Source of the DNA: a virus
IMG/VR virus record: IMGVR_UViG_3300045988_160259
Location: 32,001 to 96,000 of that record
DNA length: 64,000 nucleotides
Direction: 5' to 3' (one strand)
The notes below the pieces were generated by a model. That model did not search any database. It was not told the origin of the DNA and saw only the letters and a list, made by a program, of their open reading frames with translations. Both the position numbers and the translations under genes were made by a program. The number at the start of each line of letters is the position of its first letter. The stretch's first letter is position 1. Below are positions 1 through 64,000 of this stretch, in pieces.

Positions 1-1077
1 CTCTGCAACCATATCAGACCATTCTGATTCATCTAAATTTAAAGTTTTCATAATGGAAGCGTTACTAAGATCCATAACTTGCTTCATGGCCTTGCATGTC
101 TCCATATCAAAGCCGTTGACTTCGCCTTCTCGAAGATTAAGTTCTTTTATTTTCTTGATTTTACCAGTCCATGTGTTTTCACCCTTTTTTGCGTTTTTAT
201 TATGCTTTAACGAAATACAACTATCCTGGGCCAAACTTGTTATAACAGAAGTTATTTTTCCTTTACTTTCTTGCAGAGATTTTATTGTCGCAGAATTGCG
301 CTCGATTTGTGAAATATCAGACATTAATTTTGCTACAGTATCATCGATCTTTGACTGCTGCAAAAAACCACGTACAATAGAAATGGCAGAAGAAGTTCTC
401 ATCATATCTTCATTTGCATCTTCGCTTGAATCAAGAATTCCCAATAATTGAGAATATAGAAATGGCTGATCTGCGACATCTTCCTTTTCAAATGGATCAT
501 AACTTAACAATCGAATTACATCATTTTTGTTTTTTAAAAAGCTGTCATATGTATCAAGTCCAACATGCTCATTAATTACATCTTTCTCGCTTTTATTTTC
601 TTTTATAGGGTCTGGATCAGCATGTTGTTTAAAAATATCAGAATCAAAAAAAGTTAAACCTATATAATTTGTCATTTGTATATTTTTAATATACGAAGTC
701 CAAACATTGAATTTTTGCTTTCCTGTAACAGTGTTTTCTGATTCTGCAATTGACGAATTCCAAACCGTATCAAGAAACGGTTTTTGTAAATATTTTAATG
801 CTAATATAACACTCTCTTTTGTTGGTTCATGTTCATGTCCTTGTTTATCTACACGTAATGCAATTTTTCTAGCACAATCTCTACAAATAGGAGTACATGT
901 TTCACTACCATACATAGGATCAGTATTTACATAAAATTTTGTTTCTCTGTCTTTGTGTTTCTTACACATTAAACAAAATGCTGTTTTGTTATAGTTATCT
1001 AATTTATTTTGTAATTCAACAACTTTTTCTCTTGCTTGAGCAGCCGTTAATTTCGGTGCAGTTGCTTTTGTAGCCAA
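1..1077 (-). CDS. hypothetical protein with Cys4 zinc-ribbon (C-terminal part lies outside window)
   Basis: Reverse strand reads open from TTG at 1077 (in-frame TAA just upstream, AGGAGG at 1088-1093) to window edge; CLMC...CRDC motif; missing from ORF track only because truncated. Confidence 0.6.
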   Translation of the reverse strand, partial: MATKATAPKLTAAQAREKVVELQNKLDNYNKTAFCLMCKKHKDRETKFYVNTDPMYGSETCTPICRDCARKIALRVDKQGHEHEPTKESVILALKYLQKPFLDTVWNSSIAESENTVTGKQKFNVWTSYIKNIQMTNYIGLTFFDSDIFKQHADPDPIKENKSEKDVINEHVGLDTYDSFLKNKNDVIRLLSYDPFEKEDVADQPFLYSQLLGILDSSEDANEDMMRTSSAISIVRGFLQQSKIDDTVAKLMSDISQIERNSATIKSLQESKGKITSVITSLAQDSCISLKHNKNAKKGENTWTGKIKKIKELNLREGEVNGFDMETCKAMKQVMDLSNASIMKTLNLDESEWSDMVAE

Positions 1078-1107
1078 TTAACAGCCACCTCCTTTTGCTT
1101 TAATTAA

Positions 1108-1521
1108 TTAAGCACTTTCTGCAAGAGCAGATAAAGTGCTTTCTAAATATTCTACGTATTCATAATTTATATTTACTTGCAAATTATTTTCCGTAAACCA
1201 AGTAGCAAATTCTCCGGTATCGATTCTGTATAAAAAATCCAAAAAGTCAAATGGAGAGAATTTTGTATATCCATAATTGTCATGGAATAATTTATGTACC
1301 TCTTTGTTTATACATGCTCCATACCCATATAACATATGCAAATCTTTTAACGTTAATTTTAATTCATCGAAATCTTCTTTGTTATAATCACATACTTGCT
1401 GTTTTACTTCTATTCCTGTTATTTTAAAAACTTCATCAACAATATCTCTAAATGCTGTTGTATGATGTACATTATCAAATTCACCGCCAGTTATAACGCA
1501 TTTATAATTACAAAATTCCAT
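1108..1521 (-). CDS. HNH nuclease domain protein (C-terminal half of a homing-endonuclease-like gene)
   Basis: ORF track; CVITGGEFDNVHH ... NKEVHKLFH fits HNH motif; overlaps upstream ORF by 31 nt in another frame. Confidence 0.75.
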   Translation of the reverse strand: MEFCNYKCVITGGEFDNVHHTTAFRDIVDEVFKITGIEVKQQVCDYNKEDFDELKLTLKDLHMLYGYGACINKEVHKLFHDNYGYTKFSPFDFLDFLYRIDTGEFATWFTENNLQVNINYEYVEYLESTLSALAESA

Positions 1522-2393
1522 TGTGAATCATTGAACCAACCTTTTGTATCAGATCTTAACTCGACATAAGTAGAATTAATTCCACCTTTCCAACGACCAT
1601 TTTCTTCGCCAACTAATGGATTTAAATGTCTTGGATTTTTATCTCCAGCCCATTTTCCCTTTTGTCTTTCGCTTATCATTTTGCATTGTTCTGGGCTACG
1701 TCTTTTACCTTTCCACCATCCATTATGAGTCTTAAAATATTCTCTTTTTGTTTCAGAAATTTTCTTTCTGGATTCTTCAGATAATGCTCGCCCTTTCAAC
1801 TTTTCACTATTTTTTATACTTCTAGACAAATTAGCTCTAACTTGTGCATCGTAATTCTTGCCTTGCAAACCAAGAAGCGCTGCATGACATTCTATAGATC
1901 TAACGGTTCTATTTGGCAAAAATAAATTATGCAATTCTTCGCCAGTAAAATCTTTATATTTTTCTAACAATACATTATTTTCTTCATCCGTCCATTTTTC
2001 GGAAACTGTATAATTGGGATCAAGAAAACCAGATTCTTTTTTGCTGCATTCTCTACATACATTTCTTAAACCATCAATACAAGATAGATCGATAGGAAAA
2101 TATAATTTATTATTTGCTAAATCTCTATTGCATTTTTTACAATGTCGTGTCCCTGAATAAAATAAATCTTTATTTTTGTTTTTCTCAATAATCTTCAGAC
2201 GCTTTTCTTTATTAATTATTTTTTGACATTCTTTACATAAAGCATTTAATCGTCCAAGTTTTTTATTTGCATAAGAAAAGAATTCATTTGTATTCGGGAA
2301 TTCTTTTCCACATTTTGTACAAATTCTTGTTTTTGATTCAATACTTGTTCCATGAGTATATCCCATTTTTATTGTCTCGCTTTCCACTCGCAT
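1491..2393 (-). CDS. zinc-finger / Myb-SANT-like / NUMOD3 DNA-binding protein (N-terminal half of homing-endonuclease-like gene)
   Basis: ORF track; repeated CxxC pairs, WTDEENNVLLEKY Myb-like helix, NUMOD3-like repeats LSEESRKKISE and RSPEQCKMISE. Confidence 0.7.
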   Translation of the reverse strand: MRVESETIKMGYTHGTSIESKTRICTKCGKEFPNTNEFFSYANKKLGRLNALCKECQKIINKEKRLKIIEKNKNKDLFYSGTRHCKKCNRDLANNKLYFPIDLSCIDGLRNVCRECSKKESGFLDPNYTVSEKWTDEENNVLLEKYKDFTGEELHNLFLPNRTVRSIECHAALLGLQGKNYDAQVRANLSRSIKNSEKLKGRALSEESRKKISETKREYFKTHNGWWKGKRRSPEQCKMISERQKGKWAGDKNPRHLNPLVGEENGRWKGGINSTYVELRSDTKGWFNDSQWNFVIINAL

Positions 2394-2598
2394 AACAATT
2401 AAAAAAGAGTAGGAGAGTAGTGCGAGTGTCTACTATGCCAAAGCTCATGACTTCTCTGGTTTCCTACTCCAAAAAAAATTAATCACGCTCCACTGACAGA
2501 GCAATAAACACCAAACTGCTTATGATTACTTATTCTCCAATGAATTTAAAGAGAATAAAAATATAAAACATGAAACAAAATAAAGAAAGGTGATTTAA

Positions 2599-3081
2599 AT
2601 GTGTAAAACTATAACAACATCAGATGGTAAAGTATTAGAACCAATAACTCCATCTGAAGATCTCCAAAAACTACAGGAATTTTCTGATAAATTAATATCT
2701 GACACGAGTTATCAACAAATGCTGAATAGCAATATTAACATAAATATGTTTAAGAACATGCCCAAATTTCCATCTCCAGAAGAACGTTTAAAATTCCTTA
2801 CTGACAAAATGGACTCTATGCAATCTGAGCTTGAAAGTCAGACAGAAGCTATGAGAAAAATTCAGTGCGAAAACATGAAATTGAATGCACAAACTGAGAT
2901 ACAGAATAAAACATTAGATTCTAATTTGAAAGAATTGAATGAACTAAGAAATGTAAATGCAGAATTGAAAGCAATGAATAAAAATCTTGAAAATAGCAAT
3001 AGACACTATTGGCGAAATACTGCAATTATTTCATTTGTAATTGTACTAATATTTTATTTATTAGGTTTTATAACGCCTTAA
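2599..3081 (+). CDS. coiled-coil protein with C-terminal transmembrane anchor
   Basis: ORF track; AAAGGTGA 6 nt before ATG; heptad-rich middle, C-terminal NTAIISFVIVLIFYLLGFI; only plus-strand gene in this neighbourhood. Confidence 0.6.
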   Translation: MCKTITTSDGKVLEPITPSEDLQKLQEFSDKLISDTSYQQMLNSNININMFKNMPKFPSPEERLKFLTDKMDSMQSELESQTEAMRKIQCENMKLNAQTEIQNKTLDSNLKELNELRNVNAELKAMNKNLENSNRHYWRNTAIISFVIVLIFYLLGFITP

Positions 3082-3176
3082 AACAATAAAGCACAAAGCA
3101 GAATCCCAGCACATCCGCCAAGAATTCCACCAAACAATGCAGGATTAATCCTGTAAATTCCAGTCATACCTTTCAT
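3078..3176 (-). CDS. 32-aa glycine-rich hydrophobic peptide
   Basis: ATG at 3176 preceded by AAGGAGA; MKGMTGIYRINPALFGGILGGCAGILLCALLF; remainder of ORF-track ORF 3078..3308 is a translation of the tRNA-Leu gene. Confidence 0.5.
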   Translation of the reverse strand: MKGMTGIYRINPALFGGILGGCAGILLCALLF

Positions 3177-3204
3177 ATGTATGTCTCCTTTTATAAAAAA
3201 ATAA

Positions 3205-3287
3205 TACCGGCAGCGAGACTCGAACTCGCACTGCTCATAACAATCTGGGCTTAAACCAGATGTGTCTACCAATTCCACCATACCGGC
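3205..3287 (-). tRNA. tRNA-Leu(UAA): tRNA-Leu (anticodon UAA), long variable arm
   Basis: Manual cloverleaf: acceptor GCCGGTA/TGCCGGT (2 GU), anticodon arm TCTGG-TTTAAGC-CCAGA, T arm GCGAG-TTCGAGT-CTCGC. Confidence 0.85.
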
Positions 3288-3322
3288 ATACGGAGGCACT
3301 GCCTCCATTCGCTAATTATATA

Positions 3323-3412
3323 CGGAGCCTGTAGGATTCGAACCCACGCGCCGCTATTAACGGCCTATCAGTTTTCAGGACTGACCTCTTCAACCAACTT
3401 GAGTAAGACTCC
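3323..3412 (-). tRNA. tRNA-Ser(UGA): tRNA-Ser (anticodon UGA), long variable arm, C at position 33
   Basis: Acceptor GGAGTCT/AGGCTCC, anticodon arm TCAGT-CCTGAAA-ACTGA, T arm GTGGG-TTCGAAT-CCTAC; loop has C instead of the usual U33. Confidence 0.8.
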
Positions 3413-3421
3413 AAACAAAAA

Positions 3422-3505
3422 TGGGCAGAGCAGGAGTCGAACCTGCGGTGTTTCTAATGTAACGGATTTACAGTCCGTCGCTATCGCCACTAAGCACATC
3501 TGCCC
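3422..3505 (-). tRNA. tRNA-Tyr(GUA): tRNA-Tyr (anticodon GUA), long variable arm
   Basis: Acceptor GGGCAGA/TCTGCCC, anticodon arm ACGGA-CTGTAAA-TCCGT, T arm GCAGG-TTCGACT-CCTGC. Confidence 0.85.
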
Positions 3506-3547
3506 ACAAAAATAGGAGAGTAAACCGAAATATTGGATTCACTCTCC
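3506..3547 (-). terminator. rho-independent terminator after DUF262 gene
   Basis: GGAGAGT/ACTCTCC 7-bp hairpin (3515-3547) followed on minus strand by TATTTTTG. Confidence 0.6.
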
Positions 3548-3581
3548 ATAATAAAAATCATATTAAGTTATATCACAAAAC

Positions 3582-4556
3582 TTATAAATTCTCTACAATA
3601 TTATTCCAGTACTGCAGACGAGCTTTAACACCTGCTGACGAAGTAGTTCCAGACTGTACAAGTTGTTTATATTCTTCGTTAACATCATAGTTTTCAATGA
3701 ATTCATCTACGGCAGCACTAAATTTACGGAAGTCTTTGCTGTCTTTTAAGCATTTATATCCACCATAAAGAATCATTGGAATAGAAGTAGATTTTACTTT
3801 AATTGTATCACCCGTATTCAGAGCATCTAATACATCAGTCAATGTACTAATATCAGCAGCGTTAATATTTTCAGCATACCAAATAACAAAACTGTCGATA
3901 TCCTTTGCTCTAAAAGATGTAAAGTCATTTTCTTCATCTGTATTAATCAGCATAAGTGTCTCACGTACCAGGTCACGCTGAACATCTTTCTTATACTGTG
4001 CTGCGCTAAGAACCTTTTCAAAAAATTCATGATCTGCAAGACTGAAAATGACATCACTAACTTTTTCGCTTTCGATAGCGGTACGTTTCTGAGTGTTATT
4101 CAACGGTTTACCATTATTCTGACGAGTAAACATTTCACGAATATCTTCCCCAGTACAATCAGTAAATACGTAGATTGTCATCTCGTAATCATTCAGTTTA
4201 TCTTGTACTGCCTCATCAAGCTGTGCATATTTTTTACCAGCAATTTCATATACCTCGCCATCAACTGTAACTGGTTTTAAATTTTTAGCTAATCTAAAAC
4301 CATCTTTTTTAAAAAAGTCTCTTACTGTGGTAGCTCGCTGAACACCATCAAAAATTCTTCTTACATCATCAGATCCGACCTCACATCTAATTGGATCAAT
4401 CGGATATGGACGAAGCATAGAGTCAATCAGTAAACTTTTCTGACGATTACCCCACTGATTTTCCTGGCGTTGAAACTTGTGTTTCATACTGTATTTTCCT
4501 TTTGCGATATCTTTAGTAAAGTTCTTTGCACTCTGTCTTTTTACTACATAGTCCAT
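3582..4556 (-). CDS. DUF262 (ParB/Srx-fold nuclease-like, GmrSD N-terminal type) domain protein
   Basis: ORF track; FQRQENQWGNRQKSLLIDS ... FDGVQRATT matches the DGQQR signature of DUF262; no DUF1524/HNH half present. Confidence 0.7.
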   Translation of the reverse strand: MDYVVKRQSAKNFTKDIAKGKYSMKHKFQRQENQWGNRQKSLLIDSMLRPYPIDPIRCEVGSDDVRRIFDGVQRATTVRDFFKKDGFRLAKNLKPVTVDGEVYEIAGKKYAQLDEAVQDKLNDYEMTIYVFTDCTGEDIREMFTRQNNGKPLNNTQKRTAIESEKVSDVIFSLADHEFFEKVLSAAQYKKDVQRDLVRETLMLINTDEENDFTSFRAKDIDSFVIWYAENINAADISTLTDVLDALNTGDTIKVKSTSIPMILYGGYKCLKDSKDFRKFSAAVDEFIENYDVNEEYKQLVQSGTTSSAGVKARLQYWNNIVENL

Positions 4557-4765
4557 ACAAAATTACCTCCTGTATTTGATAATTTCACATTATCACAATA
4601 GGAAAATTTTGTAAAGGTACAGCACGTCCTTTTTATAAATATTTTTGCGATTTTTTGTATTTTTTGACGTCGCACATTTTCTCAGGTATGTGCCAATACC
4701 GATTCCTAGACGTCTGTCGGAGATTGCAGTTTGCGTGTTGCTACACGACCACCCATATTTTACTA

Positions 4766-4794
4766 TTGACAGATTTTTCCTCTTGCCATATAAT
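4766..4794 (+). promoter_or_regulatory. consensus sigma-70-type promoter
   Basis: TTGACA (4766-4771), exactly 17-nt spacer, TATAAT (4789-4794). Confidence 0.6.
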
Positions 4795-4799
4795 CTATA

Positions 4800-5200
4800 T
4801 GTGGGAGTTCACCCAGGCGTTTTGTTTACGGCTGGATGAAATGTTAAGGATTTTTCAGAGTCGCACCGGAGCAGTGATGCTTCGTTATATAGATACCCTT
4901 GCTAAGAAAGGAGGGTGATGCGATACGAATCATGTTTGGAATGTAATTAATGATACATATAGACTGATCAATGAGAGTAGCGTACTTTCAAAGACCGTCG
5001 CTGGTATTATTTCCGGACTAACTATTGAGCTTTTTCGAGATTTTAAACAAACAAAAAGAAACCACTAAATAAGTGATTTCTTCTCGTTTTACCAAAATCA
5101 GCCGTTTCCCCTCGGCTCTGAGAAATCCATCTGGATGGACATCCCAATTTTATATTCGATTTATTGAAAGCCACTTGACAATCAAGTGGTTATTTTTATT
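4800..5200 (+). ncRNA. candidate orphan transcript (no credible ORF) between consensus promoter and terminator
   Basis: Bounded by promoter 4766-4794 and terminator 5171-5200; GC-elevated; only 4-10 codon ORFs with canonical starts. Confidence 0.35.
5171..5200 (+). terminator. rho-independent terminator
   Basis: CCACTTG/CAAGTGG hairpin (5171-5189) followed by TTATTTTTATT. Confidence 0.7.
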
Positions 5201-5377
5201 ATTGTAATCGTGATTCAAAATAATTATTTTTATATTAAAGTATAAAACTTGCTTTATTTTCTTATATACTTGTATAATGTAATATACCTTATTTCAAACA
5301 AATTGTCAAGATGGGTATTGACAATTTACAAATTTGTAGTAAAATATCAGAATGTGATTTTGAAAGGTTGTTTCATA

Positions 5378-6448
5378 TTATAAATCAGACAAGGATTTTT
5401 GTTCGACTTTCCTTATACCGTCTTCACAAAAATATTTTTCAAACTCTTCATCAACTTCAATATCCTTATACACACTTACCATGTCAAGAGAAGACCATCC
5501 TATAAGCATCTGAATAACGTTATCCGGTAGACCACTGCGAGAACAAGCAGTCGTAAAGAAATGTCTGAGACTGTGAAAGTAGAAGTCAATTCCTAAAATT
5601 CTACTAAATGTTTCAGCCCAACTATTCAGTGTCTTTGCACTCATTGGTTCATCTATATATTCTCCATTCTTTTTCTTTGGGAATAGCCATTCTGATTCAA
5701 TTCCATGTTCTTTTCTATAATTCATCCATAAATCAAAATATGGTTTAAATGGTTTTGAAAGAACATATGCTGTTAGCATTTTTCCACGACTTCCACGCCC
5801 TTTAGTTTTTATTTTTTCTGGAGTTTTATATAGAGATCCATAAATGATATTTTTGTCATCGAAGTAATTTACCTTAAATCTCGGTAATTCACTTTTTCGA
5901 CGTCCAGAATTCATTGCTAAAGATAACATACAAGCCTTATCAAATTGTTGCTTTTCTACAAGATAATCAAGTAAATTTTGTAATTGTTCTTCCTCTAAGA
6001 CAGTTTTTACCATAACTTTTTCATTTACCGGATTTTCTATTTTTCTAACAATTGGACGATAATTTTCAAATTCATCATCCAACATATTTTCAACATAATT
6101 AGAAAGTGATGAGAGAGTGGATTTTACTCGTCTCATTCTAGCAGGACTCCATTTCCATTCCGTTAAACAGTAACTTTGATATTTTGAAATATCTCTCTTA
6201 GACAATTCTACAAAAAATTTGTTGTTGCAATGCTGTAACAAATATACCCAAAATATTTTTAGGTCATTCTTATACTGATCGATCGTTGATCCTGCTCTGT
6301 CAACCGATCGGAGATAATCAAGAAAATCATTTCCTAAATCTATATTCTCTGGATTAACCTGAGCTAATAATTCATTTGTTACAATACTATTGCGTTGGAC
6401 TTTTCTACCTGCTATTTTTCTCACTTCCTTCCAAAATAAAAGAAGCAA
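5378..6448 (-). CDS. tyrosine recombinase / phage integrase family protein
   Basis: ORF track; C-terminal HSLRHFFTT ... LIGWSSLDMVSVY fits the R-H-R-Y catalytic signature. Confidence 0.85.
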   Translation of the reverse strand: MLLLFWKEVRKIAGRKVQRNSIVTNELLAQVNPENIDLGNDFLDYLRSVDRAGSTIDQYKNDLKIFWVYLLQHCNNKFFVELSKRDISKYQSYCLTEWKWSPARMRRVKSTLSSLSNYVENMLDDEFENYRPIVRKIENPVNEKVMVKTVLEEEQLQNLLDYLVEKQQFDKACMLSLAMNSGRRKSELPRFKVNYFDDKNIIYGSLYKTPEKIKTKGRGSRGKMLTAYVLSKPFKPYFDLWMNYRKEHGIESEWLFPKKKNGEYIDEPMSAKTLNSWAETFSRILGIDFYFHSLRHFFTTACSRSGLPDNVIQMLIGWSSLDMVSVYKDIEVDEEFEKYFCEDGIRKVEQKSLSDL

Positions 6449-6470
6449 AATAGTATAAACTATTCTGCTT

Positions 6471-7121
6471 CTAAACTAATTTCATAAAATTGCTACATGG
6501 TTGATTTGTATTTTCTGTTATTTCGATGCAAATATTCCGCAATCCTTCAATTTCTTTCCCCTTTTTAACTCTTACGACAGAAAATATATCCCTTCCTTTC
6601 AACCAAGGATTAGGTTCATTGGAATAACCGTTATATAAAGGTTCTCCAACAACAACCATTCTATTTAACTCTGATTTAATTTCTTTCATTCTTTTTGAAT
6701 CTTCTTCTTTTGAATATTTGTGTTGTTCTTCATCATACTCAATAATCATATTTAATTCTGGCATGAAAAAATCAATTCTATAATTTAAAATTTGATATTG
6801 CGATATAATTATTTCGGATGGAAACATTTCTCTTAATAAACACTCAAATTTATATTCAAATCTTGGATTCATAGCAGAATATATGTATTTGGTATTTAAA
6901 ATATTTAACCCTTTATTAGTTAAAAAATAACACCGATATTTTTTATTCCTTGAGTTCTTATAGCTATGTAAAATAAAATCAGATTGCAAGGCTTGGTTTG
7001 TTTTAATAATATTATCAATATCTCTTAAAACTTGATCGTGCCTTTTTCCAAACTTTTCTGCAATATCATTGCTACTTGCTACCACTTGCCCTTTTTCTTC
7101 TTTTAAAATAATTTCGTTCAT
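6471..7121 (-). CDS. Rha-family regulatory protein fused to a restriction-endonuclease-like (DUF559/Vsr-like) domain
   Basis: ORF track; VVASSNDIAEKFGKRHDQVLRDI (Rha N-terminus); YRIDFFMPELNMIIEYDEEQH (PD-(D/E)xK-like). Confidence 0.7.
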   Translation of the reverse strand: MNEIILKEEKGQVVASSNDIAEKFGKRHDQVLRDIDNIIKTNQALQSDFILHSYKNSRNKKYRCYFLTNKGLNILNTKYIYSAMNPRFEYKFECLLREMFPSEIIISQYQILNYRIDFFMPELNMIIEYDEEQHKYSKEEDSKRMKEIKSELNRMVVVGEPLYNGYSNEPNPWLKGRDIFSVVRVKKGKEIEGLRNICIEITENTNQPCSNFMKLV

Positions 7122-7154
7122 TATATTTTGGTTTCTCCTTTTGCTAAGAAATAT

Positions 7155-7203
7155 ATTTTTTAGAAAAGGAGAATTGGTTGGTAATTATCCAACAAAGTTC
7201 TCC
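7155..7203 (-). terminator. rho-independent terminator downstream of tRNA-Trp
   Basis: Nested hairpin GGAGAA..GTTGG..CCAAC..TTCTCC (7168-7203) followed on minus strand by TTTTCTAAAAAA. Confidence 0.6.
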
Positions 7204-7354
7204 ATTGCTGGTGTGATAGGAACATACCCTATACATTCGTTCCACCAATAGAGATGAGATAGGAGAGCATTAACCATCCTATATTACTCATTACCAGGTT
7301 ATCCACCCGTCTCTAATCATTTATTCTCTGCACTCATTTGCAGAAAATTGTAAA

Positions 7355-7426
7355 CAGGAAGCCAGGGATTCGAACCCTGATTAACAGTTTTGGAGACTGT
7401 CGTGTTACCAATTACACTAACGACCT
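7355..7426 (-). tRNA. tRNA-Trp(CCA): tRNA-Trp (anticodon CCA) with two adjacent acceptor-stem mismatches
   Basis: D arm GTGT/ACAC, anticodon arm ACAGT-CTCCAAA-ACTGT, T arm CAGGG-TTCGAAT-CCCTG; acceptor AGGTCGT vs GCTTCCT leaves T4-T69 and C5-T68 unpaired. Confidence 0.65.
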
Positions 7427-7430
7427 GTAT

Positions 7431-7463
7431 TTGAGTGTGTAAGCTGCAGTCTTACACACTCAA
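7431..7463 (-). other. 13-bp perfect hairpin between CDS stop and tRNA-Trp 5-prime end
   Basis: TTGAGTGTGTAAG (7431-7443) / CTTACACACTCAA (7451-7463); no T-run, so processing site or structural element rather than classical terminator. Confidence 0.6.
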
Positions 7464-7468
7464 CAAAA

Positions 7469-8071
7469 TTATAAATAAAAACTTTTCAAAATCTCAGATA
7501 GACGATCCTTACTAACCTGTTCAGATGACCAATATGAAATAGAACTATATCCATTCTTATCATGCTTGCTACATGTAAATCCTTGTCCATCATCAGAGAA
7601 ATCTACATCCATAGAATCGTCCTTGGATCGTGAATCACAGTCGTAGTCATCACAATCATGGTGGTCGATCATATGGTCAGAGTTATCACTAGATTCTTCT
7701 TTCGTGATTTCAAATTCATATTTCATATCCGATTCAAAATATTTAACGCATTTAGAATTTGCATTTTCATCAAAAAATACAAATTTTGGGGATAGCATAC
7801 AATATCTTCCATCCAATTTTAGCTTCTCGCAAAATATTTCATCACACACAATACTGATAACATATTCGTCTTCATAGTTATCCCACTCAGGATCTGCTAA
7901 CTCAACAAATTTTAGATCATAATCGTAAAATACCAATTCTCTCAAAATTTCTTTTGCATTATCATACTTAGCAACAAAACTTACGTTTCGATCACAATCA
8001 TGTAGTAGCTCATAAGTCTCGACAACTACTTCGACTAATTCTTCGATACTTTTGCATTTCAATGTATGCAT
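7469..8071 (-). CDS. hypothetical acidic protein
   Basis: ORF track; co-oriented with neighbours, D/E/C-rich C-terminal half. Confidence 0.7.
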   Translation of the reverse strand: MHTLKCKSIEELVEVVVETYELLHDCDRNVSFVAKYDNAKEILRELVFYDYDLKFVELADPEWDNYEDEYVISIVCDEIFCEKLKLDGRYCMLSPKFVFFDENANSKCVKYFESDMKYEFEITKEESSDNSDHMIDHHDCDDYDCDSRSKDDSMDVDFSDDGQGFTCSKHDKNGYSSISYWSSEQVSKDRLSEILKSFYL

Positions 8072-8089
8072 ATAATCACCACCGATCTA

Positions 8090-8362
8090 TTAGAGAACAG
8101 CCTCTTTAAGAGCAGTAGCTGCCTTGAATTTCGGTGCTTTATAAGCAGCAACCATAATTGGTTCACCAGTCTGAGGATTACGTCTCTTAGATTCTGCCTT
8201 TTCTACAACCTTGAATTTTCCAAATCCTGCGATATTTACAGATTCTCCCTTAGCCATTGCATCTTTAATGGTAGCGAAAACGGCATCTACATATTTTGCT
8301 GCATCTTTCTGGGTTACTTCTAAGTTTGCTGCTACGGTTTTAATAATATCTTGTTTGTTCAT
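8090..8362 (-). CDS. hup: HU-family nucleoid DNA-binding protein
   Basis: MNKQDIIKTVAANLEVTQKDAAKYVDAVF ... GFGKFKVVEKAESKRRNPQTGEPI is a classical HU sequence; start moved to ATG 8362 (AAGGAGA upstream). Confidence 0.9.
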   Translation of the reverse strand: MNKQDIIKTVAANLEVTQKDAAKYVDAVFATIKDAMAKGESVNIAGFGKFKVVEKAESKRRNPQTGEPIMVAAYKAPKFKAATALKEAVL

Positions 8363-8824
8363 TTTAATATTCTCCTTTTGTTCAAATAAATTTTGCACTT
8401 ATGAAGTGCTTGTCTAATTTTTTATAATGTGTTATTCTTTATAAGTACGGAGCATCTTCCGTACTCTTGGACTGCCGGTTTTTCCAATGATAGAAAGTTT
8501 ATCAACGGAAGGCAGGTGATTTAGTATGGCGATGGTTTATTCACCAGAAACACCAGTGCATGTCAAAAGCTACTCACGTTTTCGTTATAATAAATGGGAA
8601 CAAGTGAGAGAGCATTGGCGTCACGAACCTAACCGTTAGGTAGGTACCTGCATCCTGATGACAGGATTGAATTCTCTGATAAAGTTCACTTCTAGAAATC
8701 AAGATGGCCGTCAGTCCTTCTTCTGTATTGTTTTAGTCATCGGCTTTTCCCGAGTTTTATACGTTTTGTTGTATAACAACGGAAAGTCATGAATTCTAGG
8801 TAGCCGATGACCTTCTTTATATGT

Positions 8825-8852
8825 AAGTACAGACGTATCTGTACTTATTTTT
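8825..8852 (+). terminator. plus-strand rho-independent terminator convergent with metallophosphoesterase gene
   Basis: AAGTACAG/CTGTACTT hairpin followed by ATTTTT on plus strand only. Confidence 0.55.
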
Positions 8853-9930
8853 AGTTTAATTCAACAGGATAAAAAGCCTGTACCCCTTTATCTGTACAAA
8901 TACATACCATCTGAGATGGTTTTCCTGTTAATCTTTTTTCCACAGTGTGCTGATCTCCACATCCAGCTAAAGATCCACCTCGAATCATTTTTACTCCATT
9001 CACTTCATCAAGAGCACACGTATGTAAATGTCCATATAACACAGCGTATGGAATGTATCCAATCGCCAGACACAAATTTTGTACACCAGATTTCCCAAAT
9101 GGATCAAAATCACCATGCACACCAACATATGTTTTTCCACGGATAGATATATCAACAATTCCCGAATCGAGATTTCTTGTCAAAATATGAAAATTATTGA
9201 TATGCTGTAAAGATAAATCAACTGCCCAACTAATCAAATCATCTAACCGTTCGTCATGAATTGCATCTTCTTTTCTATCAATTCTTGTATGGTTTCCAGA
9301 CACGTTTGTCATGAATACGACTTTAAAATATTTGGTCAACTCATAACAAAATGAAGAGATGAGTTCCGTTGCAATTTTAATCTGTTCAATTACATTTTCA
9401 CGATTAGTTACTTGGATTGTTTTATGAATATTTCCTGATATGAGATCTCCTTGTAGAGATACATAACACCTTTCAGAATTATGTAGTTTTTGGATAGAAA
9501 TGATGTTATCTAATAATTGTTGCATTCTGTCTTTAGCAATATCAGTATTATATTCTCCAAAGAATGAATGAAATGTCTGACCGATATGTAAATCACTTAA
9601 AATTACAAGCATATCATTATCAGATGATATAGAAACGTCATTATGTTTAGAAAAATTTACTTTTCCAAGATCGCTCAATTGTTTTTCTAATAGATCTAAT
9701 TTTTGCTCAATTCTAGCATCAATATAATTTTGCTTTTGCCAAGCGTTTCTTTCATCTCTAAATTGAATTTTTAATCGCTCTAATTCTCTTTGTGCAAACC
9801 GAATATCTTGCAACTGTTTATCAGAATCAACAAACATATCACGATTTGCATTCAGCATTCGATCAAATGTCGCTTTATCCTTCCGAAATTTTGATTCTCC
9901 ATAATGAGTTCCAAGTAACTCATTAAGCAC
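8851..9930 (-). CDS. calcineurin-like metallophosphoesterase (SbcD/Mre11-like fold)
   Basis: ORF track; VILSDLHIGQ, GDLISGNIH, GNHTR, GHLH motifs; reading frame stays open and protein-like for 36 more codons upstream without a canonical start. Confidence 0.8.
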   Translation of the reverse strand: MLNELLGTHYGESKFRKDKATFDRMLNANRDMFVDSDKQLQDIRFAQRELERLKIQFRDERNAWQKQNYIDARIEQKLDLLEKQLSDLGKVNFSKHNDVSISSDNDMLVILSDLHIGQTFHSFFGEYNTDIAKDRMQQLLDNIISIQKLHNSERCYVSLQGDLISGNIHKTIQVTNRENVIEQIKIATELISSFCYELTKYFKVVFMTNVSGNHTRIDRKEDAIHDERLDDLISWAVDLSLQHINNFHILTRNLDSGIVDISIRGKTYVGVHGDFDPFGKSGVQNLCLAIGYIPYAVLYGHLHTCALDEVNGVKMIRGGSLAGCGDQHTVEKRLTGKPSQMVCICTDKGVQAFYPVELN

Positions 9931-10049
9931 GTCAGCTACATCGTTCCAGGAACCGATTAAATCTTTATCATTGGTAACTCTATAGATGAGTTGATCATCT
10001 GTTTCGCCAGGTAATCTTTTATAGGAAGTAATAGTAGGTCACTCCCTTC

Positions 10050-10253
10050 TTACTCAACATCAACTGGCTCATCCAGCTCCTCTTCGTCCTTGACCTTAAT
10101 ATTGATTTCTACTGGCATGTTTGCGAAGTCACGTAGAAGAGTAGAAAGTTGCTTATCTTCTCCATCAACATTAATTACCATTGTCTGTGGATTTAAAATA
10201 CCAGTAACTTTCATTGAAGTTGTCGATGTTTTCTTATAAGTAAATGCTGCCAT
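10050..10253 (-). CDS. hypothetical protein
   Basis: ORF track frame, start moved to ATG 10253 behind AAGGAGA. Confidence 0.6.
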   Translation of the reverse strand: MAAFTYKKTSTTSMKVTGILNPQTMVINVDGEDKQLSTLLRDFANMPVEINIKVKDEEELDEPVDVE

Positions 10254-10318
10254 ATCGTATAATTCTCCTTTTAATCCTAAAAATTTGTATAAAAAATAGA
10301 AGAGTAGCAAACTCTTCC

Positions 10319-10996
10319 TTAAATAATTTCATCTAAACTTGTGATAATTTTATCAGCAACACCATATTTAATAGCTTCTTTCGCAGATAAATACCAGTCA
10401 TTTTCAAAGTTTTCATTAAATACATCTTCTGGAATCTTTGTTCTAGATAAAACAAAGTCACCAAGTTCTTCGATTTGTCGTTGATAATTTAAAATTGCTG
10501 CAACTACATCATTGTATGTCCCAGCAAATTGACCAGCTCCCTTATGGATGAGGAATTCTGCCGTTGGAAATGTAAAACGCTCATGACATGCTAAATAAAT
10601 AAAGCATCCACTTGATGCAGCAATACCAACATTAATTCCAATAACTTTTGTTTGGCTTAGTTGAATTGTATCAACCAAACAGTTATTTACTTCTAAATCG
10701 CCACCAGGACTAAAGAAGATTACTTTAATTGGTTTACGTTCTTCTACTGGAATATTATTTTTCTTATCTTCCGAATTCCACTGCATAATCATCTTTGCAT
10801 ATTCCAAAGTCATGGTTGTAATTTCATCATCAATCCAAATAATTCTATCATCGTAATTTTTATAAAATTGTAATAGCGTAGGATCTGGCAACTGTAAATT
10901 TTCTACATTACTTGGAATTGCAATATCTAAATATGTTGCTTCTAATTTTTTCTTGAGTTCCTTTTTCTCCATTGGCAATATGCCTCGTGCTTTCAT
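10319..10996 (-). CDS. clpP: ClpP-family (S14) serine protease
   Basis: ORF track; FSPGGDL, GIAASSGCF (Ser), LIHKGAG (His), SAKEAIKYGVADKI align with ClpP landmarks. Confidence 0.85.
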   Translation of the reverse strand: MKARGILPMEKKELKKKLEATYLDIAIPSNVENLQLPDPTLLQFYKNYDDRIIWIDDEITTMTLEYAKMIMQWNSEDKKNNIPVEERKPIKVIFFSPGGDLEVNNCLVDTIQLSQTKVIGINVGIAASSGCFIYLACHERFTFPTAEFLIHKGAGQFAGTYNDVVAAILNYQRQIEELGDFVLSRTKIPEDVFNENFENDWYLSAKEAIKYGVADKIITSLDEII

Positions 10997-11014
10997 AATA
11001 TTTCCATAAAAGGA

Positions 11015-12253
11015 TTAATCTAATAAATCTGCCATAGCTGCAGTTTCACTTCGTTCTGTTTTCTGAAGCTGTACATAACCAAATTTTGTATGTCCTGCAA
11101 GTTTTTGTACAGTGGATAGTAAACCATTATTCATTCTAAAAAGAGTAGAATCTGTTTGTTTAAAATCTCCGTTCATCCAAAGAGCAGATCCTTCACCAAC
11201 TCGTCCAATAAGAAGCTGGACATGTTCTTTTGTTAGATTTTCTGCTTCACTAACGTAGATAATCGCATTTTTAATATCTCGTCCTCGAATATAACCGAGA
11301 TGTTCAACTTCAATATTTCCTGCCATAATCTGCATTTCCAGACCATTTTCTCCACCAAGGTGATCTGCTAACGGCATTGCAAAGGGCAAAATCTTCTCAA
11401 ATTTAGTACCAGGTAAGAAACCAACCTCATTTGCATCTTTTACGCCAATTGCATTTCTGACATAAATTAATTTCTCAAATTTTCCTTCTTCGATTAATTT
11501 GATAGCATTTGCAATCATGAGATAGTCTTTTCCACTACCAAATCTACCTGAGATAACTTTGATTGTCTCTTCTTTGTCCTGTAGCATATCAAATGCTAAA
11601 ACCTGTTGTGGGTTTCTTGGTTTGATTTTGCCCATAAAATGACTATTGATTTGTTTATAAGAAATAGGATGATATTCTTGTCCATTCCATTTTCTGTAAT
11701 CAACAACCTCACCATCATTCTTTCGAATTATCAGATATTCATTCAGAAGTGAATCATATTGATTTTCATTTAAATGTAAATAAAAATAACTCATTTCCTC
11801 ATCAGAAAGAGTTACATCTTTGTATCCTGTGTATTCATCAATATTTTTAACAAGATTTATTTCATTTACACCTTTAGTTGGTAGTTTAAAAATATTTTTT
11901 GAAATAAATTTACAATTGAGATCGTCTGTACAAACAATGACAGGAGATACATTTCGATTATATAAAACTGCTGATGCAAGAATAATGTTATCAGGTGTTT
12001 CCTCTAAGTAATATCCTGCAAGAATTTTTTTTACATCTGTGTTAGTTGCGACAACCTCATATTCTCCATAATGCTCATCCAGCATATGAGCCGTTTGTCT
12101 GGCTTTGTATTTAACTTCATTATCTTTATGACCTGAAGTCTTAATACTTTCAATCTCTTCAAGCGTCTTCTGTGAGATAATAAAGGGTTCTTTAAAAGCT
12201 TCCCTTTGCAAATTCAGAAGAGCATTGGTATCTAGGAATAATTTAAATTCCAA
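11015..12253 (-). CDS. phoH: PIN-domain / PhoH-like ATPase
   Basis: ORF track; N-terminal FLDTNALLNL PIN-like, central GRFGSGKDYL Walker A, C-terminal PhoH-like region. Confidence 0.85.
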   Translation of the reverse strand: MEFKLFLDTNALLNLQREAFKEPFIISQKTLEEIESIKTSGHKDNEVKYKARQTAHMLDEHYGEYEVVATNTDVKKILAGYYLEETPDNIILASAVLYNRNVSPVIVCTDDLNCKFISKNIFKLPTKGVNEINLVKNIDEYTGYKDVTLSDEEMSYFYLHLNENQYDSLLNEYLIIRKNDGEVVDYRKWNGQEYHPISYKQINSHFMGKIKPRNPQQVLAFDMLQDKEETIKVISGRFGSGKDYLMIANAIKLIEEGKFEKLIYVRNAIGVKDANEVGFLPGTKFEKILPFAMPLADHLGGENGLEMQIMAGNIEVEHLGYIRGRDIKNAIIYVSEAENLTKEHVQLLIGRVGEGSALWMNGDFKQTDSTLFRMNNGLLSTVQKLAGHTKFGYVQLQKTERSETAAMADLLD

Positions 12254-12286
12254 TAATTGATACCACCTTTCTCATTAAATTTCGCA

Positions 12287-12499
12287 TTAGCGATGATATA
12301 ATTTTTTTCTATAATTTTCGAGAAGTCTCATATTATGAGGAGTCTCACACAAATAGAATTTTTTACGTTTATGACATGATTCCGAATGGGATACGCCACC
12401 TTCCGCATAAGGAACTCCATGCTTTACTAAATATTCTTTCTCTTGTTTAGTAATGAGTACTATATTAATGCACACCTTTCGTTTTAAATTTCTTTGCAT
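12287..12499 (-). CDS. hypothetical small basic protein
   Basis: ORF-track ORF 12287..12577 trimmed to ATG 12499 because its N-terminus translates the tRNA-Ile gene. Confidence 0.5.
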   Translation of the reverse strand: MQRNLKRKVCINIVLITKQEKEYLVKHGVPYAEGGVSHSESCHKRKKFYLCETPHNMRLLENYRKKLYHR

Positions 12500-12518
12500 T
12501 TGCCACAAAGATAAATAG

Positions 12519-12592
12519 TTGGGGTGGTAGGACTCGAACCCACGACCGTTCGGATATAAGCCGAATGCTCTCGCCAACTGAGCTACACCGCA
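12519..12592 (-). tRNA. tRNA-Ile(UAU): tRNA-Ile (anticodon UAU)
   Basis: D arm GCTC/GAGC, anticodon arm TTCGG-CTTATAT-CCGAA, T arm GTGGG-TTCGAGT-CCTAC; acceptor TGCGGTG/CACCCCA has one C-C mismatch. Confidence 0.75.
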
Positions 12593-13463
12593 ATAATGCT
12601 ACATAAGTAGCAAAATAAGTACGCTGAGATTAAACGTATCTTCGGAAACCTTTACCGACATTATTTTTTCTTCGGTTATCCACTATATGTTGCTTACGCA
12701 CACACATAGTATCTTCCACAACCGCCTTTTGAGAAGAGGCTTATCTTCTTTACTGTATGACTACTCAAGTTTCATCATTCCATTAACACTGCCGTGCTAT
12801 AAATCTCCGCTAAGAGAACTGTGCAGAATCCGCTTAACACATCCAGATATTGCGTATCTTTCAGTGTGTGTATTACCTCCGAAGAGATTACACATTTTGG
12901 CTGCTTACACCATACAGAGGTACAGACTTTCGCTTTATAATTTGTTTGCCTTTTGCATCAAACCAATTTTTATGTTCTTCCTGAATATACTAATTAATAG
13001 AAACGAAATTGAATACAGAAGACGCGCTGCACCAGATGTTTCGTTATCTTTTGGATAACAAAATCCATCACGCCTTCGTAGCTTTCGGTTATAATCCCTA
13101 CTCACATCCTGCATAAGCTAATTTGGCATCTCTACCAATTCACTTACCCAAATGGACATCGCACTTGTCTAATAAGGACTCGCACTATATATCCTTCTAA
13201 TTCCCCATCATATCTTCATAGGTTCGCGTGAGCTATTCTGTTGCGCAGAAAAATGATTCTCAGCGGTTGCCCCTGAATCACCTTGTTGCTCCCTATTTCC
13301 TGACACTATTTCCACACAGGACTTACTCGTTTTACCGGTATGAAACGGCACTTTTTGAGTGCCTGGGATGTTAGTTTTGCATAGATTGACCAATTTTCAT
13401 GGCGACGAGTTGTAAATTCGCCTTTAATACGCTCACACGCATCTATCTGTGCTATGCCACGAG
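12593..13463 (-). ncRNA. candidate large structured non-coding RNA embedded in tRNA cluster (GOLLD/ROOL-class context)
   Basis: About 870 nt without credible ORF, visibly higher GC than flanks, many hairpins including GNRA-capped (12682-12710) and C(UUCG)G (12877-12886) when read on minus strand; flanked by tRNA-Ile and a CAU tRNA-like element. Confidence 0.45.
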
Positions 13464-13536
13464 TTGCGGGACTACGAGTCGAACGTAGCTTTAGAGAATA
13501 TGAATCTCTCGTGGAACCGATCCAGCATATCCCGCG
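13464..13536 (-). tRNA. tRNA-like element, anticodon CAU, initiator-type C1-A72 end, degenerate D arm
   Basis: CGCGGGA ... TCCCGCA-A acceptor, anticodon arm AGAGA-TTCATAT-TCTCT, T arm CTACG-TTCGACT-CGTAG; the D stem forms only 2-3 pairs. Confidence 0.55.
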
Positions 13537-13624
13537 ATAATACTGGCAAACTATTATATCTGCCAGTAAAAAATAAAACATAAAAGAAAGAGGAGATAAT
13601 TATGAAATTAACATAAAGAATTAA

Positions 13625-13657
13625 CCTTTTTAAAAGGGCGGCAGAGAGTAACCGCCC
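13625..13657 (-). terminator. rho-independent terminator
   Basis: GGGCGG/CCGCCC hairpin followed on minus strand by TTTTAAAAAGG. Confidence 0.65.
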
Positions 13658-13663
13658 ATGTAA

Positions 13664-13960
13664 CTAATTAAAATAATTATTTAATTTTCTGTTATAATAT
13701 CTAGTGATTTTTGGTTTTGCCCAAATTTTCGGTTCACATTTGATATTTTCGTAAGTATGGATTTCATGTTCTGGAATATATTCACATTCCAAACTCAACC
13801 CATCTAAAAGTTTTACCACTGTATTTTCAGTGGGAGTAGTAGAAGATAAGTAGGCAAATACACATTTCTCCATTCGCTTAACAACTTTACGAACGATTGC
13901 TACATTAATATCTTCTTTGCTAGCGATTTCTTTGATAATATTTTCTTGTGTAATTGTCAA
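13664..13960 (-). CDS. hypothetical protein, possibly a divergent HU/IHF-fold DNA-binding protein
   Basis: ORF track (TTG start behind GGGAGGA); helix pattern ENIIKEIASKEDINVAIVRKVVKRMEKCVFAYL and a beta-arm-like C-terminus resemble HU topology. Confidence 0.5.
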   Translation of the reverse strand: MTITQENIIKEIASKEDINVAIVRKVVKRMEKCVFAYLSSTTPTENTVVKLLDGLSLECEYIPEHEIHTYENIKCEPKIWAKPKITRYYNRKLNNYFN

Positions 13961-14077
13961 AATATTATTCCTCCCAGCTGTACGAATTCGATTAGAGAAT
14001 TGTATTAAGATATTTCATCAGGCAATAGCCTATTTATTTATTCTCCATATAGGCACAAAAGAAAACCCATGTGATGT

Positions 14078-14111
14078 GGACTATTTTATTTTTGACTGTT
14101 TAAAATAGTCC
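14078..14111 (-). terminator. 11-bp perfect hairpin downstream of RNA-polymerase-like gene
   Basis: GGACTATTTTA / TAAAATAGTCC; T-rich tract only after a short gap on minus strand. Confidence 0.5.
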
Positions 14112-14152
14112 ACATATAATGGTCGAAAAAAATGCCTTAAGATATGCGGAAT

Positions 14153-16918
14153 TTATCTTTTACGCTTTCTTTCACGGTCTAATTTCTTACGATATTCACG
14201 TTGACAATCATCACATCTTACTGATTTTGACTTAGAATCAACCTCAATCCATTCTCCACAATCCATGCATTGAATAAACTTTGTCGATTTAATTTTGATA
14301 TTATTATTCAAATTATTTACTACATATTGTCCATAACAAAACCAGAAGAGTTGTTTTCCTCTCTTTTCGTTTCCATATAAATATTGAATCAACATATCAG
14401 CAATAACATCTTCTGAATATCCAAAATCTAAAAATTGATTTCGAATAGAACAAGCAACATAATGAAGATTATCAATATATTCATCTTTCATATTTACCAT
14501 ATAACGGTATTCTTTATTGAGCTTATCATATAAATTAGAAACTTCTTTTGAACATACAATATTTACATTGTGCATCATTTTTTGATAATCTAACTTCCCT
14601 AATTTCATTCCTCTTGTGTTTATAGATTTATTAGGGATTTTGTCATATAATTTATTAACAAAACTTTGATTGCGCATACTAACTTGATCAGCTTCTTTAT
14701 CTTTTGCATATTCAAAGAATGCAGGTAACTTCGCGTTCGTAAATTCCTTGATTTCATCATTAATACGATCGGGAAAAGCAGGTTTGTACAAAGTTTTGGC
14801 GTAATCGATCACAAAATTATTCTGACAACATAAGCGTTTTACACAATCAATAGCATGTTGCTTTTCTTCTTCTGACCCATTAATAAATACATCGTTATTC
14901 CAGATCTTTGAAATATTATTACTATAAATTCCAATATTGCCACCGGTAAATGCAGCATTAAGCCCATCATAAATGTTTTGGTTATTCAAAAGTTTTGGCT
15001 CTGCTTTGCGCATATTATAATAAAGAGGAACAATTCCTTCCATATTTTTCTCTGCGATATTCACAAAATTTAGATCTGCAACAACTAAAGATTTATCTCC
15101 ATCCACATCGAACTGTAAAATTTTACTGATCAAATCACGAGTACTGGTATAAACTCCGTTTGTTGTAAACCATTGTCTGATTCTTCGAGATCGTTCCCCA
15201 TATTTCTCATGCGCAACGTTCAAACGAATAGCATGTTCTTTGTAAAGATGTGGGCTGCGGAGACAATCAAGCTTCTCATTTTTGTTAAAAAGCCAACAGA
15301 ATACTTCTTTGTCATTTAGCAACCCTTCTGGGGTATCTATATGTTTAAACCAATATTCACAAGCCGCATAAAAATCCGGTAAAAGGAATGTATATTTCCC
15401 ATGGACTTCAAGTTTCCCGCTGCGATATTTCTTCACAAGACTATTTTTTACTTCACGAATTACATCTTTAGCATAGGTATCATTCAATAATGCAGGATAA
15501 AGTTTTACAGCTTTTTGAAATGGTGTCATATTTGTATTATATGGGGTGATACCTAAAATCTCTTTGACTGTTTTTTCTGAATTGCAAATATTGGTAATTT
15601 TATCAACTGACCTTTTCGTAAGTAAATCAATCTCTTCATCTGTAATATCAGTTAATGTCTGCAACATTTGATAGTTAATTTTTGCATCTTTAATTCTATC
15701 TTCTTCAATATTACACCGACCAGCCTGACAATTATATTTTTTAAAATTATCCTTATACTCATCCCAAGAATCATAAAACTTATACATCTTGAATTGACTT
15801 TTGGTAAAGATAATCCGAATATCATCATCAAAAATATTATACTCTTTGCCGTATATATCTTTGATAGTAGGAGATCCATCATTTACTTCAATAAACTTTC
15901 TGAAATCAAAAACTCCTAATAATCCTTTTACCCATGGCGCACGAAACATAGTATTTTTAGTCATAACTGATGGAAGCATCATACCAGCTCCATCAGTATG
16001 AGGAATCGGTACATCACCAGTTTTTCTTGTAATTGAATAATCCGACTCATCAATAAAATCAAAAGTCCCTGGTACATTCGTTTCAAAATCATCAATTACT
16101 ATACAACGGTCAATATCAAAATCAGTCCACTGGTCAGTTGCAGAATTTGCTAATGCCATATAAGCTAAATGTTTATTTACATTATTACCACCCTTTGAAT
16201 TGATCTTTTCTATTGTAAGGCCACACATAATAGTTTTTTCAACCTTATCCCAAACAGATTCTTTAATAAATACTGCTTTTTTCTTCCTGATTTGCCCAGC
16301 AGAAGAAGTAAAATATCTATATTTTTCACCTTTATATGTAAAACCATAAAAAGAAATATCTTTAAATACATCAAAATAGTAAATTTGAACCACAATTAAA
16401 GCATCCGTCAGTTCATCTTTTTTTATACCGATAGAGCGAGTAAGAGATGATTCAAATACAGAGATAATATTTTGATCTGTTAATTCTTCTTCTCTTAAAC
16501 GTCTTAGCGGGATTTGATTATATGGAATATTTTGTGAAATACAATAACCAATTTTATTAGACAACTTCTCTTTATTAAGAACTTTATTTTTTAGAAGTGT
16601 TAAAAGTTTTTCTTTTGATGCTTTTGCTTTCTTTCGTTTATGTTCTATAATCAAATTTAATCTGACATAATTTTTAACCATATCATTAGTTAGAAGACGA
16701 TAATCTTTTTCTGTATACGCTTTGAATTCTTTAATCTCTTCTAATGTATAACCATTTAAAAGTAGTTCATTTTCTGAATTGGAAAGCATATTATTCACAT
16801 AATTTCGTTCGCTTCTGTATTTACAATTCATTTCATGCAAATATTTTTCATGATTACTGTAAAAATGTCCCGTATCCACAGAATACATATTAATTTGTGT
16901 ATCTAAAATAACTATCAT
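14153..16918 (-). CDS. single-subunit two-barrel RNA polymerase candidate (YonO / cellular RdRP-like)
   Basis: ORF track, 921 aa; CLRSPHLY (like beta-prime RAPTLH) then QFDVDGDK (DxDGD metal site, nt 15095-15109); upstream SSAGQIR, HTDGAGMM, FRAPWVKG, TKSQFKMY resemble RdRP/YonO blocks; C-terminal CxxC...CxxC. Confidence 0.65.
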   Translation of the reverse strand: MIVILDTQINMYSVDTGHFYSNHEKYLHEMNCKYRSERNYVNNMLSNSENELLLNGYTLEEIKEFKAYTEKDYRLLTNDMVKNYVRLNLIIEHKRKKAKASKEKLLTLLKNKVLNKEKLSNKIGYCISQNIPYNQIPLRRLREEELTDQNIISVFESSLTRSIGIKKDELTDALIVVQIYYFDVFKDISFYGFTYKGEKYRYFTSSAGQIRKKKAVFIKESVWDKVEKTIMCGLTIEKINSKGGNNVNKHLAYMALANSATDQWTDFDIDRCIVIDDFETNVPGTFDFIDESDYSITRKTGDVPIPHTDGAGMMLPSVMTKNTMFRAPWVKGLLGVFDFRKFIEVNDGSPTIKDIYGKEYNIFDDDIRIIFTKSQFKMYKFYDSWDEYKDNFKKYNCQAGRCNIEEDRIKDAKINYQMLQTLTDITDEEIDLLTKRSVDKITNICNSEKTVKEILGITPYNTNMTPFQKAVKLYPALLNDTYAKDVIREVKNSLVKKYRSGKLEVHGKYTFLLPDFYAACEYWFKHIDTPEGLLNDKEVFCWLFNKNEKLDCLRSPHLYKEHAIRLNVAHEKYGERSRRIRQWFTTNGVYTSTRDLISKILQFDVDGDKSLVVADLNFVNIAEKNMEGIVPLYYNMRKAEPKLLNNQNIYDGLNAAFTGGNIGIYSNNISKIWNNDVFINGSEEEKQHAIDCVKRLCCQNNFVIDYAKTLYKPAFPDRINDEIKEFTNAKLPAFFEYAKDKEADQVSMRNQSFVNKLYDKIPNKSINTRGMKLGKLDYQKMMHNVNIVCSKEVSNLYDKLNKEYRYMVNMKDEYIDNLHYVACSIRNQFLDFGYSEDVIADMLIQYLYGNEKRGKQLFWFCYGQYVVNNLNNNIKIKSTKFIQCMDCGEWIEVDSKSKSVRCDDCQREYRKKLDRERKRKR

Positions 16919-16926
16919 TCCTTTCT

Positions 16927-17165
16927 TTAATTAACTAGAATATTTCCAAATATATCCAAACGCTGTTTTTGATTCCCTTTGCAACAACTTAATATGGATG
17001 AAGTTTGTTCTAAACTTATATCTAAAGTATTTGAAATTTCTTTTGTAGAAGACCATGTCTTTATAAAATTTTCATCTAGATCATACTGCTCTATCTTTTT
17101 ACCTTTTAAGATTGAATTTTTTCCACAACAAATATATATTGGACTTTCTATTACATTATCTTCAT
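16927..17165 (-). pseudogene. out-of-frame NUMOD1/IENR1-like DNA-binding module continuing the LAGLIDADG gene
   Basis: Frame -1 relative to the 17166..18125 ORF reads ...GKKIEQYDLDENFIKTWSSTKEISNTLDISLEQTSSILSCCKGNQKQ; no start codon of its own. Confidence 0.5.
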
Positions 17166-18125
17166 TTACAAAACAAATGTATATCCATGATATTCACAAC
17201 GTTCATGATACAAACACTGAGTAAAAGAAGTTCTGGAGATATGTTCTCCTAAGATCGATTTGCTTTCTCTTTCTAATTTTCTACGATTATCACATGTACC
17301 TATGTATTCTCCGAATTTATATATATTAAACGCTTCATTACAAACTGAATTTCTATGTTTATATGAATAATCCATAGATTTCTGTTTATTAGATATTTCT
17401 TCTTTAAGTAAAAGGTATTTTTGATACTTTCGTTCAAGATAGATTGTTGATCCTTCATACAACCAATCTAAGATTTTTTCTACTATATTATTACCATCAA
17501 TTAATAATGTATAATTATCATGCCCATTATCCCATCTGCTATGAATATCACCTACAAATTTAACTACATTTTTATTTAAATATTCCTTTGTTTTGTTAAT
17601 AAATGCGGAAGTTCCTGTAAAAGTAATTTGAAAATGTATATAATTTTTTCTGAATTTACTTTTTGATTTTCTTACACTTCCAGATATACTTCCATCTCCA
17701 TCCAAATAACCTCTAAGAAAATGATGAATTAAATTATTTGGAACAATTTCTTCGGAAGGAAATATAATTTTAAACGTTTTTCTTGGCGGACAACCCAACT
17801 TGATTAAATCATCTACTATTTGGTCACTTCGAAAAGACAACCTACACATATCTCTGGTAAAATTGTAGTCTCTATTTTGATATTTAAAAAATTCATTCCT
17901 TTCGTAAATATGTCTTTTTATAGGGCATTCATTATTCATTTCTTCTGCTATGGTTTTTAATAAAGCTACATCCTTGTATTTTAAATCTAGTTTTGCCCAC
18001 TTGCTAGATCCACTATTTGAATAAACACATCCATCTGCATATAATAATCCAAGAATATATGCTTTTCTTTCTGTGTCAATTTTATTAAAATAATTATCAT
18101 TTATATTATATTTTCTATTTTTCAA
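17166..18125 (-). CDS. LAGLIDADG homing endonuclease (double-motif)
   Basis: ORF track; YILGLLYADGCV and FLRGYLDGDGSI motifs; C-terminal NUMOD1-like repeat. Confidence 0.85.
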   Translation of the reverse strand: MKNRKYNINDNYFNKIDTERKAYILGLLYADGCVYSNSGSSKWAKLDLKYKDVALLKTIAEEMNNECPIKRHIYERNEFFKYQNRDYNFTRDMCRLSFRSDQIVDDLIKLGCPPRKTFKIIFPSEEIVPNNLIHHFLRGYLDGDGSISGSVRKSKSKFRKNYIHFQITFTGTSAFINKTKEYLNKNVVKFVGDIHSRWDNGHDNYTLLIDGNNIVEKILDWLYEGSTIYLERKYQKYLLLKEEISNKQKSMDYSYKHRNSVCNEAFNIYKFGEYIGTCDNRRKLERESKSILGEHISRTSFTQCLYHERCEYHGYTFVL

Positions 18126-18216
18126 TTAACTACTTGGAGCTTTGCAAATTTAAGTCATGACACTCACATCTCCTTTCGCTTTTTAAAAATTATCACCTAT
18201 ACTATATATTCTCTAT

Positions 18217-18621
18217 TTATTCCTCCAAAATCTTATATTCTCCATCATCAACACAGATAATAATTCCATACTGATGTAGCTCTAAATCATTAAACATACC
18301 ACAAACTTGAAGATAGTCTTCAGAAATGTTTTTCAATTTAATACAATGAATTTCACCATCATATTTAATTGCACCAAGCATTTCATTCTTTTCATTGATT
18401 GCAAAAACAACACAATAATTGCAATCTTGAGTATCTACAAGCTCATAACAAAAATCATAGATGTCATCATCATTTTCAAGTAAAACATTCATTTTCTCAC
18501 CACATCCGCATTCACAAACTGGCGCACATAACATGTTATATTCAGGATCTAATCCAAAATCCTTAAGTTTCAAGTTTTTAAAATTCCATACAAAATCTAT
18601 AATATTTGTATTAATATTCAT
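18217..18621 (-). CDS. hypothetical Cys-rich protein
   Basis: ORF track frame; start moved to ATG 18621 behind AGGAGGA; ATGA overlap with upstream stop. Confidence 0.7.
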   Translation of the reverse strand: MNINTNIIDFVWNFKNLKLKDFGLDPEYNMLCAPVCECGCGEKMNVLLENDDDIYDFCYELVDTQDCNYCVVFAINEKNEMLGAIKYDGEIHCIKLKNISEDYLQVCGMFNDLELHQYGIIICVDDGEYKILEE

Positions 18622-19058
18622 ACTAAATCCTCCTGTGTTACACATTCATAAGCAAAGCCTTCATTTGTAGTATAGTAAATGTGTTTTATGCCTAAATCCT
18701 TGATGGCAGCCATACATGACGGACATGGCCTAGACATACCATAAGGTTTATCATTTCGTTTTCGATATATATATAATTTTACTTTGGAAAAATCTATATC
18801 CAGATGTCGGATGGAATTGATACAGCTAATTTCTGCATGTATTTTAGGAAGAAGTGTTTCCTGATCAACGTCAGTAATTCTATATTTGTTATAATATTTC
18901 TGTACTGGATGTGTTTTGTTGGTATTACAACCAATGCCAATAATATTTCCCTTATATACTGCTACACAACCAATATGTACGTTTTTATAATCAGAAATAT
19001 CTGCAGCCTGTCTTGCTTTAGATAAATATCTACGATCAGTTTTAGTAAACAAACTCAT
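18618..19058 (-). CDS. dCMP / cytidine deaminase family zinc enzyme
   Basis: ORF track; HAEISC ... PCPSCMAAI zinc-binding signature. Confidence 0.85.
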   Translation of the reverse strand: MSLFTKTDRRYLSKARQAADISDYKNVHIGCVAVYKGNIIGIGCNTNKTHPVQKYYNKYRITDVDQETLLPKIHAEISCINSIRHLDIDFSKVKLYIYRKRNDKPYGMSRPCPSCMAAIKDLGIKHIYYTTNEGFAYECVTQEDLV

Positions 19059-19287
19059 CCACTTCCTTTACTGTGGACTGATTAGTTTTAAATTTTTGTG
19101 TTTGAATAATATTTCTTCGACACTGTTCATCAAATTTTCTGTCTGCAATAATCTTTTCTGCGAAGTGCGATCCATGTGATAGGGTAGTAGAATTCGGATA
19201 TGGAGAAAGTTCTGTAAACTGAATTACTCCTCCAAATCTTGTATTATCTCTTAAACTTCTGGTGCAAAATCTTGTGTTCTCTTTCAT
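19042..19287 (-). CDS. hypothetical protein
   Basis: ORF track; co-oriented, short overlap with the next gene. Confidence 0.5.
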   Translation of the reverse strand: MKENTRFCTRSLRDNTRFGGVIQFTELSPYPNSTTLSHGSHFAEKIIADRKFDEQCRRNIIQTQKFKTNQSTVKEVDEFVY

Positions 19288-19391
19288 AATTAATGTCTCC
19301 TTTGATTTTCATAATTTTTAAATACATTTCTATCACTCCTTAGTTATAGGGATGATTAATAGTTCCTAATTTTATGTTCTCTAAACATTCA

Positions 19392-21251
19392 TCAACATTT
19401 CATCTTTTTAACGCTATCTCCAAGTTCATCAATAAACGGACTAGGATTCATCAGATTATCATTGTATGATGCAGTAGAAGAGAGATATAATTCATTCTCT
19501 GCTCTTGTAATTCCGACATATAATAACCTGCGTTCGTCATCGAGATTATCACTTTTTGCATGTGGGAGCAGTCCATCATTTAATCCAACAATAAACACGA
19601 TTGGATATTCCAACCCTTTTGCTCTATGAATTGTTGAGAGATGTACTTTATCATTATTCTCCATTGCAACTTGTCTATTGATGTCATCTAAGTACAATAT
19701 AAACTCATTTAAATCAGAATACTTTTCTGCAATATTCTGAAAAGCATCCATATTTTCAATCTGTTCCGAAAATCCACCATCATCAGCCTGTTTACCCTTG
19801 CTAACAAAATCATCGATTTTAAGATAGAATCTCAAGTATTCAATCATCTTACCAACCGACTCGAATTTTCTGTTCTGTAGTGTATTAATAACTTCATATA
19901 ATTGATCAATTCCATTTTTGAAACGCCAATTTCTACGATCAATCGTAAACATTGCGTTGTACAAAGAAGTGTTTTTCTTCGTAGCATTTTCCTTGACTTC
20001 AGCGAAAAATTTCTGATATAACCAACGATTTGGTTTATTATACACATACGAAAATGCTGAATTATCTCCTTCGTGCAATGCCAATTTAAGATAGGAGATC
20101 AGTAACTTAATCTCTGGTAGTTCCGTAAACATGACCCCATTAACAACGTCATATGGAATCATATTTTTAGACATGACAGTTTGCAATATTGTCAACTGGG
20201 CATTTGTCCTTGCTAGAACAGCCATGTCTCTATACTCATTGTTCTCTCTTTTCTCTGTGATCTTTTTACAAATCCAAGAGGCTTCGTCATATTCACTTAC
20301 AAATTTTCTATATTCAGGGAGCTGATTCTTTCCTTTAGAAGCAATACTTTCTACGTAATTCTTATCCTTACTGTCAGGAATATGCTGCGCCAACATATTC
20401 GCCATACGTACAATATCTGTACTACATCTGTAATTCGTGTTTAAATGGACGATTTTCACATCAGAATAGTCCTGATCAAATTGCATAATGTATTCGCTGC
20501 GTCCACCACGAAAAGAATAGATTGCCTGTAAAGGATCACCTACAATCATAGTGTTTTTATTATTAATTCTTTTAAGAAGAAGAGACTGTGCCATAGACAC
20601 ATCCTGAAACTCATCTGATAACACGTAAAGATATTTATTCTGATAAAATTTTAAAATATCTTGGAATTTGTCAAAACACTGATTTGCCATATTCAGGAAA
20701 TCATCAAATTCAATATAGGACTTATCCTTTTTATAATCTTCGTACATTTTATAAATCTTTTTCATCCGATCATCAGGATACGGATCGTCATCTGAATAAA
20801 TCAAACTATCTGTTGACCCTAACATATTTGTCTTTTGAATTCCCAAAAATCTCAGTATTCCATTATAAGGAACATCATCTTTGTTCTTGCATAATCCAAG
20901 TAAATCACAACAAATTTCTTTCAGTGCTTTTTCTTTTTCCCAAGATGCAGTCCATACCTTGTATTTTCCATATCCATATGTAGAAGTAATAATTTTAAGA
21001 GCGAGAGAGTGAAAAGTTTCTACATTTACACCCGTTACTCCAAGTTTTCCTAATCTCTGCTCAATGCTTTCTTTTGCCTTTTTACTGAACGTGACAGCCA
21101 AAATAGTAGTGGGATCAATTCCATGATTCTTAACCATGTTTAAAATTCTATATGTAAGTACAGATGTCTTTCCAGATCCAGCTGCAGCAATGACAACCAT
21201 ATTCCCGTCTATGGTGTGAATGGCTTCTTTTTGGTTTGTATTAAATTCCAT
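19392..21251 (-). CDS. UvrD/PcrA/Rep-type superfamily 1 DNA helicase
   Basis: ORF track frame; start moved to ATG 21251 (AAGGAGA upstream); AAAGSGKTSVL Walker A, DEFQD, TIHRAKGLEYP, VGITRA motifs. Confidence 0.9.
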   Translation of the reverse strand: MEFNTNQKEAIHTIDGNMVVIAAAGSGKTSVLTYRILNMVKNHGIDPTTILAVTFSKKAKESIEQRLGKLGVTGVNVETFHSLALKIITSTYGYGKYKVWTASWEKEKALKEICCDLLGLCKNKDDVPYNGILRFLGIQKTNMLGSTDSLIYSDDDPYPDDRMKKIYKMYEDYKKDKSYIEFDDFLNMANQCFDKFQDILKFYQNKYLYVLSDEFQDVSMAQSLLLKRINNKNTMIVGDPLQAIYSFRGGRSEYIMQFDQDYSDVKIVHLNTNYRCSTDIVRMANMLAQHIPDSKDKNYVESIASKGKNQLPEYRKFVSEYDEASWICKKITEKRENNEYRDMAVLARTNAQLTILQTVMSKNMIPYDVVNGVMFTELPEIKLLISYLKLALHEGDNSAFSYVYNKPNRWLYQKFFAEVKENATKKNTSLYNAMFTIDRRNWRFKNGIDQLYEVINTLQNRKFESVGKMIEYLRFYLKIDDFVSKGKQADDGGFSEQIENMDAFQNIAEKYSDLNEFILYLDDINRQVAMENNDKVHLSTIHRAKGLEYPIVFIVGLNDGLLPHAKSDNLDDERRLLYVGITRAENELYLSSTASYNDNLMNPSPFIDELGDSVKKMKC

Positions 21252-21267
21252 TTTTATATCTCCTTTG

Positions 21268-22347
21268 CTAATTAATTTGAAGTGTGTATTCATCTTCAAC
21301 TTTACGTTTATTAATTCTCTTCCCAAGATATTCGGTTTCATTGTTTATTGTCATTTCGCACAACCCCTTAAAACACAGGGAATAATCATCTTTGCTTTCA
21401 TAGATCGTATATTTTCGAGGTGATTTATCAAAACGTTTTTGAGCATTGCCAATAATCATCTCTGTGAAAGTATCATTAAATTTTTTGATAATATTGGATT
21501 GATGTGGAAATTGATTTAGAACAAAACTACATTTGTCAAGATCGATGTAATAAGCTTCATATGACTTATAGACAAGTTTGATTTTGCGTTTATATAATTC
21601 ATCTTTGATGGCTTCGTTAAATCGTTGTGATTTTTTGCTGTAATATCTTTCTGATGCATTTGTGATATTTGCTTTTTCATCAGCAACCTTAATACAAGCA
21701 GCATAAAAATCCATATCTTCTTTGGACGCCTCTCTAGTTTCCAATTTAATATTTGCATGAACAACTCCATCCGAATCGATTTCAATCATCTCGTCTGATA
21801 CTTCAGAAGTGATCTTGTACACATCACGCCAGATGATAAGACCTGCGGATTTAAGATAATCCAGAGCATTCATAATATAATACTCAATCATATCATCTGA
21901 TTTATTATAAAATTCATTAATAGTATCCAGTTCGTATTTAATAGCTCTGCTAGTTTCCTCTTTATTATATTTACAGAGATTATAATTTTGGTTGACCATA
22001 TTGATTTCTCTGGCCCATTTGCCAAGCGTGATATCAATTTTTCGATTCTGATCATGTCCATTAATAATTTTTTCCAGTAATAGTGGAACAATATATTGAT
22101 ATAGAGAAGTATTCATCTTCTTAAAATTAGCTGGTAAGATATATGGATAGACTTCTGTAATTTCATATTCTCTTTTACCAAGATCAACAATTTTACAGTA
22201 TTTGGACATTTTTTCCAAAAGAGTCCTTTTGTTCTTTGTTAGGAGCTTACCATTTTTGATGTACGACTCCTTAACAGCAGGGCTTGCATACTTGTTTACG
22301 AGATCAATTTCTTTAATTTTCCCTTGTTTTACAACCATTTTTTCCAT
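21268..22347 (-). CDS. hypothetical protein
   Basis: ORF track; 359 aa, no motif recognised. Confidence 0.75.
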   Translation of the reverse strand: MEKMVVKQGKIKEIDLVNKYASPAVKESYIKNGKLLTKNKRTLLEKMSKYCKIVDLGKREYEITEVYPYILPANFKKMNTSLYQYIVPLLLEKIINGHDQNRKIDITLGKWAREINMVNQNYNLCKYNKEETSRAIKYELDTINEFYNKSDDMIEYYIMNALDYLKSAGLIIWRDVYKITSEVSDEMIEIDSDGVVHANIKLETREASKEDMDFYAACIKVADEKANITNASERYYSKKSQRFNEAIKDELYKRKIKLVYKSYEAYYIDLDKCSFVLNQFPHQSNIIKKFNDTFTEMIIGNAQKRFDKSPRKYTIYESKDDYSLCFKGLCEMTINNETEYLGKRINKRKVEDEYTLQIN

Positions 22348-22390
22348 TTTTTAATTTTTCCTCCTTTAAAATTCCCTTATTTTTTCTGGA

Positions 22391-22461
22391 AAAAGTTCCT
22401 CTCAAAAACGGGTACCAAAAGTTCCTAATATATAATATATATAGGGAAGAAATGGTACCCG
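22391..22461. repeat. operator-like repeats upstream of gene 21268..22347
   Basis: AAAAGTTCCT at 22391-22400 and 22417-22426; inverted repeat CGGGTACC (22409-22416) / GGTACCCG (22454-22461). Confidence 0.6.
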
Positions 22462-22551
22462 CATTTCACCCAATATTTATAAGCAAAAAAATGCTCTATT
22501 TTATAATCTGTTTATAATTGGTTAATGAATACTTTATAATTGTATTAGTAC

Positions 22552-22668
22552 CTGGTGGCTGCTTTAGCAGACGCCAGAGCAAGGAGAGCTACTGCATCTC
22601 CGCGCTAGTAGCGTGGCACACTATTGTCAATCCAACCGTGCAACCGAGAAACTACCGTAGCCACTTTT
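22552..22668. ncRNA. candidate small structured RNA (strand uncertain)
   Basis: GC-rich island in AT-rich spacer; hairpins CTGGTGGCTGC-TTTA-GCAGACGCCAG, GGAGA..TCTCC, GTGGC..GCCAC followed by TTTT. Confidence 0.3.
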
Positions 22669-22710
22669 GATAATTCATTCTCTAATAGAATAATGGTTTT
22701 ATCAAATTGT

Positions 22711-23481
22711 TCACTCATCCAGAATTGCATCAACCATCTCTTCAAATAAACTTCTATATTCTTTGTCATAAGCTAGTGCATCCATGGTCATACAATTCTT
22801 TAGATTATTATTATGACAATAGTCATCTATCATCTGATTTAAATCCTTATCTGTATATTGTTCTCCAAACTCTTTAAATAATTTTCTATATAATGTTTTG
22901 TAATCATCAATTCCATATTTCATCATAATCCGCTTGAATTTAGGCATCATAATACTTACCCAATATGGCATTTTCTTGTTTGATATTGTTCCAAATGTAT
23001 TCATATTATTTTCTAATAAGGTCAATCGTTCATTTAACTGAGCAATATCTGTGTCATATCTTTCATATAGTAAATTAACTGCCTGAGTCATATTATTTTG
23101 GGCTTGAATAAGATTTTCAAGAGCTTTAATAATTGGCTGTAAGTTTATAGATGTAAAAGTATTATTTCTATATTTTTCTACAATATCCCATACCCAATCC
23201 ATAAATTCGTCTGCTTTCTTTTGATGGGACCATCTGCAAATTTCCATGACACCTTTATGGGAATAATAGTAAGTTTCATGTCCTAAACCATCTGACAAGC
23301 AAATGGACAGTTTGTCCAATCGGTCGCTATGTCTTTTATGAATTTTACCAATAGCATTTGTTGGATCTTTATATTCCAACGCTTGCCCAATTTGTTCTCT
23401 TGTCAATAAAATGTCATCATTCATATTTCTGTAAAAGCTGCAGTCCAGTTCTCCAAACTTCTCTGTTGTAATCAGTTTCAA
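22711..23481 (-). CDS. antirepressor-like / Bro-N-type DNA-binding domain protein
   Basis: ORF track; N-terminal LLTREQIGQALEYKDPTNAIGKIHKRHSDRL resembles phage antirepressor N-domains. Confidence 0.5.
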   Translation of the reverse strand: MKLITTEKFGELDCSFYRNMNDDILLTREQIGQALEYKDPTNAIGKIHKRHSDRLDKLSICLSDGLGHETYYYSHKGVMEICRWSHQKKADEFMDWVWDIVEKYRNNTFTSINLQPIIKALENLIQAQNNMTQAVNLLYERYDTDIAQLNERLTLLENNMNTFGTISNKKMPYWVSIMMPKFKRIMMKYGIDDYKTLYRKLFKEFGEQYTDKDLNQMIDDYCHNNNLKNCMTMDALAYDKEYRSLFEEMVDAILDE

Positions 23482-23662
23482 ATTATTATTTATAGTAAAT
23501 ATCTCCTTTTTTATTTATGATTTGCTTTGGTATTCACTTATTCTCCATACGATTTGAACCATTTTTGTGTTTTATGATTTGTCAATTTTTGATTTTGAGC
23601 ATAAAAAAATAGCAGACAAGATTTCTCTCATCTGCTATAGGAATGTATTTTCATATATTATT

Positions 23663-24439
23663 TTATTCTTCTTCTCTTGCATTAATTGTATCAAAGGATA
23701 ACCAGAACACATCAGGCTTAGAAATAATCCTTGCATCAATGTATGCCATCTTCATGGAAAGACATGTTCTTGCTTGGTAACACTTTCCATCTATTTCATT
23801 AAGCACCAATGCAACGTCAGGAATATTATTTTTGTTGAAATATAATGGAATCATTAGCTGAATCCTGTTATTGTAGTAATGAGGAATAGCAAGCTTATAA
23901 TTCGCAGTAACCTTTTGAATTGAAGAATCGATTACTCCTTTTAGTGTTTCCAATGCAAGATCACTTGTCCGAATACGTTCTGGTAAACGCTGCGCTGTAT
24001 TAAGGTCATCTAAGATGTGTTCATAATGAACATTAACGGGATAATGCCAGTTGAATATGAGTTTGCCTGGATCAGAAAAGTAATCAGCTCTTTCTGGTAA
24101 ATCAATGATTTTTAAATCGCCTAGCTCATAACGATCTTTGAATCCTTTAAATATCCAACTTGAATAGCCTAATCTATTATTAGGTTCTGCATATACATAA
24201 ATTGGTTCGTTATAATTATCATATAGGCCTGTATTAAAAATACAATAATATTTTGCTGTAACGATTTTCCCTTCACTCTGCAGTTTTTGGAAAGTATGTT
24301 TCATATAATTTTTTAAAATTGAATAATCGTTTATATTTCCAAAAGACCACGGCTCTGACTGTGCTCTTTTTGCTAATTCCGCCATCTGAGCATTGTAATC
24401 TCCCCAATAGAAAAAGCTATATAAATCATTCATGCCCAA
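23663..24439 (-). CDS. DUF3825-like protein
   Basis: ORF track; layout EPWSFGN..ILKNYMKHTFQKL ... NYKLAIPHYYNNRIQLMIPL ... MAYIDARIISKP..WL matches my recollection of DUF3825. Confidence 0.55.
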   Translation of the reverse strand: MGMNDLYSFFYWGDYNAQMAELAKRAQSEPWSFGNINDYSILKNYMKHTFQKLQSEGKIVTAKYYCIFNTGLYDNYNEPIYVYAEPNNRLGYSSWIFKGFKDRYELGDLKIIDLPERADYFSDPGKLIFNWHYPVNVHYEHILDDLNTAQRLPERIRTSDLALETLKGVIDSSIQKVTANYKLAIPHYYNNRIQLMIPLYFNKNNIPDVALVLNEIDGKCYQARTCLSMKMAYIDARIISKPDVFWLSFDTINAREEE

Positions 24440-24733
24440 CAGTCCTTTATATTTTTGATATTAATAATTTTAGCATAATTCGAACAAACATTCAAATGGT
24501 AAATTCTGTATATTATATAGGTATATATGAAATAGAAGATCGTTTTATGCTGGAGTTTAAAAGTAGCCCCATGGTGTGTCTGGTATGAGAGGATACAGAT
24601 CATTTCTTGGGTATGATCGTAGGAGAGTATGTGAGATTATTTGTTTAGAACAAATTTTAATGTGCTTAGTGGATAGTTGTTAGGGTATGGATATAAAATT
24701 GATTTAAAATCTGTAGAAGTATCTTTTTGTATA

Positions 24734-24775
24734 GGGTAGGTGATTTTTATGGTCATCTACCCTTATTTTATTTGA
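24734..24775 (+). terminator. plus-strand terminator-like hairpin convergent with gene 24788..25306
   Basis: GGGTAGGTGA / TCATCTACCC 10-bp stem (1 GU) followed by TTATTTTATTT on plus strand only. Confidence 0.5.
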
Positions 24776-24787
24776 GTTATTTCCTAT

Positions 24788-25306
24788 TTAAAATGTGATG
24801 CTGACACTAAGTTTGATTCTGTACATATAATTGTTTGCCAGTAAAGTTGATCCGAGACAACAGGGAATTGATATTTCGGTGCGTTTTTCTAATTTATTAT
24901 ATCCTACTACAGATATACGAATATCATCTTCTGCAGCAAGTCTTTGTAATTCTTTTAAATATTCATCATATGCAGATTGGTTTGTAATAACATAAGAGAT
25001 TACGCATGATGTTTCTTGTACTTGTCCAGAAAATAATCCTCTTCTATGCATGGTTGTTCTTGTTTCACAGACTCGTCTGACATATTCTGCAGCTTCTGGT
25101 TCGCCCGAATAGGAATCCGGATAATAGCAAGAGATATATTTATGATTGCCTATAGTTGTGTACTCATTATGCTGTGCTTTGGAGCGTAAAAGATCTTTTA
25201 CACCAGAATAATCAAGTCTGGCATTTGTTTGTGCTTCAGATGTTGCTTTGACCTGGATCTGCTTCTGTGTTGGGGTAAGGCTGGACAATTCATCACGAAA
25301 TGACAT
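24788..25306 (-). CDS. hypothetical protein
   Basis: ORF track; first gene of the minus-strand arm. Confidence 0.7.
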   Translation of the reverse strand: MSFRDELSSLTPTQKQIQVKATSEAQTNARLDYSGVKDLLRSKAQHNEYTTIGNHKYISCYYPDSYSGEPEAAEYVRRVCETRTTMHRRGLFSGQVQETSCVISYVITNQSAYDEYLKELQRLAAEDDIRISVVGYNKLEKRTEISIPCCLGSTLLANNYMYRIKLSVSITF

Positions 25307-25319
25307 GATTTTCCTCTTT

Positions 25320-25740
25320 TCTTGTATTGGTGGACAGTTTATAGGGTATAGGTGTTTGAATGGATTCTAGGTCGATTATAATACTGTTTTGTCTTTAGAT
25401 CAATAGTAAGGATGATTTGTGATGATATGATATGGTTTAGATAGGTGAGTGTTGAAATAGTGAAGGAGAGAGGAAGAGTGCAATTTTTAATCCGTAAAAT
25501 GTTTATCGTTTGAGGCCAGAATTTATATGGGGTATTTTTGATTGAGGGTAAAAAAGTGGAGAGTAAAATTTGAAGGGCAGAGTGATTTTAAGGCTTGATT
25601 ACTGAGGTTTACGATAAGGGGTACGATATGGGGTTTTGGTGCGTGGAAGGGGAATTTTGGGCTTGGTTATTGGGGAAAGTGAGAATGAATTTTGGGATGG
25701 AAGATTTTGGAGTTGGTGTGTGGATGAACCGACTGTACAC
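25320..25740. other. C-depleted, G-tract-rich divergent intergenic region (candidate origin or regulatory hub)
   Basis: C is very rare on plus strand, with runs of about 65 nt lacking it; GGGG tracts at 25618, 25630, 25649, 25672; AATTTTGGG at 25653 and 25688 plus variants. Confidence 0.5.
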
Positions 25741-25829
25741 ATACTGCGCGTATAAGCGGCGTTTGCTGGTTTTAACCACCCCCGATTCACCACCAACTCA
25801 AACTTCGGAAAATGCGGATTTTCCGCAAT

Positions 25830-25857
25830 TTGACAAACTTTTTTGTTTGCGTAATGT
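25830..25857 (+). promoter_or_regulatory. possible promoter of plus-strand arm
   Basis: TTGACA (25830-25835), 16-nt spacer, TAATGT. Confidence 0.35.
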
Positions 25858-25912
25858 GGATGGTGTCAAGCGACAAGAAACATCCACCGCTTGACGCAAA
25901 CAAAATTTTTTT
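25842..25912 (+). terminator. long nested stem-loop followed by T7 run
   Basis: TTTGTTTGCGT (25842-25852) pairs with ACGCAAACAAA (25894-25904), then ATTTTTTT; inner GTGGATG/CATCCAC and CAAGCG/CGCTTG are interleaved. Confidence 0.45.
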
Positions 25913-25944
25913 AATCCCGACATAGGGAAGAAAGGTTGGTAATT

Positions 25945-26466
25945 ATGATTAAATTTGAAAACAACAACAGTATCGTAGCAGATAACAGCATCGTTTTAAA
26001 CGGTGTTCGTGAGTATAAACTCACAGATGATGAGACGATGAAACTGATGTCTATCATTGACGGTATGATCTCTCAGAGATCTACCACAGGAGTATCTACT
26101 CCATCCACTCAGCTCTCACGGTCTGATGGAAAAGTTGGCGGTATCACTCGTGCCAGCAAAACGCCTTACGAGGCGAAAAAGGCTTTCAAGCCTCAGTACG
26201 AGGTGAAGAAACTTGCAGACGCTGACGGTAAGTCTCTGTTCTGCATCAGCCGTAAAAACGGCTGGACGAGAGCTGAAAAAGCGTTGACGAACGCTGCTAT
26301 CAAAGCTCTCCCGGAGATTATTACAATCTCCGTGCCGTATGAGAAAGACGGCAAGACCAGGACTTTCTCAGCCTGGGGTTATAAGACCAAAAAACGGGCT
26401 GAGGAGATGCTGGAGCAGCTCCCGACTGAGTTTTCAGCAGACGAGCTGAACAACTGGGGTAAGTAA
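25945..26466 (+). CDS. hypothetical protein (GC-richer than genome average)
   Basis: ORF track frame; ATG 25945; its stop codon lies in the loop of a GNRA-capped hairpin (26456-26473) and no terminator follows. Confidence 0.7.
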   Translation: MIKFENNNSIVADNSIVLNGVREYKLTDDETMKLMSIIDGMISQRSTTGVSTPSTQLSRSDGKVGGITRASKTPYEAKKAFKPQYEVKKLADADGKSLFCISRKNGWTRAEKALTNAAIKALPEIITISVPYEKDGKTRTFSAWGYKTKKRAEEMLEQLPTEFSADELNNWGK

Positions 26467-26473
26467 TTACCCC

Positions 26474-27688
26474 AGCTCGACTAGGCGAGGTTAAACAGCT
26501 GTTAAGCCTAGTGCGTCCCGGTAGTAATACCGGGGGTCAGATACGCTATAGTATCTATATATTATATACGTAACATGTTCTTTGCTACGTTCTGTCTTTC
26601 CAGCGTTATAGCTGGTTTCGACATATGAAATATTCCAAAAAAATTAAATAAATCCCTGATACCCCGTAGAGGAAAGTTAGGCGTTTCTCGAACGGTTTAC
26701 GTCATGGGACGGCATCAAAAGACGCAATTTAAGGCGTCCTGTTTATGCTAGACATACGTCAGATAAACCGACTGACGCAGTTATAAACAGGAAAACTGCC
26801 AATAAAGGAGGTGTGCGTGATGCAAGAACATGAGTAAATCTAGGTTTTGCGGACAAGTCTTTTATTAGGACAAGGAAGCATGTCATACGTTGGATATAGG
26901 CTTTCAGGGGGGACAAACTGGTGGGAGCCAGTCTAGGTGGAGAGGTCAATCAAACTATCTCGGCATAGAATAGTTCGGATAAACCGAAGATGAAGACCGA
27001 AGAAAGTGGTGGTCTTAAGGTCGGCGTATGTATAGGCTAATACAGCTATACGTTCTCATCCTAGTACAAAAATGGCAAGTGATTGACACAACTTGTCATC
27101 ATAAAAGCGTCTCAAGAGACGGTATTCTCAGTCATGATTTAGAGAAATCGTTTCCAGGATAAAGCGTTCTAACGCCAACGAGGTATAGAACGTGGTTGAC
27201 GCGTTTTCAGTATGGCTGAAAGTAATAAAAACTGATGCCCGCTACTGGTAAACAACGAGATCACGGACTAGAAAATAGTGGTATTGACCGTAGAAGCTTG
27301 GATGAAAAATGTGACTTGGATATTTGTCTTGAGAGACGCAGGTAGCACACAAGAGCCGGTGGTGACACCGATACGAAGTGTTTCGTGTGTAGCGTTGATT
27401 GCATCTGTCTGCAATCGTGTGTGAGGTCTGAGCGGTACAATCCCCGACAGTAAATCCTAACTCTAAAGTTCTTTTAAGAACATTGACGGACGTTCTAAAG
27501 TTGATCGAACGTATTGTAATTTAATACGAGTCATCAACAAAACCGTGATTCTCATAATCGGTTTGTGTAAAGAGGTTGAGACAAGTGGAGAACATGCGGC
27601 TGTATCTAGTTTGAGTGACATAAATAGCAGCGTGGCATGGCAGGTACACCGAATAAAGTAGAAAGGTCGGTGTGAGTAAACCCTCCAC
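26474..27688 (+). ncRNA. candidate large structured non-coding RNA / structured 3-prime UTR ending at a hammerhead
   Basis: About 1.2 kb without credible ORF, GC-elevated. Helices include 26517-26534 (GUAA loop), 26738-26791 (9-bp closing stem over nested 6-bp hairpin), 27357-27370 (GUGA loop), 27373-27386, 27397-27416, and long-range 27584-27590 with 27683-27689. Confidence 0.5.
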
Positions 27689-27742
27689 TCCTGTACATAT
27701 GGTATAAGTCCATGTGCTGATGAGACATGAGTCGAAACAGGA
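27689..27742 (+). ncRNA. hammerhead ribozyme, type III topology
   Basis: TCCTGTA / CATATGG-TATAAGT-CCATGTG-CTGATGA-GAC-ATGA-GTC-GAAA-CAGGA: complete CUGAUGA and GAAA cores, UA cleavage dinucleotide, stems I (7 bp), II (3 bp), III (6 bp, open). Confidence 0.85.
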
Positions 27743-27770
27743 TAAATATAATATATTAGGAGGTATTACA

Positions 27771-28025
27771 ATGAGTAATATGAATGAGTTTCTTGCTAAA
27801 AAACGTGCTTTTTATGAGAGCAAGGGTTTTTCGAAAGAAGATGTTAAAAATGCGGTCGAAATCTGGAAGGATTACAAGGAAGATCTCGAACGCATCGAGG
27901 ACGAACTCATAGAAGAAGGGAAACCTGTAAATGGATCTGATTACGAATTACGGCAAGAGGATTCATGGCAATGGTATTCTGGACTTCTTGATGAAATAGA
28001 AGAGAAATATGAGGAGGTTAGATAA
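27771..28025 (+). CDS. hypothetical acidic protein
   Basis: ATG 27771 with AGGAGG at 27758-27763; the first 19 codons of the ORF-track ORF overlie the ribozyme and were trimmed. Confidence 0.7.
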   Translation: MSNMNEFLAKKRAFYESKGFSKEDVKNAVEIWKDYKEDLERIEDELIEEGKPVNGSDYELRQEDSWQWYSGLLDEIEEKYEEVR

Positions 28026-28296
28026 AAAGCGTCAAGAATGATCTGCGGAAACTTGCAGCAATGTATGATTCCAGAATTCAACAACGGAAATACCTGGAAG
28101 ATAACACAATGGAAATCCGTGTATGTAATGTAATCGCATTCGGGCTTCCTACGCAAGTAGAAGTTGCATTCTATTTGTAAAACGAAAACAGCAGAACCGA
28201 AAAGGCGTTTTTGCAAAGGCAAAGCAGGAACGTCTTTTTTGATGCAAAATTTTTCAATTTCACAAGGCAAAATCAAAATATAAGGAGGAACAAACT

Positions 28297-28698
28297 ATGT
28301 TCAAAAAATTAACAGCAACACTTCTCACCCTTACCACCATCTTTTCCGGAATCGCAGCTTACAACACCACCAAAGCAGCAGAACCAGTAAAGGCAGAATC
28401 ACGTCAGAATGCAACGGAAATCACAAGTGAAACTCAGAAGCTCGATTACAGCCAGGAACAGGACTACAGCTACGCAGATTCATTTATTGCTGACGTAGTA
28501 GATTGGAATACTGACGGCGAAGAACTGGCACTTATGACAAGTGACGGCTATGAATTTTACGCCTATAAATCACAGAATGAGTATGACTTTAACAAGGCAT
28601 ACGTGGCCTTGGATGACATCACCGACGTGGAAAAGGCAGAAGGCAAAATCCGTATCTACACAAAAGATGGAACAATCTATCAGGTGTTCGGAGAATAA
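28297..28698 (+). CDS. secreted protein (signal peptide)
   Basis: ORF track; AAGGAGG upstream; MFKKLTATLLTLTTIFSGIAAYNTTKA signal-like N-terminus. Confidence 0.75.
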   Translation: MFKKLTATLLTLTTIFSGIAAYNTTKAAEPVKAESRQNATEITSETQKLDYSQEQDYSYADSFIADVVDWNTDGEELALMTSDGYEFYAYKSQNEYDFNKAYVALDDITDVEKAEGKIRIYTKDGTIYQVFGE

Positions 28699-28741
28699 AA
28701 GAAAAAAGAAACTACACAGAAAAAGCAAAGGAGAAAAAGAA

Positions 28742-28915
28742 ATGAGAGATAAAATTTTAAAAGCAAGTTATATCCTGGCATGGATCGGCGCAATCTGGTT
28801 CCTGCTCAGTTCAGAAAGCAGTCTTTGGTATCTAGTTCCGGGAGCTTTATGTCTTACTTATGCCGTAGCTTTTGGCGAAGCGAACAACGGAAACTGGATC
28901 ATTTCGCAGCACTAA
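28742..28915 (+). CDS. 57-aa two-helix membrane protein
   Basis: ATG 28742 behind AAGGAGA inside ORF-track ORF 28541..28915; two hydrophobic segments. Confidence 0.6.
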   Translation: MRDKILKASYILAWIGAIWFLLSSESSLWYLVPGALCLTYAVAFGEANNGNWIISQH

Positions 28916-28994
28916 GAAGTATAAATGCATAACTTATAATTATGCATAATATATACATAATCAAATATTAAATAAAGAAAGGGAAATTAAAATC

Positions 28995-29489
28995 ATGAGA
29001 AAAGTATTTGAAATCAAAGTGGCAAGTAGTGCAAGCTTTTATTCTTATCTTGCATTATCCGGAATCGACTTCAAAACAAAAGAGAAACCAGACGTAGTAA
29101 TTTTCACTTGCGACATGACCGACACGGAATTTATAGATGCAGTCCAGTATTGCAACAAGCTGGCGGAAGAACGGAAATTCAAAGAGTCTGTACGGAAATA
29201 TAAGAAACTCCATGAGGAATATATTGCTTTGCAGCAGGTAAAGGAAGCATTAGACGATCTGTTCCGTGACATCAGCCGTCAGGCATTTTACGAACAGAAA
29301 GAAGCGGGAAGGGAACTGGCGGAAATTTGTGTAAAAACTATTAAAAAGACAACGCTAGAATTTATCCTTACTAAGAAAGAAATTATTGACATTGTAACAA
29401 AAATCGGATTCGATGCGATGATGAACAATGATCGGTTGACAGAATTTCTTTTTCCTGGTTGGAATGAAAGCTTTTATAAAATCCGGTAA
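28995..29489 (+). CDS. hypothetical protein
   Basis: ORF track; AAAGGGAAA upstream. Confidence 0.7.
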   Translation: MRKVFEIKVASSASFYSYLALSGIDFKTKEKPDVVIFTCDMTDTEFIDAVQYCNKLAEERKFKESVRKYKKLHEEYIALQQVKEALDDLFRDISRQAFYEQKEAGRELAEICVKTIKKTTLEFILTKKEIIDIVTKIGFDAMMNNDRLTEFLFPGWNESFYKIR

Positions 29490-29511
29490 AGCAAACTGTA
29501 TTTTATTTTGG

Positions 29512-29540
29512 TTGACAATATGTGATATATGCCATATAAT
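29512..29540 (+). promoter_or_regulatory. consensus sigma-70-type promoter of the HigB/HigA-like module
   Basis: TTGACA (29512-29517), 17-nt spacer, TATAAT (29535-29540). Confidence 0.7.
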
Positions 29541-29570
29541 AATACTGTAAAAGTACGACGGAGGAATTAT

Positions 29571-29921
29571 ATGGAATTTGATGTAGACCTATACGAAACA
29601 AAGGATAAAAAGAGACCAGTGGAAGAGTTCATCTTATCATTGGATAATAAAATGCAAGCGAAAGTTTTTGGAATGATTCGTTTGCTTGAAGAAAAGGGAA
29701 CTGCGTTAAGGGAACCGTACAGCAAGCCATTGGACGACGGAATTTTCGAGCTTAGAATAAAACAGAGTTCGAATATTACCAGGGTGTTATATTTCTTCTA
29801 TGTTGGAGGGAAAATAATATTGACAAATGGTTTTGTAAAAAAGACTCAGAAGACGCCGCCTTCTGAAATTGAGAAGGCAAAACAGTATAGAAAAGACTAC
29901 TTAGAAAGGCAGGTGAGATAA
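29571..29921 (+). CDS. RelE/HigB-type toxin (phage Gp49-like, DUF891)
   Basis: ATG 29571 behind GGAGG; KRPVEEFILSLD..KVFGMIRLLEEKG..LREPYSKPLDDGIFELR..RVLYFF..ILTNGFVKKTQKTPPSEIEKA. Confidence 0.85.
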   Translation: MEFDVDLYETKDKKRPVEEFILSLDNKMQAKVFGMIRLLEEKGTALREPYSKPLDDGIFELRIKQSSNITRVLYFFYVGGKIILTNGFVKKTQKTPPSEIEKAKQYRKDYLERQVR

Positions 29922-30214
29922 TGGGTAACTTTGATACATTATTAGAAAAGAGATTAGAAGATCCGGATTTCAAAAAAGAATGGGACGAAATTCAGCCAGA
30001 ATTAGATGTGATCCGGGCAATTGTTGATGCAAGAACATCTCAACATTTAACACAAAAAGAATTGGCTGCAAGAACTGGAATTAATCAAGCAGATATTAGC
30101 AAACTTGAAAATGGAACTAGAAATCCTTCATTGAATCTTTTAAAAAGGCTTGCAGCCGGAATGAATATGGAACTTAAAATTGAATTTGTTCCATTACGGA
30201 AAAGCTCCGTATAA
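29921..30214 (+). CDS. XRE-family HTH antitoxin (HigA-like)
   Basis: ORF track; ATGA overlap with toxin stop; LTQKELAARTGINQADISKLENGTRNPSLNLLKRLA. Confidence 0.85.
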   Translation: MGNFDTLLEKRLEDPDFKKEWDEIQPELDVIRAIVDARTSQHLTQKELAARTGINQADISKLENGTRNPSLNLLKRLAAGMNMELKIEFVPLRKSSV

Positions 30215-30255
30215 ATATTCATTATTGATACGGAGGATAATATTTTTAAAGAATG

Positions 30256-30285
30256 CAGCATCTCAGAAATGAGGTGCTGTTTTTA
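30256..30285 (+). terminator. rho-independent terminator
   Basis: CAGCATCTC / GAGGTGCTG hairpin followed by TTTTT. Confidence 0.75.
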
Positions 30286-30369
30286 TATACAGAAAGGAGA
30301 TGATGCACAATCGCAGAACGCAAAATAGAATCATGGTCACTAAACCGCCGTATAGAATCTTTAAGGCAA

Positions 30370-30573
30370 ATGGATCGTAGATTAGCAGAATTAAACATTT
30401 CAAGTCGTGATACGATCTGGAAAGAATATGGCGGAGGACTAAGAGAAAATGAAAATGCAACGCTTGAAAATTGGAAGCGAATTGCCGAAGATGACATACT
30501 ATATGATAATGCTATATATTGTTATATGGTATGTACGCTAGAACCATATACATTATGTGGTTTCGAAAACTGA
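30370..30573 (+). CDS. hypothetical protein (5-prime end uncertain; possible frame break)
   Basis: ORF track; the frame is open back to 30304, but the only SD-linked ATGs (30300/30303) are in another frame. Confidence 0.4.
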   Translation: MDRRLAELNISSRDTIWKEYGGGLRENENATLENWKRIAEDDILYDNAIYCYMVCTLEPYTLCGFEN

Positions 30574-30674
30574 ACACAGAGCATAGAAAAGCAGGTTGAA
30601 ATATACCTGTTATTTTTATGCTCAAAATTAAAGGGAAATTCAAAATAATAAAACATAAAAAGGAGAATAAAATT

Positions 30675-31610
30675 ATGTGTAAGAAATTTAAAGAAGTAAC
30701 AGGAAGAGAAAACAAAGGGAATGTAGGAATGTTAAAAGGTTTACTCAAAGATGCAGTTGATAGAAATGCACCAAACGAGGTTCTCTCAGTTCCGGTTGAT
30801 TTGTTGGAAATTGATCCATCTTATCAGATCGAAGCAAGAACGGACAGAAGTTTAAATTATCTTGTTTCGAATTGGGATGATAACCAGTGTCAGCCGTTAC
30901 AGGGCGTCCCGCACTGGGAAGAAGGCAAAATCTACCTTTTTGATGGTTATGGCAGATGGATTGCTTCACAGATGATTGTAAATCCTAAAGATGACTTACG
31001 GGTTATGGTTGCATTAAATGCACCGCAAGATCCAACGGAAAGAAGAATATACGAAGCTAAAATGTATGCCTTCCAGAATAAATTTGTTGCAAAAATGACA
31101 GCTCCGCAGACACACGGCGCTAGATTAATCATGCATGATAAAGCAACAGAAATTCTTGAGCAGCTCAAAGGTAAGTACGGTTTTGAATTTGTACAGAGTT
31201 CTGGCAATCGCGGTGCATCAGTATTAGGAAGCTACACAGAGGCACTCGATCTTTGCAAGAAGGGAGAAAACGTAGCAGATTATGTTTTTGATATTTGCAA
31301 ACGTGCAGGCTTTGACAGAAAAACAAATGGATACAGTACATATGTGATGAGAGCATTACGAGATGTATATAAACTGTATCCTTATACCAGAACTGAAAAC
31401 GCAGAAGTTCTTGTCAAATATTTAAGAGGTATTGATCCTCTTTTCCTGAAAGCGAATGCAGTTACAAAATATCCGCTGCTTGATTTTAAGATTGCAACCA
31501 GTTTATTCCTGGAAGATATTCTTGTAGAAAAGGCAAAACGGAAACATGTAAGAAAAACAGAAGGCAAACATGTATTTATGATTCAGCCAGAACCTGTACA
31601 GGCAAAATAA
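30675..31610 (+). CDS. ParB/Srx-fold N-terminal domain protein
   Basis: ATG 30675 behind AAGGAGA; VPVDLLEIDPSYQ ... YLFDGYGRWIAS resembles the ParB-N box. Confidence 0.65.
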   Translation: MCKKFKEVTGRENKGNVGMLKGLLKDAVDRNAPNEVLSVPVDLLEIDPSYQIEARTDRSLNYLVSNWDDNQCQPLQGVPHWEEGKIYLFDGYGRWIASQMIVNPKDDLRVMVALNAPQDPTERRIYEAKMYAFQNKFVAKMTAPQTHGARLIMHDKATEILEQLKGKYGFEFVQSSGNRGASVLGSYTEALDLCKKGENVADYVFDICKRAGFDRKTNGYSTYVMRALRDVYKLYPYTRTENAEVLVKYLRGIDPLFLKANAVTKYPLLDFKIATSLFLEDILVEKAKRKHVRKTEGKHVFMIQPEPVQAK

Positions 31611-31614
31611 ATAA

Positions 31615-31665
31615 TACACATCTTACATAATACATAGCAAGCAATACATATACATATTTTACATA
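31615..31665. repeat. cluster of TACATA hexamers downstream of ParB-like gene
   Basis: TACACA at 31615; TACATA at 31624, 31631, 31645, 31651, 31660. Confidence 0.7.
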
Positions 31666-31719
31666 GGGAGTTCGGAATAAGAAAGCACCACCTTATCCCT
31701 CCACATATATATAGGAAGA

Positions 31720-31757
31720 AACACCGTCAGCCTAGCTAACTGATGGTGTTTTCTTTC
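31720..31757 (+). terminator. rho-independent terminator
   Basis: AACACCGTCAG / CTGATGGTGTT hairpin followed by TTCTTTC. Confidence 0.6.
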
Positions 31758-31795
31758 ACTCAAAAAAACACAAACGAGAAAGGAGAATAACGATT

Positions 31796-31885
31796 ATGTC
31801 AATGGATGATTTACGGAATCTGCTTTCGGATGATGAATATGCAGGACTTGAAGAGTATTTGTCCGAAAGCGAAAGTGAAAATTAA
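31796..31885 (+). CDS. 29-aa acidic peptide
   Basis: ATG behind AAAGGAGA; MSMDDLRNLLSDDEYAGLEEYLSESESEN. Confidence 0.45.
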   Translation: MSMDDLRNLLSDDEYAGLEEYLSESESEN

Positions 31886-31972
31886 GTAGTTAGACAGTGC
31901 AGAGAAGGTAAGTTACCTTGTCTGTGCTGATGTGATTATTTGATTCAATCACAAGAAAGAGAGGAAAATAAA

Positions 31973-32374
31973 ATGGAAAAACGACATAATCCAGCTGGCT
32001 TTGATTATGAAATCATTGCCCAAAAGAAAGAGTACGCACTCATCAAAATGGAAAGTACAGAAGAGTACAAGATCGTATCCGACATCTGTGCTGATGGAAG
32101 CTGGGCTTACACTGTCTGCTCATGGATGTATGGAAAATATGGTAGAGAAGAATATCTTATTTTACAGGATGCTCTTGATGCATTTCGGTATAAAACGGAA
32201 AGTGATTACATCCCACGGTCACGGCTGGAAGAGTTAGCAACTCAATGGAAAGACAAAATCATTCAGGATTGCTGGATGACAGAAGAAGAACAGAACGAAT
32301 ACTTCATCGGTGAACAAGATATGGATGATGCAGAATTAGAATTTTTCGGATTATTAAAAGGAGATGATGAATAA
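31973..32374 (+). CDS. hypothetical protein
   Basis: ORF track frame; start moved to ATG 31973 behind GAGAGGAAA. Confidence 0.7.
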   Translation: MEKRHNPAGFDYEIIAQKKEYALIKMESTEEYKIVSDICADGSWAYTVCSWMYGKYGREEYLILQDALDAFRYKTESDYIPRSRLEELATQWKDKIIQDCWMTEEEQNEYFIGEQDMDDAELEFFGLLKGDDE

Positions 32375-32643
32375 TGTCGAGACGACGAAAGCCAAAGGAA
32401 GTTCTGGATTTTGAAAGGGAATATTTATTTCCTAATGGATTCAGAGAAACAAGAGTAAACGGAAGAGATGGTACTGGATCGCATTTGCATTATTTAAACC
32501 GTGCAACTCACAAGAGAATTGAAGTAAATACACGACTGAATAGAGAAGTAAAAGCAAGACTGATTAAAGAGAATAACCTTGTGTCGAATAAAAAAGTGAA
32601 AGGAGCGAAAAGAATTGAGAACGCAACAATGTGCTGTATTTGA
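32374..32643 (+). CDS. hypothetical basic protein
   Basis: ORF track; AAAGGAGA upstream; ATGA-type coupling. Confidence 0.65.
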   Translation: MSRRRKPKEVLDFEREYLFPNGFRETRVNGRDGTGSHLHYLNRATHKRIEVNTRLNREVKARLIKENNLVSNKKVKGAKRIENATMCCI

Positions 32644-32917
32644 TCCAGATCATTACAACATAATTGACATAACCAATTATGAAAAATACCGTCAACACAT
32701 CGAGCAACAGCGCGAAATGGAAATCCAGAAAGCGAAAGCCAAACGCAAAAGAGAACGGCAGCGAAAAAAACTTATAGCACAAAGAATCTTTTGCGTGATG
32801 CTTATGTGCGTTGGGTATCTACTTATTAGATATGCAAGCGATACCTGGCCGTTAGGGGTAACGTTCATTTTATTTGGGCTGCTAGTAATCACAGAAAGGA
32901 AAGCGATTTTATGGTGA
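32615..32917 (+). CDS. hypothetical membrane protein
   Basis: ORF track (TTG behind AAAGGAG); basic coil, then two hydrophobic segments. Confidence 0.55.
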   Translation: MRTQQCAVFDPDHYNIIDITNYEKYRQHIEQQREMEIQKAKAKRKRERQRKKLIAQRIFCVMLMCVGYLLIRYASDTWPLGVTFILFGLLVITERKAILW

Positions 32918-33105
32918 TTTGGATAAAAATCTTTGATCGGTACGAACCCGTACTATATGTACAGAAAGACACTTTGCGGCATATGACCGTCTTGTATGTA
33001 AGAACAAAAAATACAATGGTTGATGTATATATGAGTCTTGACGGTCGATTATTTGCAACAAGAAAATCTGTAAGAGAAGGAGGCAAGGGAATGTGTACAT
33101 TGTAG
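32911..33105 (+). CDS. hypothetical protein
   Basis: ORF track; GAAAGGAAAG upstream. Confidence 0.5.
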   Translation: MVIWIKIFDRYEPVLYVQKDTLRHMTVLYVRTKNTMVDVYMSLDGRLFATRKSVREGGKGMCTL

Positions 33106-33275
33106 CAAGTAATGGTGTAGAAACACAAGCCAGAAAATTAAAATCAACTGTTTCTGTTCCGAAAGCGAAAATGCTAGTAAGAAATTTACAGGATACAGAT
33201 TATCTCGGTTTAGAATACTGGTTGGAAGATGATAATGGGAATAAAATTGAAACGGATGTAATAAAACATGGTTGA
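33093..33275 (+). CDS. hypothetical protein
   Basis: ORF track (GTG behind GGAGG). Confidence 0.5.
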   Translation: MYIVASNGVETQARKLKSTVSVPKAKMLVRNLQDTDYLGLEYWLEDDNGNKIETDVIKHG

Positions 33276-33368
33276 TGTACAAACAGCAACTATTCATAAA
33301 CCAGAAAAAGTTTTTGGTTGTTTCTATGGATTCATCGGATGAAAGAGAAATTTCAGAAAGGGAGAATA

Positions 33369-33596
33369 ATGGTTAAGTTTGATTTTTATGCAATATATGT
33401 TGAAACAAGCGAAAGAAGTGGTGAAGTTGTAGATGTGTTTTCTTCTTTCGAAGAATGCATGGGACATCGGATGGAGCACGCTAATTGGTTCCGTCCGAAG
33501 GGTGACATATGGATTTTACATATCAACAACGGAAAGAACTTTAGACCATCTGAAAAATGGTATGTAAACGCAGATGGCTCAGTTGAAAGCTACTAA
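33369..33596 (+). CDS. hypothetical protein
   Basis: ORF track frame; ATG 33369 behind AGGGAGA. Confidence 0.65.
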   Translation: MVKFDFYAIYVETSERSGEVVDVFSSFEECMGHRMEHANWFRPKGDIWILHINNGKNFRPSEKWYVNADGSVESY

Positions 33597-33613
33597 GATT
33601 GGAGGACTAAATC

Positions 33614-33838
33614 ATGGCAAAAGAATTTATTTACAGCAAGACAAGAGAAATTGGAACTATTGGTAAAAACACAGTAGAAATCGGACATTACACTGTTGAT
33701 GGCAAAGAAATGCCTGATAAGGTATACATGGTCACGAAGTTTTCACGGAAAGATGGAACTGAAAGCACGAAGGCAACTGCGATCTGTAGTGTGGTAGACG
33801 CAAATGAACTTGGCAAGCTGCTGATGAAGGTAAAGTAA
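33614..33838 (+). CDS. hypothetical protein
   Basis: ORF track; GGAGGA upstream. Confidence 0.7.
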   Translation: MAKEFIYSKTREIGTIGKNTVEIGHYTVDGKEMPDKVYMVTKFSRKDGTESTKATAICSVVDANELGKLLMKVK

Positions 33839-33851
33839 GGGGGAATACATA

Positions 33852-34073
33852 ATGGAAAACTGGATTAAGAAAATGAATGAGATGTTCGAAGCAAATGAGT
33901 ATACGGATGATAAGAGAGTGACCGTAGATTATTGTGAAAACGCAAAATGTATTCTTGTCAATGTTTGCGGAAATACGGTTGTTATCAAAGCTCTTGATAG
34001 ATTCAATGACTTCGGTTTAATGATGAAATGTATTGCAACAGTTCGGAATCTTTATGAACCTTATAATGATTAA
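33852..34073 (+). CDS. hypothetical protein
   Basis: ORF track; AGGGGGA upstream. Confidence 0.7.
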   Translation: MENWIKKMNEMFEANEYTDDKRVTVDYCENAKCILVNVCGNTVVIKALDRFNDFGLMMKCIATVRNLYEPYND

Positions 34074-34134
34074 AATACAGTAAGGCAGGTAGAGAATAAT
34101 AATCTATCTGCCTTATTTAATTGGAGAAAAAAAG

Positions 34135-34374
34135 ATGACAAAACGACAGGAAGAAATTATTAAAGATAACTTGCGGTCTTATAAGGCAAACTTCGATTTT
34201 ATTGAAATTGAAGATGCTGATTATGGTAGTGGATTTTATGTTTTTACCAGCGAAGAGAGAGCAAAAAACAGAGATTGGGCGCAGTATTGTTATAACATTG
34301 ATTACTTGAATGGTTGGTTGTACGGATGTGTCCAGGCTGCAAATGGGGTTATGAAGAGAAAACAGGAGATCTAA
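34135..34374 (+). CDS. hypothetical protein
   Basis: ORF track; TGGAGAA upstream. Confidence 0.65.
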   Translation: MTKRQEEIIKDNLRSYKANFDFIEIEDADYGSGFYVFTSEERAKNRDWAQYCYNIDYLNGWLYGCVQAANGVMKRKQEI

Positions 34375-34377
34375 AAA

Positions 34378-34599
34378 ATGGAAAATGTAAGAAGATTTAA
34401 AGGTGAAATGAAAGAAGCATGGGAAGCTGCTGGGTGGCGTGAAAGATTTGCCGTTGATAATGGAAATAAAAACATTGTTTATGTGAATGGTCATAAATGT
34501 TTACGGTTTACATATTCCAGGTACAAAGAATATCAGGATGCAAACGGGGCCATTTATGACACAGTAAAAAACAGTGGATCGGATAGAAAGGCAGGTTGA
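34378..34599 (+). CDS. hypothetical protein
   Basis: ORF track; AGGAGA upstream. Confidence 0.65.
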   Translation: MENVRRFKGEMKEAWEAAGWRERFAVDNGNKNIVYVNGHKCLRFTYSRYKEYQDANGAIYDTVKNSGSDRKAG

Positions 34600-34606
34600 T
34601 ATATAT

Positions 34607-36307
34607 ATGGGTAATTTGAAAAAATTCGTAGGAGATTATGCATATTCTTATATTAAAAACATTGCAGTAGATCAAGAGAAGCTTCACAAAGCATTAGTAA
34701 CGCCGCAGAATGCAAGGAATGTGTTTTCTGAATTAGACGAGTTCCAAATAAAGTCCATCTGTGCTGAAATAAGTGCAAATGATACATTTGGAACAATAAG
34801 GGAAACTACGCAGGAAGAAATCATTGAAGATTTTAAGAAGGCTGGATATGACACTGTAATTTTTGATGATGAAGAGAAAATAGCAGAATGCAAAAAGTAT
34901 TATGCAGCAAGAGAAGTAATTTGCACTTATAATAATCTTTCTGGTCGTATGAGTCAGTATCATATGTTGGTTGCAATTAAAAAGGATATTGACAAGATAC
35001 AGAGAAGTAAAACGCCACAAAGGGAAGATGAATATGGCGTATCTATTCTTAATATTCAGATAGCAAAAAACGGAAGCCATATGTCTATTAAGAATCGCTA
35101 TAATCACACCGTAAGCGAATGCGATAGTACACTTAATAATAATCTGGATTTGTTAGTTCCTGGATTACAGGCAAAGGTTCTTGGATATTATAACATAGCT
35201 TCTCTTAATAAGAATAAAACCTATTATAGAAACATTGCTAAAATAAACGGAGTTTATCTAAAATATGTCACAGAAGTTGAAAATGTGTATTTTGGCAACT
35301 TTGTTCTTGATAGTAAAAACGGAGTAAGATTTGCAGACAACGGAAGATATTATGTGAATACTGATCGTGATAATCTTTGTGTTCTTGATTTTCATGATAA
35401 AAAGGTAATCAAGCTTTTCGGTGAAAGAAATCAAATTAGTAAGGGATCTTTATTGACAAGAGCAATGAAAGAGAATTTGTTACATAGTGGTAACAAAGAG
35501 CATATAAACGAACTCAATATTGTTTTCTACAATGCTTTGAAAGAATTATTACGGTGTAGAAGAAAAGCATTGCAATTCATTGCTTGTTGTTATGGTTACG
35601 ATTTTCAAAAGCCATTCACAGTAACCGGTCTACTTGGAAAGTTTACAGCAAACAGTATTAAAAAGATAACAGGAAGTAATAGCGGAATATTATTAGTCTG
35701 CAAAGGAACGGAGGTTTGTTGTGTTGAATTAAATACAGGGAAATTTGAAGTAGAAGTACCAAGAGACAAATATAAATATTCAATTGATGATTATTATGCA
35801 AAATATAATTTTGAAGAAGATAGAAAAAGTGGAAAACTTGGAGTGTTTATCATTCAGCAAGATGCAAAATATAAAAGGGGAGTAGAAAGAACTTATAGTT
35901 CTTCTTATTATTATAGCAATAGCAGCTCAGATGAATTTGATAAAAGTGGTTATAATATCACAGAAGCAAGACAAGCGTTAAAATATCGTCTCAATAACTA
36001 TAAGGCAGATAAACGAAAAAGAGAAGTTGATTCAATTAGTTACGAAGCAGATCTGAAAGAGATTCAAGAAATGTTTCAGATATTAAAGAAAAAACTTGTT
36101 CTTAGATTAAGTGAAGCAAAAACCAGTGAAGATTATAAAAATATTCAAAGTGTATTTGGTTATAGTTTTACTTGGATGGTAAGAGATATGGAGGATTTTG
36201 AAACAAAAGTTATGCAAAATAATTTCAGCACTGTAAAAGAGGCAACTAATAGTATTACAGACTTGAAAGAGAAAATTAAAGAGAAAATAAAAATTATAAG
36301 GGAGTAA
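34607..36307 (+). CDS. hypothetical protein (566 aa, largest plus-arm orphan)
   Basis: ORF track frame; ATG 34607 chosen so it does not overlap the previous gene; no motif recognised. Confidence 0.8.
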   Translation: MGNLKKFVGDYAYSYIKNIAVDQEKLHKALVTPQNARNVFSELDEFQIKSICAEISANDTFGTIRETTQEEIIEDFKKAGYDTVIFDDEEKIAECKKYYAAREVICTYNNLSGRMSQYHMLVAIKKDIDKIQRSKTPQREDEYGVSILNIQIAKNGSHMSIKNRYNHTVSECDSTLNNNLDLLVPGLQAKVLGYYNIASLNKNKTYYRNIAKINGVYLKYVTEVENVYFGNFVLDSKNGVRFADNGRYYVNTDRDNLCVLDFHDKKVIKLFGERNQISKGSLLTRAMKENLLHSGNKEHINELNIVFYNALKELLRCRRKALQFIACCYGYDFQKPFTVTGLLGKFTANSIKKITGSNSGILLVCKGTEVCCVELNTGKFEVEVPRDKYKYSIDDYYAKYNFEEDRKSGKLGVFIIQQDAKYKRGVERTYSSSYYYSNSSSDEFDKSGYNITEARQALKYRLNNYKADKRKREVDSISYEADLKEIQEMFQILKKKLVLRLSEAKTSEDYKNIQSVFGYSFTWMVRDMEDFETKVMQNNFSTVKEATNSITDLKEKIKEKIKIIRE

Positions 36308-36312
36308 AAGTT

Positions 36313-36657
36313 ATGCAGATTATTGATAGAACAGTAATGGCAGATGGAACAAAAATACAGCTTGAAGATTGGCATAGTGAAAATTCAGAAAAATATCCAG
36401 ATTTACATGGATATACAATTGGTGCTTATCCGATAGCGAAAAATGCAAGTAGATTTGGTTGGATAAGAAAAGGTAAAAAGTTCAGACTTTCTATTGCCAG
36501 AAATGAATATGCAAATTACACAGATGATATGATACTTGCAGATTATGAAGCGTTGAAAAATGGAACTAAATCGTTTGCTGATTTGCGAGAACATTTTTGG
36601 AACAGAGAAAAGGATGCGTTTTACTTGGGTTTGACAGATAAAGAGTCAGAGTGGTAA
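36313..36657 (+). CDS. hypothetical protein
   Basis: ORF track; AGGGAG upstream. Confidence 0.7.
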   Translation: MQIIDRTVMADGTKIQLEDWHSENSEKYPDLHGYTIGAYPIAKNASRFGWIRKGKKFRLSIARNEYANYTDDMILADYEALKNGTKSFADLREHFWNREKDAFYLGLTDKESEW

Positions 36658-36671
36658 AGGAAAGTGATTAT

Positions 36672-36995
36672 ATGGCAAAACAAATATATTACTTGCATAG
36701 TTGTAATGAATGGAAAGAGTATTCCAGTATGAGGCTTTTATTCATTGGCACATCTCAACAGAAGTTAAAGATGAAAATCTCGAAAGAGATTGAAGAAGGC
36801 AATATGGAATATAAACCTGTTACTACAAGATACGATTATGTTGATGGAGAATTTAAGTTAGTTGACAAAGAAAATACTCCAAAAGAGCAAGCAAAACTAT
36901 TCAGACAGGATTGGAAAACAGAAACAAGAGATGCTATTAAGTCTAAATTAAAATATGGAGATTTTGATTATACATATAATAATGAAGAAATGTAA
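36672..36995 (+). CDS. hypothetical protein
   Basis: ORF track frame; ATG 36672 behind AAAGGAAAG. Confidence 0.65.
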   Translation: MAKQIYYLHSCNEWKEYSSMRLLFIGTSQQKLKMKISKEIEEGNMEYKPVTTRYDYVDGEFKLVDKENTPKEQAKLFRQDWKTETRDAIKSKLKYGDFDYTYNNEEM

Positions 36996-37030
36996 TCAAA
37001 GGAAATTGTAATTTAGAAAGGAAAATTATC

Positions 37031-37225
37031 ATGTGGGTATTTGAAGCAACGTATGAAAATATGGATTGCGATAGTTCTATCAAATCGGTAAAACGGAAAA
37101 TCGAATTTGATGGTGATAACTTTTTCAATACTGGAGATGAGTGCTACCGTTATGCGTTAGAACAAGCATTGAAAATGAAACAGAAAAATGAATGTTTGGG
37201 TTGCCTAGAATTTATAGCATGTTAG
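37031..37225 (+). CDS. hypothetical protein
   Basis: ORF track; AAAGGAAA upstream. Confidence 0.6.
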   Translation: MWVFEATYENMDCDSSIKSVKRKIEFDGDNFFNTGDECYRYALEQALKMKQKNECLGCLEFIAC

Positions 37226-37241
37226 AAGGGAGAGGTGAAAA

Positions 37242-37388
37242 ATGAAGAGAAATAAACCACGGTGGAAAAATCTTGATATGTGGGAACGGTTAGCAAGAAG
37301 ATGTAAGCAGAACGGAGCTTCTGAAGATACTGTCGAACATATCAGAGAGCATGGAAAACAGAGAGAAATCGAAAAAATTAATAAATGA
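37242..37388 (+). CDS. 48-aa basic protein
   Basis: ATG behind GGGAGAGGTGA; below the ORF-track size cut-off. Confidence 0.5.
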   Translation: MKRNKPRWKNLDMWERLARRCKQNGASEDTVEHIREHGKQREIEKINK

Positions 37389-37471
37389 AATATTAGTTTC
37401 ATGAGCAGAGAATAATAAGGCAGATGCAGAAATGTATCTGCCTTAACTACTAAAAAGGAGAGATATAAAAA

Positions 37472-38152
37472 ATGGGAATTATGTATAACGAAAATGTAGA
37501 AGAAAATAAATTATATAAAGCATATGGAATTACAGTTTATGGAAAAGTAAATAAATATTCGTGGTCGATTTATCCAGACAAAGCAGATGAAGATTGTATC
37601 ATCTTCTTACGGCTTGAGAAAAATGGAGAAGAGTTTTTCAGAATTCATCTCGGTAACAATTGTATCATGAAAGAGAACTTTGATCGGACAATTGACAATT
37701 TCCTTTGGCATGTAAATAAAGAAAATCCAGATCGGTTTGATCTTGAAAACGGAATTTTCAACACTTTATGTCAAGCAAATTCTTTATTTAATCATATGAT
37801 TGAGCAGCATAAGAGAAGAGAGCAGAAAGAGGTGGATGATAAACATAAAAGAGAAGAACGCGAAAAGGAAATTAAAAATATGATCAAATACATTTCTGCT
37901 GAATGCGAAAATAAAGATTGGCTGTTTTATACAAGACATTATGGTTCCTATGGTGAATGTATTGTTTTTGCGCCTAAGAATGACAAGGCAAGAGAAGCGA
38001 TTCTTAACGCTCTTGAATCTGATAACAATGAAAAGTTGAAATTTTATGTGGAGTTTAGCGACAATTATCCAGATAATAAAGATCTTGACGTAAAAGCGAA
38101 CGGACAAATTGATGAAGTTTATCAGATGTTTAAAGAAGGGAAGGTAAAATAA
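37472..38152 (+). CDS. hypothetical protein
   Basis: ORF track; AAAGGAGAG upstream. Confidence 0.75.
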   Translation: MGIMYNENVEENKLYKAYGITVYGKVNKYSWSIYPDKADEDCIIFLRLEKNGEEFFRIHLGNNCIMKENFDRTIDNFLWHVNKENPDRFDLENGIFNTLCQANSLFNHMIEQHKRREQKEVDDKHKREEREKEIKNMIKYISAECENKDWLFYTRHYGSYGECIVFAPKNDKAREAILNALESDNNEKLKFYVEFSDNYPDNKDLDVKANGQIDEVYQMFKEGKVK

Positions 38153-38153
38153 T

Positions 38154-39332
38154 ATGATGAAATTTACAATGAATGCGAAAGAACTGAAAACCATGATGGA
38201 CAAGGCAGTGACAGTAGTAAACAAAAAAGTGCCAGTCCCGAGTCTTAAAAGATTATACTTTTCGGTTGACAACAAGGGAGTTTTAAAAATTCTTAGTACA
38301 GACATTGAGCATTATATTGAAGTAAGAACACAAGATGCGTATCATACGGAACCAGGTATGTTCGGAATCGACATTGAAGATATTAAAATTATTTCAAAAA
38401 TGTCAGGAGAAATTACCATGGAAGATATTACAACCGGTGAAGAAGAGAAAATCAATATCAAGTGTGGAAAGAAAAATGTTTCTATTCCACGATTTGAAAA
38501 CACAGATGTATTTCTTCCGGTATTAGACAATGCAGAAAATATTTTGGATGTAAAAGAGAACTGGTTATCTGAAACGATTTCTAACTTGTCTGTATTCGTG
38601 TCAAATAGAGAAGAAGTCAATCAGATGATGAGTGTATTTAATTTCAACACAAAGGAAAAACGTGTAGAAGCATTATGGAAATATATGATCGGAATGCGGC
38701 AGTTGGAAGATAATACGATCCTTAAAGAAACAGAAAATCCGTTTGAAACAGTAAAACTGCATTGCAGATGCGTTCCAGTATTCAAAAAATTATTAGACAA
38801 AAAATCAGAAATGGAGGTTATCATCTCTCAAAACGATAAGTATGTAAAAGTAGAAAGTGAAAACTTTACATATATTACAAAAAGAATTGATGGTGAATAC
38901 TTCAAAGTAAATCAGATGTTGTCGGATGAATGGGATTATAAATTTACTGCAAATGCAAAAGAGCTATTAGAGGCAATGAAGTACGACGCAGACCTTTTGA
39001 AAGAATCGAAATTGCCAGTTATGTTTCATGCAGAAAATGGAAATTTATATTCATATGCAAGCACAATGAGATATGAAGCCTTTGATGAAATTGAAGTTAA
39101 AGAAAAACCTATAAAAGATTTTTATATTGGTTTTAATCCGAGTTTTCTTGTGGATGTAATGAGTATTGTAGACTCTGAATATCCAGTTTTTTATGGTACA
39201 AAAGAAGTTTGCCCATGGATTATTAAAGGAGACACATATAGTTTCTTGATTTTACCAGTCAGTATTAAAGATGAAAAACTTAAAGCAGAAGAGAAAATTG
39301 CAAAATACATTGAAATAAACAAAACAGCATAA
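38154..39332 (+). CDS. dnaN: DNA polymerase III beta-type sliding clamp
   Basis: ORF track; MKFTMNAKELKTMMDKAVTVV..VPSLKRLYFSVDNKGVLKILSTDIEHYIEV and C-terminal YSFLILPV follow the DnaN pattern; three-domain length. Confidence 0.8.
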   Translation: MMKFTMNAKELKTMMDKAVTVVNKKVPVPSLKRLYFSVDNKGVLKILSTDIEHYIEVRTQDAYHTEPGMFGIDIEDIKIISKMSGEITMEDITTGEEEKINIKCGKKNVSIPRFENTDVFLPVLDNAENILDVKENWLSETISNLSVFVSNREEVNQMMSVFNFNTKEKRVEALWKYMIGMRQLEDNTILKETENPFETVKLHCRCVPVFKKLLDKKSEMEVIISQNDKYVKVESENFTYITKRIDGEYFKVNQMLSDEWDYKFTANAKELLEAMKYDADLLKESKLPVMFHAENGNLYSYASTMRYEAFDEIEVKEKPIKDFYIGFNPSFLVDVMSIVDSEYPVFYGTKEVCPWIIKGDTYSFLILPVSIKDEKLKAEEKIAKYIEINKTA

Positions 39333-39345
39333 TGGAGGAATAATT

Positions 39346-39573
39346 ATGATTTGTATGTTAATTAAACAAGTAGGGGCAGGATATGAAGTTGATGGTCAGT
39401 TTATGGGATATGGAAACAGGAACATTATAGAAGCATTTGCGATGGAAGGAATTGACCTTAAAAAAGAAATGAACGATATGAAAATCGGAGAAGTGAAAGT
39501 TTGGAATATTGGCTGGTATCCAAATGATCGGATTCATAGAAGATATTTACCAGGAGAATTAGCAACCTGTTAA
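39346..39573 (+). CDS. hypothetical protein
   Basis: ORF track; GGAGGA upstream. Confidence 0.65.
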   Translation: MICMLIKQVGAGYEVDGQFMGYGNRNIIEAFAMEGIDLKKEMNDMKIGEVKVWNIGWYPNDRIHRRYLPGELATC

Positions 39574-39630
39574 AAGAACGATTTCAAGAACGGAAGATGG
39601 AGAAATATATAAATAGAAAGGAATAAAAAT

Positions 39631-39825
39631 ATGGAAGAAAAGGATATGAGAATTTGTCCAGTGTGCGGAAAAGAAGTAGAAAGAAATGATATGAATTTCA
39701 CAAGAGACTGTCATGGGATTACTTTTAGATTGGTGTGCTATAGTTGTTGGGAGAAATTAATGGAAAAAGGATATGATGGTCAATATTATAGTGAAGCAGA
39801 CGAATGTATTGATGAAGACTATTAG
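39631..39825 (+). CDS. zinc-ribbon protein
   Basis: ORF track; CPVCGK ... CYSCW. Confidence 0.65.
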   Translation: MEEKDMRICPVCGKEVERNDMNFTRDCHGITFRLVCYSCWEKLMEKGYDGQYYSEADECIDEDY

Positions 39826-39837
39826 AAGGTGAAAAAT

Positions 39838-40170
39838 ATGATTAGTACATTGGAAAGAGAAAATAGCATTGATGGAATGTTGTTTGGAAAAATGAAAGAA
39901 CTTTCAGATTGGTATGGTCTTACAGGTGTAGGATTTATATGGCATGGAGAATGGAACGATCCTGAAATTGAGTATAAAGGAAAGCAAATCAATGCAACAA
40001 TTGTTGAAGACACAATGTGGGAACGTTGGATTCGTGATGATGACGGAAGATTAATTAACGGAAGAGAAAGCGATGATGGCGGATTTAAAAAGTTCATGTT
40101 AGATAACAAGGATGAAGTTTATGAGTTGATTGAGTTAGCAATGGAAAGCGAGGAACAAATCAGAAATTGA
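39838..40170 (+). CDS. hypothetical protein
   Basis: ORF track frame; ATG 39838 behind GAAGGTGA. Confidence 0.65.
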   Translation: MISTLERENSIDGMLFGKMKELSDWYGLTGVGFIWHGEWNDPEIEYKGKQINATIVEDTMWERWIRDDDGRLINGRESDDGGFKKFMLDNKDEVYELIELAMESEEQIRN

Positions 40171-40214
40171 TAGTGGTCTTGGATTATGTCCGAATTTAAA
40201 AAGAGAATAACAAA

Positions 40215-40247
40215 GGGACAAGAGAAATCTTGTTCCTTATTTTTTAT
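40215..40247 (+). terminator. rho-independent terminator
   Basis: GGGACAAG / CTTGTTCC hairpin followed by TTATTTTTT. Confidence 0.7.
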
Positions 40248-40261
40248 GAAAAGGAGAACTT

Positions 40262-40468
40262 ATGATGTTACGGTATGGAGAAAAATTAGATTTAGACAAA
40301 AATCTTTGGGACGCAATCGTCACATATATGAATGATGATATTCGAGAAGATGTGCATTTTGATCTTGCGCCATGTAGTGAAGAAGAATTCCTCGCTGCAT
40401 ACGCGAAGAGAGATCCGGAATTTGAAAAACTGCTGCATGAAGAGTTTGGAATAGAAATGGAGGAGTAA
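40262..40468 (+). CDS. hypothetical acidic protein
   Basis: ORF track; AAAGGAGA upstream. Confidence 0.65.
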   Translation: MMLRYGEKLDLDKNLWDAIVTYMNDDIREDVHFDLAPCSEEEFLAAYAKRDPEFEKLLHEEFGIEMEE

Positions 40469-40469
40469 G

Positions 40470-40826
40470 ATGAGAGCATACAAGCTTTTAAGAAAATTAT
40501 CAGACGGAAATCTGTATCCACTCTTTATACATAAAACGTATTCTACGCCAATCAATGAATGGATGCAGGCTGAGTGTTATCCTACAAAGGGATTTGCGGT
40601 TAGATGCGGTTGGCATTGTTGCTTTAGACCATTTGCTCCTCATTTATCAATGAAGCTTGCAAACGGAGAGCAGCGTGTATGGGTCGAATGTGAAGTAGAA
40701 GATTGGGCAAGCTATAACAGACCAGAAAGCCAGGGCGGAAGTTGGATTCTTGCACAGAAAATGAAGATAATCAGAGAGCTTACAGTGGAAGAAGTCGGTA
40801 ACATTTTGCTAGATAAGACGGCATAA
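40470..40826 (+). CDS. hypothetical protein
   Basis: ORF track; GGAGGAG upstream. Confidence 0.7.
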   Translation: MRAYKLLRKLSDGNLYPLFIHKTYSTPINEWMQAECYPTKGFAVRCGWHCCFRPFAPHLSMKLANGEQRVWVECEVEDWASYNRPESQGGSWILAQKMKIIRELTVEEVGNILLDKTA

Positions 40827-40896
40827 TTATTTAAAATAATATAATGGACGTATAATGTAAAGAAATGCGTGTTTCATTGGAAAGGAAAGGTAAGAT

Positions 40897-41472
40897 ATGA
40901 GTAGAAAGTATGATATTAGAATTTGTAAATGTGGACGGATTCATGCTATCCCAAATGAGAGGATTGAAAAGGCATTAGATGCTGATAAAAACTTCCTTCT
41001 TATTTGTGCAGCATGTGGAAATGCAACTCTGATTGGTGCAGATATTTCGCCTGATTGGGACGATCCATCAAAAGATTGTTATGAAATGTATTCGGCAGAT
41101 TTTTCTTCATACGAAGATAAAGTAATCAATACAGATACATTTAAGGAAAATGAGAAAGAAAAGGCAGTAGAAGAAATTTTTTACAGTCACGGGATCAAAG
41201 TTCCTATGAAAACAGGTCAGTATGCAACAGACTACTTTAACGGCAGATTTTCTGATAGATGGTATCCTGATTTTTATAAAATTCAGAGAACGGATATTAC
41301 AGTAAAGGAAATCATGGACTTTATTGATGAATATATACACGACAGAACTACAGTAAATATGAATAGATTTATCAATGAAACACCCGACGATGTACTTGAC
41401 GAGTTATCCAATTATCTGATTGATGGGTTAGATTGGAAGGGAACTAAATTTGAAAAAGAGTGGCACAAGTAA
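40897..41472 (+). CDS. hypothetical protein with N-terminal zinc-ribbon
   Basis: ORF track; CKCGR ... CAACGN. Confidence 0.7.
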   Translation: MSRKYDIRICKCGRIHAIPNERIEKALDADKNFLLICAACGNATLIGADISPDWDDPSKDCYEMYSADFSSYEDKVINTDTFKENEKEKAVEEIFYSHGIKVPMKTGQYATDYFNGRFSDRWYPDFYKIQRTDITVKEIMDFIDEYIHDRTTVNMNRFINETPDDVLDELSNYLIDGLDWKGTKFEKEWHK

Positions 41473-41511
41473 GAAATTCGCATTTCTTTAGAAGATTAGA
41501 GGAGACGATAT

Positions 41512-41796
41512 ATGTTAGGATATAAAATCTATTTCAATGGAAACGAATTTGTAGCAGATAATACTGCAATGGAAGTTCAGAATATGCCATTTGATTCAAC
41601 TACGATGTGGTTTGCGAACAAGAAATCCGCAAATGATGCCGTAGAAAAGTATAATGCAAATGATTTAAAAGATGTCAAAAAATGTAAGGAATGCGGAGAA
41701 TATTTTTGGCAAACAGATGAAGAAAGAATATGGTTTACTGATAGGAATATGAAAGCTCCTTGCAGATGTTATTCTTGCAGAAAAAAGAAACACTGA
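41512..41796 (+). CDS. protein with C-terminal zinc-ribbon (zf-trcl-like)
   Basis: ORF track; CKECGEYFWQTDEERIWFTDRNMKAPCRCYSCRKKK. Confidence 0.65.
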   Translation: MLGYKIYFNGNEFVADNTAMEVQNMPFDSTTMWFANKKSANDAVEKYNANDLKDVKKCKECGEYFWQTDEERIWFTDRNMKAPCRCYSCRKKKH

Positions 41797-41827
41797 AATC
41801 GAATTTCAAAGGAAAGGAAAGAAAACG

Positions 41828-41995
41828 ATGGACGAATATATTAAAGAAATTGAACAAATTGCAGCTAAATATACAGAAAGTCAGTCTGATGGATATTCAC
41901 AAATTATGAGAATTTGTGATGCAATGAAAGAAGAACAGAGATATTGTTTAGGGTATATTTCTAAAGAGGGAATTGAATCTCCGCAAATTGATTAA
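41828..41995 (+). CDS. 55-aa hypothetical protein
   Basis: ATG behind GGAAAGGAAAG; below the ORF-track cut-off. Confidence 0.5.
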   Translation: MDEYIKEIEQIAAKYTESQSDGYSQIMRICDAMKEEQRYCLGYISKEGIESPQID

Positions 41996-42037
41996 CAATG
42001 AAACTAAGATTTCTTAGTATGATTGGAGGTAAATAAG

Positions 42038-42322
42038 ATGTTTAAAGTTGGCGATTTAGTATATGTATCTAATCCAGATACAGAATACGAAAAGGAATAT
42101 GGAGAGAGAACACATAGAAGCTTCTTTGGTACAGTAACAGATGTTACAGAATATACAGATGAAATTTGTGTAGAAGTGAAATTCCCTGCAACACCAAACG
42201 GATGTGCAATGGAATGGAGTTATGATGCAAATGAATTGTCACTTGCAAAGGAACTTAAAGATATGACTATTGAGGAGTTGAGCAATAAATTCAACCTTCA
42301 GATTTTTGCAGAGTATCTGTAA
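42038..42322 (+). CDS. hypothetical protein
   Basis: ORF track frame; ATG 42038 behind GGAGGT. Confidence 0.7.
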   Translation: MFKVGDLVYVSNPDTEYEKEYGERTHRSFFGTVTDVTEYTDEICVEVKFPATPNGCAMEWSYDANELSLAKELKDMTIEELSNKFNLQIFAEYL

Positions 42323-42357
42323 TGTTTAGCAACTAAACAAAATAATGCAACCGTAAA

Positions 42358-42398
42358 GGCAGTTAGGAGAATAAATACCTAGCTGCCTATTTTATTAC
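42358..42398 (+). terminator. rho-independent terminator
   Basis: GGCAGTTAGG / CCTAGCTGCC hairpin followed by TATTTTATT. Confidence 0.7.
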
Positions 42399-42416
42399 AG
42401 AGAAGGGAGAATAATT

Positions 42417-42614
42417 ATGAGAGACTTACGGCCAGGAGATAGAATTCATTGTCAGGGCATTATTTGTACAATTAAAGAGATTGCATGGCAGGAGCCGTGG
42501 GAATGGAGAGAGGCATATTACTTAGAGTTTCGTGATACAAACGGAGTTTATAGGTCGTGGAAACAGAATTACGATGGCGGATTTGCGGAGTTGATGGAGA
42601 TAGAAGCAGAATGA
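42417..42614 (+). CDS. hypothetical protein
   Basis: ORF track; AGGGAGA upstream. Confidence 0.65.
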   Translation: MRDLRPGDRIHCQGIICTIKEIAWQEPWEWREAYYLEFRDTNGVYRSWKQNYDGGFAELMEIEAE

Positions 42615-42637
42615 TTGTGTGAGAGAAGGAAAATAAT

Positions 42638-42982
42638 ATGAGATATCTAACATTTTATTCAGAATATCCGATTTATGAACCAGCAGAAGGTGGTTATTAT
42701 TATGCTGGAAATGAGGTTACTAAGTCAAATCGAATGTCTAAGCGGAAATGTAGAGCTGAATTTGAAAAGATCTGGAAGGAATGCTTGAAAGAAAACAGAG
42801 AAAATGGATTTAAAGATGATCTATCAAATTATAAAGAGATCACGCAATTTTATATTTATCCATGGATTCGTTTAGGAGATACAGAAATTTGCAGAGAAGG
42901 ATATTTAATAGGTGAAGGTGAAAGTATTGTAATTGAACGGAAACTTGGAAGTCAAAGAAAAGGATGGGAGCTTTATTGTTAA
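42638..42982 (+). CDS. hypothetical protein
   Basis: ORF track; GAGAAGGAAA upstream. Confidence 0.7.
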   Translation: MRYLTFYSEYPIYEPAEGGYYYAGNEVTKSNRMSKRKCRAEFEKIWKECLKENRENGFKDDLSNYKEITQFYIYPWIRLGDTEICREGYLIGEGESIVIERKLGSQRKGWELYC

Positions 42983-43011
42983 AAAATAGCAATTTCAAAG
43001 GGATGTAATAC

Positions 43012-43215
43012 ATGAAAAAATATTATTCGATAGAAGAAGCAGTCAACAATGTTTCTGAAAAATTTAAGCTTGGCTTAAAAGATGCAAACGAAATGGATGA
43101 TAAGGAATTCGATAATGCGAGTGAATACATATTAAAATATGTGAGGTTCGTAAGCCATCCGGATTATATTCAGTTTGTACCGCAATCACTCGAGACTGGT
43201 GAATACATTTTATGA
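43012..43215 (+). CDS. hypothetical protein
   Basis: ORF track; weak SD AAGGGA. Confidence 0.6.
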   Translation: MKKYYSIEEAVNNVSEKFKLGLKDANEMDDKEFDNASEYILKYVRFVSHPDYIQFVPQSLETGEYIL

Positions 43216-43250
43216 CGTAGAACGGAGAATAACATAACGAGATAGATAAA

Positions 43251-43278
43251 AGCAGAGAACGCCATCTCTGCTTTTTCT
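43251..43278 (+). terminator. rho-independent terminator
   Basis: AGCAGAG / CTCTGCT hairpin followed by TTTTTCT. Confidence 0.7.
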
Positions 43279-43306
43279 ATAAATACATACAAGGAGGTGT
43301 GTAGCT

Positions 43307-43399
43307 ATGCCGTACATGAAATACGGAAACTGGTATATCCCAGGATGCAGCATTGCTTTTCCAACTGAACAAGAAGCCTGGGAATATATCAATGAATAA
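43307..43399 (+). CDS. 30-aa peptide
   Basis: ATG behind AAGGAGGTG; MPYMKYGNWYIPGCSIAFPTEQEAWEYINE. Confidence 0.45.
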   Translation: MPYMKYGNWYIPGCSIAFPTEQEAWEYINE

Positions 43400-43477
43400 C
43401 AAATGGGGCAATGGAAATTCCATGTAAGTCCCCAACTCCTTGAGTAATTATTATAACAGAAAGTGAGAGCGATGTAA

Positions 43478-43717
43478 ATGAATAAAACAGAATGTGAAAA
43501 TTGTAAAAGAGTTATGGAAGAAGGAATTCGAAATGCAAATCAGGCGATGAAAGAATTTACAGAAGCAAATGAAACCGATAGCAGAGTGCATTTTGAAATT
43601 TTACGGATGAAAGCTGAAAATCACAGAGGATATGCAGAAGGTATTCTTCAGGCACTTGTATGTATTGGTTTTAAGCATGATCGGATGAGAGAATTAGAAG
43701 ATTTGCTCGGAATTTAG
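43478..43717 (+). CDS. hypothetical protein
   Basis: ORF track. Confidence 0.6.
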   Translation: MNKTECENCKRVMEEGIRNANQAMKEFTEANETDSRVHFEILRMKAENHRGYAEGILQALVCIGFKHDRMRELEDLLGI

Positions 43718-43728
43718 GAGGAACGGAA

Positions 43729-43881
43729 ATGGAACATTGGGAAAATGACCATGAAGACAAAATCTTATCATATCAGGAAAGTAAAACAGATGAATGTGAC
43801 AGCTGTGAGTATAAGCAGAATTGTAGAAGTCAATGTATGGAAATTGCTGCAACATACAATTCTAATTTAAAAGCGAGGTAA
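43729..43881 (+). CDS. 50-aa Cys-rich protein
   Basis: ATG behind AGGAGGA; below the ORF-track cut-off. Confidence 0.5.
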   Translation: MEHWENDHEDKILSYQESKTDECDSCEYKQNCRSQCMEIAATYNSNLKAR

Positions 43882-43971
43882 CTGAACGTGGCAAGATTTG
43901 ATATGGTAGAACCCATAAATTAATATTAGATGAAACAAGATTTTCATTTGAAGATCGGAGGGAAAAACATT

Positions 43972-44289
43972 ATGAGGAAATATGAAGTTATTGAGGATAA
44001 TGGCGGTGGATTAACTTTAGTTGTTTTTAATAAAAATGGTAAAGTCGATTATTTACATAGCGGATATGAATATGGGAAACATGGAAGGTTAATATGTGAT
44101 TTAGAAGCATTAAAAAATGGAGATAATCCAGTTACGGATTGGGATGGTAATGAAGATAATCCACAAGCAGTATATGATAACATAGTATCTTTTGAATATG
44201 GATGGGAAATTGTGGCTGACAATGATGGCATGTACCCTGATAAAATGGGATGTGCTGCTTGTTTTGAATTTGGAATAAAAAAGGAATAG
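43972..44289 (+). CDS. hypothetical protein
   Basis: ORF track frame; ATG 43972 behind GGAGGG. Confidence 0.65.
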   Translation: MRKYEVIEDNGGGLTLVVFNKNGKVDYLHSGYEYGKHGRLICDLEALKNGDNPVTDWDGNEDNPQAVYDNIVSFEYGWEIVADNDGMYPDKMGCAACFEFGIKKE

Positions 44290-44300
44290 AGGTGTTGTAT

Positions 44301-45149
44301 GTGGAGAATAAAAAACAAGTAGCAATATACATACGTGTAAGCACACTCGATCAAGCCCGTGAAGGATATTCTTTAGATGCACAAGAAAAAACGCTTAGGA
44401 AATGGTGTGAGGAACGGAAATATAATATTTATGATTTGTATGCAGACAAAGGAATTTCAGGGAAGGATATTGAACATAGACCAGATATAAATAGATTATT
44501 ATATGATGCAAAAAATGGGAAATTTGATTTAGTTTTATTTTGGGCACTTAGTAGATTTACAAGAAGTGTATCGGATTTATATTCGACAATGGAAAAATTC
44601 CAACAATGGAATATATCTATGGTTTCATATACTGAAGCTTTTGATACATCTACTCCAATGGGTAGAGCAATGATTGGCATTGTTGGTGTATTCGCACAGC
44701 TAGAAAGAGAATTAACAAGTGAAAGAGTTAGTGCAGCTATGGCAGAGAGAGCTGCACAAGGAAAACGCACTTGTTCTGAAATATTGGGATATGATTTGGA
44801 TGGAAAGGATTCATTTAAAATCAATAAAAAAGAAGCAGAATATGTACGTTTTTGTTTTTCTGAGTATTTGTTAAGAAAAAATTTATCAGAAGTTGCGAAA
44901 GAAGCAAAAGAAAGAGGATTTAAAGGTAAGAGAGGCAAAATCCCAACAGCTTATAGTGTTCAAAAAATTCTTACACGAACACAATATTGTGGGTACAATA
45001 TTTTTTGTGGAGAAACTTATAAGGGAAATTTTGAGCCAATTATAGATGTTGAAACATATAATAAAACTTTATCGTTACTTAAACGACAAGGGAAAAATAT
45101 TGGTAGGAGAAGAATAAAACCATTAATAAAAATTGAGACAATGAAATGA
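44301..45149 (+). CDS. serine recombinase (resolvase catalytic domain plus partial recombinase domain; no zinc-ribbon or coiled-coil)
   Basis: ORF track frame; GTG 44301 behind AGAGGTG (44292 also possible); VAIYIRVSTLDQ catalytic Ser, ALSRFTRS, GVFAQLERELTSERV. Confidence 0.85.
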   Translation: MENKKQVAIYIRVSTLDQAREGYSLDAQEKTLRKWCEERKYNIYDLYADKGISGKDIEHRPDINRLLYDAKNGKFDLVLFWALSRFTRSVSDLYSTMEKFQQWNISMVSYTEAFDTSTPMGRAMIGIVGVFAQLERELTSERVSAAMAERAAQGKRTCSEILGYDLDGKDSFKINKKEAEYVRFCFSEYLLRKNLSEVAKEAKERGFKGKRGKIPTAYSVQKILTRTQYCGYNIFCGETYKGNFEPIIDVETYNKTLSLLKRQGKNIGRRRIKPLIKIETMK

Positions 45150-45180
45150 GGATTTACTGTAAAAATTGGAGGAAACTATT

Positions 45181-45486
45181 ATGAAATATGAATGGAAATA
45201 TGGAGAAAATGACAATCAAAAATACTATGATGTAACAGTTGGAAAAGATTATCTTTGCGTATTTGCAAATAAATGGAATCCTAATACTTGGCTTGGTTCA
45301 TACAATAGTATTTGCATCCATAACAAGACGAAAAATGATAGAGTAAGGAAAAAACGAGGTCTTGCAAAAGGTTGTCATCCATCAGAATTAAGAGAAGATT
45401 TTATGTTGTGTAGTGCAAATCCAGAATACATGATGAAAAAGGTTGAATATTGCTATGCACATAATCTTATGGAAGTAAGTCAATAA
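45181..45486 (+). CDS. hypothetical protein
   Basis: ORF track frame; ATG 45181 behind GGAGGA. Confidence 0.65.
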   Translation: MKYEWKYGENDNQKYYDVTVGKDYLCVFANKWNPNTWLGSYNSICIHNKTKNDRVRKKRGLAKGCHPSELREDFMLCSANPEYMMKKVEYCYAHNLMEVSQ

Positions 45487-45506
45487 AAAGAATTGGAGAA
45501 ATTTAT

Positions 45507-45671
45507 ATGACATTTAATAATGCAAAAGGATTACATAACGAAGATGAAGTGACTATTAAAGAAACAGGTGAAGTTGTAACTGTATTACAAACTTACCAAT
45601 CGGAGAATGGAAAATATATTATTTTAGAATGTGACGATGGTAATAACTATTATAATGAAAAAGTAAAATGA
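45507..45671 (+). CDS. 54-aa hypothetical protein
   Basis: ATG behind TGGAGAA; below the ORF-track cut-off. Confidence 0.5.
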   Translation: MTFNNAKGLHNEDEVTIKETGEVVTVLQTYQSENGKYIILECDDGNNYYNEKVK

Positions 45672-45698
45672 AACGATGATTTCAGAAACGGAGTAAAA

Positions 45699-46172
45699 AT
45701 GAAGACAGTAAAAGAAATAGACAAACAGATTCAAAAGGAACATGATTATATTGTTCAGTTATATGCTCAAATTAACTCTTATGAACAGAGTGTGGAACAT
45801 TTAAAAGCAGAACGGCAAGATGCTGAAAAGAAAGAGAATGAAATGTTTATTGATAATTGGCTTAATGAACATTTTGGAATCCAGAACCAGAAAGAAGCAA
45901 GACAGAAATCAATCTTTATTGTTTTTGATAAAAATGCTAATTTTGTAAAAACTGTAACAACTGGATATGGCGAAGACTTTCGTTACGTTAGTCCTGTAGA
46001 AGATGAAGATACAATGGAATACTGGTTGAGAAAAAACAAATTGTACGCTCATAGAGCTTCGTCATTCTGCGATAGAAACAGAAATTGGTACGATTTGTCT
46101 TTTAAAGATCAGCTTGAAAATTTATGTTGGGAATTTGATAAGAATGGAAAATTAAAAAAGACACAATGGTAA
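45699..46172 (+). CDS. hypothetical protein
   Basis: ORF track; ACGGAG upstream. Confidence 0.7.
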   Translation: MKTVKEIDKQIQKEHDYIVQLYAQINSYEQSVEHLKAERQDAEKKENEMFIDNWLNEHFGIQNQKEARQKSIFIVFDKNANFVKTVTTGYGEDFRYVSPVEDEDTMEYWLRKNKLYAHRASSFCDRNRNWYDLSFKDQLENLCWEFDKNGKLKKTQW

Positions 46173-46209
46173 ACAATGAATCGGATATTTAGAAAGGTGT
46201 GAGATTGAT

Positions 46210-46485
46210 ATGATTAAATTGAACTCAGAGATTTTAGAAGTGTTATGTATGGTTTACCATTATAAACACTATAGAAGTGCAATGGCAAGATTATACCCTG
46301 AACAGAAGATAAACTGGTATGAAGATACAAGAAAATTTTATTTTGGATTAGATTTACCAGAAGGATTCAATAAAAATGAAATGGATTTTGATAGAGTGAT
46401 GCAATTTATTCCAGATTTTAAACCATATAAAGAGTGGATGGAAACAAACGAGGATGAGTTAGATAAATTCGTTTGGAAATGTTGA
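46210..46485 (+). CDS. hypothetical protein
   Basis: ORF track; AAAGGTG upstream. Confidence 0.65.
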   Translation: MIKLNSEILEVLCMVYHYKHYRSAMARLYPEQKINWYEDTRKFYFGLDLPEGFNKNEMDFDRVMQFIPDFKPYKEWMETNEDELDKFVWKC

Positions 46486-46522
46486 TAATGAAACGTAGAT
46501 TTCAAAATTAGGAGCGATAGAA

Positions 46523-47065
46523 GTGCAATACATAGAAACTGAAAATATGCTCAATGAGATAGATTGGGACGATGGAAGAAAATTCAAATGTCATTCATAT
46601 TGGAATGATGATACTTCTTTTGCATTGGATATTGGTGATGGAGAGCTGATTGACAAAGAAGGTAATTCATATTTTATTCACTGTGAATACAATTGTGATA
46701 ATGGAATGTGGCATTACATTTTTGAAATATGGTTTGAAAATGATAGTTGTAGTATTTATGACATTCCGAAGACTAACAGAAGTAAATATCTTTCGGAAAC
46801 AGAACTTGAAGAGCTGCGAGGAATTATTTATAACTTATGCAAGGATAAAATAAACACGGAGGAAAACTACATGGATATTGAAGAAATGATGATGGATTTT
46901 ATATTACATGATGCAAACGATGAACAGATTGAACAGTTTTTCGGATATGCAGAACATGGGTTTAGCAAAGATGACATTGAAGATAATTTAAGTCAGATGC
47001 CAGATGATGTATTTGACGAACTTGTAAAAGAATTTGGACTTCCTACTGATGGAGTTAAATTATAA
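46523..47065 (+). CDS. hypothetical acidic protein
   Basis: ORF track (GTG behind AGGAG). Confidence 0.7.
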   Translation: MQYIETENMLNEIDWDDGRKFKCHSYWNDDTSFALDIGDGELIDKEGNSYFIHCEYNCDNGMWHYIFEIWFENDSCSIYDIPKTNRSKYLSETELEELRGIIYNLCKDKINTEENYMDIEEMMMDFILHDANDEQIEQFFGYAEHGFSKDDIEDNLSQMPDDVFDELVKEFGLPTDGVKL

Positions 47066-47101
47066 ATAGAATAATTATTAATTACATGGGAGTGAATCTA
47101 T

Positions 47102-47407
47102 ATGACAAGAGAAAAAGCAACTAAAATTGTAACAGAATTTTTAAAAGACATGAATCCTGATATGTGGAATGGCAACGGAAATAAGCCAGAATCGTTTGAT
47201 GAACATGGTTGGCAGTATTCATTAACAAACGAAGTGAATCTTGAAATTACATTTGTTAATAACGAAGAAGATGGATGGTGTCATTATTGTGATTTAGTAT
47301 ATGTATCTGACAATTCTTCGTTTGATATGTTAAGTGGGTATGGAATTGATTCCGTACAGAATATTATTAATACAGTGCTGGATTTATGTAGAGATTATGA
47401 GTTGTAA
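47102..47407 (+). CDS. hypothetical protein
   Basis: ORF track; GGGAG upstream. Confidence 0.7.
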   Translation: MTREKATKIVTEFLKDMNPDMWNGNGNKPESFDEHGWQYSLTNEVNLEITFVNNEEDGWCHYCDLVYVSDNSSFDMLSGYGIDSVQNIINTVLDLCRDYEL

Positions 47408-47435
47408 TGAAACGGAAAGCACCATGAGGAATAAT

Positions 47436-47657
47436 ATGTCAGAAAAGTTGGTAGAACATACATATGGAACTCATATTTACATGAAAATGAGATTAGACAA
47501 TAAAAGAATCGAAGAAATAGATGTGTACTTACGAAGTGATGGAGAGCATTATGTTACAAGTGCAGATCACGGAATGGAATTGTGCAGTGGAGAAAGTTTT
47601 AAACAGAAACAAAAGCTGCGACAGGAAATTATAGATGCTTTTAATGAATTGTATTAG
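47436..47657 (+). CDS. hypothetical protein
   Basis: ORF track frame; ATG 47436 behind GAGGAA. Confidence 0.6.
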   Translation: MSEKLVEHTYGTHIYMKMRLDNKRIEEIDVYLRSDGEHYVTSADHGMELCSGESFKQKQKLRQEIIDAFNELY

Positions 47658-47675
47658 ATGGTGGAGGAAAGCAAT

Positions 47676-47855
47676 ATGAAAATAAAAGATTTATTAGAAG
47701 TACTAAATACTGATAGCGTTGTTCTTGCAAGAGAAAATGATATTCTTGTTGATTGTGAAACACCATATATAAATCAGGCACTTAGAGAATATATGGATGA
47801 AGAAATCGAGAGAATAACACCATTAAACAATGCAATAGAAATTATATTGAAATGA
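47676..47855 (+). CDS. hypothetical protein
   Basis: ORF track frame; ATG 47676 behind GGAGGAAAG. Confidence 0.6.
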   Translation: MKIKDLLEVLNTDSVVLARENDILVDCETPYINQALREYMDEEIERITPLNNAIEIILK

Positions 47856-47881
47856 CAGTTTAAAAAGGAGAGTAGATAAGA

Positions 47882-48208
47882 ATGGTAGCAATTAATGCAA
47901 TTACAAGAGAAAGTATGGATATGATTGTGGATGAGATTATGAACGTGATGGATTCTGATTATTTGAGTGAAGAATCGAAAGGTGCTGAGATAGAAAGAGT
48001 ATTGGTTAATAATGGATTAGCAATGGTGATTGAAGAAAATGATAATGAATGGATATCTAAAAATGATGAATTACCAAATGCATATGAAGAAGTAAAAGTT
48101 CTTTTAGATGATGGAAATATTACCAAAGATATGATTGTAAGAGGAAAATATGGAAATTTGGAATGGAGAGATCATGCCGATAGATTTGTTAAAGCATGGA
48201 GAAAATAA
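47882..48208 (+). CDS. hypothetical protein
   Basis: ORF track; AAAGGAGAG upstream. Confidence 0.7.
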   Translation: MVAINAITRESMDMIVDEIMNVMDSDYLSEESKGAEIERVLVNNGLAMVIEENDNEWISKNDELPNAYEEVKVLLDDGNITKDMIVRGKYGNLEWRDHADRFVKAWRK

Positions 48209-48215
48209 AATAGGG

Positions 48216-48398
48216 ATGAAACGGAAAGTATCAGGAGGAAAACATTTGAATAAGGAAGAAAGTTTGGCTTTTTTACAAAATTGTATAGAGAAAGTAAAAA
48301 GAGCAACAGCACAGGATATTCAATTCTATAAAGAAGTTTATGACAGAGAATATGCTTATAAAGAGAAATGTTTTGAGAACAAAGGAGATAAAAAATGA
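48216..48398 (+). CDS. hypothetical protein
   Basis: ORF track frame; start uncertain (48150, 48174 or 48216). Confidence 0.5.
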   Translation: MKRKVSGGKHLNKEESLAFLQNCIEKVKRATAQDIQFYKEVYDREYAYKEKCFENKGDKK

Positions 48399-48547
48399 GA
48401 GGAATTACATGTGCATTAATTAGTTTGACATGTTGGTACATGGGAAGTCATATGTCAAGAGTTAACTTGACAATTAAAGTAGCTTTAGCTCTTACATCAT
48501 TTGGTATGTTGCTGTGTGCGATTGTATTTATGGCGTTTGGAATATAA
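48395..48547 (+). CDS. 50-aa membrane protein
   Basis: ATG behind AAAGGAGA, ATGA overlap with previous stop; two hydrophobic segments. Confidence 0.55.
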   Translation: MRGITCALISLTCWYMGSHMSRVNLTIKVALALTSFGMLLCAIVFMAFGI

Positions 48548-48642
48548 TTGAAACGGAAATTTCAATAGAAGAAAGAGAGAATAAATATTTAACTGAACGT
48601 TTTTCTTTATTGATTGTGGACATGAATTGGAGGTTGACTACT

Positions 48643-48849
48643 ATGAATGAACTTGGTAAATTATTAGTAGAAGTCGATAAAATTGAAGACGATGATAAGT
48701 GGTTAGAAGCAGAGCATGATACAGTCCAACAATATTGTGAAGATAAAAATTATGAAATGACAGAAGACGAAATGGAAACCATTCGATCGAGAGGATTGGA
48801 AGAGTCTTTTGAAAGTTGGATAGAATTTAAAGAAATGATGGAGGAATGA
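48643..48849 (+). CDS. hypothetical acidic protein
   Basis: ORF track frame; ATG 48643 behind GGAGGT. Confidence 0.65.
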   Translation: MNELGKLLVEVDKIEDDDKWLEAEHDTVQQYCEDKNYEMTEDEMETIRSRGLEESFESWIEFKEMMEE

Positions 48850-49019
48850 TTATAAAGAAGTACAGTGTGACATTTACAACATATAAAGAATATGAAGTAG
48901 AGGCAGAAAATGAAACTGAAGCACTTAGAATAGCGGAAGAAAAATTGGAATCTGATAGATGTATTCCAATAGCAGATACTCATTATGATGAAAGTGATGT
49001 TGAAGAAATTGAGGAGTAA
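48846..49019 (+). CDS. 57-aa hypothetical protein
   Basis: ATGA overlap with previous stop; GGAGGA upstream. Confidence 0.55.
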   Translation: MIIKKYSVTFTTYKEYEVEAENETEALRIAEEKLESDRCIPIADTHYDESDVEEIEE

Positions 49020-49022
49020 AAT

Positions 49023-49184
49023 ATGGAAGAATATATCTTAGATGAATGCAGAAAACATATTCTAAAATTTCATAATATGTCTGATACAGAGATTTATAAT
49101 TGGATGTGTGATAATTATAAAGGATGTAGAGATTATGAAATGATACGAAGATGCAGTTTCGTAATATTTAACGAAAGCAGGTGA
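49023..49184 (+). CDS. 53-aa hypothetical protein
   Basis: ATG behind GAGGAG; followed by a hairpin plus T-run at 49171-49210. Confidence 0.5.
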   Translation: MEEYILDECRKHILKFHNMSDTEIYNWMCDNYKGCRDYEMIRRCSFVIFNESR

Positions 49185-49275
49185 CGAAAAAGTTATCTGC
49201 TTTTTTCGTATAGAAACGGAGAATAATAAGATAGAGTTTGACAAACTAATAAATTAAAAGATTGGAGGAATTGAA

Positions 49276-49461
49276 ATGTTTACAGAAGAATATTTTTCAA
49301 AATGGTTTGATATTATTCCAGAGCATGATGCAAGAACATTATGGAATGACGGAGATAGAAGTTTTCTCGTATTGAATATAGAAGATGGGATAGATAGATA
49401 TGCGGATTGCTTTGAAAGTTTTGAAGAAATAAAGAGAAGTTTTCCTGATGCTTTATTTTGA
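49276..49461 (+). CDS. hypothetical protein
   Basis: ORF track; GGAGGA upstream. Confidence 0.65.
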   Translation: MFTEEYFSKWFDIIPEHDARTLWNDGDRSFLVLNIEDGIDRYADCFESFEEIKRSFPDALF

Positions 49462-49517
49462 CTGGATAAAGCAAAATAGTAATGGAGATTTCATATTTAG
49501 AATCGGAGACTGATTTT

Positions 49518-49985
49518 ATGATTAAATTTATAGAAAAAGAAAGATATTATGATGATAGTCCATATACAGGAAGTTGCTATTATTACCCTACATATATGGT
49601 AAAAGATGGAGAAGAATTCTTTGTATTCAATCGAAGAGAACCTGACGATGAATGGAAGATAAAAGAGGACAAGGCAAGAAAGAATCAGTTGATAGAAAAC
49701 GAAGGGAAATATTTTAAATTTAACGGATTTTATAATAATCCACTAGAAATGTTGAAGGAGATTATTGAAAGAAAACATCATTTTACAACGCCAAAGGACA
49801 TGTACTATGGTAATTTAGATATACATAGATATATAGATTTCCATGGTAATAGAAATGAAGTTAGTGCAGCTTTCCATTATAGAATTTATGATATAGAGTT
49901 AGCATGTACAATTCAAAAAGTTGTCAAGCTAATCAATAGTGAAGATTGGAACATGGCAAAAGCAATATTGAATAAAAGACAATGA
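49518..49985 (+). CDS. hypothetical protein
   Basis: ORF track frame; ATG 49518 behind CGGAGA preferred over the SD-less 49482. Confidence 0.65.
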   Translation: MIKFIEKERYYDDSPYTGSCYYYPTYMVKDGEEFFVFNRREPDDEWKIKEDKARKNQLIENEGKYFKFNGFYNNPLEMLKEIIERKHHFTTPKDMYYGNLDIHRYIDFHGNRNEVSAAFHYRIYDIELACTIQKVVKLINSEDWNMAKAILNKRQ

Positions 49986-50013
49986 AAAGCACATTTTATT
50001 AGGAGGTAGAGTT

Positions 50014-50178
50014 ATGAATGAATTATATATAAGCGACAGTAGTATTTATTTTAAAACAAGCGAAAACACATATGATGAAGCAATGGATGAATTTCTAAGT
50101 AAATGCGCTTCTGCTGGAATTGATATTTACATTGAAAACGCAGTACTTAGAGATTCTGACGGAAACGATGGTGAATAA
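50014..50178 (+). CDS. 54-aa hypothetical protein
   Basis: ATG behind AGGAGGT; below the ORF-track cut-off. Confidence 0.55.
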   Translation: MNELYISDSSIYFKTSENTYDEAMDEFLSKCASAGIDIYIENAVLRDSDGNDGE

Positions 50179-50201
50179 AGTATTCAGGTTGAGGTGTTAG
50201 T

Positions 50202-50450
50202 GTGAACAAAAAGAAATTACTGCACATTATTATGAGTAGTCTTACTGAGAACTGGTGTTGCTCTGGTGTAGACGGAGATGAAAAAGCTTACGCTTGGACA
50301 GATAGTGAAATTGCAGCTGATGCATTAACAGAAATTCTTTATGATCTTGGGTGTGAAGAATTCCATGAACTGAACTCAAAGAGGCCAGATTATAGAAGAG
50401 ACAATATAGTTATAGATGGATGCTGGAGAGCAGTATTTACAGAAATGTAA
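50202..50450 (+). CDS. hypothetical protein, paralogue of 55246..55548
   Basis: ORF track (GTG behind GAGGTG); shares L..I...L.-N-.C.SG.D...-AYA-TDSEIAA--L-E-LY--G with 55246..55548. Confidence 0.7.
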   Translation: MNKKKLLHIIMSSLTENWCCSGVDGDEKAYAWTDSEIAADALTEILYDLGCEEFHELNSKRPDYRRDNIVIDGCWRAVFTEM

Positions 50451-50463
50451 ATGAGGTGATTAA

Positions 50464-50715
50464 GTGAAACAGTATACAATATATGTTTGTGAGACATGCG
50501 GATATGAGAGCAAAGATGCTAAAGAAATTATGCAACATGAAGCAGATCATCTAGGTCTTACAGTTAAAGAAATGGAACAATATAGAGCTTTGAAGTCTTT
50601 TGCAAATTATATGGGTTCTGTTGTATCACATACAAAAAATGAAGCAACAGATAAAGCATTCGATGATGCAATTCAGAATTTATTGGATTTTGAAAAAGAG
50701 CATGGAATTAAATGA
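50464..50715 (+). CDS. C2H2-type zinc-finger protein
   Basis: ORF track; YVCETCGYESKDAKEIMQHEADH. Confidence 0.65.
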   Translation: MKQYTIYVCETCGYESKDAKEIMQHEADHLGLTVKEMEQYRALKSFANYMGSVVSHTKNEATDKAFDDAIQNLLDFEKEHGIK

Positions 50716-50742
50716 AAAATACATTTTTAGGAGATGTATCTT

Positions 50743-51063
50743 ATGGATATTATAAAGAATTGGTTTGAGGATAACGGCTATGAAGTTGATGAATATGAAA
50801 CAACACTACAAGCGAAAACAGATACAATTTTATTCCTGGTTGTAGAACCACATAGTGATACAAATGGAAAATGGTTATTGCGAGCAGCTGCATTAGCATC
50901 TTTTGACAGATGGGCAAATTCGACAGCCGTTGAGGAATTCTTTGATACGGAAATAGGATTGCGTAATTATTTAGAAAATAATCAGCTTTACATCTATAAA
51001 GATGTATTGAGAAGTTTATCAGAAGAATATGAGGAAATGTACAGAGTTAATTATGAAGATTAA
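50743..51063 (+). CDS. hypothetical protein
   Basis: ORF track frame; second ATG (50743) has better spacing to AGGAG. Confidence 0.65.
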   Translation: MDIIKNWFEDNGYEVDEYETTLQAKTDTILFLVVEPHSDTNGKWLLRAAALASFDRWANSTAVEEFFDTEIGLRNYLENNQLYIYKDVLRSLSEEYEEMYRVNYED

Positions 51064-51084
51064 TTATTTTGGTGAGGTGATAAT

Positions 51085-51246
51085 ATGTTGAAATGTTTAA
51101 TTGATGTTTCTGTTCCAGAAGATAGTAAATGCTCTAAATGTTGCTTTTACTGTGATGAAAAGGATAGTTGTGAATGCAGATGCGTTGGACTTGAAGAATG
51201 GAAAACAGAAGAAGAAATTGAAAATAATTGTATAGAATGTGAATAA
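51085..51246 (+). CDS. 53-aa Cys-rich protein
   Basis: ATG behind GAGGTGA; 11 Cys. Confidence 0.5.
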   Translation: MLKCLIDVSVPEDSKCSKCCFYCDEKDSCECRCVGLEEWKTEEEIENNCIECE

Positions 51247-51273
51247 CAATATATTTGATCGGAGGTTGATGAT

Positions 51274-51657
51274 ATGAACAAATTACAAACCATGAGAGAT
51301 AGAATTATAGAGATTGCAGAAGAGAACGGATGGAAAGTTGATATTGAATCAAATGATGGTGACGATTTTTCTTATGAATTTTCAAAGTACAGTCCGGCAG
51401 ATCAAGATTTTAGTTTTGAAGCGGAAATGAAAGATAACAATGTACATACATTACTAAATGATATTGAAGAATATTATGATAATTATGATTGCAGCTATGA
51501 GGCATATTTGTGGCTAGATAATACGGGACATGGACTTAATGGCGCGCCATATGATATGAAAGATGTTTATGAAGATATGGAAGCGTGTAAAAAGATGGTT
51601 TATGAATTATTGAAATTGTTAAGCGAAGAGGACTGGGAGGAATATTATGAAGATTAA
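51274..51657 (+). CDS. hypothetical acidic protein
   Basis: ORF track; GGAGGT upstream. Confidence 0.7.
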   Translation: MNKLQTMRDRIIEIAEENGWKVDIESNDGDDFSYEFSKYSPADQDFSFEAEMKDNNVHTLLNDIEEYYDNYDCSYEAYLWLDNTGHGLNGAPYDMKDVYEDMEACKKMVYELLKLLSEEDWEEYYED

Positions 51658-51940
51658 ATATTACGAATTAAATTGCGGAGTAAAGGCAACAGAAGAAGAA
51701 ATCAAAAATGGTACAGAAAATGGATGTGAAATTAGTAGAGGTCTTATAGATACGGAGTATAGTATAGCAATCAAAGCAGACCATTATCCAACTTTTGAAG
51801 AGGCAGAAGAGTTTATAAAAGATGATTTGAAAAGATTTGGATATGATGGTGTTTATGGAATTACACCATTATCAGAAGAGGAATTACATTCGTTTTTTGA
51901 TACTGAAAATATTGATAAATGGAAAGTATTAAGTAAATGA
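51647..51940 (+). CDS. hypothetical protein
   Basis: ORF track; GGAGGA upstream inside the previous gene's end. Confidence 0.65.
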   Translation: MKIKYYELNCGVKATEEEIKNGTENGCEISRGLIDTEYSIAIKADHYPTFEEAEEFIKDDLKRFGYDGVYGITPLSEEELHSFFDTENIDKWKVLSK

Positions 51941-51968
51941 AAACCGCATTTCAAGGAGGTTCTATTTT

Positions 51969-52055
51969 ATGGTTATGATAAGGCAAAGATGTAACAAATG
52001 TGAAAGACATCTTTATTCTGCAAATAACATGCGATTTTGTATATGGTGTATTTGA
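51969..52055 (+). CDS. 28-aa zinc-ribbon-like peptide
   Basis: ATG behind AAGGAGGT; CNKC...CIWC. Confidence 0.4.
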   Translation: MVMIRQRCNKCERHLYSANNMRFCIWCI

Positions 52056-52076
52056 TTCATGGAAAGAGGTTTGATT

Positions 52077-52301
52077 ATGAATAATATTGACAAACAGAAG
52101 GAAAGAGCAAGTAATACAGAAGAATTATTAGATCATTTGATTGAAATCATTGAAAATAATGATAGTAGATTTTCGCTTGAATGGTCAGTAGGTGGCGAAA
52201 CAATTACAATGGAAATTTATGATAAATTAAAAGATATTGGTTATGCAGCGAAGATTTATCCGATTGAATATGATGAGAATGATGAACCAATTAACTTATA
52301 A
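52077..52301 (+). CDS. hypothetical protein
   Basis: ORF track frame; ATG 52077 behind GAAAGAGG. Confidence 0.6.
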   Translation: MNNIDKQKERASNTEELLDHLIEIIENNDSRFSLEWSVGGETITMEIYDKLKDIGYAAKIYPIEYDENDEPINL

Positions 52302-52321
52302 AATATTGCCAGAATAAAATA

Positions 52322-52382
52322 TTGACAAACGGATATACTTTGTATATACTATTATTAAAGGTATATCCGTTGTATATACAAC
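52322..52382 (+). promoter_or_regulatory. promoter and palindromic operators of the mazEF-like module
   Basis: TTGACA (52322-52327), 17 nt, TATACT (52345-52350); inverted repeat ACGGATATAC (52329-52338) / GTATATCCGT (52361-52370); palindrome TTGTATATACAA at 52370-52381. Confidence 0.7.
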
Positions 52383-52398
52383 GTAGGAGGTCTAAAAA

Positions 52399-52698
52399 AT
52401 GGCAATCGCAAACAGAAAGGAAAGCATATTCATTTCACAAACAGCCATAAGAAGATGGGGCAATAGTCAAGGCATTCGCCTATCAAAAGAAATCATTAGT
52501 AGCGCAGGATTAAAAGAAAACGACAATGTAGAGATTAGTGTAGACAACGGAATTATTACCATTAAAAAGGCAAAACCAAAATATTTAAATTTAAAGGAAA
52601 GGCTTGAAGCATTCTATAATAAACCAATTGATGATATCTATGTAGAGAGCAGTCAAGAGGTTGATGTAGGTACTCATGTAGGTGACGAAGTTTGGTAA
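52399..52698 (+). CDS. mazE: MazE/AbrB-fold antitoxin
   Basis: ORF track; RRWGNSQGIRLSKEIISSAGLKENDNVEISVDNGIITIKKA is SpoVT-AbrB/MazE-like. Confidence 0.85.
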   Translation: MAIANRKESIFISQTAIRRWGNSQGIRLSKEIISSAGLKENDNVEISVDNGIITIKKAKPKYLNLKERLEAFYNKPIDDIYVESSQEVDVGTHVGDEVW

Positions 52699-53018
52699 CT
52701 TATACTCAAGGTGATATTATTACAATGGATTTCAATCCGCAGCAAGGACATGAACAGTCAGGAAGAAGACCAGCGCTTGTAATAAGCAATGATATTTTAA
52801 ATTATCATAGTTCCATGGCAATGGTGTGTCCAATCACAAATACAAATAAACATCATCCGTTTCATATCGAGCTGGACGACAGAACGCAGACAACGGGCGT
52901 GATATTATGCGACCAGGCAAAAATGCTTGATATTGGAGCACGTAATGGAAAATTCAAAGAAAAATGCCCAGAAGACATATGGAAAGAAGCCAGAGATTTA
53001 GTAACAAGCTTTATGTAA
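52692..53018 (+). CDS. mazF: MazF/PemK-family endoribonuclease toxin
   Basis: ORF track (TTG overlapping the mazE stop); GDIITMDFNPQQGHEQSGRRPALVIS ... VCPIT ... ILCDQAKMLD. Confidence 0.85.
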   Translation: MVTYTQGDIITMDFNPQQGHEQSGRRPALVISNDILNYHSSMAMVCPITNTNKHHPFHIELDDRTQTTGVILCDQAKMLDIGARNGKFKEKCPEDIWKEARDLVTSFM

Positions 53019-53044
53019 AAATGTAAATGAATATGCGAAACGAA

Positions 53045-53080
53045 GGAATCATACAGAATAGTGTATGGTTCCTTTTTTGT
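53045..53080 (+). terminator. rho-independent terminator
   Basis: GGAATCATAC / GTATGGTTCC hairpin followed by TTTTTTGTT. Confidence 0.8.
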
Positions 53081-53133
53081 TGGAGAATAATAGAAAAAAA
53101 TGAAACAAGGATTTCAGAAGGGAGAATCAAAAT

Positions 53134-53589
53134 ATGAAAACAAATGAAAGAAAGTACCTGGATATTAGTACAGCACATCTGACACAGGGAACCTTTGGAA
53201 GATTGAATAGTATGCATTTGCCGTATGCTTATAATTATGACGAAGGAGTCTTTGTTACGGTTCCAAGCAAAAATGAAATTGGCGCCATAATCATGCCAGA
53301 CGATTTACAGATTGTACTCCAGTACGCATGGGATAACGATATTGATTTAATTCGTATGGATAGGGATGCGGAAGTTTGTGATAATCTTCCAGTATATGAA
53401 TGGAGTATGGAGAATTTACAGTCAGCAGAAAGAATCTGGTCATGTATCTCTGATAGATATGATGATGAAGAATATAAATTAGACACATTACCAGATATTG
53501 TTGCGGCAATTGAGGGTACTGATGCAGAAACGTTAAAAGATGTATTGAATAAACTTTGTGACCGAATTGAAGATATGGAGGGAGAATAA
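53134..53589 (+). CDS. hypothetical protein
   Basis: ORF track; AGGGAGA upstream. Confidence 0.7.
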   Translation: MKTNERKYLDISTAHLTQGTFGRLNSMHLPYAYNYDEGVFVTVPSKNEIGAIIMPDDLQIVLQYAWDNDIDLIRMDRDAEVCDNLPVYEWSMENLQSAERIWSCISDRYDDEEYKLDTLPDIVAAIEGTDAETLKDVLNKLCDRIEDMEGE

Positions 53590-53945
53590 TGATAGTTATG
53601 GTTACGTTAAAAGAAGTTTCAAGAACACGAAATTATAGAAATTACGCTCTTGTTTATAACGGTGATACATATAGATTATCTGTATATTTTGGAGAAAAAT
53701 CTCATGATAAATTATGGGAGTGTGACAAAAAAATTCCAGAAGATGTTGTATCTTTTGTGAAGAATATTATTACAAAAGAATTGACAGAATTTCAGGCAAG
53801 AGTTGAAGAAATTGTAGATGTGTTTGAAGATTGGATTATGGAAGCAAGACGAAAAGGAACTTTTCCTCCAGACTATGAATTTACAGAAAATGATATTATG
53901 GAAATTAAAAAACATGTAATTGATATGATTTATAATTACAAATAG
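53589..53945 (+). CDS. hypothetical protein
   Basis: ORF track; ATGA coupling, GGAGGGAGA upstream. Confidence 0.7.
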   Translation: MIVMVTLKEVSRTRNYRNYALVYNGDTYRLSVYFGEKSHDKLWECDKKIPEDVVSFVKNIITKELTEFQARVEEIVDVFEDWIMEARRKGTFPPDYEFTENDIMEIKKHVIDMIYNYK

Positions 53946-53991
53946 AAACTATTGGAAGATAAAACAAAAAATTCAAAAGGATGGTGATTGC

Positions 53992-54243
53992 ATGGAAAAA
54001 TTATTAAAAGAGGTAGAAGAACTTAATGCTAATGTACCGGATGGTATTTTAAAAGATGCGGATACAATTCTTGTAGATATGGTTCAAGAAAATGACTTCG
54101 AGATCACAGGGATTGCGCAGGATATTTTTAATATTTGGAGAAACAGTTCGGACAAGAAAGCAGTTGAGCAGATGTTCTTTGAGTTTACAGATATGGAATT
54201 TAAAGATTTTCTTGAAAAATGCAAAAAAGAAATAACACGATGA
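53992..54243 (+). CDS. hypothetical protein
   Basis: ORF track; AAGGATGGTGA upstream. Confidence 0.65.
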   Translation: MEKLLKEVEELNANVPDGILKDADTILVDMVQENDFEITGIAQDIFNIWRNSSDKKAVEQMFFEFTDMEFKDFLEKCKKEITR

Positions 54244-54269
54244 AAGCACATTTTGTTAGGAGGTAAATT

Positions 54270-54473
54270 ATGGCAGACTTAATACATTTATTTAAGGTAA
54301 AACAAAAAGTTAAGTATCATGATCCAGACACAGGTAAATGGCATAATGGAGAAATAAAAGAAACACACTCAGATCATGTAATTGTAGATATTCCGGATAT
54401 TTCAGATCATTGCTGGTTCGAGGAAGATTTAAATTTGGAATATCTTTATCCAGAATATAATTTTGATATGTAG
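54270..54473 (+). CDS. hypothetical protein
   Basis: ORF track; AGGAGGT upstream. Confidence 0.65.
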   Translation: MADLIHLFKVKQKVKYHDPDTGKWHNGEIKETHSDHVIVDIPDISDHCWFEEDLNLEYLYPEYNFDM

Positions 54474-54524
54474 CAGATGACAATATGTTGTCTGTTTTTT
54501 AATTGCAGAAAAGGAGAATAGATT

Positions 54525-54743
54525 ATGAGACAGTCAGATTATACAAAACATAGAGCGTTATTACGACATGAAAGTTATGTAAAACAAAAAGCAAAGTGGA
54601 GAGATAAAGCAATTGAATGGCAAGCAGATATGTACAATCAGAATTATTCGATCGAAGAATTATCTAATTGGAACGATTTTTTTGAAAAGAAAGGACGGAT
54701 GTATGGGTTACTTGTAGAATTTAGAGAAAACGGAATTTGTTAA
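54525..54743 (+). CDS. hypothetical protein
   Basis: ORF track; AAAGGAGA upstream. Confidence 0.65.
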   Translation: MRQSDYTKHRALLRHESYVKQKAKWRDKAIEWQADMYNQNYSIEELSNWNDFFEKKGRMYGLLVEFRENGIC

Positions 54744-54789
54744 ACATAAATTATATTCTTATCAAAGAACGTGAAAGGATGAAGATAAA

Positions 54790-55218
54790 ATGACATTTGA
54801 AGAAGCAAAACAGAGAAATGATTACAAATACATATTGAACGGAATTGAAAATTGTATTGAAAATATAAGAAATAATTGGATGGATAATATGTATGAAAAT
54901 GGAGATCCACAGAGAGGTATTGCCGTACTGATAATTGGATATGTTGATGTTGAAGTGAATTTATTCACAGAGGAACAGATTTCCCGTTACGATGATCAAA
55001 TAGGAAATAAGACACCAGTTATTGATTATTTCGTTTGTATAAAATACGGAGAGAACGATGATGAATGGGAATCGGATAATTACTTAGACTATCAATTACA
55101 AGTAAACTGGAATGCAGATAATTGGGCAGAACAACTTGAAAAAGATATGTTTACTGCGCTTGATGAGTATGTAAACAAAAAGGGATATAGTTATGATCGC
55201 GTAAATGTGATCAAATAA
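54790..55218 (+). CDS. hypothetical protein
   Basis: ORF track; GAAAGGA upstream. Confidence 0.7.
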   Translation: MTFEEAKQRNDYKYILNGIENCIENIRNNWMDNMYENGDPQRGIAVLIIGYVDVEVNLFTEEQISRYDDQIGNKTPVIDYFVCIKYGENDDEWESDNYLDYQLQVNWNADNWAEQLEKDMFTALDEYVNKKGYSYDRVNVIK

Positions 55219-55245
55219 AAGTCGAATTTGATTGGAGGATTATAA

Positions 55246-55548
55246 ATGAATGAAAAGCAAAGAATGTTAAAATACATTTTAACACATTTAGGTGATAATT
55301 TTTGCGGATCTGGTATTGATTCTTATGGACGAGCATATGCATTCACAGATAGTGAAATTGCAGCCAATAGTTTAGAAGAAACTTTATATAATATGGGGTA
55401 TGAAGCCAGCAAATCATCAAAAGAAAATTTAAAATCTGATTATGTAATCCAAGAAGGCATTCAAAATGGAGGATGGTATAAAAGGTTTGTCCAACGATGT
55501 GCCGAAAAATATTCATCAAATGGAGGTAAAGAATATGAGAACAGATAA
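55246..55548 (+). CDS. hypothetical protein, paralogue of 50202..50450
   Basis: ORF track; GGAGGA upstream; N-terminal similarity to 50202..50450. Confidence 0.7.
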   Translation: MNEKQRMLKYILTHLGDNFCGSGIDSYGRAYAFTDSEIAANSLEETLYNMGYEASKSSKENLKSDYVIQEGIQNGGWYKRFVQRCAEKYSSNGGKEYENR

Positions 55549-56014
55549 AAAGTACATGATGATTGTAACAGAAGAAGATGACAGATACGATGCAGAAGAT
55601 GGTTATGATTGTGATTTTTATGCAGATCATCCATGGGAAGGGAATTTAATTGATATTGTATATGGCAACAACATTGATGAGTTACGGGGTAATGGCGAAA
55701 ATGAAGGAATGTTTTATATGTTATATTTAGCTGAAAACGGAGAGAGAATTGGTTATGGGTGTGTTGATTTTGACACTATCGAAGAAACGATTTCGAGATA
55801 TGAACTAGAAAAATGTAAAGATATGAACACTACATGGACAAAAGATGATATTATAAATGCATTGGTCGAAGATGGTATAGAACCAACCAATGCAAATATT
55901 GTAAAAGTTATTACAGCGGAGTTTGTTCAAAATTTCAAGGATAGAATTATTGAGCTTGGAAATGAGATGATTTCGTGGCAGGTCAGTGATGTTTTTAAAA
56001 AGAAGGGAGAATAA
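55535..56014 (+). CDS. hypothetical acidic protein
   Basis: ORF track frame; ATG 55535 behind GGAGGT. Confidence 0.7.
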   Translation: MRTDKKYMMIVTEEDDRYDAEDGYDCDFYADHPWEGNLIDIVYGNNIDELRGNGENEGMFYMLYLAENGERIGYGCVDFDTIEETISRYELEKCKDMNTTWTKDDIINALVEDGIEPTNANIVKVITAEFVQNFKDRIIELGNEMISWQVSDVFKKKGE

Positions 56015-56016
56015 TT

Positions 56017-56280
56017 ATGGTAAACAAATATGATAACATACAGGACACAACAGATAAAATCTATGAATTTTGCAAAGACTACATTTTTGAGCATGGTTAT
56101 GCTCCGTCTTATGACGAGATTGGAAAAGGTGTTGGAATTAAAAGCAAAGGCACTATCCATTGTAATATGCATAAATTATTGAAAGAAGGTAGAATTGCAA
56201 CAGATTTAAAAGAACTTGCGTCCAGAGGGTTCCGTATTTCTGGTTATATTATTATGCCGATAGGAGTGGATAAAAGATGA
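56017..56280 (+). CDS. LexA N-terminal-like winged-helix DNA-binding protein (no peptidase domain)
   Basis: ORF track; IYEFCKDYIFEHGYAPSYDEIGKGVGIKSKGTIHCNMHKLLKEGRI. Confidence 0.65.
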   Translation: MVNKYDNIQDTTDKIYEFCKDYIFEHGYAPSYDEIGKGVGIKSKGTIHCNMHKLLKEGRIATDLKELASRGFRISGYIIMPIGVDKR

Positions 56281-56462
56281 GTAAGACAAGAGAAACACCA
56301 TGTTTATACTATATTTGCGCAGGACAATGTAGTAAGGGGAGAGAAGCAGATCACAATCATTATTGTCAACATTGTGATAAGTATAAACCACGAGCAAAAG
56401 TACGACACATCAATCAAAAGAAAGAAAAATTGAACAAAATCAGAAAAGAGGAACGTTATTAA
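56277..56462 (+). CDS. Cys/His-rich basic protein
   Basis: ORF track; ATGA coupling. Confidence 0.6.
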   Translation: MSKTRETPCLYYICAGQCSKGREADHNHYCQHCDKYKPRAKVRHINQKKEKLNKIRKEERY

Positions 56463-56490
56463 CCGGTACAGAAATGTGCCGGTTTTTTAT
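56461..56490 (+). terminator. rho-independent terminator with GAAA tetraloop
   Basis: AACCGGTACA-GAAA-TGTGCCGGTT followed by TTTTTT. Confidence 0.8.
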
Positions 56491-56570
56491 TTATTGTATG
56501 AAATTATATAAAAGAATAATTGATGAAGTAGTTATTGCGTGATATTATAAAACAAAAAAGGAGAAATTAT

Positions 56571-57161
56571 ATGTTTGGTTTTATTTATTGGATTGCGTAT
56601 TTTATATCTTGGTTCAAAGATCATCAGATGGTTGAAAGAAGCAAAGAAAAAAATAAAAGAGAAATGTTGAAACATGGACGCAGAGATTATTGGGATTGTC
56701 ATGGACAAGAATATTTCGAAGACGAACCATGTTTTAGATCAAATAGAAATGGACATGATGTTTTAGTATCAGCAAAAACATTAAAAACAATATATGATTA
56801 TACAGAAATGGAGGAGAAGAAAAAAGAAGAAAAGATCAAAAAGCAAATTGAAGAAAATAAAGAAAAAGGTATTCCATTTTGGACTGATCCATCCAATTGG
56901 GTAAAATTCGAGATTGCTACGAAAAGACCATATGAAGTTGTAGCAAGAGGGCAGAAATATTATAAACATTATTTAAAACCATGTGGTCAAAACAAATACG
57001 TTTATATACCAGGACAATGTGAAGAAAAAGAAATTTCTTATAGAGATTTCTTTTATTGGTGTTCTGATATGTCAGAATATAATGAATCTGAAAGGTTCAA
57101 AGCAGAAATCAGAGAAAAGGCAAAAAAACTAGAGGAGGAACGGCAGAATGCAAATAAATGA
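56571..57161 (+). CDS. membrane-anchored hypothetical protein
   Basis: ORF track frame; ATG 56571 behind AAGGAGA; N-terminal MFGFIYWIAYFISWF. Confidence 0.7.
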   Translation: MFGFIYWIAYFISWFKDHQMVERSKEKNKREMLKHGRRDYWDCHGQEYFEDEPCFRSNRNGHDVLVSAKTLKTIYDYTEMEEKKKEEKIKKQIEENKEKGIPFWTDPSNWVKFEIATKRPYEVVARGQKYYKHYLKPCGQNKYVYIPGQCEEKEISYRDFFYWCSDMSEYNESERFKAEIREKAKKLEEERQNANK

Positions 57162-57612
57162 ATATAGATTAGTGCAAAATAAATATAATCATCCGAGTTT
57201 GGATCTTTTGAGTGTACATTCATGTAGGATAAATAATTTAAGATCATACGATAATATTTTTCGATTTTTTAAATTATGTTTAAAGATGGATAAATTGTCA
57301 GAAGAGTATTTATATGTGATATCGTATGACGCTATATTAAATCCGTTGGGCGTTTATCAAATATCACATGGTTCATCTACTCATGCAGAAATGTATGAGA
57401 AAAATTTGTTTGAGTTTTTATTATTAACAGGGGCAGATCAATTTGTTTTAATCCATAATCATGTTAATGGAACTTTAGAAATAAGTAATAATGATATAAA
57501 AACGACAATTGACATATTGGCGCTTGCGTCAAAATTAAAAATTGAATTTATAGAACACATGATTATTAGTAAAAATGGATACAAATTGATAAGGGAAACA
57601 GAAAATTATTAA
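57148..57612 (+). CDS. radC: RadC-like JAB/MPN domain protein
   Basis: ORF track; LIHNHVNGTLEISNNDIKTT matches the RadC HNHPSG..PS..D motif. Confidence 0.75.
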   Translation: MQINEYRLVQNKYNHPSLDLLSVHSCRINNLRSYDNIFRFFKLCLKMDKLSEEYLYVISYDAILNPLGVYQISHGSSTHAEMYEKNLFEFLLLTGADQFVLIHNHVNGTLEISNNDIKTTIDILALASKLKIEFIEHMIISKNGYKLIRETENY

Positions 57613-57627
57613 GGATGGTGAATAATA

Positions 57628-58653
57628 ATGAATGGCAGACTTGAGAACAAATTAAAAATTGAAAGAAGAATACAAATTATGCTTTCTGGAATGCCTTATG
57701 AAGTTACAGAGTTTTATTATAACATCTCAACTCATACCGAGGCTACAACATGTTTGGAATATATAAAAAAAATCAAAAGGTTTTTATTATATTTATACGC
57801 AGAAACTGGACAAATAGATTTTTCATCTGTTACAGATACAACAATAACAAAATTTTTAAAAACAATAGAAATAAAAGAAGAAAATGGGAAGGTACGTAGT
57901 ACATCTTTTTCAACGTGGAAACAATTTCGCGCAGCATTAAATACTTTTTTTCAATATTTATATGAAAAAAATAAAATTAGCAATAATCCAGTAGTATTGG
58001 TGAAACCACCAAAACAGAAGGATAATGTCAAAAGAAAATTTCTTTCAGAAAAAGATTTATATCTTACATTAAGAGCGGTTGAATGGGGCGCTGGAAATGA
58101 GCTGTGTGTTAATAGACAAAACGAATGGAAAGATAGAGATAGAGCCATTTTATTAATGTTTATAACAACCGGTATGCGTGAAAGTGCCTTATGCGATATG
58201 AATGTTTCGGATTTAGACTTTCAAAATAATGAATTAGTAGTAATTGATAAAGGATATAAAAAGAATACTTATACTATGACGCCTGAATTAAAAAAGGCGC
58301 TTTTTTTATGGTTAAAAAAACGAAATGATTTGTTGGGAGATCAAAAAGATATTGATGCGTTATTTATCTCAAACAGAAGAACACGAATGACAACTCGTGC
58401 AGTAAGTTATTTAGTAAATAAATATACAAAAGAAGGAATAGGGCAAGAAGTATCTCCTCATCGTTTGAGAGCAGCATATGGTAATATTCTATTACAGAAA
58501 ACAAATGGAGACCTTCATTTCGTTAAAAACGCAATGAAGCATGAAAACATTGCTACAACAGAAATATACATGGAGAATAAAGAAAAAGAAACAAACGATA
58601 GAGCTGCAAAACTTATTTCTATGTCAGTAACAAAGCTAGATTCATGGGAATAA
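57628..58653 (+). CDS. tyrosine recombinase (XerC/D-like integrase)
   Basis: ORF track; TGMRESAL, HRLRAAYGN, MKHENIATTEIY catalytic landmarks. Confidence 0.85.
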   Translation: MNGRLENKLKIERRIQIMLSGMPYEVTEFYYNISTHTEATTCLEYIKKIKRFLLYLYAETGQIDFSSVTDTTITKFLKTIEIKEENGKVRSTSFSTWKQFRAALNTFFQYLYEKNKISNNPVVLVKPPKQKDNVKRKFLSEKDLYLTLRAVEWGAGNELCVNRQNEWKDRDRAILLMFITTGMRESALCDMNVSDLDFQNNELVVIDKGYKKNTYTMTPELKKALFLWLKKRNDLLGDQKDIDALFISNRRTRMTTRAVSYLVNKYTKEGIGQEVSPHRLRAAYGNILLQKTNGDLHFVKNAMKHENIATTEIYMENKEKETNDRAAKLISMSVTKLDSWE

Positions 58654-58725
58654 AACATATAATTTAATAATTTTGCAATACGGTAAATAGAGAATATATT
58701 AATAAATAAAAGAGAGGTGTTGTCT

Positions 58726-58821
58726 ATGACATTAGAATATGCAGTAGGATATTTTGGAGTTTGGATTTTTGTTGCAGTGATTATTATTGCAATAGTTTCT
58801 TCTTGGATTGACAAAAAATAA
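58726..58821 (+). CDS. 31-aa single-pass membrane peptide
   Basis: ATG behind AGAGAGGTG; MTLEYAVGYFGVWIFVAVIIIAIVSSWIDKK. Confidence 0.45.
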   Translation: MTLEYAVGYFGVWIFVAVIIIAIVSSWIDKK

Positions 58822-58904
58822 TTTATAAAAAATATTATTAAAAAATGAATGAGGTGGGGCGGTATACTTCCTGTTTGCCGTCTCATATAAGAAAGGAAAT
58901 TATT

Positions 58905-59870
58905 ATGGTACAAATTTTAGAATTATTTGGTGGAATCGGAAGCCCACGGTGCGCATTACGGAATATTGGTATTCCTGTTAAATCAATTGATTATGTTGAA
59001 ATTGACGAAGCAGCAGTCAGATCATATAATGCAATGTTCGCAAAAGATCTTCCGTATAAAACGCAAACAGTGGTCGGATACAATCTTCGTCCAGATATTC
59101 TGATACATGGTTCTCCCTGCCAGGACATGTCTGTTGCTGGACATCAAGGCACAGCCACCGGAAATGGAAGGACAAATCATGGAGCTGGCGCAGAAGAAGG
59201 GTCTGGGACAAGATCGAGTCTTATGTGGGAAACAATTAATATTATTAAACAGATGGGAGAATGGAAACCCAAATATGTGATTTGGGAAAATGTTAAAAAT
59301 GTCAGAAGTAAATATATGGTACATAATCACGACAGATATATGGAAGAATTAAGTAAACTTGGATATACAAGTACATATGAACTATTAGACGCAAGAGAGT
59401 TTGGTATTCCGCAAGCAAGAGAACGCTATTTCACTGTAAGCTGTTTAAAAGGAAAGAAATTTGATTTTTCTGATCTGATTAGAACGCCAATGAAAAACAT
59501 TCATGAGTTTTTGGAACAAAAAGTTGATCCAGTATATGAGGTAACACAACCGAGCATTCTGGAATGTATTGGCGCATCCGGAATTAGAAGAGCAACTGTA
59601 ATTGACCAATATGCTTATACAATCACGACTCGCCAGGATCGGACACCTGCACAGGTAATCGACTTACATAATGGAAAGTATAGATATCTTACGGAACGGG
59701 AATGTTGGAGACTTATGGGTTATACGGATCAGGATTATGAAGCAGCCGCATCTGTACAACAGAAACGAGGAAGATATAGAATGGCATTATATAAACAGGC
59801 TGGCAATAGTATTTGTGTTCCAATTTTTGAAAGCCTGTTCAGAAAAATTTTGTTGGGCGAAACTGCATAG
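58905..59870 (+). CDS. dcm: DNA (cytosine-5)-methyltransferase
   Basis: ORF track frame; ATG 58905; ELFGGIG (motif I), GSPCQDMS (IV), WENVKN (VI), QAGNSICVP (X). Confidence 0.9.
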   Translation: MVQILELFGGIGSPRCALRNIGIPVKSIDYVEIDEAAVRSYNAMFAKDLPYKTQTVVGYNLRPDILIHGSPCQDMSVAGHQGTATGNGRTNHGAGAEEGSGTRSSLMWETINIIKQMGEWKPKYVIWENVKNVRSKYMVHNHDRYMEELSKLGYTSTYELLDAREFGIPQARERYFTVSCLKGKKFDFSDLIRTPMKNIHEFLEQKVDPVYEVTQPSILECIGASGIRRATVIDQYAYTITTRQDRTPAQVIDLHNGKYRYLTERECWRLMGYTDQDYEAAASVQQKRGRYRMALYKQAGNSICVPIFESLFRKILLGETA

Positions 59871-59939
59871 AAAAACTATGTTATTGCTGAGGAATATGAT
59901 ATAATATAAATAATTATATAAAAGTTGGAGGAAAATAGA

Positions 59940-60248
59940 ATGGGAGAATATTATAATACAATTATTTTACGACATGCTGAAGGATCTTATACGAAAAAGC
60001 AATTCAAAAATTACTCTGAAGGAGATTGTATTTATGGACCAAATACTGATCCAGAAGAATTAAAACGATGGGCATACGATCAGCTCAATGAAGCAAAAGC
60101 AGAATTGGCAAAATATAAATGTACATATGACGAGCATTCTGATTGCGTTGATGTAGAAGAATATGCACTTGAATATTGTGACACAAATACAGATGGAGAA
60201 TTTGTGAATGGTTCAGATTACGATTTAGCGGAAAGAGAGGAAGTGTAA
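59940..60248 (+). CDS. hypothetical protein
   Basis: ORF track frame; ATG 59940 behind GGAGGA. Confidence 0.65.
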   Translation: MGEYYNTIILRHAEGSYTKKQFKNYSEGDCIYGPNTDPEELKRWAYDQLNEAKAELAKYKCTYDEHSDCVDVEEYALEYCDTNTDGEFVNGSDYDLAEREEV

Positions 60249-60296
60249 TATGTCAAAACCTATGAGTTATTGTTCTGAATTGTGGAGGTGATTAAA

Positions 60297-60887
60297 ATGG
60301 ACATAAAAGAAATAGTAGAGTTCATAAAACTGATTCCATCAGTCGTAAAAATGATTAAAAAGGGTAGAGAATATAATTACAACATGTATATACAAAAAGT
60401 ATATAACGAGACAAGAGATATCGTAAATAATTATTTTAAAATATTAAATGATACAAAACATTTCTTGGAAGATCGTCAGAAAACTTTAGACGAAATAATA
60501 ATATTCTTAGAAAACAAAAGAGTTGATTTTCGGACAATTAGATGCGAAGTTAGAACAATTGTTAGTATGGATAATTTTTATTTAAAGAATGAAGATTATT
60601 CTAATTTTATGAGAGGAGTATTAGGAGTACTACAGGGTGGTTTAGAAAGTAATATATTAACAGATAGAGGAGTTGAGAATGTATACCATAATCATACTAT
60701 AAATGATATTATTGAAGAATGTAAAAGAAAAAAAGAATACGAAAATGATTCAAATTTGATTAAATTAAATTTGGAATTAAATGATGCCATAGAGGAACAA
60801 GAAATAGAACTTCAAAAATCTTGGAATTTGGTATGCGAAAGTTATATCAAAATTAGTCGAAAATTACCAAATAGATTAAATAATTAA
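60297..60887 (+). CDS. hypothetical protein
   Basis: ORF track frame; ATG 60297 behind GGAGGTG. Confidence 0.7.
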   Translation: MDIKEIVEFIKLIPSVVKMIKKGREYNYNMYIQKVYNETRDIVNNYFKILNDTKHFLEDRQKTLDEIIIFLENKRVDFRTIRCEVRTIVSMDNFYLKNEDYSNFMRGVLGVLQGGLESNILTDRGVENVYHNHTINDIIEECKRKKEYENDSNLIKLNLELNDAIEEQEIELQKSWNLVCESYIKISRKLPNRLNN

Positions 60888-60905
60888 AAGTTAAGAGAAT
60901 TTAAT

Positions 60906-60950
60906 ATGTAGAAACTAATACAATAATGTGTACAGTTTCTACATATTTTT
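60906..60950 (+). terminator. rho-independent terminator
   Basis: ATGTAGAAACT / AGTTTCTACAT 11-bp stem followed by ATTTTT. Confidence 0.8.
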
Positions 60951-60966
60951 GATTAGAGGTGATACA

Positions 60967-61350
60967 ATGTTAGATGCAATAGAGTTTAAAGCCGATAGGT
61001 TTAAAAAAAGAAGATAATTATAATCTGATTGAATTTACCGAAAACACAGTTATTTTGTGTAGTGATTACAAACTTATGGATACACTAACGAAAGAAATAA
61101 TCAATACAGTGAATGGTAAAGCAGAATATAACGATTATTACTGTGATGATGAAGACGAGGGGGAAAGCAAAATTAGATTTATGTTTTGGTTTACAGCGAA
61201 TAATTGATATAAATGGACAGAAGATTACAATTGGTCTGGAGCCAGCAATCATTTACAAAGCAAATAAACCAGAAGACATATGGCTTTTTTACTTAGCAAG
61301 GATGTGATGAGATTGAATCATTTCCTAAATATGAAGAATATATTTACCCT
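60967..61350 (+). pseudogene. gene fragmented by successive +1 frame breaks
   Basis: ATG 60967 behind AGAGGTGA stops after 16 codons at an A7 run (61003-61009). Protein-like reading continues in frame +1 to 61207, then another +1 frame to 61307, then joins the 61351 ORF frame, which is open from 61297. Confidence 0.5.
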
Positions 61351-61572
61351 ATGTTGATATTTAAAGGTAGTAAAAGTACATGGAACGATGGCAAGGATGC
61401 TGTATACCAAACTATATGTAATGGAAGATATGGTTGTTATAATGGAAAATGGATTGATTTTGCCGAAAAATTATTTTACGAAGAAACAGCGAAAAGATTT
61501 TTCGATCAGATGAATATAAATTCTAATGAAACCAAGTTTTCATGTGGAGTGGAAAGGAGAATATATAAATGA
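61351..61572 (+). CDS. hypothetical protein (possibly the last segment of the fragmented gene)
   Basis: ORF track; no SD; frame open and protein-like upstream to 61297. Confidence 0.45.
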   Translation: MLIFKGSKSTWNDGKDAVYQTICNGRYGCYNGKWIDFAEKLFYEETAKRFFDQMNINSNETKFSCGVERRIYK

Positions 61573-61775
61573 GAATTATTAATGCATATGGATACGATGT
61601 GACAGGCTCAGAAGATATTTTAAATGAAATAGAGACTGATTTAAAAAATAAACAAGTGACGATTAATTGGAGCAATTTTAAGAATGGAGATGTTCTTTGG
61701 AATCATAATGGAAATACAAAATTCTTTGTTGCAATAGATCATGAAAACAAAATGGTTGTATTGGATGAGAAGTAG
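61569..61775 (+). CDS. hypothetical protein
   Basis: ORF track; AAAGGAGA upstream. Confidence 0.65.
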   Translation: MRIINAYGYDVTGSEDILNEIETDLKNKQVTINWSNFKNGDVLWNHNGNTKFFVAIDHENKMVVLDEK

Positions 61776-61817
61776 AATAAGAAATCTAAGTTTCAAGACA
61801 AGAAAGGAAATTATGAG

Positions 61818-62006
61818 ATGAGTACAGCAACATGTATTAAGGACTATGATGGTGTTGGATTTTTAAAAGAAAATAAAGACGGACACGAAGAAATTCATAT
61901 CAAAAAAGGTGATATAATTGAATGGGATAATCAAGGATATCTTTGGTTTGATAACGTATGTTTCGGACATATGGATGCTTATCCTGGTCAATATTTTAAA
62001 TTTTAA
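61818..62006 (+). CDS. hypothetical protein
   Basis: ORF track; AAAGGAAA upstream. Confidence 0.6.
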   Translation: MSTATCIKDYDGVGFLKENKDGHEEIHIKKGDIIEWDNQGYLWFDNVCFGHMDAYPGQYFKF

Positions 62007-62041
62007 AAACTAAGTAAATTTAACTTTCAAATGGTGATAAT

Positions 62042-62275
62042 ATGGAAAAATTGAAATTGTACAAAGTGACAAAGGCAAGTTCAGATGGTACATTTAATAT
62101 TGGTGATATAATTTGGCTTTCTAATAATGAAGATTTAAATAGTTGCAAAGGCCTCGGATTTCTTTCGAAAAGTGAGTGGGATAATCCTGGAAGTAATGAT
62201 TTTGAAGTTGAAGAATGTACCGATTATTATTTAGACGTGACCGATCGGAGTGAAAAAGTAAGGAGAAAAGTTTAG
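62042..62275 (+). CDS. hypothetical protein
   Basis: ORF track; GGTGA upstream. Confidence 0.6.
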   Translation: MEKLKLYKVTKASSDGTFNIGDIIWLSNNEDLNSCKGLGFLSKSEWDNPGSNDFEVEECTDYYLDVTDRSEKVRRKV

Positions 62276-62491
62276 ATGATATATCTGATTGCATACAAGA
62301 AAAAAGATGGAAACGATTTTATGGGTCAGCCTTATATTCTAGGAGATTTTAATAATCTTGATGAATGTAAAGCGAACGCACAGCAGCTTATTGGAGATGG
62401 GTATTGCTATGTTACGGTATTCGAATGCGAAGAGAATGCGCCAGAAGAAATCTCGTGGGATTATGTAAAAAGAAACAAAATGGAATTTTGA
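62276..62491 (+). CDS. hypothetical protein
   Basis: ORF track; AAGGAGAA upstream. Confidence 0.6.
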   Translation: MIYLIAYKKKDGNDFMGQPYILGDFNNLDECKANAQQLIGDGYCYVTVFECEENAPEEISWDYVKRNKMEF

Positions 62492-62534
62492 ATATGAAGT
62501 ATAAAATGACAATTTATTTGAATTGGAGGAAATT

Positions 62535-62711
62535 ATGAAATTTAAAGCAGGAGATAGAGTATTTCATAAAAATTTAAGATTATTTGGTACATTTGTTGGA
62601 TATGCATGGGAATCGGATAAAGAAGCAGATGTGGATTTTGAAATGGAAGATGGATATATAGAACAGAGACATGTTTCCATTAATCAATTAGAAAAAATTA
62701 ATAATGATTAA
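62535..62711 (+). CDS. hypothetical protein
   Basis: ORF track frame; ATG 62535 behind GGAGGA. Confidence 0.6.
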   Translation: MKFKAGDRVFHKNLRLFGTFVGYAWESDKEADVDFEMEDGYIEQRHVSINQLEKINND

Positions 62712-62733
62712 ATAAATGAAAGATGTGATATAA

Positions 62734-62925
62734 GTGAGAAAAGCTATTATCTATATGGAAGTTGCTTGTGGTCACTGCGGAGGTATTATAAATCGAAATT
62801 ATAAGAATAGTACAAGTGTAAAATGGTTAAAAAATGCCACGAGTGATTGGAGATATACAAAAGAGTATGGAAATGTTTGCCCAGATTGCTTAAGAGAACT
62901 AAATCTAGAAAAAGCGCATGAATAA
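62734..62925 (+). CDS. zinc-ribbon protein
   Basis: ORF track; CGHCGG ... CPDC. Confidence 0.55.
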   Translation: MRKAIIYMEVACGHCGGIINRNYKNSTSVKWLKNATSDWRYTKEYGNVCPDCLRELNLEKAHE

Positions 62926-62969
62926 AAACAGAATAATTATATGTTATGATGTGGAGGAGTGTAAAGTAA

Positions 62970-63248
62970 ATGACTGTAAAAGATATATTAACAATAACAA
63001 GTGGAAATACTAAATTCTACATTCAGGGAACAACTGAAAGCGACGAAATCGTACAATTGGCACATGGAAAAGTAAATGATATTAAATTTCCATTAGTCCC
63101 ATATGGAAAATATAAAGTGAAACATATTTCTGTAGATGAAAATTATTTATATATTGTATTAGATAGTAATTTAAATTTTGCTAAGATCAATTTAAGTTTT
63201 ACAGATATTACATGTTCTGGATTTTCAGGATATATAGAAAATGATTGA
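62970..63248 (+). CDS. hypothetical protein
   Basis: ORF track; GGAGGAG upstream. Confidence 0.65.
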   Translation: MTVKDILTITSGNTKFYIQGTTESDEIVQLAHGKVNDIKFPLVPYGKYKVKHISVDENYLYIVLDSNLNFAKINLSFTDITCSGFSGYIEND

Positions 63249-63258
63249 GGTGATATAA

Positions 63259-63423
63259 ATGGAAATTCCTAAATACATACAAAACAAAATAAAACAACAG
63301 ATTGATGCTTGTGATAAAGCAAGAAAATTAGAAAAAGAAACAGATAATTGGTGTTGCCTTTCTGGATTTGATCCTTATAGCAAAGATTATAAGGAAACAA
63401 AAGGAAGCTCGCAGATGCAGTAG
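63259..63423 (+). CDS. hypothetical protein; a protein-like continuation lies in the -1 frame to 63476
   Basis: ATG behind GAGGTGA; stops at TAG 63421. The -1 frame, open from 63393, reads KLADAVAPLNADKIREIADKIKL. Confidence 0.5.
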   Translation: MEIPKYIQNKIKQQIDACDKARKLEKETDNWCCLSGFDPYSKDYKETKGSSQMQ

Positions 63424-63528
63424 CACCTTTAAACGCAGATAAAATTAGAGAAATAGCAGACAAGATAAAATTATGATTTCTTCCTACTTTAAACGGAGAA
63501 TAATCTAATAGAAAGTGAGGCAACATAT

Positions 63529-64000
63529 ATGGAAAACGAATATAAAGTAGAAGAAACAAAATTTGGAACAAAAACAAGTCATCCGGCATATGGAACGATC
63601 ATGTTTAATAGAGTTAACGGTTATAAAAGAAGTTTGTTTGGAAGTAGTATTGAACATAGTAACGTGATTACAATGGAAGTAAAACATGCTGATATAGAAC
63701 GTGGATTAAATAGAGATTGGGTTTATGGTAAAAGTCCTATTGTAGAAATAGAGATGAGTTATTCACAGTTTGCAGAAGCAATTACATCTTTTGGTCAAGG
63801 GAATGGAATACCTTGTACTATTAGATATACAGAAAAAGATGGCAAAATTCCTGAATGTGATTTTATCAGCAAAAGGAAACAGTTCGCTGATGAATTCAAA
63901 AGTAAAACAGAAGATACAATGAATGAATCACAGCAGTTAATCCAAGATGTAACCGATTTATTTTCTCAGAAAAAAGCACTAACAAAGGCAGATAAAGAAT
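63529..64000 (+). CDS. hypothetical protein (3-prime end outside window)
   Basis: ATG 63529 behind GAAAGTGAGG; my translation is open to the window end; absent from ORF track because truncated. Confidence 0.65.
   Translation, partial: MENEYKVEETKFGTKTSHPAYGTIMFNRVNGYKRSLFGSSIEHSNVITMEVKHADIERGLNRDWVYGKSPIVEIEMSYSQFAEAITSFGQGNGIPCTIRYTEKDGKIPECDFISKRKQFADEFKSKTEDTMNESQQLIQDVTDLFSQKKALTKADKE

Follow-up and report, generated by a model that had tools for sequence, protein, structure and literature searches.

A full-length GOLLD RNA between a degenerate tRNA-Met-like element and tRNA-Ile in a large human-gut phage

Analysis of a 64,000-nucleotide stretch of phage DNA (the window) identified a large RNA gene of about 840 nt at 12621..13462 on the minus strand, and this RNA is a GOLLD RNA, an identification that no result contradicted. 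GOLLD is a known family, and the locus does not represent a new kind of RNA. The best explanation of the locus as a whole, to which we assign a probability of roughly 0.9, is a GOLLD RNA of a human-gut phage that would be released by tRNA processing and would assemble into a homo-oligomeric cage. Modestly new are a 5' domain that covaries but is unlike that of the env-38 GOLLD in sequence, a degenerate tRNA-Met-like neighbor, and a wide set of relatives in human-gut phages.

The identity of the RNA emerged when the entire window was compared with Rfam 15. Model RF02032, the GOLLD family reportedly described by Weinberg et al. in 2009, matched 12621-13078 on the minus strand with 196 bits (E 9.4e-54) relative to a gathering score of 150 bits, and the match covered model positions 1-416 of 416 without truncation. 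A sequence-only reading of the same DNA had proposed a "GOLLD/ROOL-like" RNA on the minus strand, and only the first half of that label held, as no match to ROOL was detected anywhere in the window either at the gathering score or at E<=0.1. Other large-RNA families in Rfam likewise gave no match even at E<=0.1. The Rfam alignment located GOLLD signatures in the window RNA, including the CAAAA loop, AAAGCGAAAGUCU, GAGUAG, GUGGAUA...AUAAU and, at the 3' end, UAAUCUCAGC; the signature between GAGUAG and the 3' end is also read as GUGGAUAA...AUAAU in the RF02032 alignment. The same alignment showed an A/U-rich linker and a long-range bracketed helix in the window RNA. These signature sequences were invariant or near-invariant in the 10-12 aligned sequences. 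The GC content of 12593-13463 is 0.40-0.43 versus ~0.30 in the flanks, in agreement with the elevated GC that had been claimed for this interval. The features of the locus, with the basis for each, are listed below.

12621..13462, minus strand: full-length GOLLD gene (homology bounds and an RNAalifold fold with compensatory changes)
13081..13462, minus strand: GOLLD 5' domain, RNA nt 1-382, helices 1 and 3-20 (covariation; outside the Rfam model)
12621..13078, minus strand: GOLLD 3' domain (RF02032 match and covariation)
13014..13080, minus strand: first hairpin of the 3' domain, helices 21 and 22, with the invariant CAAAA loop (Rfam alignment)
12934..13013, minus strand: variable, AT-rich, unstructured linker, the counterpart of J13/15 (alignment, no predicted pairs)
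12753..12917, minus strand: long-range helix 24, which closes the core of the 3' domain (covariation; the triple-bracketed helix of RF02032)
13465..13535, minus strand: degenerate tRNA-Met-like element with a CAU anticodon (ARAGORN -ps only)
12518..12592, minus strand: tRNA-Ile(UAU) (ARAGORN; Rfam tRNA, 62.5 bits)
13637..13658, minus strand: GC-rich, terminator-like hairpin, GGGCGG/10-nt loop/CCGCCC followed by UUUU (read from the letters; putative function)
13553..13558, minus strand: TATAAT, a -10-like hexamer (read from the letters)

Because RF02032 spans only the conserved 3' domain, we set the remaining extent of the RNA from its relatives. Homology to diverged phage clades was bounded at 13460..12623, placing the 5' end near 13462-13460 and the 3' end near 12623-12621. 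The first relative, found by blastn among GenBank phages, was MT835469, a phage scaffold of 176 kb from human faeces that lacks annotation; its identity to window positions 12623-13460, which is the whole interval, is 68%. Pattern scans followed by nhmmer yielded 61 full-length homologues on IMG/VR phage contigs of 80-216 kb. These grouped into 10 clusters at 96% identity, five of them near the window (89-100%) and five at 67-70%. Counted by clade, homology reaches six or more diverged groups of large contigs from uncultivated phages, for the most part at 67-70% identity. A genome scan with the 17-mer pattern GGGGCNACCGCTGAGAA was too unspecific, with only 1 of 120 loci true (L177), and scanning with a longer degenerate pattern added L177, a 5.6-kb tRNA-rich MAG contig, and Oceanobacillus profundus DSM 18246. 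The O. profundus RNA has part of the 5' domain in common with the window RNA, with one sub-domain missing. All of these relatives scored above the GOLLD threshold where scores were taken (172.6 bits for MT835469, 175.1 for L177 and 205.9 for O. profundus).

The relatives provided the second line of evidence, covariation, which had been suggested as a check and which proved strong across the whole ~840 nt. RNAalifold applied to an alignment of 10 representative sequences (A2) predicted 213 pairs in 33 helices. In A2, 98.6% of the cells at predicted pairs were paired versus 35-47% when partners were slid by 1-3 columns, and 87 pairs showed compensatory changes versus 4-16 for the slid partners; none of 500 column shuffles of A2 attained the observed values for pairing or compensation. 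Compensatory changes were found in 45 of the 104 pairs of the 5' domain and in 42 of the 105 pairs of the 3' domain, and the 5' domain is therefore as well supported as the domain covered by Rfam. This 5' domain, whose 382 nt agree with the less conserved but structured region of about 400 nt found ahead of the 3' domain in GOLLD RNAs, is conserved in six phage clades and L177, and partly in O. profundus. For helix 24, eight of nine pairs showed compensatory changes in A2, and its pairing was also preserved by within-clade differences, such as those in L068 and L046. Two further helices returned by RNAalifold, helix 2 (nt 15-18 with 833-836) and helix 23, were not accepted, as they lacked covariation and conflicted with both the Rfam structure and the published GOLLD structure.

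The hairpins that had been picked out from the letters all have a place in this covarying fold. The GUAA-capped hairpin at 12682-12710 is helix 32 (window 12711-12681), the C(UUCG)G element at 12877-12886 is the tip of helix 25, and GTTATC/GATAAC at 13043-13059 is helix 22, the hairpin with the CAAAA loop at the start of the Rfam model. In the 5' domain, TTCTG-CGCAA-CAGAA at 13236-13250 corresponds to helix 14 and GGCAC/GTGCC at 13347-13363 to helix 7. Short direct repeats had also been reported at 12781-12840, and they are indeed present, but they are merely strands of the adjacent helices 27-29. The fold of the single window sequence was weakly better than that of shuffles (z = -2.16), which is not decisive alone. 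The statistical support for the RNA is that of the Rfam covariance model and the covariation rather than of the hairpins by themselves.

The two domains are joined by the linker, which measures 80 nt in the window RNA against 80-110 nt in relatives and has a GC content of 0.24 (0.15-0.26 across relatives). It contains no conserved columns and no predicted pairs, and ARAGORN detected no tRNA within 12934..13013. The loop preceding it behaves in the opposite manner, with CAAAAG invariant in 12 of 12 aligned sequences, and the hairpin at 13014..13080 is probably the published P13/P14 hairpin. Two adjacent hairpins at 12828-12779 carry UUAGCGG and GGCA loops, which contain GC and are also invariant.

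The fold bears directly on whether the RNA might be a non-functional GOLLD relic that is decaying like its tRNA-Met-like neighbor. Such decay would fit the observations that the CAU tRNA is sub-threshold throughout the window clade and that some members of the L062 clade carry a counterpart with a mutated anticodon. In the RNA itself, however, nearly all predicted pairs are intact, compensatory changes separate clades that are only 67-70% identical, the loop motifs are invariant across 12 sequences, and changes within clades keep the pairing (L068, L046 and helix 24). Intact pairs, compensation and invariant loops together indicate purifying selection on the structure, and we consider a relic very improbable.

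We also weighed whether the interval encodes a different large ornate RNA, either ROOL or an undescribed class, that resembles GOLLD only locally. The Rfam model does not reach the 5' 380 nt, which lack sequence similarity to the env-38 5' domain, and ROOL occurs in the same phage and tRNA context (PMC12286853). Against this stand the GOLLD match, which runs end to end over 416 model positions above the curated cut-off, the Rfam alignment, which shows the GOLLD core helices in the 3' domain, and the failure of ROOL to match at E<=0.1. Moreover, published work describes the 5' domain of GOLLD RNAs as variable (PMC12286853, PMC12990946), and the window RNA and env-38 have in common the GUAGGGAU motif immediately 5' of the hairpin with which the 3' domain begins. 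Together these results leave a different class even less credible than a relic.

The remaining two alternatives are the least credible. A decayed island of tRNA genes and pseudogenes might be expected from the tRNA or tRNA-like genes on both sides, from related contigs with up to 10-11 tRNAs nearby, and from the CAU element being itself a degenerate tRNA, but ARAGORN found no hidden tRNA in 12560-13480 even at an 85% threshold, the Rfam tRNA model gave nothing in the interval at E<=1, and the whole stretch fits GOLLD and its covarying fold. A protein-coding interval, with the 123-aa ORF at 12687-13058 on the plus strand or the 59-, 61- and 91-aa ORFs on the minus strand as real small phage genes, is effectively refuted already, since the 123-aa frame contains a frameshift and 5-8 stops in nine of nine relatives (one of them 94% identical), the 59- and 61-aa frames contain 2-6 stops in diverged clades, and the ORFs overlap each other on both strands while substitutions follow base-pairing rather than codon structure, all of which upholds the initial view that 12593-13463 has no credible ORF. 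The ORF calls in 12687-13581 should accordingly be removed from annotation.

The tRNA genes that flank the GOLLD RNA differ in quality. On the downstream side, tRNA-Ile(UAU) is a clear gene, just as the sequence-only reading had it, and begins ~28 nt from the GOLLD 3' end on the same strand. On the upstream side, the proposed CAU tRNA-like element does exist but is sub-threshold, being called neither by ARAGORN at default settings nor by the Rfam tRNA model at E<=1 in 13465-13535. With a lowered threshold, ARAGORN reported it as a 71-nt tRNA-Met(cat). Its acceptor, anticodon and T arms are intact, and its D-arm is defective, having a D-stem of 3 bp and A8 instead of U8. The 3' end of this element is 4 nt from the first GOLLD helix.

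Comparison with relatives clarified what the CAU element corresponds to. The tRNA-like element is found in all window-clade relatives, and a standard tRNA-Met(CAU) occupies the equivalent position on the same strand in clades L070, L161, L002, L061, L038 and L177. The upstream distance is ~53 nt in L070, L161, L002 and L061 as well as in MT835469, within ~10 nt in the L038 sub-clade, and 2 nt in L177. The CAU element is the positional counterpart of the normal tRNA-Met that precedes GOLLD in these sister clades, and the acceptor sequence GCGGGAU is common to the window element and the L070 tRNA-Met. In the L062 clade, the counterpart is uncalled in most members. A downstream tRNA lies 12-47 nt from GOLLD in most clades and varies in identity (Ile, Ala, Arg, Lys or Gly). 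Among 21 distant GOLLD candidates from IMG/VR, six have a tRNA-Met as the direct upstream or downstream neighbor, and a seventh is closely followed by other tRNAs. Were the CAU tRNA a lysidine-type tRNA-Ile2, one could speculate that it became dispensable because the window clade alone carries tRNA-Ile(UAU).

Signals for transcription of this unit are less clear. The TATAAT hexamer sits 17 nt upstream of the tRNA-like element, a good -35 hexamer is absent, and the hexamer is altered in the relative L009, making it a possible but weak candidate for the promoter of a unit comprising the tRNA-like element, GOLLD and tRNA-Ile. Farther upstream, the terminator-like hairpin at 13637..13658 comes after a small ORF of 98 aa (13664-13960); with its 10-nt loop, this hairpin was missed by a terminator scan that limited loops to 8 nt.

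The surrounding genes are of phage type and lie entirely on the minus strand from ~25 kb down to 1 kb. Upstream of GOLLD and its 98-aa ORF neighbor, and farther away, is a gene for a 921-aa protein with a match to the RdRP-fold family PF05183 in Pfam, and the DNA of this gene resembles that of SPbeta-type Bacillus phages, Clostridium phage D-1873 and Psychrobacillus phage Perkons. This likeness, together with the PF05183 match, suggests that the 921-aa protein is a YonO-like RNA polymerase. Downstream are a possible 63-aa ORF and genes for a PIN-PhoH protein, a ClpP-like protease and an exonuclease, and the neighborhood also includes a UvrD-type helicase and a sliding clamp. Since relatives of these genes occur in SPbeta-type Bacillus phages and a Clostridium phage, the host of the window phage is most likely a Firmicute, in line with the Firmicute-phage context that had been suspected. 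The Elusimicrobiales bin of L177 was not accepted as host evidence, as the contig is short (5.6 kb) and full of tRNAs. The source is a large phage of the human gut.

Elsewhere in the window, we observed a Pistol ribozyme (RF02679, 69.5 bits) at 26475-26541 on the plus strand. It opens a 1.25-kb stretch that is ORF-poor and GC-rich, in which the 959 nt directly following the ribozyme have a predicted fold much more stable than that of shuffled sequences (z = -5.1). No further Rfam match and no relative among GenBank phages was detected for this 1.25-kb stretch, and a related-locus search found no relatives of the 176-aa protein at 25936-26466 that flanks it.

Published GOLLD structures allow the window RNA to be placed within the family. 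GOLLD RNAs form RNA-only cages of 12-14 copies, with a 5' cap, a 3' ring and a linker in the interior (PMC12286853, PMC12990946). They are found near phage tRNA islands, and their expression rises during lysis (PMC12286853, PMC12990946). The env-38 GOLLD (PDB 9MEE) is an 833-nt RNA that forms a 14-mer cage, has its linker disordered inside the cage, and sits downstream of a Met-tRNA (PMC12286853). The window RNA shares with env-38 its 3'-domain architecture, as seen in the full-length covariance-model match, its size (~840 versus 833 nt), a two-domain organization with a variable internal linker, a tRNA-Met directly upstream, and the phage and tRNA-island context. The CAAAA loop and the 3'-terminal UAAUCUCAGC are conserved in both, and the window linker matches the variable linker of the solved GOLLD cages. 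The two differ in that env-38 is of marine source and the window RNA comes from a human-gut phage whose upstream tRNA-Met is degenerate. They also differ in the 5' domain, for which nhmmer with the A2 profile detected no similarity to env-38, with only the last ~60 nt aligning and the GUAGGGAU junction motif as the exception; the env-38 sequence in this comparison was an imperfect 816-nt text copy from the PMC12286853 supplement, versus the published 833 nt.

The second solved RNA, the Streptococcus agalactiae GOLLD (PDB 9L0R), is 700 nt long and forms a 12-mer, and its 3' domain alone forms a 10-mer (PDB 9LMF) (PMC12990946). By analogy, the window RNA would resemble it in its Firmicute setting, its conserved 3' domain and a 5' domain that caps the assembly. 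The window RNA is ~140 nt longer and has both adjacent hairpins, probably P21a and P21b, whereas the S. agalactiae RNA, compared by its description, lacks P21b. Mycobacterial GOLLD RNAs occur in tRNA arrays (Morgado et al. 2020, as relayed in PMC12990946 and PMC12286853). As those papers describe them, they are embedded among same-strand tRNA genes like the window RNA, but they carry a tRNA-Phe inside the J13/15 linker, whereas the 80-nt linker of the window RNA is free of tRNA and the tRNAs flank the RNA instead. ROOL (env-120, PDB 9MDS, an 8-mer cage) is similar as a large ornate RNA of phages and prophages that lies beside tRNAs and forms RNA-only cages; it differs in both fold and sequence.

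These comparisons suggest a model for how the RNA would be made and what it would form. From the arrangement of the genes, the tRNA-like element, GOLLD and tRNA-Ile would be transcribed as a single precursor. The GOLLD 5' end would arise when an RNase Z-type activity processes the 3' end of the tRNA-like element, and the GOLLD 3' side would be trimmed when RNase P cuts at tRNA-Ile. By homology to the env-38 and S. agalactiae structures, the released RNA would fold into two domains, a 5' "cap" and a 3' "ring", and would self-assemble without protein into a closed homo-oligomeric cage of perhaps ~12-14 copies, with the variable linker directed to the cage interior. Intermolecular contacts would be made by the A-rich CAAAA loop and, from the two adjacent hairpins, by the loops UUAGCGG and GGCA. 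In solved GOLLD cages, neighboring molecules touch through a minor-groove contact of the A-rich L14 loop (PMC12990946), and it is plausible by analogy that the CAAAA, UUAGCGG and GGCA loops are the counterparts of the published A-minor and self-kissing bridges, although the invariance of these contact loops makes covariation unable to test the putative kissing. The predicted oligomer number and cap contacts are not transferable with confidence, since nhmmer detected no similarity between the 5' domains of the window RNA and env-38.

It has been proposed, among other ideas, that GOLLD encloses tRNAs or ribosome-related cargo during lysis (PMC12286853). The most likely role of the window RNA would be that of a lytic-cycle phage RNA scaffold or compartment tied to the supply of phage tRNA and translation. 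Three more specific ideas follow from the locus. The upstream tRNA-Met gene, from its sequence, may have lost decoding and been kept as a tRNA-like processing handle, which could set the GOLLD 5' end or could remain tethered to the cage. A tRNA with a CAU anticodon repeatedly accompanies GOLLD, preceding it in env-38 and in seven clades of this analysis and following it in several distant GOLLDs, and this association might be functional and not just a matter of location. Finally, the lineage-specific 5' cap domain could give a stoichiometry unlike that of the solved 12- and 14-mers. Taken jointly, a tRNA-Met turned processing handle, a functional link between GOLLD and tRNA(CAU), and a different cage stoichiometry form a speculative combination that we regard as unlikely to hold in full.

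Few natural RNAs are known to form cages without protein, and GOLLD is among them, a general picture that this locus does not alter. It contributes a well-delimited full-length GOLLD with ~60 relatives in at least six diverged clades of human-gut phages, and these relatives form a ready covariation data set for the 5' cap domain, which is missing from the Rfam model and unlike that of env-38. The conserved order of tRNA(CAU), GOLLD and tRNA suggests that tRNA processing fixes the ends of the RNA. The clades also provide a natural series from a normal tRNA-Met through a D-arm-defective element to a mutated anticodon, which could test whether the tRNA beside GOLLD is a cargo, a processing signal or a bystander.

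Several genes surround the GOLLD RNA gene and its tRNA neighbors on both sides of the unit. Downstream of tRNA-Ile(UAU), and upstream of GOLLD, the window contained the following features:

10319-10996, ClpP-like protease, the next gene after the PIN-PhoH fusion
11015-12253, minus strand, fusion protein of a PIN domain and a PhoH-like ATPase
12287-12478, minus strand, possible 63-aa ORF (MQRNLKRKVC...), basic and Cys/His-containing
14153-16918, minus strand, 921-aa protein matching Pfam RdRP (PF05183) and phrog_8308
17166-18125, minus strand, free-standing LAGLIDADG homing-endonuclease-like ORF

The fusion gene lies on the same strand as GOLLD and immediately downstream of tRNA-Ile and GOLLD, and its product has the architecture of a PhoH2-type RNA helicase/RNase. 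The possible 63-aa ORF, which had no match in Pfam or PHROG, starts ~30 nt beyond tRNA-Ile; a longer 96-aa call has a spurious 5' end that extends into the tRNA gene.

On the other side, the DNA encoding the 921-aa protein resembles genes of SPbeta-family Bacillus phages, Clostridium phage D-1873, and Psychrobacillus phage Perkons, in which the counterparts are annotated as "RNA-dependent RNA polymerase." The protein belongs to the YonO-like RNA polymerases, which are single-subunit two-barrel enzymes, and its gene lies a short way upstream of the GOLLD unit. The LAGLIDADG ORF is located between this polymerase gene and small ORFs.

Loci of the L062 clade, one of the clades of IMG/VR phage relatives (e.g., L062 300-448, as well as L063 and L058), contain a tRNA-Met-like element upstream of GOLLD with a good T-arm and anticodon arm. 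None of the tRNA detectors called this element, and its CAU anticodon is mutated in two members of the clade. Within the clade, a standard tRNA-Met upstream of GOLLD was found only in the L038 sub-clade.

Other parts of the window also lacked credible or long ORFs or marked a change in gene orientation:

4556-5378, ~820-nt gap between genes 3582-4556 and 5378-6448, with all ORFs at or below 87 aa
24000-25600 (approximate), change of genes from the minus to the plus strand
26475-26541, plus strand, Pistol self-cleaving ribozyme (RF02679; Rfam 69.5 bits versus a gathering score of 34.5)
26475-27713, plus strand, ~1.25-kb stretch headed by the ribozyme and without a credible ORF

The ribozyme begins 9 nt past the stop codon of a 176-aa ORF. 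GC content of the stretch is 0.41-0.44 compared to ~0.31 elsewhere, and folding of the 959 nt 3' of the ribozyme gave z = -5.1 relative to shuffles. Nothing in Rfam matched besides the ribozyme, and GenBank phages contained no relative except for a 69-nt match covering it. This stretch may be a candidate large RNA, so far undescribed, and may also be the "first" ORF-free structured region implied when the sequence-only reading termed the GOLLD interval the "second." The 4556-5378 gap, close to the tRNA-Leu/Ser/Tyr cluster (3204-3506), had no match to Rfam. The strand switch is a divergent transcription point that coincides with the cumulative GC skew minimum, and it is possibly a replication origin region.

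A GOLLD relative was also present in a cultivated Bacillaceae genome, that of Oceanobacillus profundus DSM 18246 (NZ_QWEH01000007.1; locus L297, 4673-5476; Rfam 205.9 bits), with tRNA-Asn and tRNA-Pro upstream. Its 5' domain shows partial homology to that of the window GOLLD but lacks a sub-domain equivalent to predicted helices 12-14. The locus is probably a prophage, and this GOLLD could be a relative amenable to experiment.

Follow-up and report, generated by a model that had tools for sequence, protein, structure and literature searches.

A yonO-like gene, probably encoding a single-chain DNA-dependent RNA polymerase, upstream of a GOLLD RNA in a viral contig

The window, i.e. the whole stretch of 64,000 nucleotides that was analysed (IMG/VR record IMGVR_UViG_3300045988_160259), carries on its minus strand a yonO-like gene for a protein of 921 residues, which opens a module of conserved order: yonO, a 98-aa gene, the giant RNA GOLLD and a tRNA. 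The features of this locus are listed below from upstream to downstream, together with the evidence on which each of them is based.

17166-18125, minus strand: free-standing LAGLIDADG homing-endonuclease gene, immediately upstream of yonO (Pfam LAGLIDADG_1 and LAGLIDADG_3; PHROG 4645)
14153-16918, minus strand: yonO-like gene, putative single-polypeptide two-barrel RNA polymerase, 921 aa (ORF, BLASTP, Pfam, PHROG, AlphaFold, Foldseek)
16535-16855, minus strand: N-terminal long helical hairpin, residues ~22-128 (helices H22-54 and H79-128 in both AlphaFold models, with high confidence)
15911-16105, minus strand: first beta-barrel region (barrel B, beta/Rpb2-like), residues ~272-336 (six predicted strands and invariant columns)
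15080-15400, minus strand: second beta-barrel region (barrel A, beta-prime/Rpb1-like), residues ~507-613 (six predicted strands and invariant columns)
14792-14821, minus strand: NNFVIDYAKT motif with N701, D705 and K708 invariant (invariant columns; aligned to AVDFAKT of RDR2, 7w82_A)
14204-14269, minus strand: putative C-terminal four-cysteine zinc ribbon, C884, C887, C902 and C905 (conservation and two beta-hairpins)
14074-14115, minus strand: perfect 15-bp inverted repeat ATGTGGACTATTTTA / TAAAATAGTCCACAT with a 12-nt loop, just after the yonO stop (read directly from the sequence)
13664-13960, minus strand: conserved 98-aa gene, always after yonO in the phage clade (blastn and locus comparison)
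13632-13657, minus strand: GC-rich hairpin followed by four T (GGGCGG...CCGCCC TTTT), after the 98-aa gene (read directly from the sequence)
12593-13570, minus strand: GOLLD giant RNA, the Rfam 3' domain at 12621-13078 and the variable 5' domain upstream of it (Rfam RF02032)
12518-12592, minus strand: tRNA-Ile (anticodon TAT), abutting the 3' end of GOLLD (ARAGORN and Rfam)

The original prediction, which had proposed a YonO/RdRP-like polymerase, placed it in an open reading frame that coincides exactly with the one listed above; the frame is intact, begins with ATG and has its stop counted within the end coordinate. The start codon of the relatives falls on codon 4 of this frame, here ATT, and the annotated ATG directly abuts the GGA of the ribosome-binding site, so that the true N-terminus may differ by three residues. 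All the motif blocks that had been cited are present in the protein, namely FTSSAGQIRKKK (residues 203-214), IPHTDGAGMMLPS (305-317), FRAPWVKGLLG (325-335), FTKSQFKMY (371-379), INYQMLQTL (414-422), CLRSPHLY (552-559) and QFDVDGDKSLVV (602-613). The numbering D604/D606/D608 was likewise correct, and the distance from CLRSPHLY to the DxDGD site, given as about 45 residues, is 43 when counted from the end of the former to the start of QFDVDGD. These blocks are not chance resemblances, since each of them holds residues invariant in 103 relatives of 32-80% identity and the match to YonO has E=0.

Concerning the family, BLASTP against SPbeta YonO aligned residues 5 to 905 with 43% identity and 62% positives over 903 columns (E=0), all the motif blocks, the aspartate triad, the R-x-P motif and the C-terminal CxxC...CxxC being common to both proteins, and in tblastn the identity was 46-51% with YonO genes from SPbeta-like phages and from Clostridium phage D-1873 (46% over 84% of the query for SPbeta YonO). 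PHROG 8308, the phage family that includes SPbeta YonO, covers residues 6-911 with positions 3-845 of its 847 (E=7e-246). The sole Pfam match of the protein is PF05183 RdRP (41.8 bits against a gathering threshold of 23.8, E=7.7e-11), a domain also precomputed for most of the close homologues; SPbeta YonO itself stays below that threshold, so that the present protein is somewhat nearer to the RdRP profile. Being detectably similar to both YonO and the profile of the eukaryotic RdRPs, it can serve in alignments and in structural studies of how the two-barrel polymerases arose. In the PDB, the single-sequence search gave no match and the profile search nothing significant (RDR2 only at E=0.58), a YonO structure being apparently not deposited there; NCBIfam holds no model for the protein, and no deposited phage matches the locus at the nucleotide level. 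The YonO-type family as such is already known and very common in phages of gut bacteria: at least 3960 matches were found, falling into 1237 clusters at 50% identity, which shows how widespread it is in large temperate phages whose hosts are Lachnospiraceae of the human and animal gut.

Eight residues are universal to two-barrel RNA polymerases, the invariant set consisting of R446, P448, D479, D481 and D483 of Rpb1 together with D837, K979 and K987 of Rpb2 (PMC2919709). In the present protein these eight are D309, R326, K331, R554, P556, D604, D606 and D608, each of them invariant in the alignment of 103 diverse homologues (32-80% identity to the query). The predicted barrel B (strands E272-275, 279-289, 296-306, 311-314, 323-327 and 330-336 in the AlphaFold model) carries D309 within HTDGAG as well as R326 and K331 within FRAPWVKGLLG, and the predicted barrel A (strands E507-514, 538-541, 549-553, 562-567, 589-591 and 609-613) carries R554-x-P556 within CLRSPHLY and the triad D604, D606 and D608 (codons 15095-15109). 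The equivalence of CLRSPHLY with the beta-prime NRAPTLH, proposed originally, is right in that the R-x-P corresponds, and so is the reading of DVDGD as the magnesium-binding triad, both fitting the invariant set (PMC2919709). By BLASTP the three aspartates in QFDVDGDK align with FDNDGDK of YonO, and in a sub-threshold HMM alignment with maize RDR2 the DvDGD stands opposite DLDGD. Qde1 has spacings (R738-K743, R962-P964 and R962-D1007) comparable to the R-5-K, R-x-P and R-50-D found here; the mapping of the barrel B residues onto Qde1 D709/R738/K743 follows from spacing and pattern and from the published set (PMC2919709). Outside the barrels, the motif NNFVIDYAKT is shared with cellular RdRPs in the form VDFAKTG. 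The cysteines of the putative zinc ribbon, for which the model shows two beta-hairpins (E879-883 and E890-894), are at least 90% conserved in the family, the ribbon being present also in SPbeta YonO. The N-terminal hairpin exceeds that of SPbeta YonO by about 80 residues, with BLASTP gaps over query residues 25-125.

The AlphaFold model reached a pLDDT of 94.6 and a pTM of 0.89 when 103 diverse representatives were supplied; with an alignment of 40 sequences (72-98% identity) the pLDDT was 49.5. The invariant residues are held in two six-stranded beta regions, and the only significant Foldseek matches in the PDB are RDR2 and QDE-1 (E 1e-17 to 2e-10 over ~800 columns, TM 0.42-0.51, identity 11-13%), the best ones in BFVD being phage 'RdRP' proteins (E 3e-31). 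The model thus agrees with two double-psi beta-barrel domains as far as the two six-stranded regions and the whole-chain matches, exclusively to two-barrel RdRPs, are concerned. A primase or DNA polymerase fold, which would have contradicted the original prediction, was not found among the matches, and the idea of such a fold, of an inactive relic or of a structural protein has practically no plausibility: its only weak points of purchase are the lack of a sequence-level PDB match and of an NCBIfam model, whereas the frame is intact, all the catalytic residues are kept, conservation is strong across thousands of homologues, and the fold search returns only two-barrel polymerases.

Taken with the Pfam, PHROG and BLASTP results, all of which favour the prediction, these data indicate that the gene very probably encodes a YonO-family DNA-dependent RNA polymerase, a single chain with its active site between two double-psi beta-barrels. 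In such an enzyme, barrel A would supply R554-x-P556 and D604-x-D606-G-D608, the triad holding the catalytic Mg-A, barrel B would contribute D309 for the second metal, and R326 and K331 would contact the incoming NTP, the long N-terminal helical hairpin, a helical C-terminal domain and the four-cysteine zinc ribbon completing the protein. The use of a DNA template is expected by analogy with SPbeta YonO, a strict DNA-dependent RNA polymerase whose aspartate triad is essential and which strongly prefers DNA templates over RNA, uses a single start site to read the late genes, whose mRNA depends on it, is highly processive, passes pause signals unlike the host enzyme and shows no trigger-loop homology (PMC5467207).

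It should be noted that homologues in public records carry the label 'RNA dependent RNA polymerase', and the protein might accordingly be seen as one that copies or amplifies phage or host RNA instead of transcribing DNA. PF05183 as the only Pfam match, reached by this protein and missed by SPbeta YonO, would agree with that view, as would the fact that RDR2 and QDE-1, its only significant structural neighbours, are RNA-templated. The labels, however, stem from the name of the Pfam entry and not from assays, the identity to the RdRP structures is low, and the sole characterised member of the family, YonO, prefers DNA, so that the name RdRP should not be carried over and an RNA-copying role appears improbable. 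The eukaryotic RdRPs share with the 921-aa protein the overall two-barrel architecture, the eight invariant active-site residues and the aligned motifs SSAGQ(I/L)R, DxDGD and (I/V)D(Y/F)AKT, but they copy RNA in silencing pathways and are devoid of its zinc ribbon and N-terminal hairpin. With the beta/beta-prime (Rpb2/Rpb1) subunits of the multisubunit enzymes the protein has in common the catalytic principle and the same eight residues; there is, nevertheless, no significant match in sequence or global structure (Foldseek E ~1-3, TM <0.11), and the multisubunit core amounts to ~400 kDa as opposed to one chain of 921 residues. A YonO-type assignment offers a correct annotation for a gene that has, in public records, either no name or the mistaken one of 'RNA-dependent RNA polymerase'.

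The gene lies in a phage or prophage of a Firmicute, and the surroundings are best explained by a large temperate phage, or prophage, of the SPbeta type in gut Lachnospiraceae: the window contains integrases, an antirepressor, ClpP, PhoH and tRNAs, loci of 97-98% identity occur on IMG/VR viral contigs of 125-217 kb, and, of the relatives that come from genomes, the closest are in MAGs of Lachnospira, Roseburia and Lachnospiraceae. The synteny with SPbeta is partial. Both polymerase genes belong to large temperate Firmicute phages of roughly 125-215 kb, both are followed on the same strand by a yonJ-like exonuclease and a yonN-like HU gene, and a long non-coding stretch comes soon after each of them. 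The two loci differ in the host (Lachnospiraceae as opposed to Bacillus), in the gene next to the polymerase—an unrelated, conserved 98-aa gene here, HU/YonN in SPbeta—with the HU-like gene lying 5.5 kb from yonO here and adjacent to it in SPbeta, and in the non-coding element, which is GOLLD and not the SPbeta leader; in the proteins themselves, the extra N-terminal hairpin residues and the passing of the Pfam RdRP threshold are found only here. Among deposited phage genomes the best match is an uncharacterised protein of Clostridium phage D-1873, CLG_B2308, which is 51% identical over 84% of the query and annotated as 'conserved hypothetical protein'. In its locus, too, a UvrD helicase precedes the polymerase gene, and a PhoH gene and tRNAs follow it; the locus differs in the HU gene directly following the polymerase and in the RNAs found by Rfam, which are a 'drum' RNA and tRNAs with no GOLLD.

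As to the downstream module, the inverted repeat lies in the intergenic region 13961-14152, which blastn finds at 70-83% identity in the loci of many relatives, and could act as a terminator or an operator. The 98-aa gene was found behind yonO in 58 loci and keeps 73-85% nucleotide identity beyond the species to which the window belongs; its product has no match in Pfam, PHROG or NCBIfam. It was also considered as a divergent HU/YonN and rejected, BLASTP giving no alignment and hhalign against an HU alignment a probability of 5%. The GC-rich hairpin with its T-run likely marks the end of the yonO transcription unit, as judged from its sequence; a simple terminator scan missed it because the run consists of only four T. 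GOLLD, lying about 1 kb downstream of yonO, was identified by Rfam RF02032 with 196 bits against a cut-off of 150 and the full model matched. The window and 40 of the 71 related viral loci have GOLLD or a GOLLD-like 3' domain on the same strand ~1-2.2 kb after the yonO stop. The original prediction had also suggested a relation of the polymerase to large RNAs; the RNA is indeed there, whereas the link between enzyme and RNA is so far one of position only.

With regard to transcription, the promoter of YonO has not yet been defined in the literature (PMC5467207), and the SPbeta start site, published as genome coordinate 2225998, is placed here only as a primer bracket (L001, 9102-9295), the primers bracketing a point 260-480 nt after yonN and 1.2-1.4 kb before yonK, so that the YonO transcript begins with a long 'unannotated non-coding RNA'. 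If SPbeta is taken as the model, yonO would be transcribed by the host RNA polymerase once the phage has been induced or has infected a cell; the YonO-like enzyme would in turn read a long late operon, acting processively, from a promoter of its own and with no need of the host enzyme. A YonO-type promoter would most likely lie just downstream of the 98-aa gene and the hairpin, ahead of GOLLD, tRNA-Ile, PIN-PhoH and ClpP. Downstream, the genes follow yonO closely packed and in its own orientation; structural or lysis genes were not found in the 64-kb window, so that the late operon to be served, if the presumed late-gene role holds, is not seen in it. No promoter motif common to SPbeta and the phage clade was identified. 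The likeness of TATCTCCTCTTTCTTTTATGT (13578-13598, minus strand) to TATCTACTCCCTTCTTTTCTGT in the SPbeta bracket, the former being unique in the window but absent at the equivalent place in relatives, and the shared (G)ATAATAGT, unique in both SPbeta and the window with a chance expectation of 0.24-0.5, were set aside and are at most weak leads. Directly behind the 98-aa gene, a sigma-A-like TTGGCT-16-TATAAT is found in most relatives, and the downstream unit may therefore be read by the host polymerase instead. A scan for sigma-70 and terminator consensus gave 40 sites compared with 35.5 in shuffled sequence, hence no excess, and the conserved intergenic boxes mentioned originally did not hold up, a direct-repeat search of the whole window yielding only short, low-identity families typical of AT-rich DNA.

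GOLLD occupies the slot in which SPbeta has the YonO start site followed by its long non-coding leader, and this suggests, without proving it, that the polymerase makes the giant RNA. The enzyme could even mainly make GOLLD and the tRNA, alone or as the leader of a late operon, and not late mRNAs alone, an option that we regard as rather unlikely. The recurrence of GOLLD behind yonO in the related loci, the non-coding opening of the SPbeta transcript, the hairpin that parts the yonO/98-aa unit from GOLLD and the reported rise of GOLLD expression in phage lysis (PMC12286853) speak for it. The synteny may, however, reflect only the common descent of close phages: the loci L003 and L005, with YonO 76-79% identical, are without GOLLD, and no GOLLD lies within 5 kb of the polymerase gene in the farther YonO loci (41-49% identity). 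GOLLD occurs also in mycobacterial tRNA arrays (PMC12286853), and the host-type promoter consensus precedes the unit in most relatives. Furthermore, the SPbeta leader is not GOLLD by Rfam; as a candidate GOLLD/ROOL relative it gave, at E<=1, only DUF3800-VIII and a sub-threshold skipping-rope motif.

Only tentatively, and with the odds rather against it, can the whole module of yonO, 98-aa gene, hairpin, GOLLD and tRNA be proposed as a functional unit, in which the polymerase would start after the hairpin and make the ~1-kb GOLLD nanocage RNA as a late leader, the 98-aa protein perhaps being its specificity factor; the parallel in SPbeta is the mapped YonO start followed by the unannotated non-coding RNA of 1.2-1.4 kb. 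If true, a minimal processive two-barrel polymerase would be a dedicated maker of a giant ornate phage RNA. The fixed position of GOLLD and the SPbeta precedent provide, in any case, a concrete hypothesis on which polymerase transcribes GOLLD, and when.

Upstream of yonO, where the UvrD helicase is also located, the LAGLIDADG gene that had been noticed originally is confirmed by both Pfam families and by PHROG 4645 (endonuclease). It is found only in four loci of 97-98% identity (L009-L011 and L055), the relatives having a 112-aa or a 346-aa gene in its slot, and is a lineage-specific insertion.

The 921-residue yonO-like open reading frame runs uninterrupted from an ATG start over 14153..16918 (minus strand), and its product is a one-chain, two-barrel protein that has all of the two-metal active site and is homologous from end to end to an enzyme with proven DNA-dependent RNA polymerase activity. 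The original prediction had read it as a YonO/RdRP-like enzyme, quoting seven peptide blocks; all of them are present (residues 203-214, 305-317, 325-335, 371-379, 414-422, 552-559 and 602-613), the aspartates were correctly numbered D604, D606 and D608, and the reading is backed by profile searches, the alignment with YonO, the active-site residues and the fold. The protein matches the Pfam family RdRP (PF05183; 41.8 bits, gathering score 23.8; E=7.7e-11) and, along nearly the entire profile, PHROGs family 8308, left there with function unassigned (residues 6-911, E=7e-246); these searches offered no competing fold, and NCBIfam holds no model for it. YonO of the Bacillus subtilis prophage SPbeta (839 aa) is aligned by BLASTP with residues 5-905 of the window protein (43% identity, 62% positives, E=0) and has a counterpart for each of the quoted blocks, the single large difference being that the window protein is ~80 residues longer, at query positions 25-125. 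Since SPbeta YonO itself, unlike the window protein, matches no Pfam family, the latter bridges YonO and the RdRP profile by sequence.

Concerning the start codon, codon 4 of the window frame is ATT and is aligned to the ATG of the relatives—the ancestral yonO start—while the annotated ATG, in frame and three codons 5' of it, lies flush against the ribosome-binding site (Shine-Dalgarno; 16907-16918, minus strand). The N-terminus may thus be three residues shorter than annotated and, because the upstream ATG adjoins the Shine-Dalgarno, translation of yonO may initiate weakly or from ATT.

In an alignment of the query with 102 full-length relatives (32-80% identity to the query), 20 columns are invariant, i.e. 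K249, Y253, D309, G310, R326, K331, G332, S374, K377, Y416, Q417, D515, R554, P556, D604, D606, D608, N701, D705 and K708, and the cysteines C884, C887, C902 and C905 are conserved at ≥90%. Eight residues are common to every two-barrel RNA polymerase, namely D709, R738, K743, R962, P964, D1007, D1009 and D1011 of Qde1, and D837, K979 and K987 of Rpb2 with R446, P448, D479, D481 and D483 of Rpb1 in RNAP II (Ruprich-Robert and Thuriaux, PMC2919709). Judged by pattern and spacing, their window equivalents would be D309, R326, K331, R554, P556, D604, D606 and D608, all eight being invariant within the family. A profile search against the sequences in the PDB gave nothing significant; its second match, maize RDR2 (E=0.58), places SSAGQIR on SASQLR, DvDGD on DLDGD and IDyAKT on VDFAKT in a sub-significant alignment.

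The structure was predicted by AlphaFold from a diverse alignment (mean pLDDT 94.6, pTM 0.89), used instead of a shallow one (pLDDT 49.5), and consists of the following parts:

Predicted elements of the window protein (AlphaFold)
Helices 22-54 and 79-128: long N-terminal helical hairpin
Residues 272-336: first six-stranded beta region, holding D309, R326 and K331
Residues 507-613: second six-stranded beta region, holding R554, P556 and the Asp triad
Helical C-terminal domain
Small zinc ribbon with two hairpins

Foldseek against the PDB returned nine significant matches, every one a cellular RdRP (maize and Arabidopsis RDR2, QDE-1), with E from 1e-17 to 2e-10, probability 1.00 and TM 0.38-0.51 over ~750-920 aligned columns at 11-13% identity; multisubunit RNAP beta-prime chains rank below with non-significant scores, and the best predicted viral structures are phage proteins tagged 'RNA dependent RNA polymerase' (E 3e-31). 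The model, with its two beta regions at the active-site residues, points to no competing fold and to no loss of the barrels. That the protein is an inactive relic or adopts another fold is contradicted by both the conservation and the fold search, and its probability is practically negligible.

The family name and the structural neighbours would speak for RNA-templated synthesis, but this is contradicted by the biochemistry of YonO, a strict DNA-dependent RNA polymerase that makes stable elongation complexes, requires the Asp triad, and is highly processive and error-prone, with no RNA-cleavage activity (Forrest et al. 2017, PMC5467207); we thus regard an RNA-templated enzyme as very unlikely. 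On this analysis, the database label 'RdRP' should be corrected to DNA-dependent RNA polymerase. In SPbeta, 37 late genes depend on YonO, its promoter and possible cofactors having been left undefined in that 2017 characterization (PMC5467207), and a literature search found no later definition of either.

With regard to the distribution of the family, a nucleotide-level search of deposited phages gave no match, and tblastn with the window protein recovered 40 records among deposited phage genomes, led by Clostridium phage D-1873 (51% identity) and followed by some 25 SPbeta-like phages of Bacillus (45-47%; SPBc2 yonO among them), by Psychrobacillus phage Perkons (47%) and, more remotely, by phages of Enterocloster and Thomasclavelia and Clostridium c-st. 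A 90%-clustered collection holds at least 3960 homologues at E≤1e-5, a lower bound as only the best 8000 candidates by common words were scored; exhaustive HMMER over 50%-identity representatives gave 1237 clusters at E≤1e-3, 371 of them reaching E≤1e-30. Metagenome assemblies already contain copies 97-99% identical to the window protein. The enzyme class has been on record since 2003 and, like the Pfam and PHROGs coverage, the thousands of homologues and the near-identical metagenomic copies, is already known.

The gene is embedded in the following minus-strand order:

Features of the window, first to seventeenth in minus-strand order (all on the minus strand)
19392-21341: UvrD-type helicase
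18618-19058: dCMP deaminase
142-aa gene
17166-18125: LAGLIDADG gene
14153-16918: yonO
13664-13960: 98-aa gene
13632-13657: GC hairpin with TTTT
12621-13078: GOLLD RNA (Rfam, 196 bits), its variable 5' part upstream
12518-12592: tRNA-Ile
61-aa ORF, then PIN-PhoH, then ClpP (tenth to twelfth)
yonJ-like exonuclease
8156-8362: yonN-like HU, 51% identical to YonN
tRNA-Trp, then antirepressor, then integrase (fifteenth to seventeenth)

The plus-strand half (25-64 kb) carries replication and recombination genes, and structural genes are absent from the 64-kb window. The nearest genome-derived relatives are MAGs of Lachnospira, Roseburia and other Lachnospiraceae, and the same-species contigs measure 125-217 kb, both of which fit a large SPbeta-like temperate phage.

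In the related loci compared (on 71 viral and several metagenome contigs), yonO is, within the clade, invariably followed on its 3' side by the 98-aa gene. Beyond the window's own species its nucleotide identity is 73-85%, high for a small gene, the adjoining YonO being 73-80% identical as protein. The 98-aa protein, a candidate partner of the polymerase, has no match in Pfam, PHROG or NCBIfam, and a similarity search gave no supported resemblance to HU. The stretch between the two genes (13961-14152, minus strand) shows 70-83% nucleotide identity among the relatives; within it, the two perfectly matched 15-bp arms of an inverted repeat enclose a 12-nt loop (14074-14115). We infer that yonO and the 98-aa gene would be expressed by the host RNA polymerase, halting at the hairpin, and that the phage polymerase would initiate downstream of it and transcribe the same-strand genes and further with high processivity, late expression thereby being released from the host enzyme.

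The full GOLLD RNA occupies 12593-13570 (minus strand; RF02032, 196 bits with the cut-off at 150, Rfam match 12621-13078) and touches tRNA-Ile(TAT) at 12518-12592. Four GOLLD 3' domains were combined into an nhmmer profile, which detected such a domain in the window as well as in 40 of the 71 viral yonO loci, on the same strand as yonO in each case and ~1-2.2 kb beyond the yonO stop; many of these elements score under the Rfam gathering score yet are unambiguous matches (e.g. locus L063, 104.5 bits, E=5e-28). GOLLD was found neither in L003 and L005, two loci with 76-79% YonO identity, nor in any locus at 41-49%. In SPbeta (L001), the published primer-extension primers lie at 9078-9101 and ~9295-9321 (the reverse one with a one-base indel), which puts the YonO start 260-480 nt past the yonN stop and 1.2-1.4 kb ahead of yonK, so that the late transcript opens with a long non-coding leader. 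This leader has the same slot as GOLLD in the window, past the small gene after yonO and before the same-strand genes; in Rfam it gives only a DUF3800-VIII motif (8823-8932, 47.5 bits, above threshold) and a sub-threshold skipping-rope motif (10177-10242, 29.6 against 36.7). In Clostridium phage D-1873 (L002) a 'drum' RNA lies ~4 kb 3' of the yonO homologue (12353-12460).

The yonO-GOLLD association is genuine within the clade. Since it could be inherited synteny, and a host-type consensus (TTGGCT-16-TATAAT) stands directly past the 98-aa gene in most relatives, transcription of GOLLD by the YonO-type polymerase is put forward as a hypothesis that we consider rather improbable. The conserved layout of yonO, 98-aa gene and GOLLD makes the transcriber of GOLLD experimentally approachable.

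The gene directly upstream of yonO (17166-18125, minus strand) is indeed, as originally proposed, a LAGLIDADG endonuclease according to both Pfam and PHROG. It is confined to four 97-98% identical loci, its slot holding a 112-aa or 346-aa gene in other lineages, so that a recent mobile insertion is indicated by the sequence comparison. The 247-bp 'spacer' separating it from yonO (16931-17165, minus strand) encodes a start-less peptide in another frame, IEQYDLDENFIKTWSSTKEISNTLDISLEQTSSILSCCKGNQKQRLDIFG, similar by eye to the C-terminal NUMOD1-like DNA-binding repeat of the endonuclease ORF, and the homing-endonuclease gene may have undergone a frameshift or be in decay. The window yonO is free of interruption. 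In a 73% identical relative (L069), yonO is split exactly after D604, within the DxDGD codons, by an insertion of ~990 bp (6836-7828) with an HNH-like endonuclease ORF, thus probably a group I intron. Many of the family representatives are fragmentary, with HMMER end points at residues 604/605 or 704-706, and in several SPbeta-like phages yonO_1/yonO_2 halves flank a nuclease gene; taken together, the two most conserved motifs of yonO look like homing hot spots.

It should also be noted that the window contains a tRNA cluster Leu(TAA), Ser(TGA) and Tyr(GTA) at 3204-3506 and Trp(CCA) at 7354-7427 (all minus strand), as well as three recombinase genes, two tyrosine-type (5378-6448 and 57628-58653) and one serine-type (44292-45149). 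A Pistol self-cleaving ribozyme (RF02679; 26475-26541, plus strand; 69.5 bits, cut-off 34.5) directly follows a 176-aa ORF (25936-26466), near the strand-switch region.

Follow-up and report, generated by a model that had tools for sequence, protein, structure and literature searches.

Within the 64,000-nt stretch of phage DNA analysed here (the window, 64 of 208 kb), a gene-free interval very probably encodes an uncatalogued large structured non-coding RNA of animal-gut jumbo phages. It would be excised by ribozymes, adopt a multi-domain fold and be partnered by a protein; expression, cleavage and binding are inferred. The initial annotation had proposed a large non-coding structured RNA at 26474-27688, co-transcribed with the upstream CDS and released by a hammerhead. 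Its central reading is supported by homologues that stay gene-free, by the lack of codon periodicity, by covariation in several domains and by the lack of any known class that fits. We conclude that the region represents a genuine class of large structured phage RNA that has apparently not been described. As a kind, and not as a homologous family, it satisfies the criteria for a large ornate non-coding RNA, being longer than about 500 nt, non-coding and conserved in a multi-domain structure with covariation.

The gene-free stretch spans 26467-27770 on the plus strand, between the stop codon of a 173-aa CDS (26466) and an ATG at 27771. The longest ORFs in it are 48 aa (plus strand) and 68 aa (minus strand). 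Each plus frame holds 21-31 stops, and recoding of TGA, TAG or TAA gives a longest plus frame of only 81 codons, so the earlier description of the region as ORF-free holds. Gene callers placed no gene in the gap in any of the homologous contigs. Substitutions among homologues lack codon periodicity (mismatches by frame 12/19/16), and indel lengths are not multiples of 3. Codon-like third-position conservation, which had been named as the sign of a missed gene, was therefore not found. GC content is 0.43-0.44 over 26400-27600, compared with 0.26-0.35 in the upstream minus arm and 0.33-0.40 in the downstream plus arm. The GC elevation noticed earlier is real against both arms but is not exclusive to the gap, because the adjacent CDS is higher still (0.48). 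Neither a terminator nor a promoter was found between the 173-aa CDS and the RNA, in agreement with the claim that the CDS lacks a terminator. The downstream 84-aa gene (27771-28025, plus strand) is not conserved together with the RNA, and the genes at this position vary from locus to locus.

At the 5′ boundary lies a pistol self-cleaving ribozyme (26475-26541, plus strand), which matches Rfam RF02679 over the full model (positions 1-68 of 68) with 69.5 bits, where the gathering score is 34.5. G26536-U26537 is aligned to the consensus GGU, in the linker that precedes the 3′ strand of the final helix. Presumably the G-U site known for the pistol family applies here as well, which places the predicted cut between G26536 and U26537; such cleavage, itself inferred, would leave most of the ribozyme on the upstream mRNA fragment. 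The corresponding position is occupied by a pistol in 30 related loci. The hairpin CCCGGTA-GTAA-TACCGGG (26517-26534), earlier counted as part of the RNA, is present but forms the main stem of the pistol and lies outside the mature RNA. Similarly, the interval first proposed does contain a large structured RNA, but its first 67 nt are pistol and the predicted 5′ end is U26537. Because the pistol occupies these 67 nt, the RNA is predicted to be cut at both ends.

The 3′ boundary is formed by a putative type III hammerhead (27690-27741, plus strand), recognized by a core and three stems read from the sequence and by the minimum-energy fold. Stem III is CCUGU/ACAGG, stem I is CAUAUGG/CCAUGUG and the core is CUGAUGA...GAAA, with the cleavage triplet GUA and a predicted cut after A27695. 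The core satisfies the G10.1-C11.1 and A15.1-U16.1 pairs and the non-G at position 17 (CUGAUGA-G...C-GAAA-C, U16.1, A17). The minimum-energy fold of 27690-27741 is a three-stem hammerhead with 6 bp in stem III, which is open, 7 bp in stem I and a minimal 3 bp in stem II. The Rfam hammerhead models gave no match over 26300-27900 at E<=10, for which the minimal stem II may be the cause. Because there is no model score, we file 27690-27741 as hammerhead-like by its core and fold. The element is kept in four close relatives, with a stem I change from U.G to C-G in two of them (L031 and L038), and it is restricted to the window's lineage among the homologous loci (5 loci). As far as sequence comparison can tell, it is a lineage-specific replacement of the tRNA-like 3′ element carried by most relatives. 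The hammerhead end proposed initially thus stands for this phage in core, stems and fold, but does not extend to the family.

The predicted excised RNA, bounded by the two predicted cleavage sites, is 1159 nt long (26537-27695, plus strand). If both ribozymes cut, its predicted ends are a 5′-OH and a 2′,3′-cyclic phosphate. All parts given below are on the plus strand. It begins with a hairpin array (26537-26640) whose stems covary and whose loops carry the motif CGNNAUAG, as in 26539-26556 (GAUAC-GCUAUA-GUAUC) and 26600-26615 (CCAGC-GUUAUA-GCUGG). Among close relatives, no other part varies as much as this array. The conserved structured core of about 820 nt (26640-27465) is defined by the conservation profile, RNAalifold helices and covariation. 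Its large loops are closed by helices at 26657-26684/26887-26915, 26933-26943/27054-27064, 27107-27112/27334-27339 and 27345-27350/27417-27422. Conserved unpaired blocks in the core are AAUAAA..UGAUA..CCGUAGAGG, GAUAAACCGAC, AAGAAAGGAGGUG, GACAAAC, AAGAAAGUGGUG and GAGGU..ACAAUCCC..GUAAAUCCUA. The 3′ tail (27466-27689) is variable, with low conservation and only partial alignment to tails of the L035 type; it shares the hairpin AAACCG..CGGUUU (about 27540-27565) with one other group.

The hairpins listed in the initial annotation are all present in the sequence. Three of them are conserved helices with compensatory changes, namely CGTCAG/CTGACG (26757-26777), the GGTGA-capped stem at 27359-27368 and GATTGCA/TGCAATC (27397-27416). 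The 9-bp helix CCTGTTTAT/ATAAACAGG keeps its pairing in close relatives (AU to GC, UA to UG), and the AGUGGAG/CUCCACU pair is lineage-specific and lies in the non-conserved 3′ tail. In 200-nt windows over 26500-27600, the folding energy against shuffles gave z of about -2 for 26500-27300 and about 0 for 27300-27600; the first 104 nt (26537-26640) gave -3.9. Since single-sequence folding is only moderately better than shuffles, the case rests on comparative evidence and not on hairpin density.

A collection of homologues, as had been proposed, yielded 39 loci, all viral or metagenomic, with distant groups 46-56% identical to the window. An initial RNA motif scan (AATAAA..TGA..GTAGAG) was unspecific, returning about 240 mostly chance loci and 7 true homologues. 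A second scan with a longer motif was clean and added 15 new viral loci; its two matches in cellular genomes scored 14-16 bits with a covariance model and were set aside as chance. With that model, built on the 3′ domain (27335-27465), every homologue scores 44-123 bits and nothing else exceeds 16 bits. A blastn search in distant mode of 50,697 deposited phage genomes gave a single match, pistol-sized, in Cellulosimicrobium phage DS1, and megablast with 20 kb around the region gave none. IMG/VR searches with each flanking protein singly returned no relatives. Close relatives found via the helicase (L006-L030, 97-98% identical) share both flanks and lack the cassette: searches for it with blastn (word size 7) and with the covariance model both came up empty. 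The cassette is therefore dispensable.

The homologues were aligned with MAFFT, and RNAalifold gave a consensus of 66 pairs, whose helices show 3-5 pair types each and in several cases close loops of 125-260 nt. These consensus pairs are 92% paired, compared with 73% in shuffled alignments and 33-44% when the partners are slid. The covarying pairs that the initial annotation had called for are present: 49 of the 66 are altered on both sides (30.8 shuffled, 12-20 slid), and none of 500 shuffles reached 49. Likewise, the covariation score is 0.594, against 0.237 shuffled (0/500 reach 0.594) and at most 0.105 slid. About 10 independent lineages contribute to this signal, and a single alignment served both to predict the structure and to test it.

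The modules at the ends of the RNA vary within the family. At the 5′ end, 30 loci carry pistol and three (L045, L046 and L048) an acceptor/T-arm minihelix; in L305 a terminator-like hairpin stands where the 5′ module is expected. At the 3′ end, the hammerhead occurs in five loci, a tRNA-like element of 72-96 nt in 28 and a degenerate minihelix in three, and L035 has no recognisable 3′ module. Some relatives have tRNA-like elements at both ends; L045:4217-4270 is one of the tRNA-like ends in the family. In the 3′ elements, an acceptor stem of 7 bp stacks on a T-arm of 5 bp, whose loop is 7 nt long and of the UUCGAUU type. Five of eight acceptor pairs covary, and the minimum-energy folds are cloverleaf-like. 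For the relatives' 3′ elements (for example L052:2549-2622 and L042:5592-5663), ARAGORN called no tRNA and Rfam gave no tRNA match at these positions. The interchangeability of the end modules suggests that the conserved purpose is to excise a discrete RNA.

No known family accounts for the RNA. A search of the region with all Rfam 15 families returned only pistol at the gathering score and, at E<=10, a single further match of 19.6 bits, which we regard as chance. Six distant homologues searched against Rfam at E<=5 likewise gave no known family for the RNA. The models of GOLLD, ROOL, OLE, HEARO, raiA, group I and II introns and RNase P RNA did not match 26537-27695. The inability to assign the region by eye to a known class is thus upheld by the Rfam search then recommended, pistol excepted. 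Type III toxin-antitoxin RNA (ToxI-like) was also considered and rejected: there are no tandem repeats, the loop motif recurs on different stems, and the protein has no family assignment.

The gene directly upstream (25945-26466, plus strand) is a conserved partner of the RNA. It encodes a 173-aa orphan protein, modelled by AlphaFold2 with a pLDDT of 75.7, in which a disordered linker (residues 47-70) joins a beta-beta-alpha domain at the N-terminus to a beta-beta-alpha-beta-beta-alpha domain at the C-terminus. We found 47 homologues of it. Wherever the upstream flank of a locus was inspected, the gene next to the RNA encodes a homologue, sometimes a distant one, and the gene is first or second after the strand switch in 9/9 loci with gene tables. 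Searches against Pfam and PHROGs gave nothing above threshold and only a sub-threshold Arm-DNA-bind_4 match. Foldseek (PDB, BFVD) returned nothing at E<0.1, and no recognisable RNA-binding fold was seen in the protein. Every locus with this protein type has 1-6 hairpins with CGNNAUAG loops per RNA, whereas loci with a second protein type have none and carry UUACAUUCUC loops instead. This change of the 5′ loops with the protein subtype hints at an RNA-protein complex, for which there are no binding data; the association rests on one evolutionary split between two subtypes.

From these features we propose the following mechanism. The RNA would be transcribed together with the 173-aa gene from the divergent promoter region. 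Shared transcription is inferred because the gene is first on the rightward arm and neither a promoter nor a terminator separates it from the RNA, and an upstream start because a ribozyme at the 5′ boundary makes sense only then. Pistol would cut at G26536/U26537 and the hammerhead after A27695, releasing the 1159-nt RNA, with the protein mRNA upstream and a translatable mRNA downstream, and the 84-aa gene would be translated from the 3′ cleavage product. The released RNA is expected to fold into a multi-domain structure held by the helices that close the 125-260-nt loops, a fold supported by covariation. The 5′ array would most likely recruit the co-encoded protein through its CGNNAUAG loops. 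The resulting complex is inferred from the strict gene-RNA linkage and the loop motif that changes with the protein subtype, and it may act in trans early in infection. In relatives, the same ends would come from tRNA-like elements, at which RNase P and RNase Z of the host presumably cut. That the excised RNA and the 173-aa protein form a new RNA machine early in infection, either a self-assembling complex or cage or a large ribozyme, is a tentative proposal that we consider possible and do not favour strongly.

Alternative readings of the locus were weighed against this proposal. The excised RNA might be made for circularisation, since RtcB-type ligases act on 5′-OH and 2′,3′-cyclic phosphate ends, a situation known from viroid-like RNAs and retrozymes. 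The chemistry fits in the window's lineage, where both ends are predicted to be ribozyme-made, by pistol and hammerhead. RNase P cutting at a tRNA-like element, however, leaves a 3′-OH on the upstream RNA, and most relatives combine pistol (5′-OH) with a tRNA-like 3′ element, while others are tRNA-like at both ends. Circularity cannot be a conserved requirement, because the ends of these relatives are not directly joinable by RtcB. As a family trait, ribozyme-processed circular RNA was rejected, with both ends ribozyme-made in only five loci and a tRNA-like 3′ end in 28. The predicted fold has no terminal helix pairing the 5′ with the 3′ end, and no RtcB or RNA ligase was seen among the roughly 20 ORFs scanned in the window, which covers only 64 of the 208 kb. 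The RNA is similar in size to known ribozyme-bearing circular RNAs of about 1.1 kb (PMC7761336, PMC10827157), and we regard circularisation as unlikely.

Even less plausible is a structured spacer or UTR without function in trans, whose ribozymes would do no more than make the flanking mRNAs independent of each other in stability or translation. Bacterial self-cleaving ribozymes have been proposed to process mRNAs, and the mRNA of the downstream gene would begin at the hammerhead cut. Such a role, however, does not call for processing signals at both ends by three unrelated mechanisms, nor for a core of about 820 nt whose unpaired blocks and covarying large-loop helices are kept down to 46% identity, and the downstream genes differ between loci. 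A missed or decayed protein gene, possibly in an alternative genetic code, is effectively refuted. Stop-codon recoding is possible in gut phages and the window carries tRNA genes, but none of its five tRNAs is a suppressor, and the recoded frames, the gap left empty by gene callers, the indels and the lack of codon periodicity all speak against it. An excised, protein-partnered RNA remains our preferred reading.

Apart from the ribosome, few RNAs are both large and highly structured, and every one discovered to date has hinted at unusual biochemistry. With its 1159 nt, about 820 nt of them conserved core, the new RNA would rank among the largest: only rRNAs, GOLLD and group II introns are bacterial RNAs larger and more complex than the 581-nt ROOL (PMC5737381). 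Since 2014-2015 there has been no settled explanation for the clustering of pistol, hammerhead and similar ribozymes in the genomes of phages and bacteria (PMC6765202), and this RNA may show the purpose of such ribozymes in phages. The exchange of end modules (pistol or minihelix at the 5′ end, hammerhead or tRNA-like element at the 3′ end) is a natural swap experiment that assigns the ribozymes an end-defining role. If the RNA-machine reading is true, this would be the first nameable natural job of phage pistol and hammerhead ribozymes, as drop-in replacements for the RNase P and RNase Z sites that mature non-coding RNAs. The strict pairing with an orphan protein provides a handle for finding the function.

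Several known systems resemble parts of this arrangement. OLE RNA, chromosomal in extremophilic Firmicutes, forms complexes with dedicated small proteins (OapA and others) encoded beside it. The phage RNA is likewise large and ornate with an adjoining small protein gene, but neither RNA nor protein is homologous and the partnership in the phage is only inferred. In eukaryotes, MALAT1 and MEN-beta acquire their mature 3′ ends through an RNase P cut at a downstream tRNA-like element, and such an element ends most relatives of the new RNA. Those RNAs are nuclear, whereas in the phage family RNase P cleavage is inferred and one lineage has a hammerhead instead of the element. Viroid-like RNAs, retrozymes and Obelisks share the size of about 1 kb, the bounding ribozymes and the 5′-OH and 2′,3′-cyclic phosphate ends. 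The new RNA differs in being DNA-encoded in a phage, without a rod-like fold, reverse transcriptase, LTRs or Oblin-like ORF, and in its mixed end chemistries across the family.

GOLLD (RF02032) and ROOL (RF03087) are also large, multi-domain, non-coding and phage-borne, and their function is likewise unknown. They typically lie beside tRNAs, with which they may be co-transcribed (PMC5737381), and both form oligomers (PMC12286853). The phage itself also carries GOLLD followed 28 nt on by tRNA-Ile, an order of large RNA then tRNA as in relatives of the new RNA. The new RNA is longer than GOLLD and ROOL and matches neither in sequence or structure at E<=10. Self-cleaving ribozymes or pseudo-tRNAs, and not real tRNAs, define its ends. 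It is strictly accompanied by a dedicated protein gene upstream and has a 5′ hairpin array with a shared loop motif. The presence of pistol and hammerhead within 1.2 kb in a phage recalls the association behind the discovery of pistol. Self-cleaving hammerhead, twister, pistol and hatchet ribozymes were reportedly found in clusters in bacteria and phages by Weinberg et al. in 2015. The reason for this clustering "has not yet been determined" (PMC6765202). Theta ribozymes adjoin phage tRNAs (PMC10879173), a further case in which ribozymes and tRNA processing are functionally intertwined. In the family described here, by contrast, a pistol and a hammerhead flank a defined structured RNA, and tRNA-like elements can take their place. 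The two ribozymes thereby acquire a concrete role, the maturation of non-coding RNA ends.

The initial annotation had proposed that 26474-27688 is an ORF-free, GC-elevated and hairpin-dense RNA ended by a hammerhead ribozyme. The absence of a gene held. Between the stop of the upstream 173-aa CDS (25945-26466, + strand) at 26466 and the ATG at 27771, the longest ORF is 48 aa on the + strand and 68 aa on the − strand. Reassigning TGA, TAG or TAA did not open a long + strand frame (21-31 stops per + frame over 26466-27771), and the window's five tRNAs include no suppressor. Among close relatives with 5% divergence, substitutions are even over the three frame positions (e.g., 12/19/16), and the indel lengths are 1, 3, 5, 6, and 12. 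The GC elevation also held, though the gap does not have it alone: at 0.43-0.44 it lies above most of the surrounding genome (0.26-0.40), but the upstream CDS is higher still. All of the hairpins named initially were found in the sequence. Compared with dinucleotide shuffles, folding energies of 200-nt windows gave z-scores of about −2 (26500-27300) and about 0 (27300-27600), with −3.9 for the RNA's first 104 nt. Because these values are only moderate, hairpin density by itself would not have decided the structured-RNA question. The 173-aa CDS and its leader (25700-26500, +) scored more strongly than the RNA itself (z of −3 to −5.6, 200-nt windows), and the leader contains a long hairpin at about 25838-25908 with a U-run at its end.

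The window belongs to a 208,682-bp gut metagenome contig which appears to be a jumbo phage, and no deposited phage genome resembles it. A large protein collection yielded 47 relatives of the upstream protein. In each of the contigs retrieved for these, a stretch of 1.2-2.1 kb directly 3' of the protein gene is devoid of genes, and nucleotide similarity to the window recurs there in collinear islands. A further 22 loci came from two DNA-motif scans of IMG/VR. The RNA was found in 39 loci in total, all viral or metagenomic, with identities to the window of 46-56% over aligned columns in the distant groups. Two motif matches in 185,579 cellular genomes reached only 14-16 bits with the covariance model and were rejected as chance. 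In one contig (L002), the CDS is nucleotide-identical to that of the window, and the differences lie almost solely in the 5' hairpin-array segment (26558-26665), with 16 mismatches and 3 indels including a compensatory CCAGC/GCUGG to CCGGC/GCCGG change. As far as the comparison indicates, change or recombination is locally concentrated in this segment.

Fifteen representatives (window 26536-27470 and the corresponding stretches) were aligned with MAFFT and folded by RNAalifold. The resulting consensus is restricted to the conserved core and to about ten independent lineages, with variable regions left out, and contains 66 pairs, 49 of which still pair after changes on both sides. Paired cells amounted to 92.0%, against 73.2% after shuffling and 33-44% when the partners were slid by 1-3 columns; the corresponding numbers of pairs changed on both sides were 49, 30.8, and 12-20. 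The covariation score was 0.594, which none of 500 shuffles reached (0.237), and sliding by 1-3 columns gave at most 0.105. A separate alignment recovered the same helices on the + strand, among them those pairing 26657-26684 with 26887-26915, 26933-26943 with 27054-27064, 27107-27112 with 27334-27339, and 27345-27350 with 27417-27422. Conservation concentrates in 26640-27465, where unpaired blocks are also strongly conserved, and the 3' tail (27466-27689) is variable. The covariance model of the 3' domain (R1, 27335-27465) scored 44-123 bits in all homologues and matched nothing else in about 0.9 Mb of sequence searched. With this covariation and no codon-position bias, the claim of a large structured RNA is borne out: by sequence comparison, the region is a structured RNA and not a gene.

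The first GNRA hairpin of the initial annotation is present, but it belongs to a full-length pistol ribozyme (26475-26541, +; Rfam, 69.5 bits versus a gathering score of 34.5), in which G26536/U26537 aligns with the G-U cleavage site of the family. At the other end, a complete type III hammerhead (27690-27741, +) was read from the sequence. It consists of stem III CCUGU/ACAGG, the triplet GUA, stem I CAUAUGG/CCAUGUG, the core CUGAUGA, and stem II G-AC/GU-C followed by GAAA, and the three-stem structure is the minimum-energy fold. None of the Rfam hammerhead models reports 27690-27741 at E≤10, leaving membership by model match unmet, which the 3-bp stem II probably explains. Cuts by the two ribozymes would release a 1159-nt RNA (26537-27695, +) with a 5'-OH and a 2',3'-cyclic phosphate, although neither cleavage nor transcription has been shown. 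No promoter-like or terminator-like site of note was found in the CDS-RNA interval.

The most informative result is the swapping of end modules across loci. The 5' boundary is a pistol ribozyme in 30 of the 39 loci, a 7-bp acceptor-like stem enclosing a T-arm (loop UUCGAUU or UUCAAGU) in L045, L046, and L048, and a hairpin followed by a U-run in L305; contig ends truncate it in five. The hammerhead occurs at the 3' boundary only in the lineage of the window (5/39). In 28/39 loci the position is occupied by a tRNA-like element of 72-96 nt, which combines a 7-bp acceptor stem with a T-arm and, in most cases, an anticodon-like arm; five of its eight acceptor pairs covary. In L040, L041, and L306 a degenerate acceptor/T-arm minihelix is present, no module is recognisable in L035, and the contigs of L156 and L295 stop short. 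ARAGORN and Rfam called none of the tRNA-like end elements a tRNA. In the 74-nt pseudo-tRNAs (L052:2549-2622, L305:3973-4046, and other group-B loci), the anticodon-like 7-nt loop CUAACAA, with U33 and A37 in place and AAC as "anticodon", is kept. Since it is kept even between the most divergent branches, the element may, as this hints, do more than mark a cleavage site.

RNase P and RNase Z are known to act on acceptor/T-arm structures, so the common requirement would be excision of the RNA from a longer transcript, for which ribozymes and tRNA mimics are predicted to be alternative routes (cleavage not shown). The tRNA-like 3' end is probably ancestral and the hammerhead its putative replacement, because the former is found with the most divergent protein types. 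Circularisation of the excised RNA remains possible within the window's own lineage. Across the family, however, the predicted end chemistry is mixed, with a pistol 5'-OH and an expected RNase P 3'-OH, which argues against circularisation as a conserved outcome.

A small ORF ends just 5' of the 5' module in all 39 loci whose upstream flank was examined. It encodes the 173-aa family (alignment A2) or a distant relative, which matches the A2 profile in the N-terminal domain only (E of 4e-9 to 1e-6). In the AlphaFold2 model of the 173-aa protein (pLDDT 75.7), a disordered linker connects two small domains. Pfam, PHROGs, PDB, and BFVD gave no convincing match, the sole hint being a sub-threshold match to an Arm DNA-binding domain of integrases. 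Every RNA paired with the 173-aa type carries one to six 5' hairpins with the loop CGNNAUAG on differing and covarying stems, whereas RNAs paired with a second protein type have none and carry UUACAUUCUC loops instead. This pattern would look like that expected of co-evolving protein-binding sites. An RNA-protein complex is an evenly balanced possibility without binding data, and we keep it as an inference because the link between loop and subtype rests on one evolutionary split.

Gene tables cover nine loci, and in all of these the protein gene comes first or second after a strand switch and is preceded by a 0.4-1.5-kb intergenic region. The other flanking genes (DUF3825, AntA/ANT, GIY-YIG, metallophosphatase, LAGLIDADG/YonV) are unrelated between loci. 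The position after the strand switch and the unrelated flanks suggest that the cassette (protein gene, RNA and end modules) may be an early-expressed, horizontally exchanged accessory module, although expression has not been shown. GIY-YIG or LAGLIDADG genes adjoin the cassette in L042 and L048 and may bear on its movement. About 2 kb 3' of the RNA there is a Gp49 (HigB-like) and HTH (HigA-like) gene pair (29529-30214, +) that resembles a toxin-antitoxin module and is also found downstream of the cassette in L031 and L004. IMG/VR phages whose helicase is 97-98% identical have both locus flanks in common with the window, and about 4 kb of other sequence, without a covariance model match, replaces 25700-28282. 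The cassette therefore occupies a hypervariable spot and is dispensable. At the same locus, cassette-less close relatives have an 83-88-aa ORF (L008, L014, L018, L027) or no ORF of at least 60 aa (L012), and in all five a stretch of about 1.35 kb or more is free of ORFs. The end of this stretch, just ahead of the following gene, is formed by a cloverleaf-like tRNA-like element (L012:3455-3560, −; likewise in the other four) with acceptor AGCCGGG/CCCGGCU and T-arm AACGG-UUCGAAU-CCGUU. The stretch had no Rfam match (L008, L014) and no R1 match (all five), and these relatives may carry another kind of large RNA cassette at this position.

Elsewhere in the window, a GOLLD RNA (12621-13078, −; 196 bits) precedes tRNA-Ile(UAU) (12519-12592, −) by 28 nt, the same "large RNA then tRNA" layout as in the relatives with pseudo-tRNAs. 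Two giant RNAs, unrelated to each other, would thus be present in this phage. A 921-aa ORF (14153-16918, −) matches Pfam PF05183 "RNA dependent RNA polymerase" over residues 180-320 (E 7.7e-11, 41.8 bits versus a cutoff of 23.8), a family which we take to be related to YonO-type single-subunit phage RNA polymerases. The ORF is a candidate YonO-like polymerase; if so, part of phage transcription would be independent of sigma-70 promoters. Other genes encode integrases, a ClpP-like protease, a PhoH/PIN protein, and a homing endonuclease. Features at 3204-3506 (−), 3582-4556 (−), 5378-6448 (−), 17166-18125 (−), and 57628-58653 (+) together comprise a tRNA-Leu/tRNA-Ser/tRNA-Tyr cluster, a GmrSD_N-like-domain protein, two tyrosine integrases, and a LAGLIDADG homing endonuclease.

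The pistol ribozyme was discovered through its proximity to the hammerhead. The reason for this association is still described as undetermined (PMC6765202). A large IMG/VR survey of structured RNAs, whose motifs average 67 nt, makes no mention of pistol, hammerhead or GOLLD (PMC10690425). Full-text literature searches turned up no account of a comparable RNA, although absence there is not proof of its being undescribed. A parallel in biogenesis is MALAT1, whose 3' end is formed by a tRNA-like element and RNase P. The closest kind are GOLLD and ROOL, which are large, ornate, phage-associated RNAs adjoining tRNAs and whose function is not known (PMC5737381, PMC12286853). Unlike them, the RNA studied here has ends predicted to be made by ribozymes or pseudo-tRNAs (cleavage not shown); it has no homology to either, is larger, and has its own dedicated protein gene.
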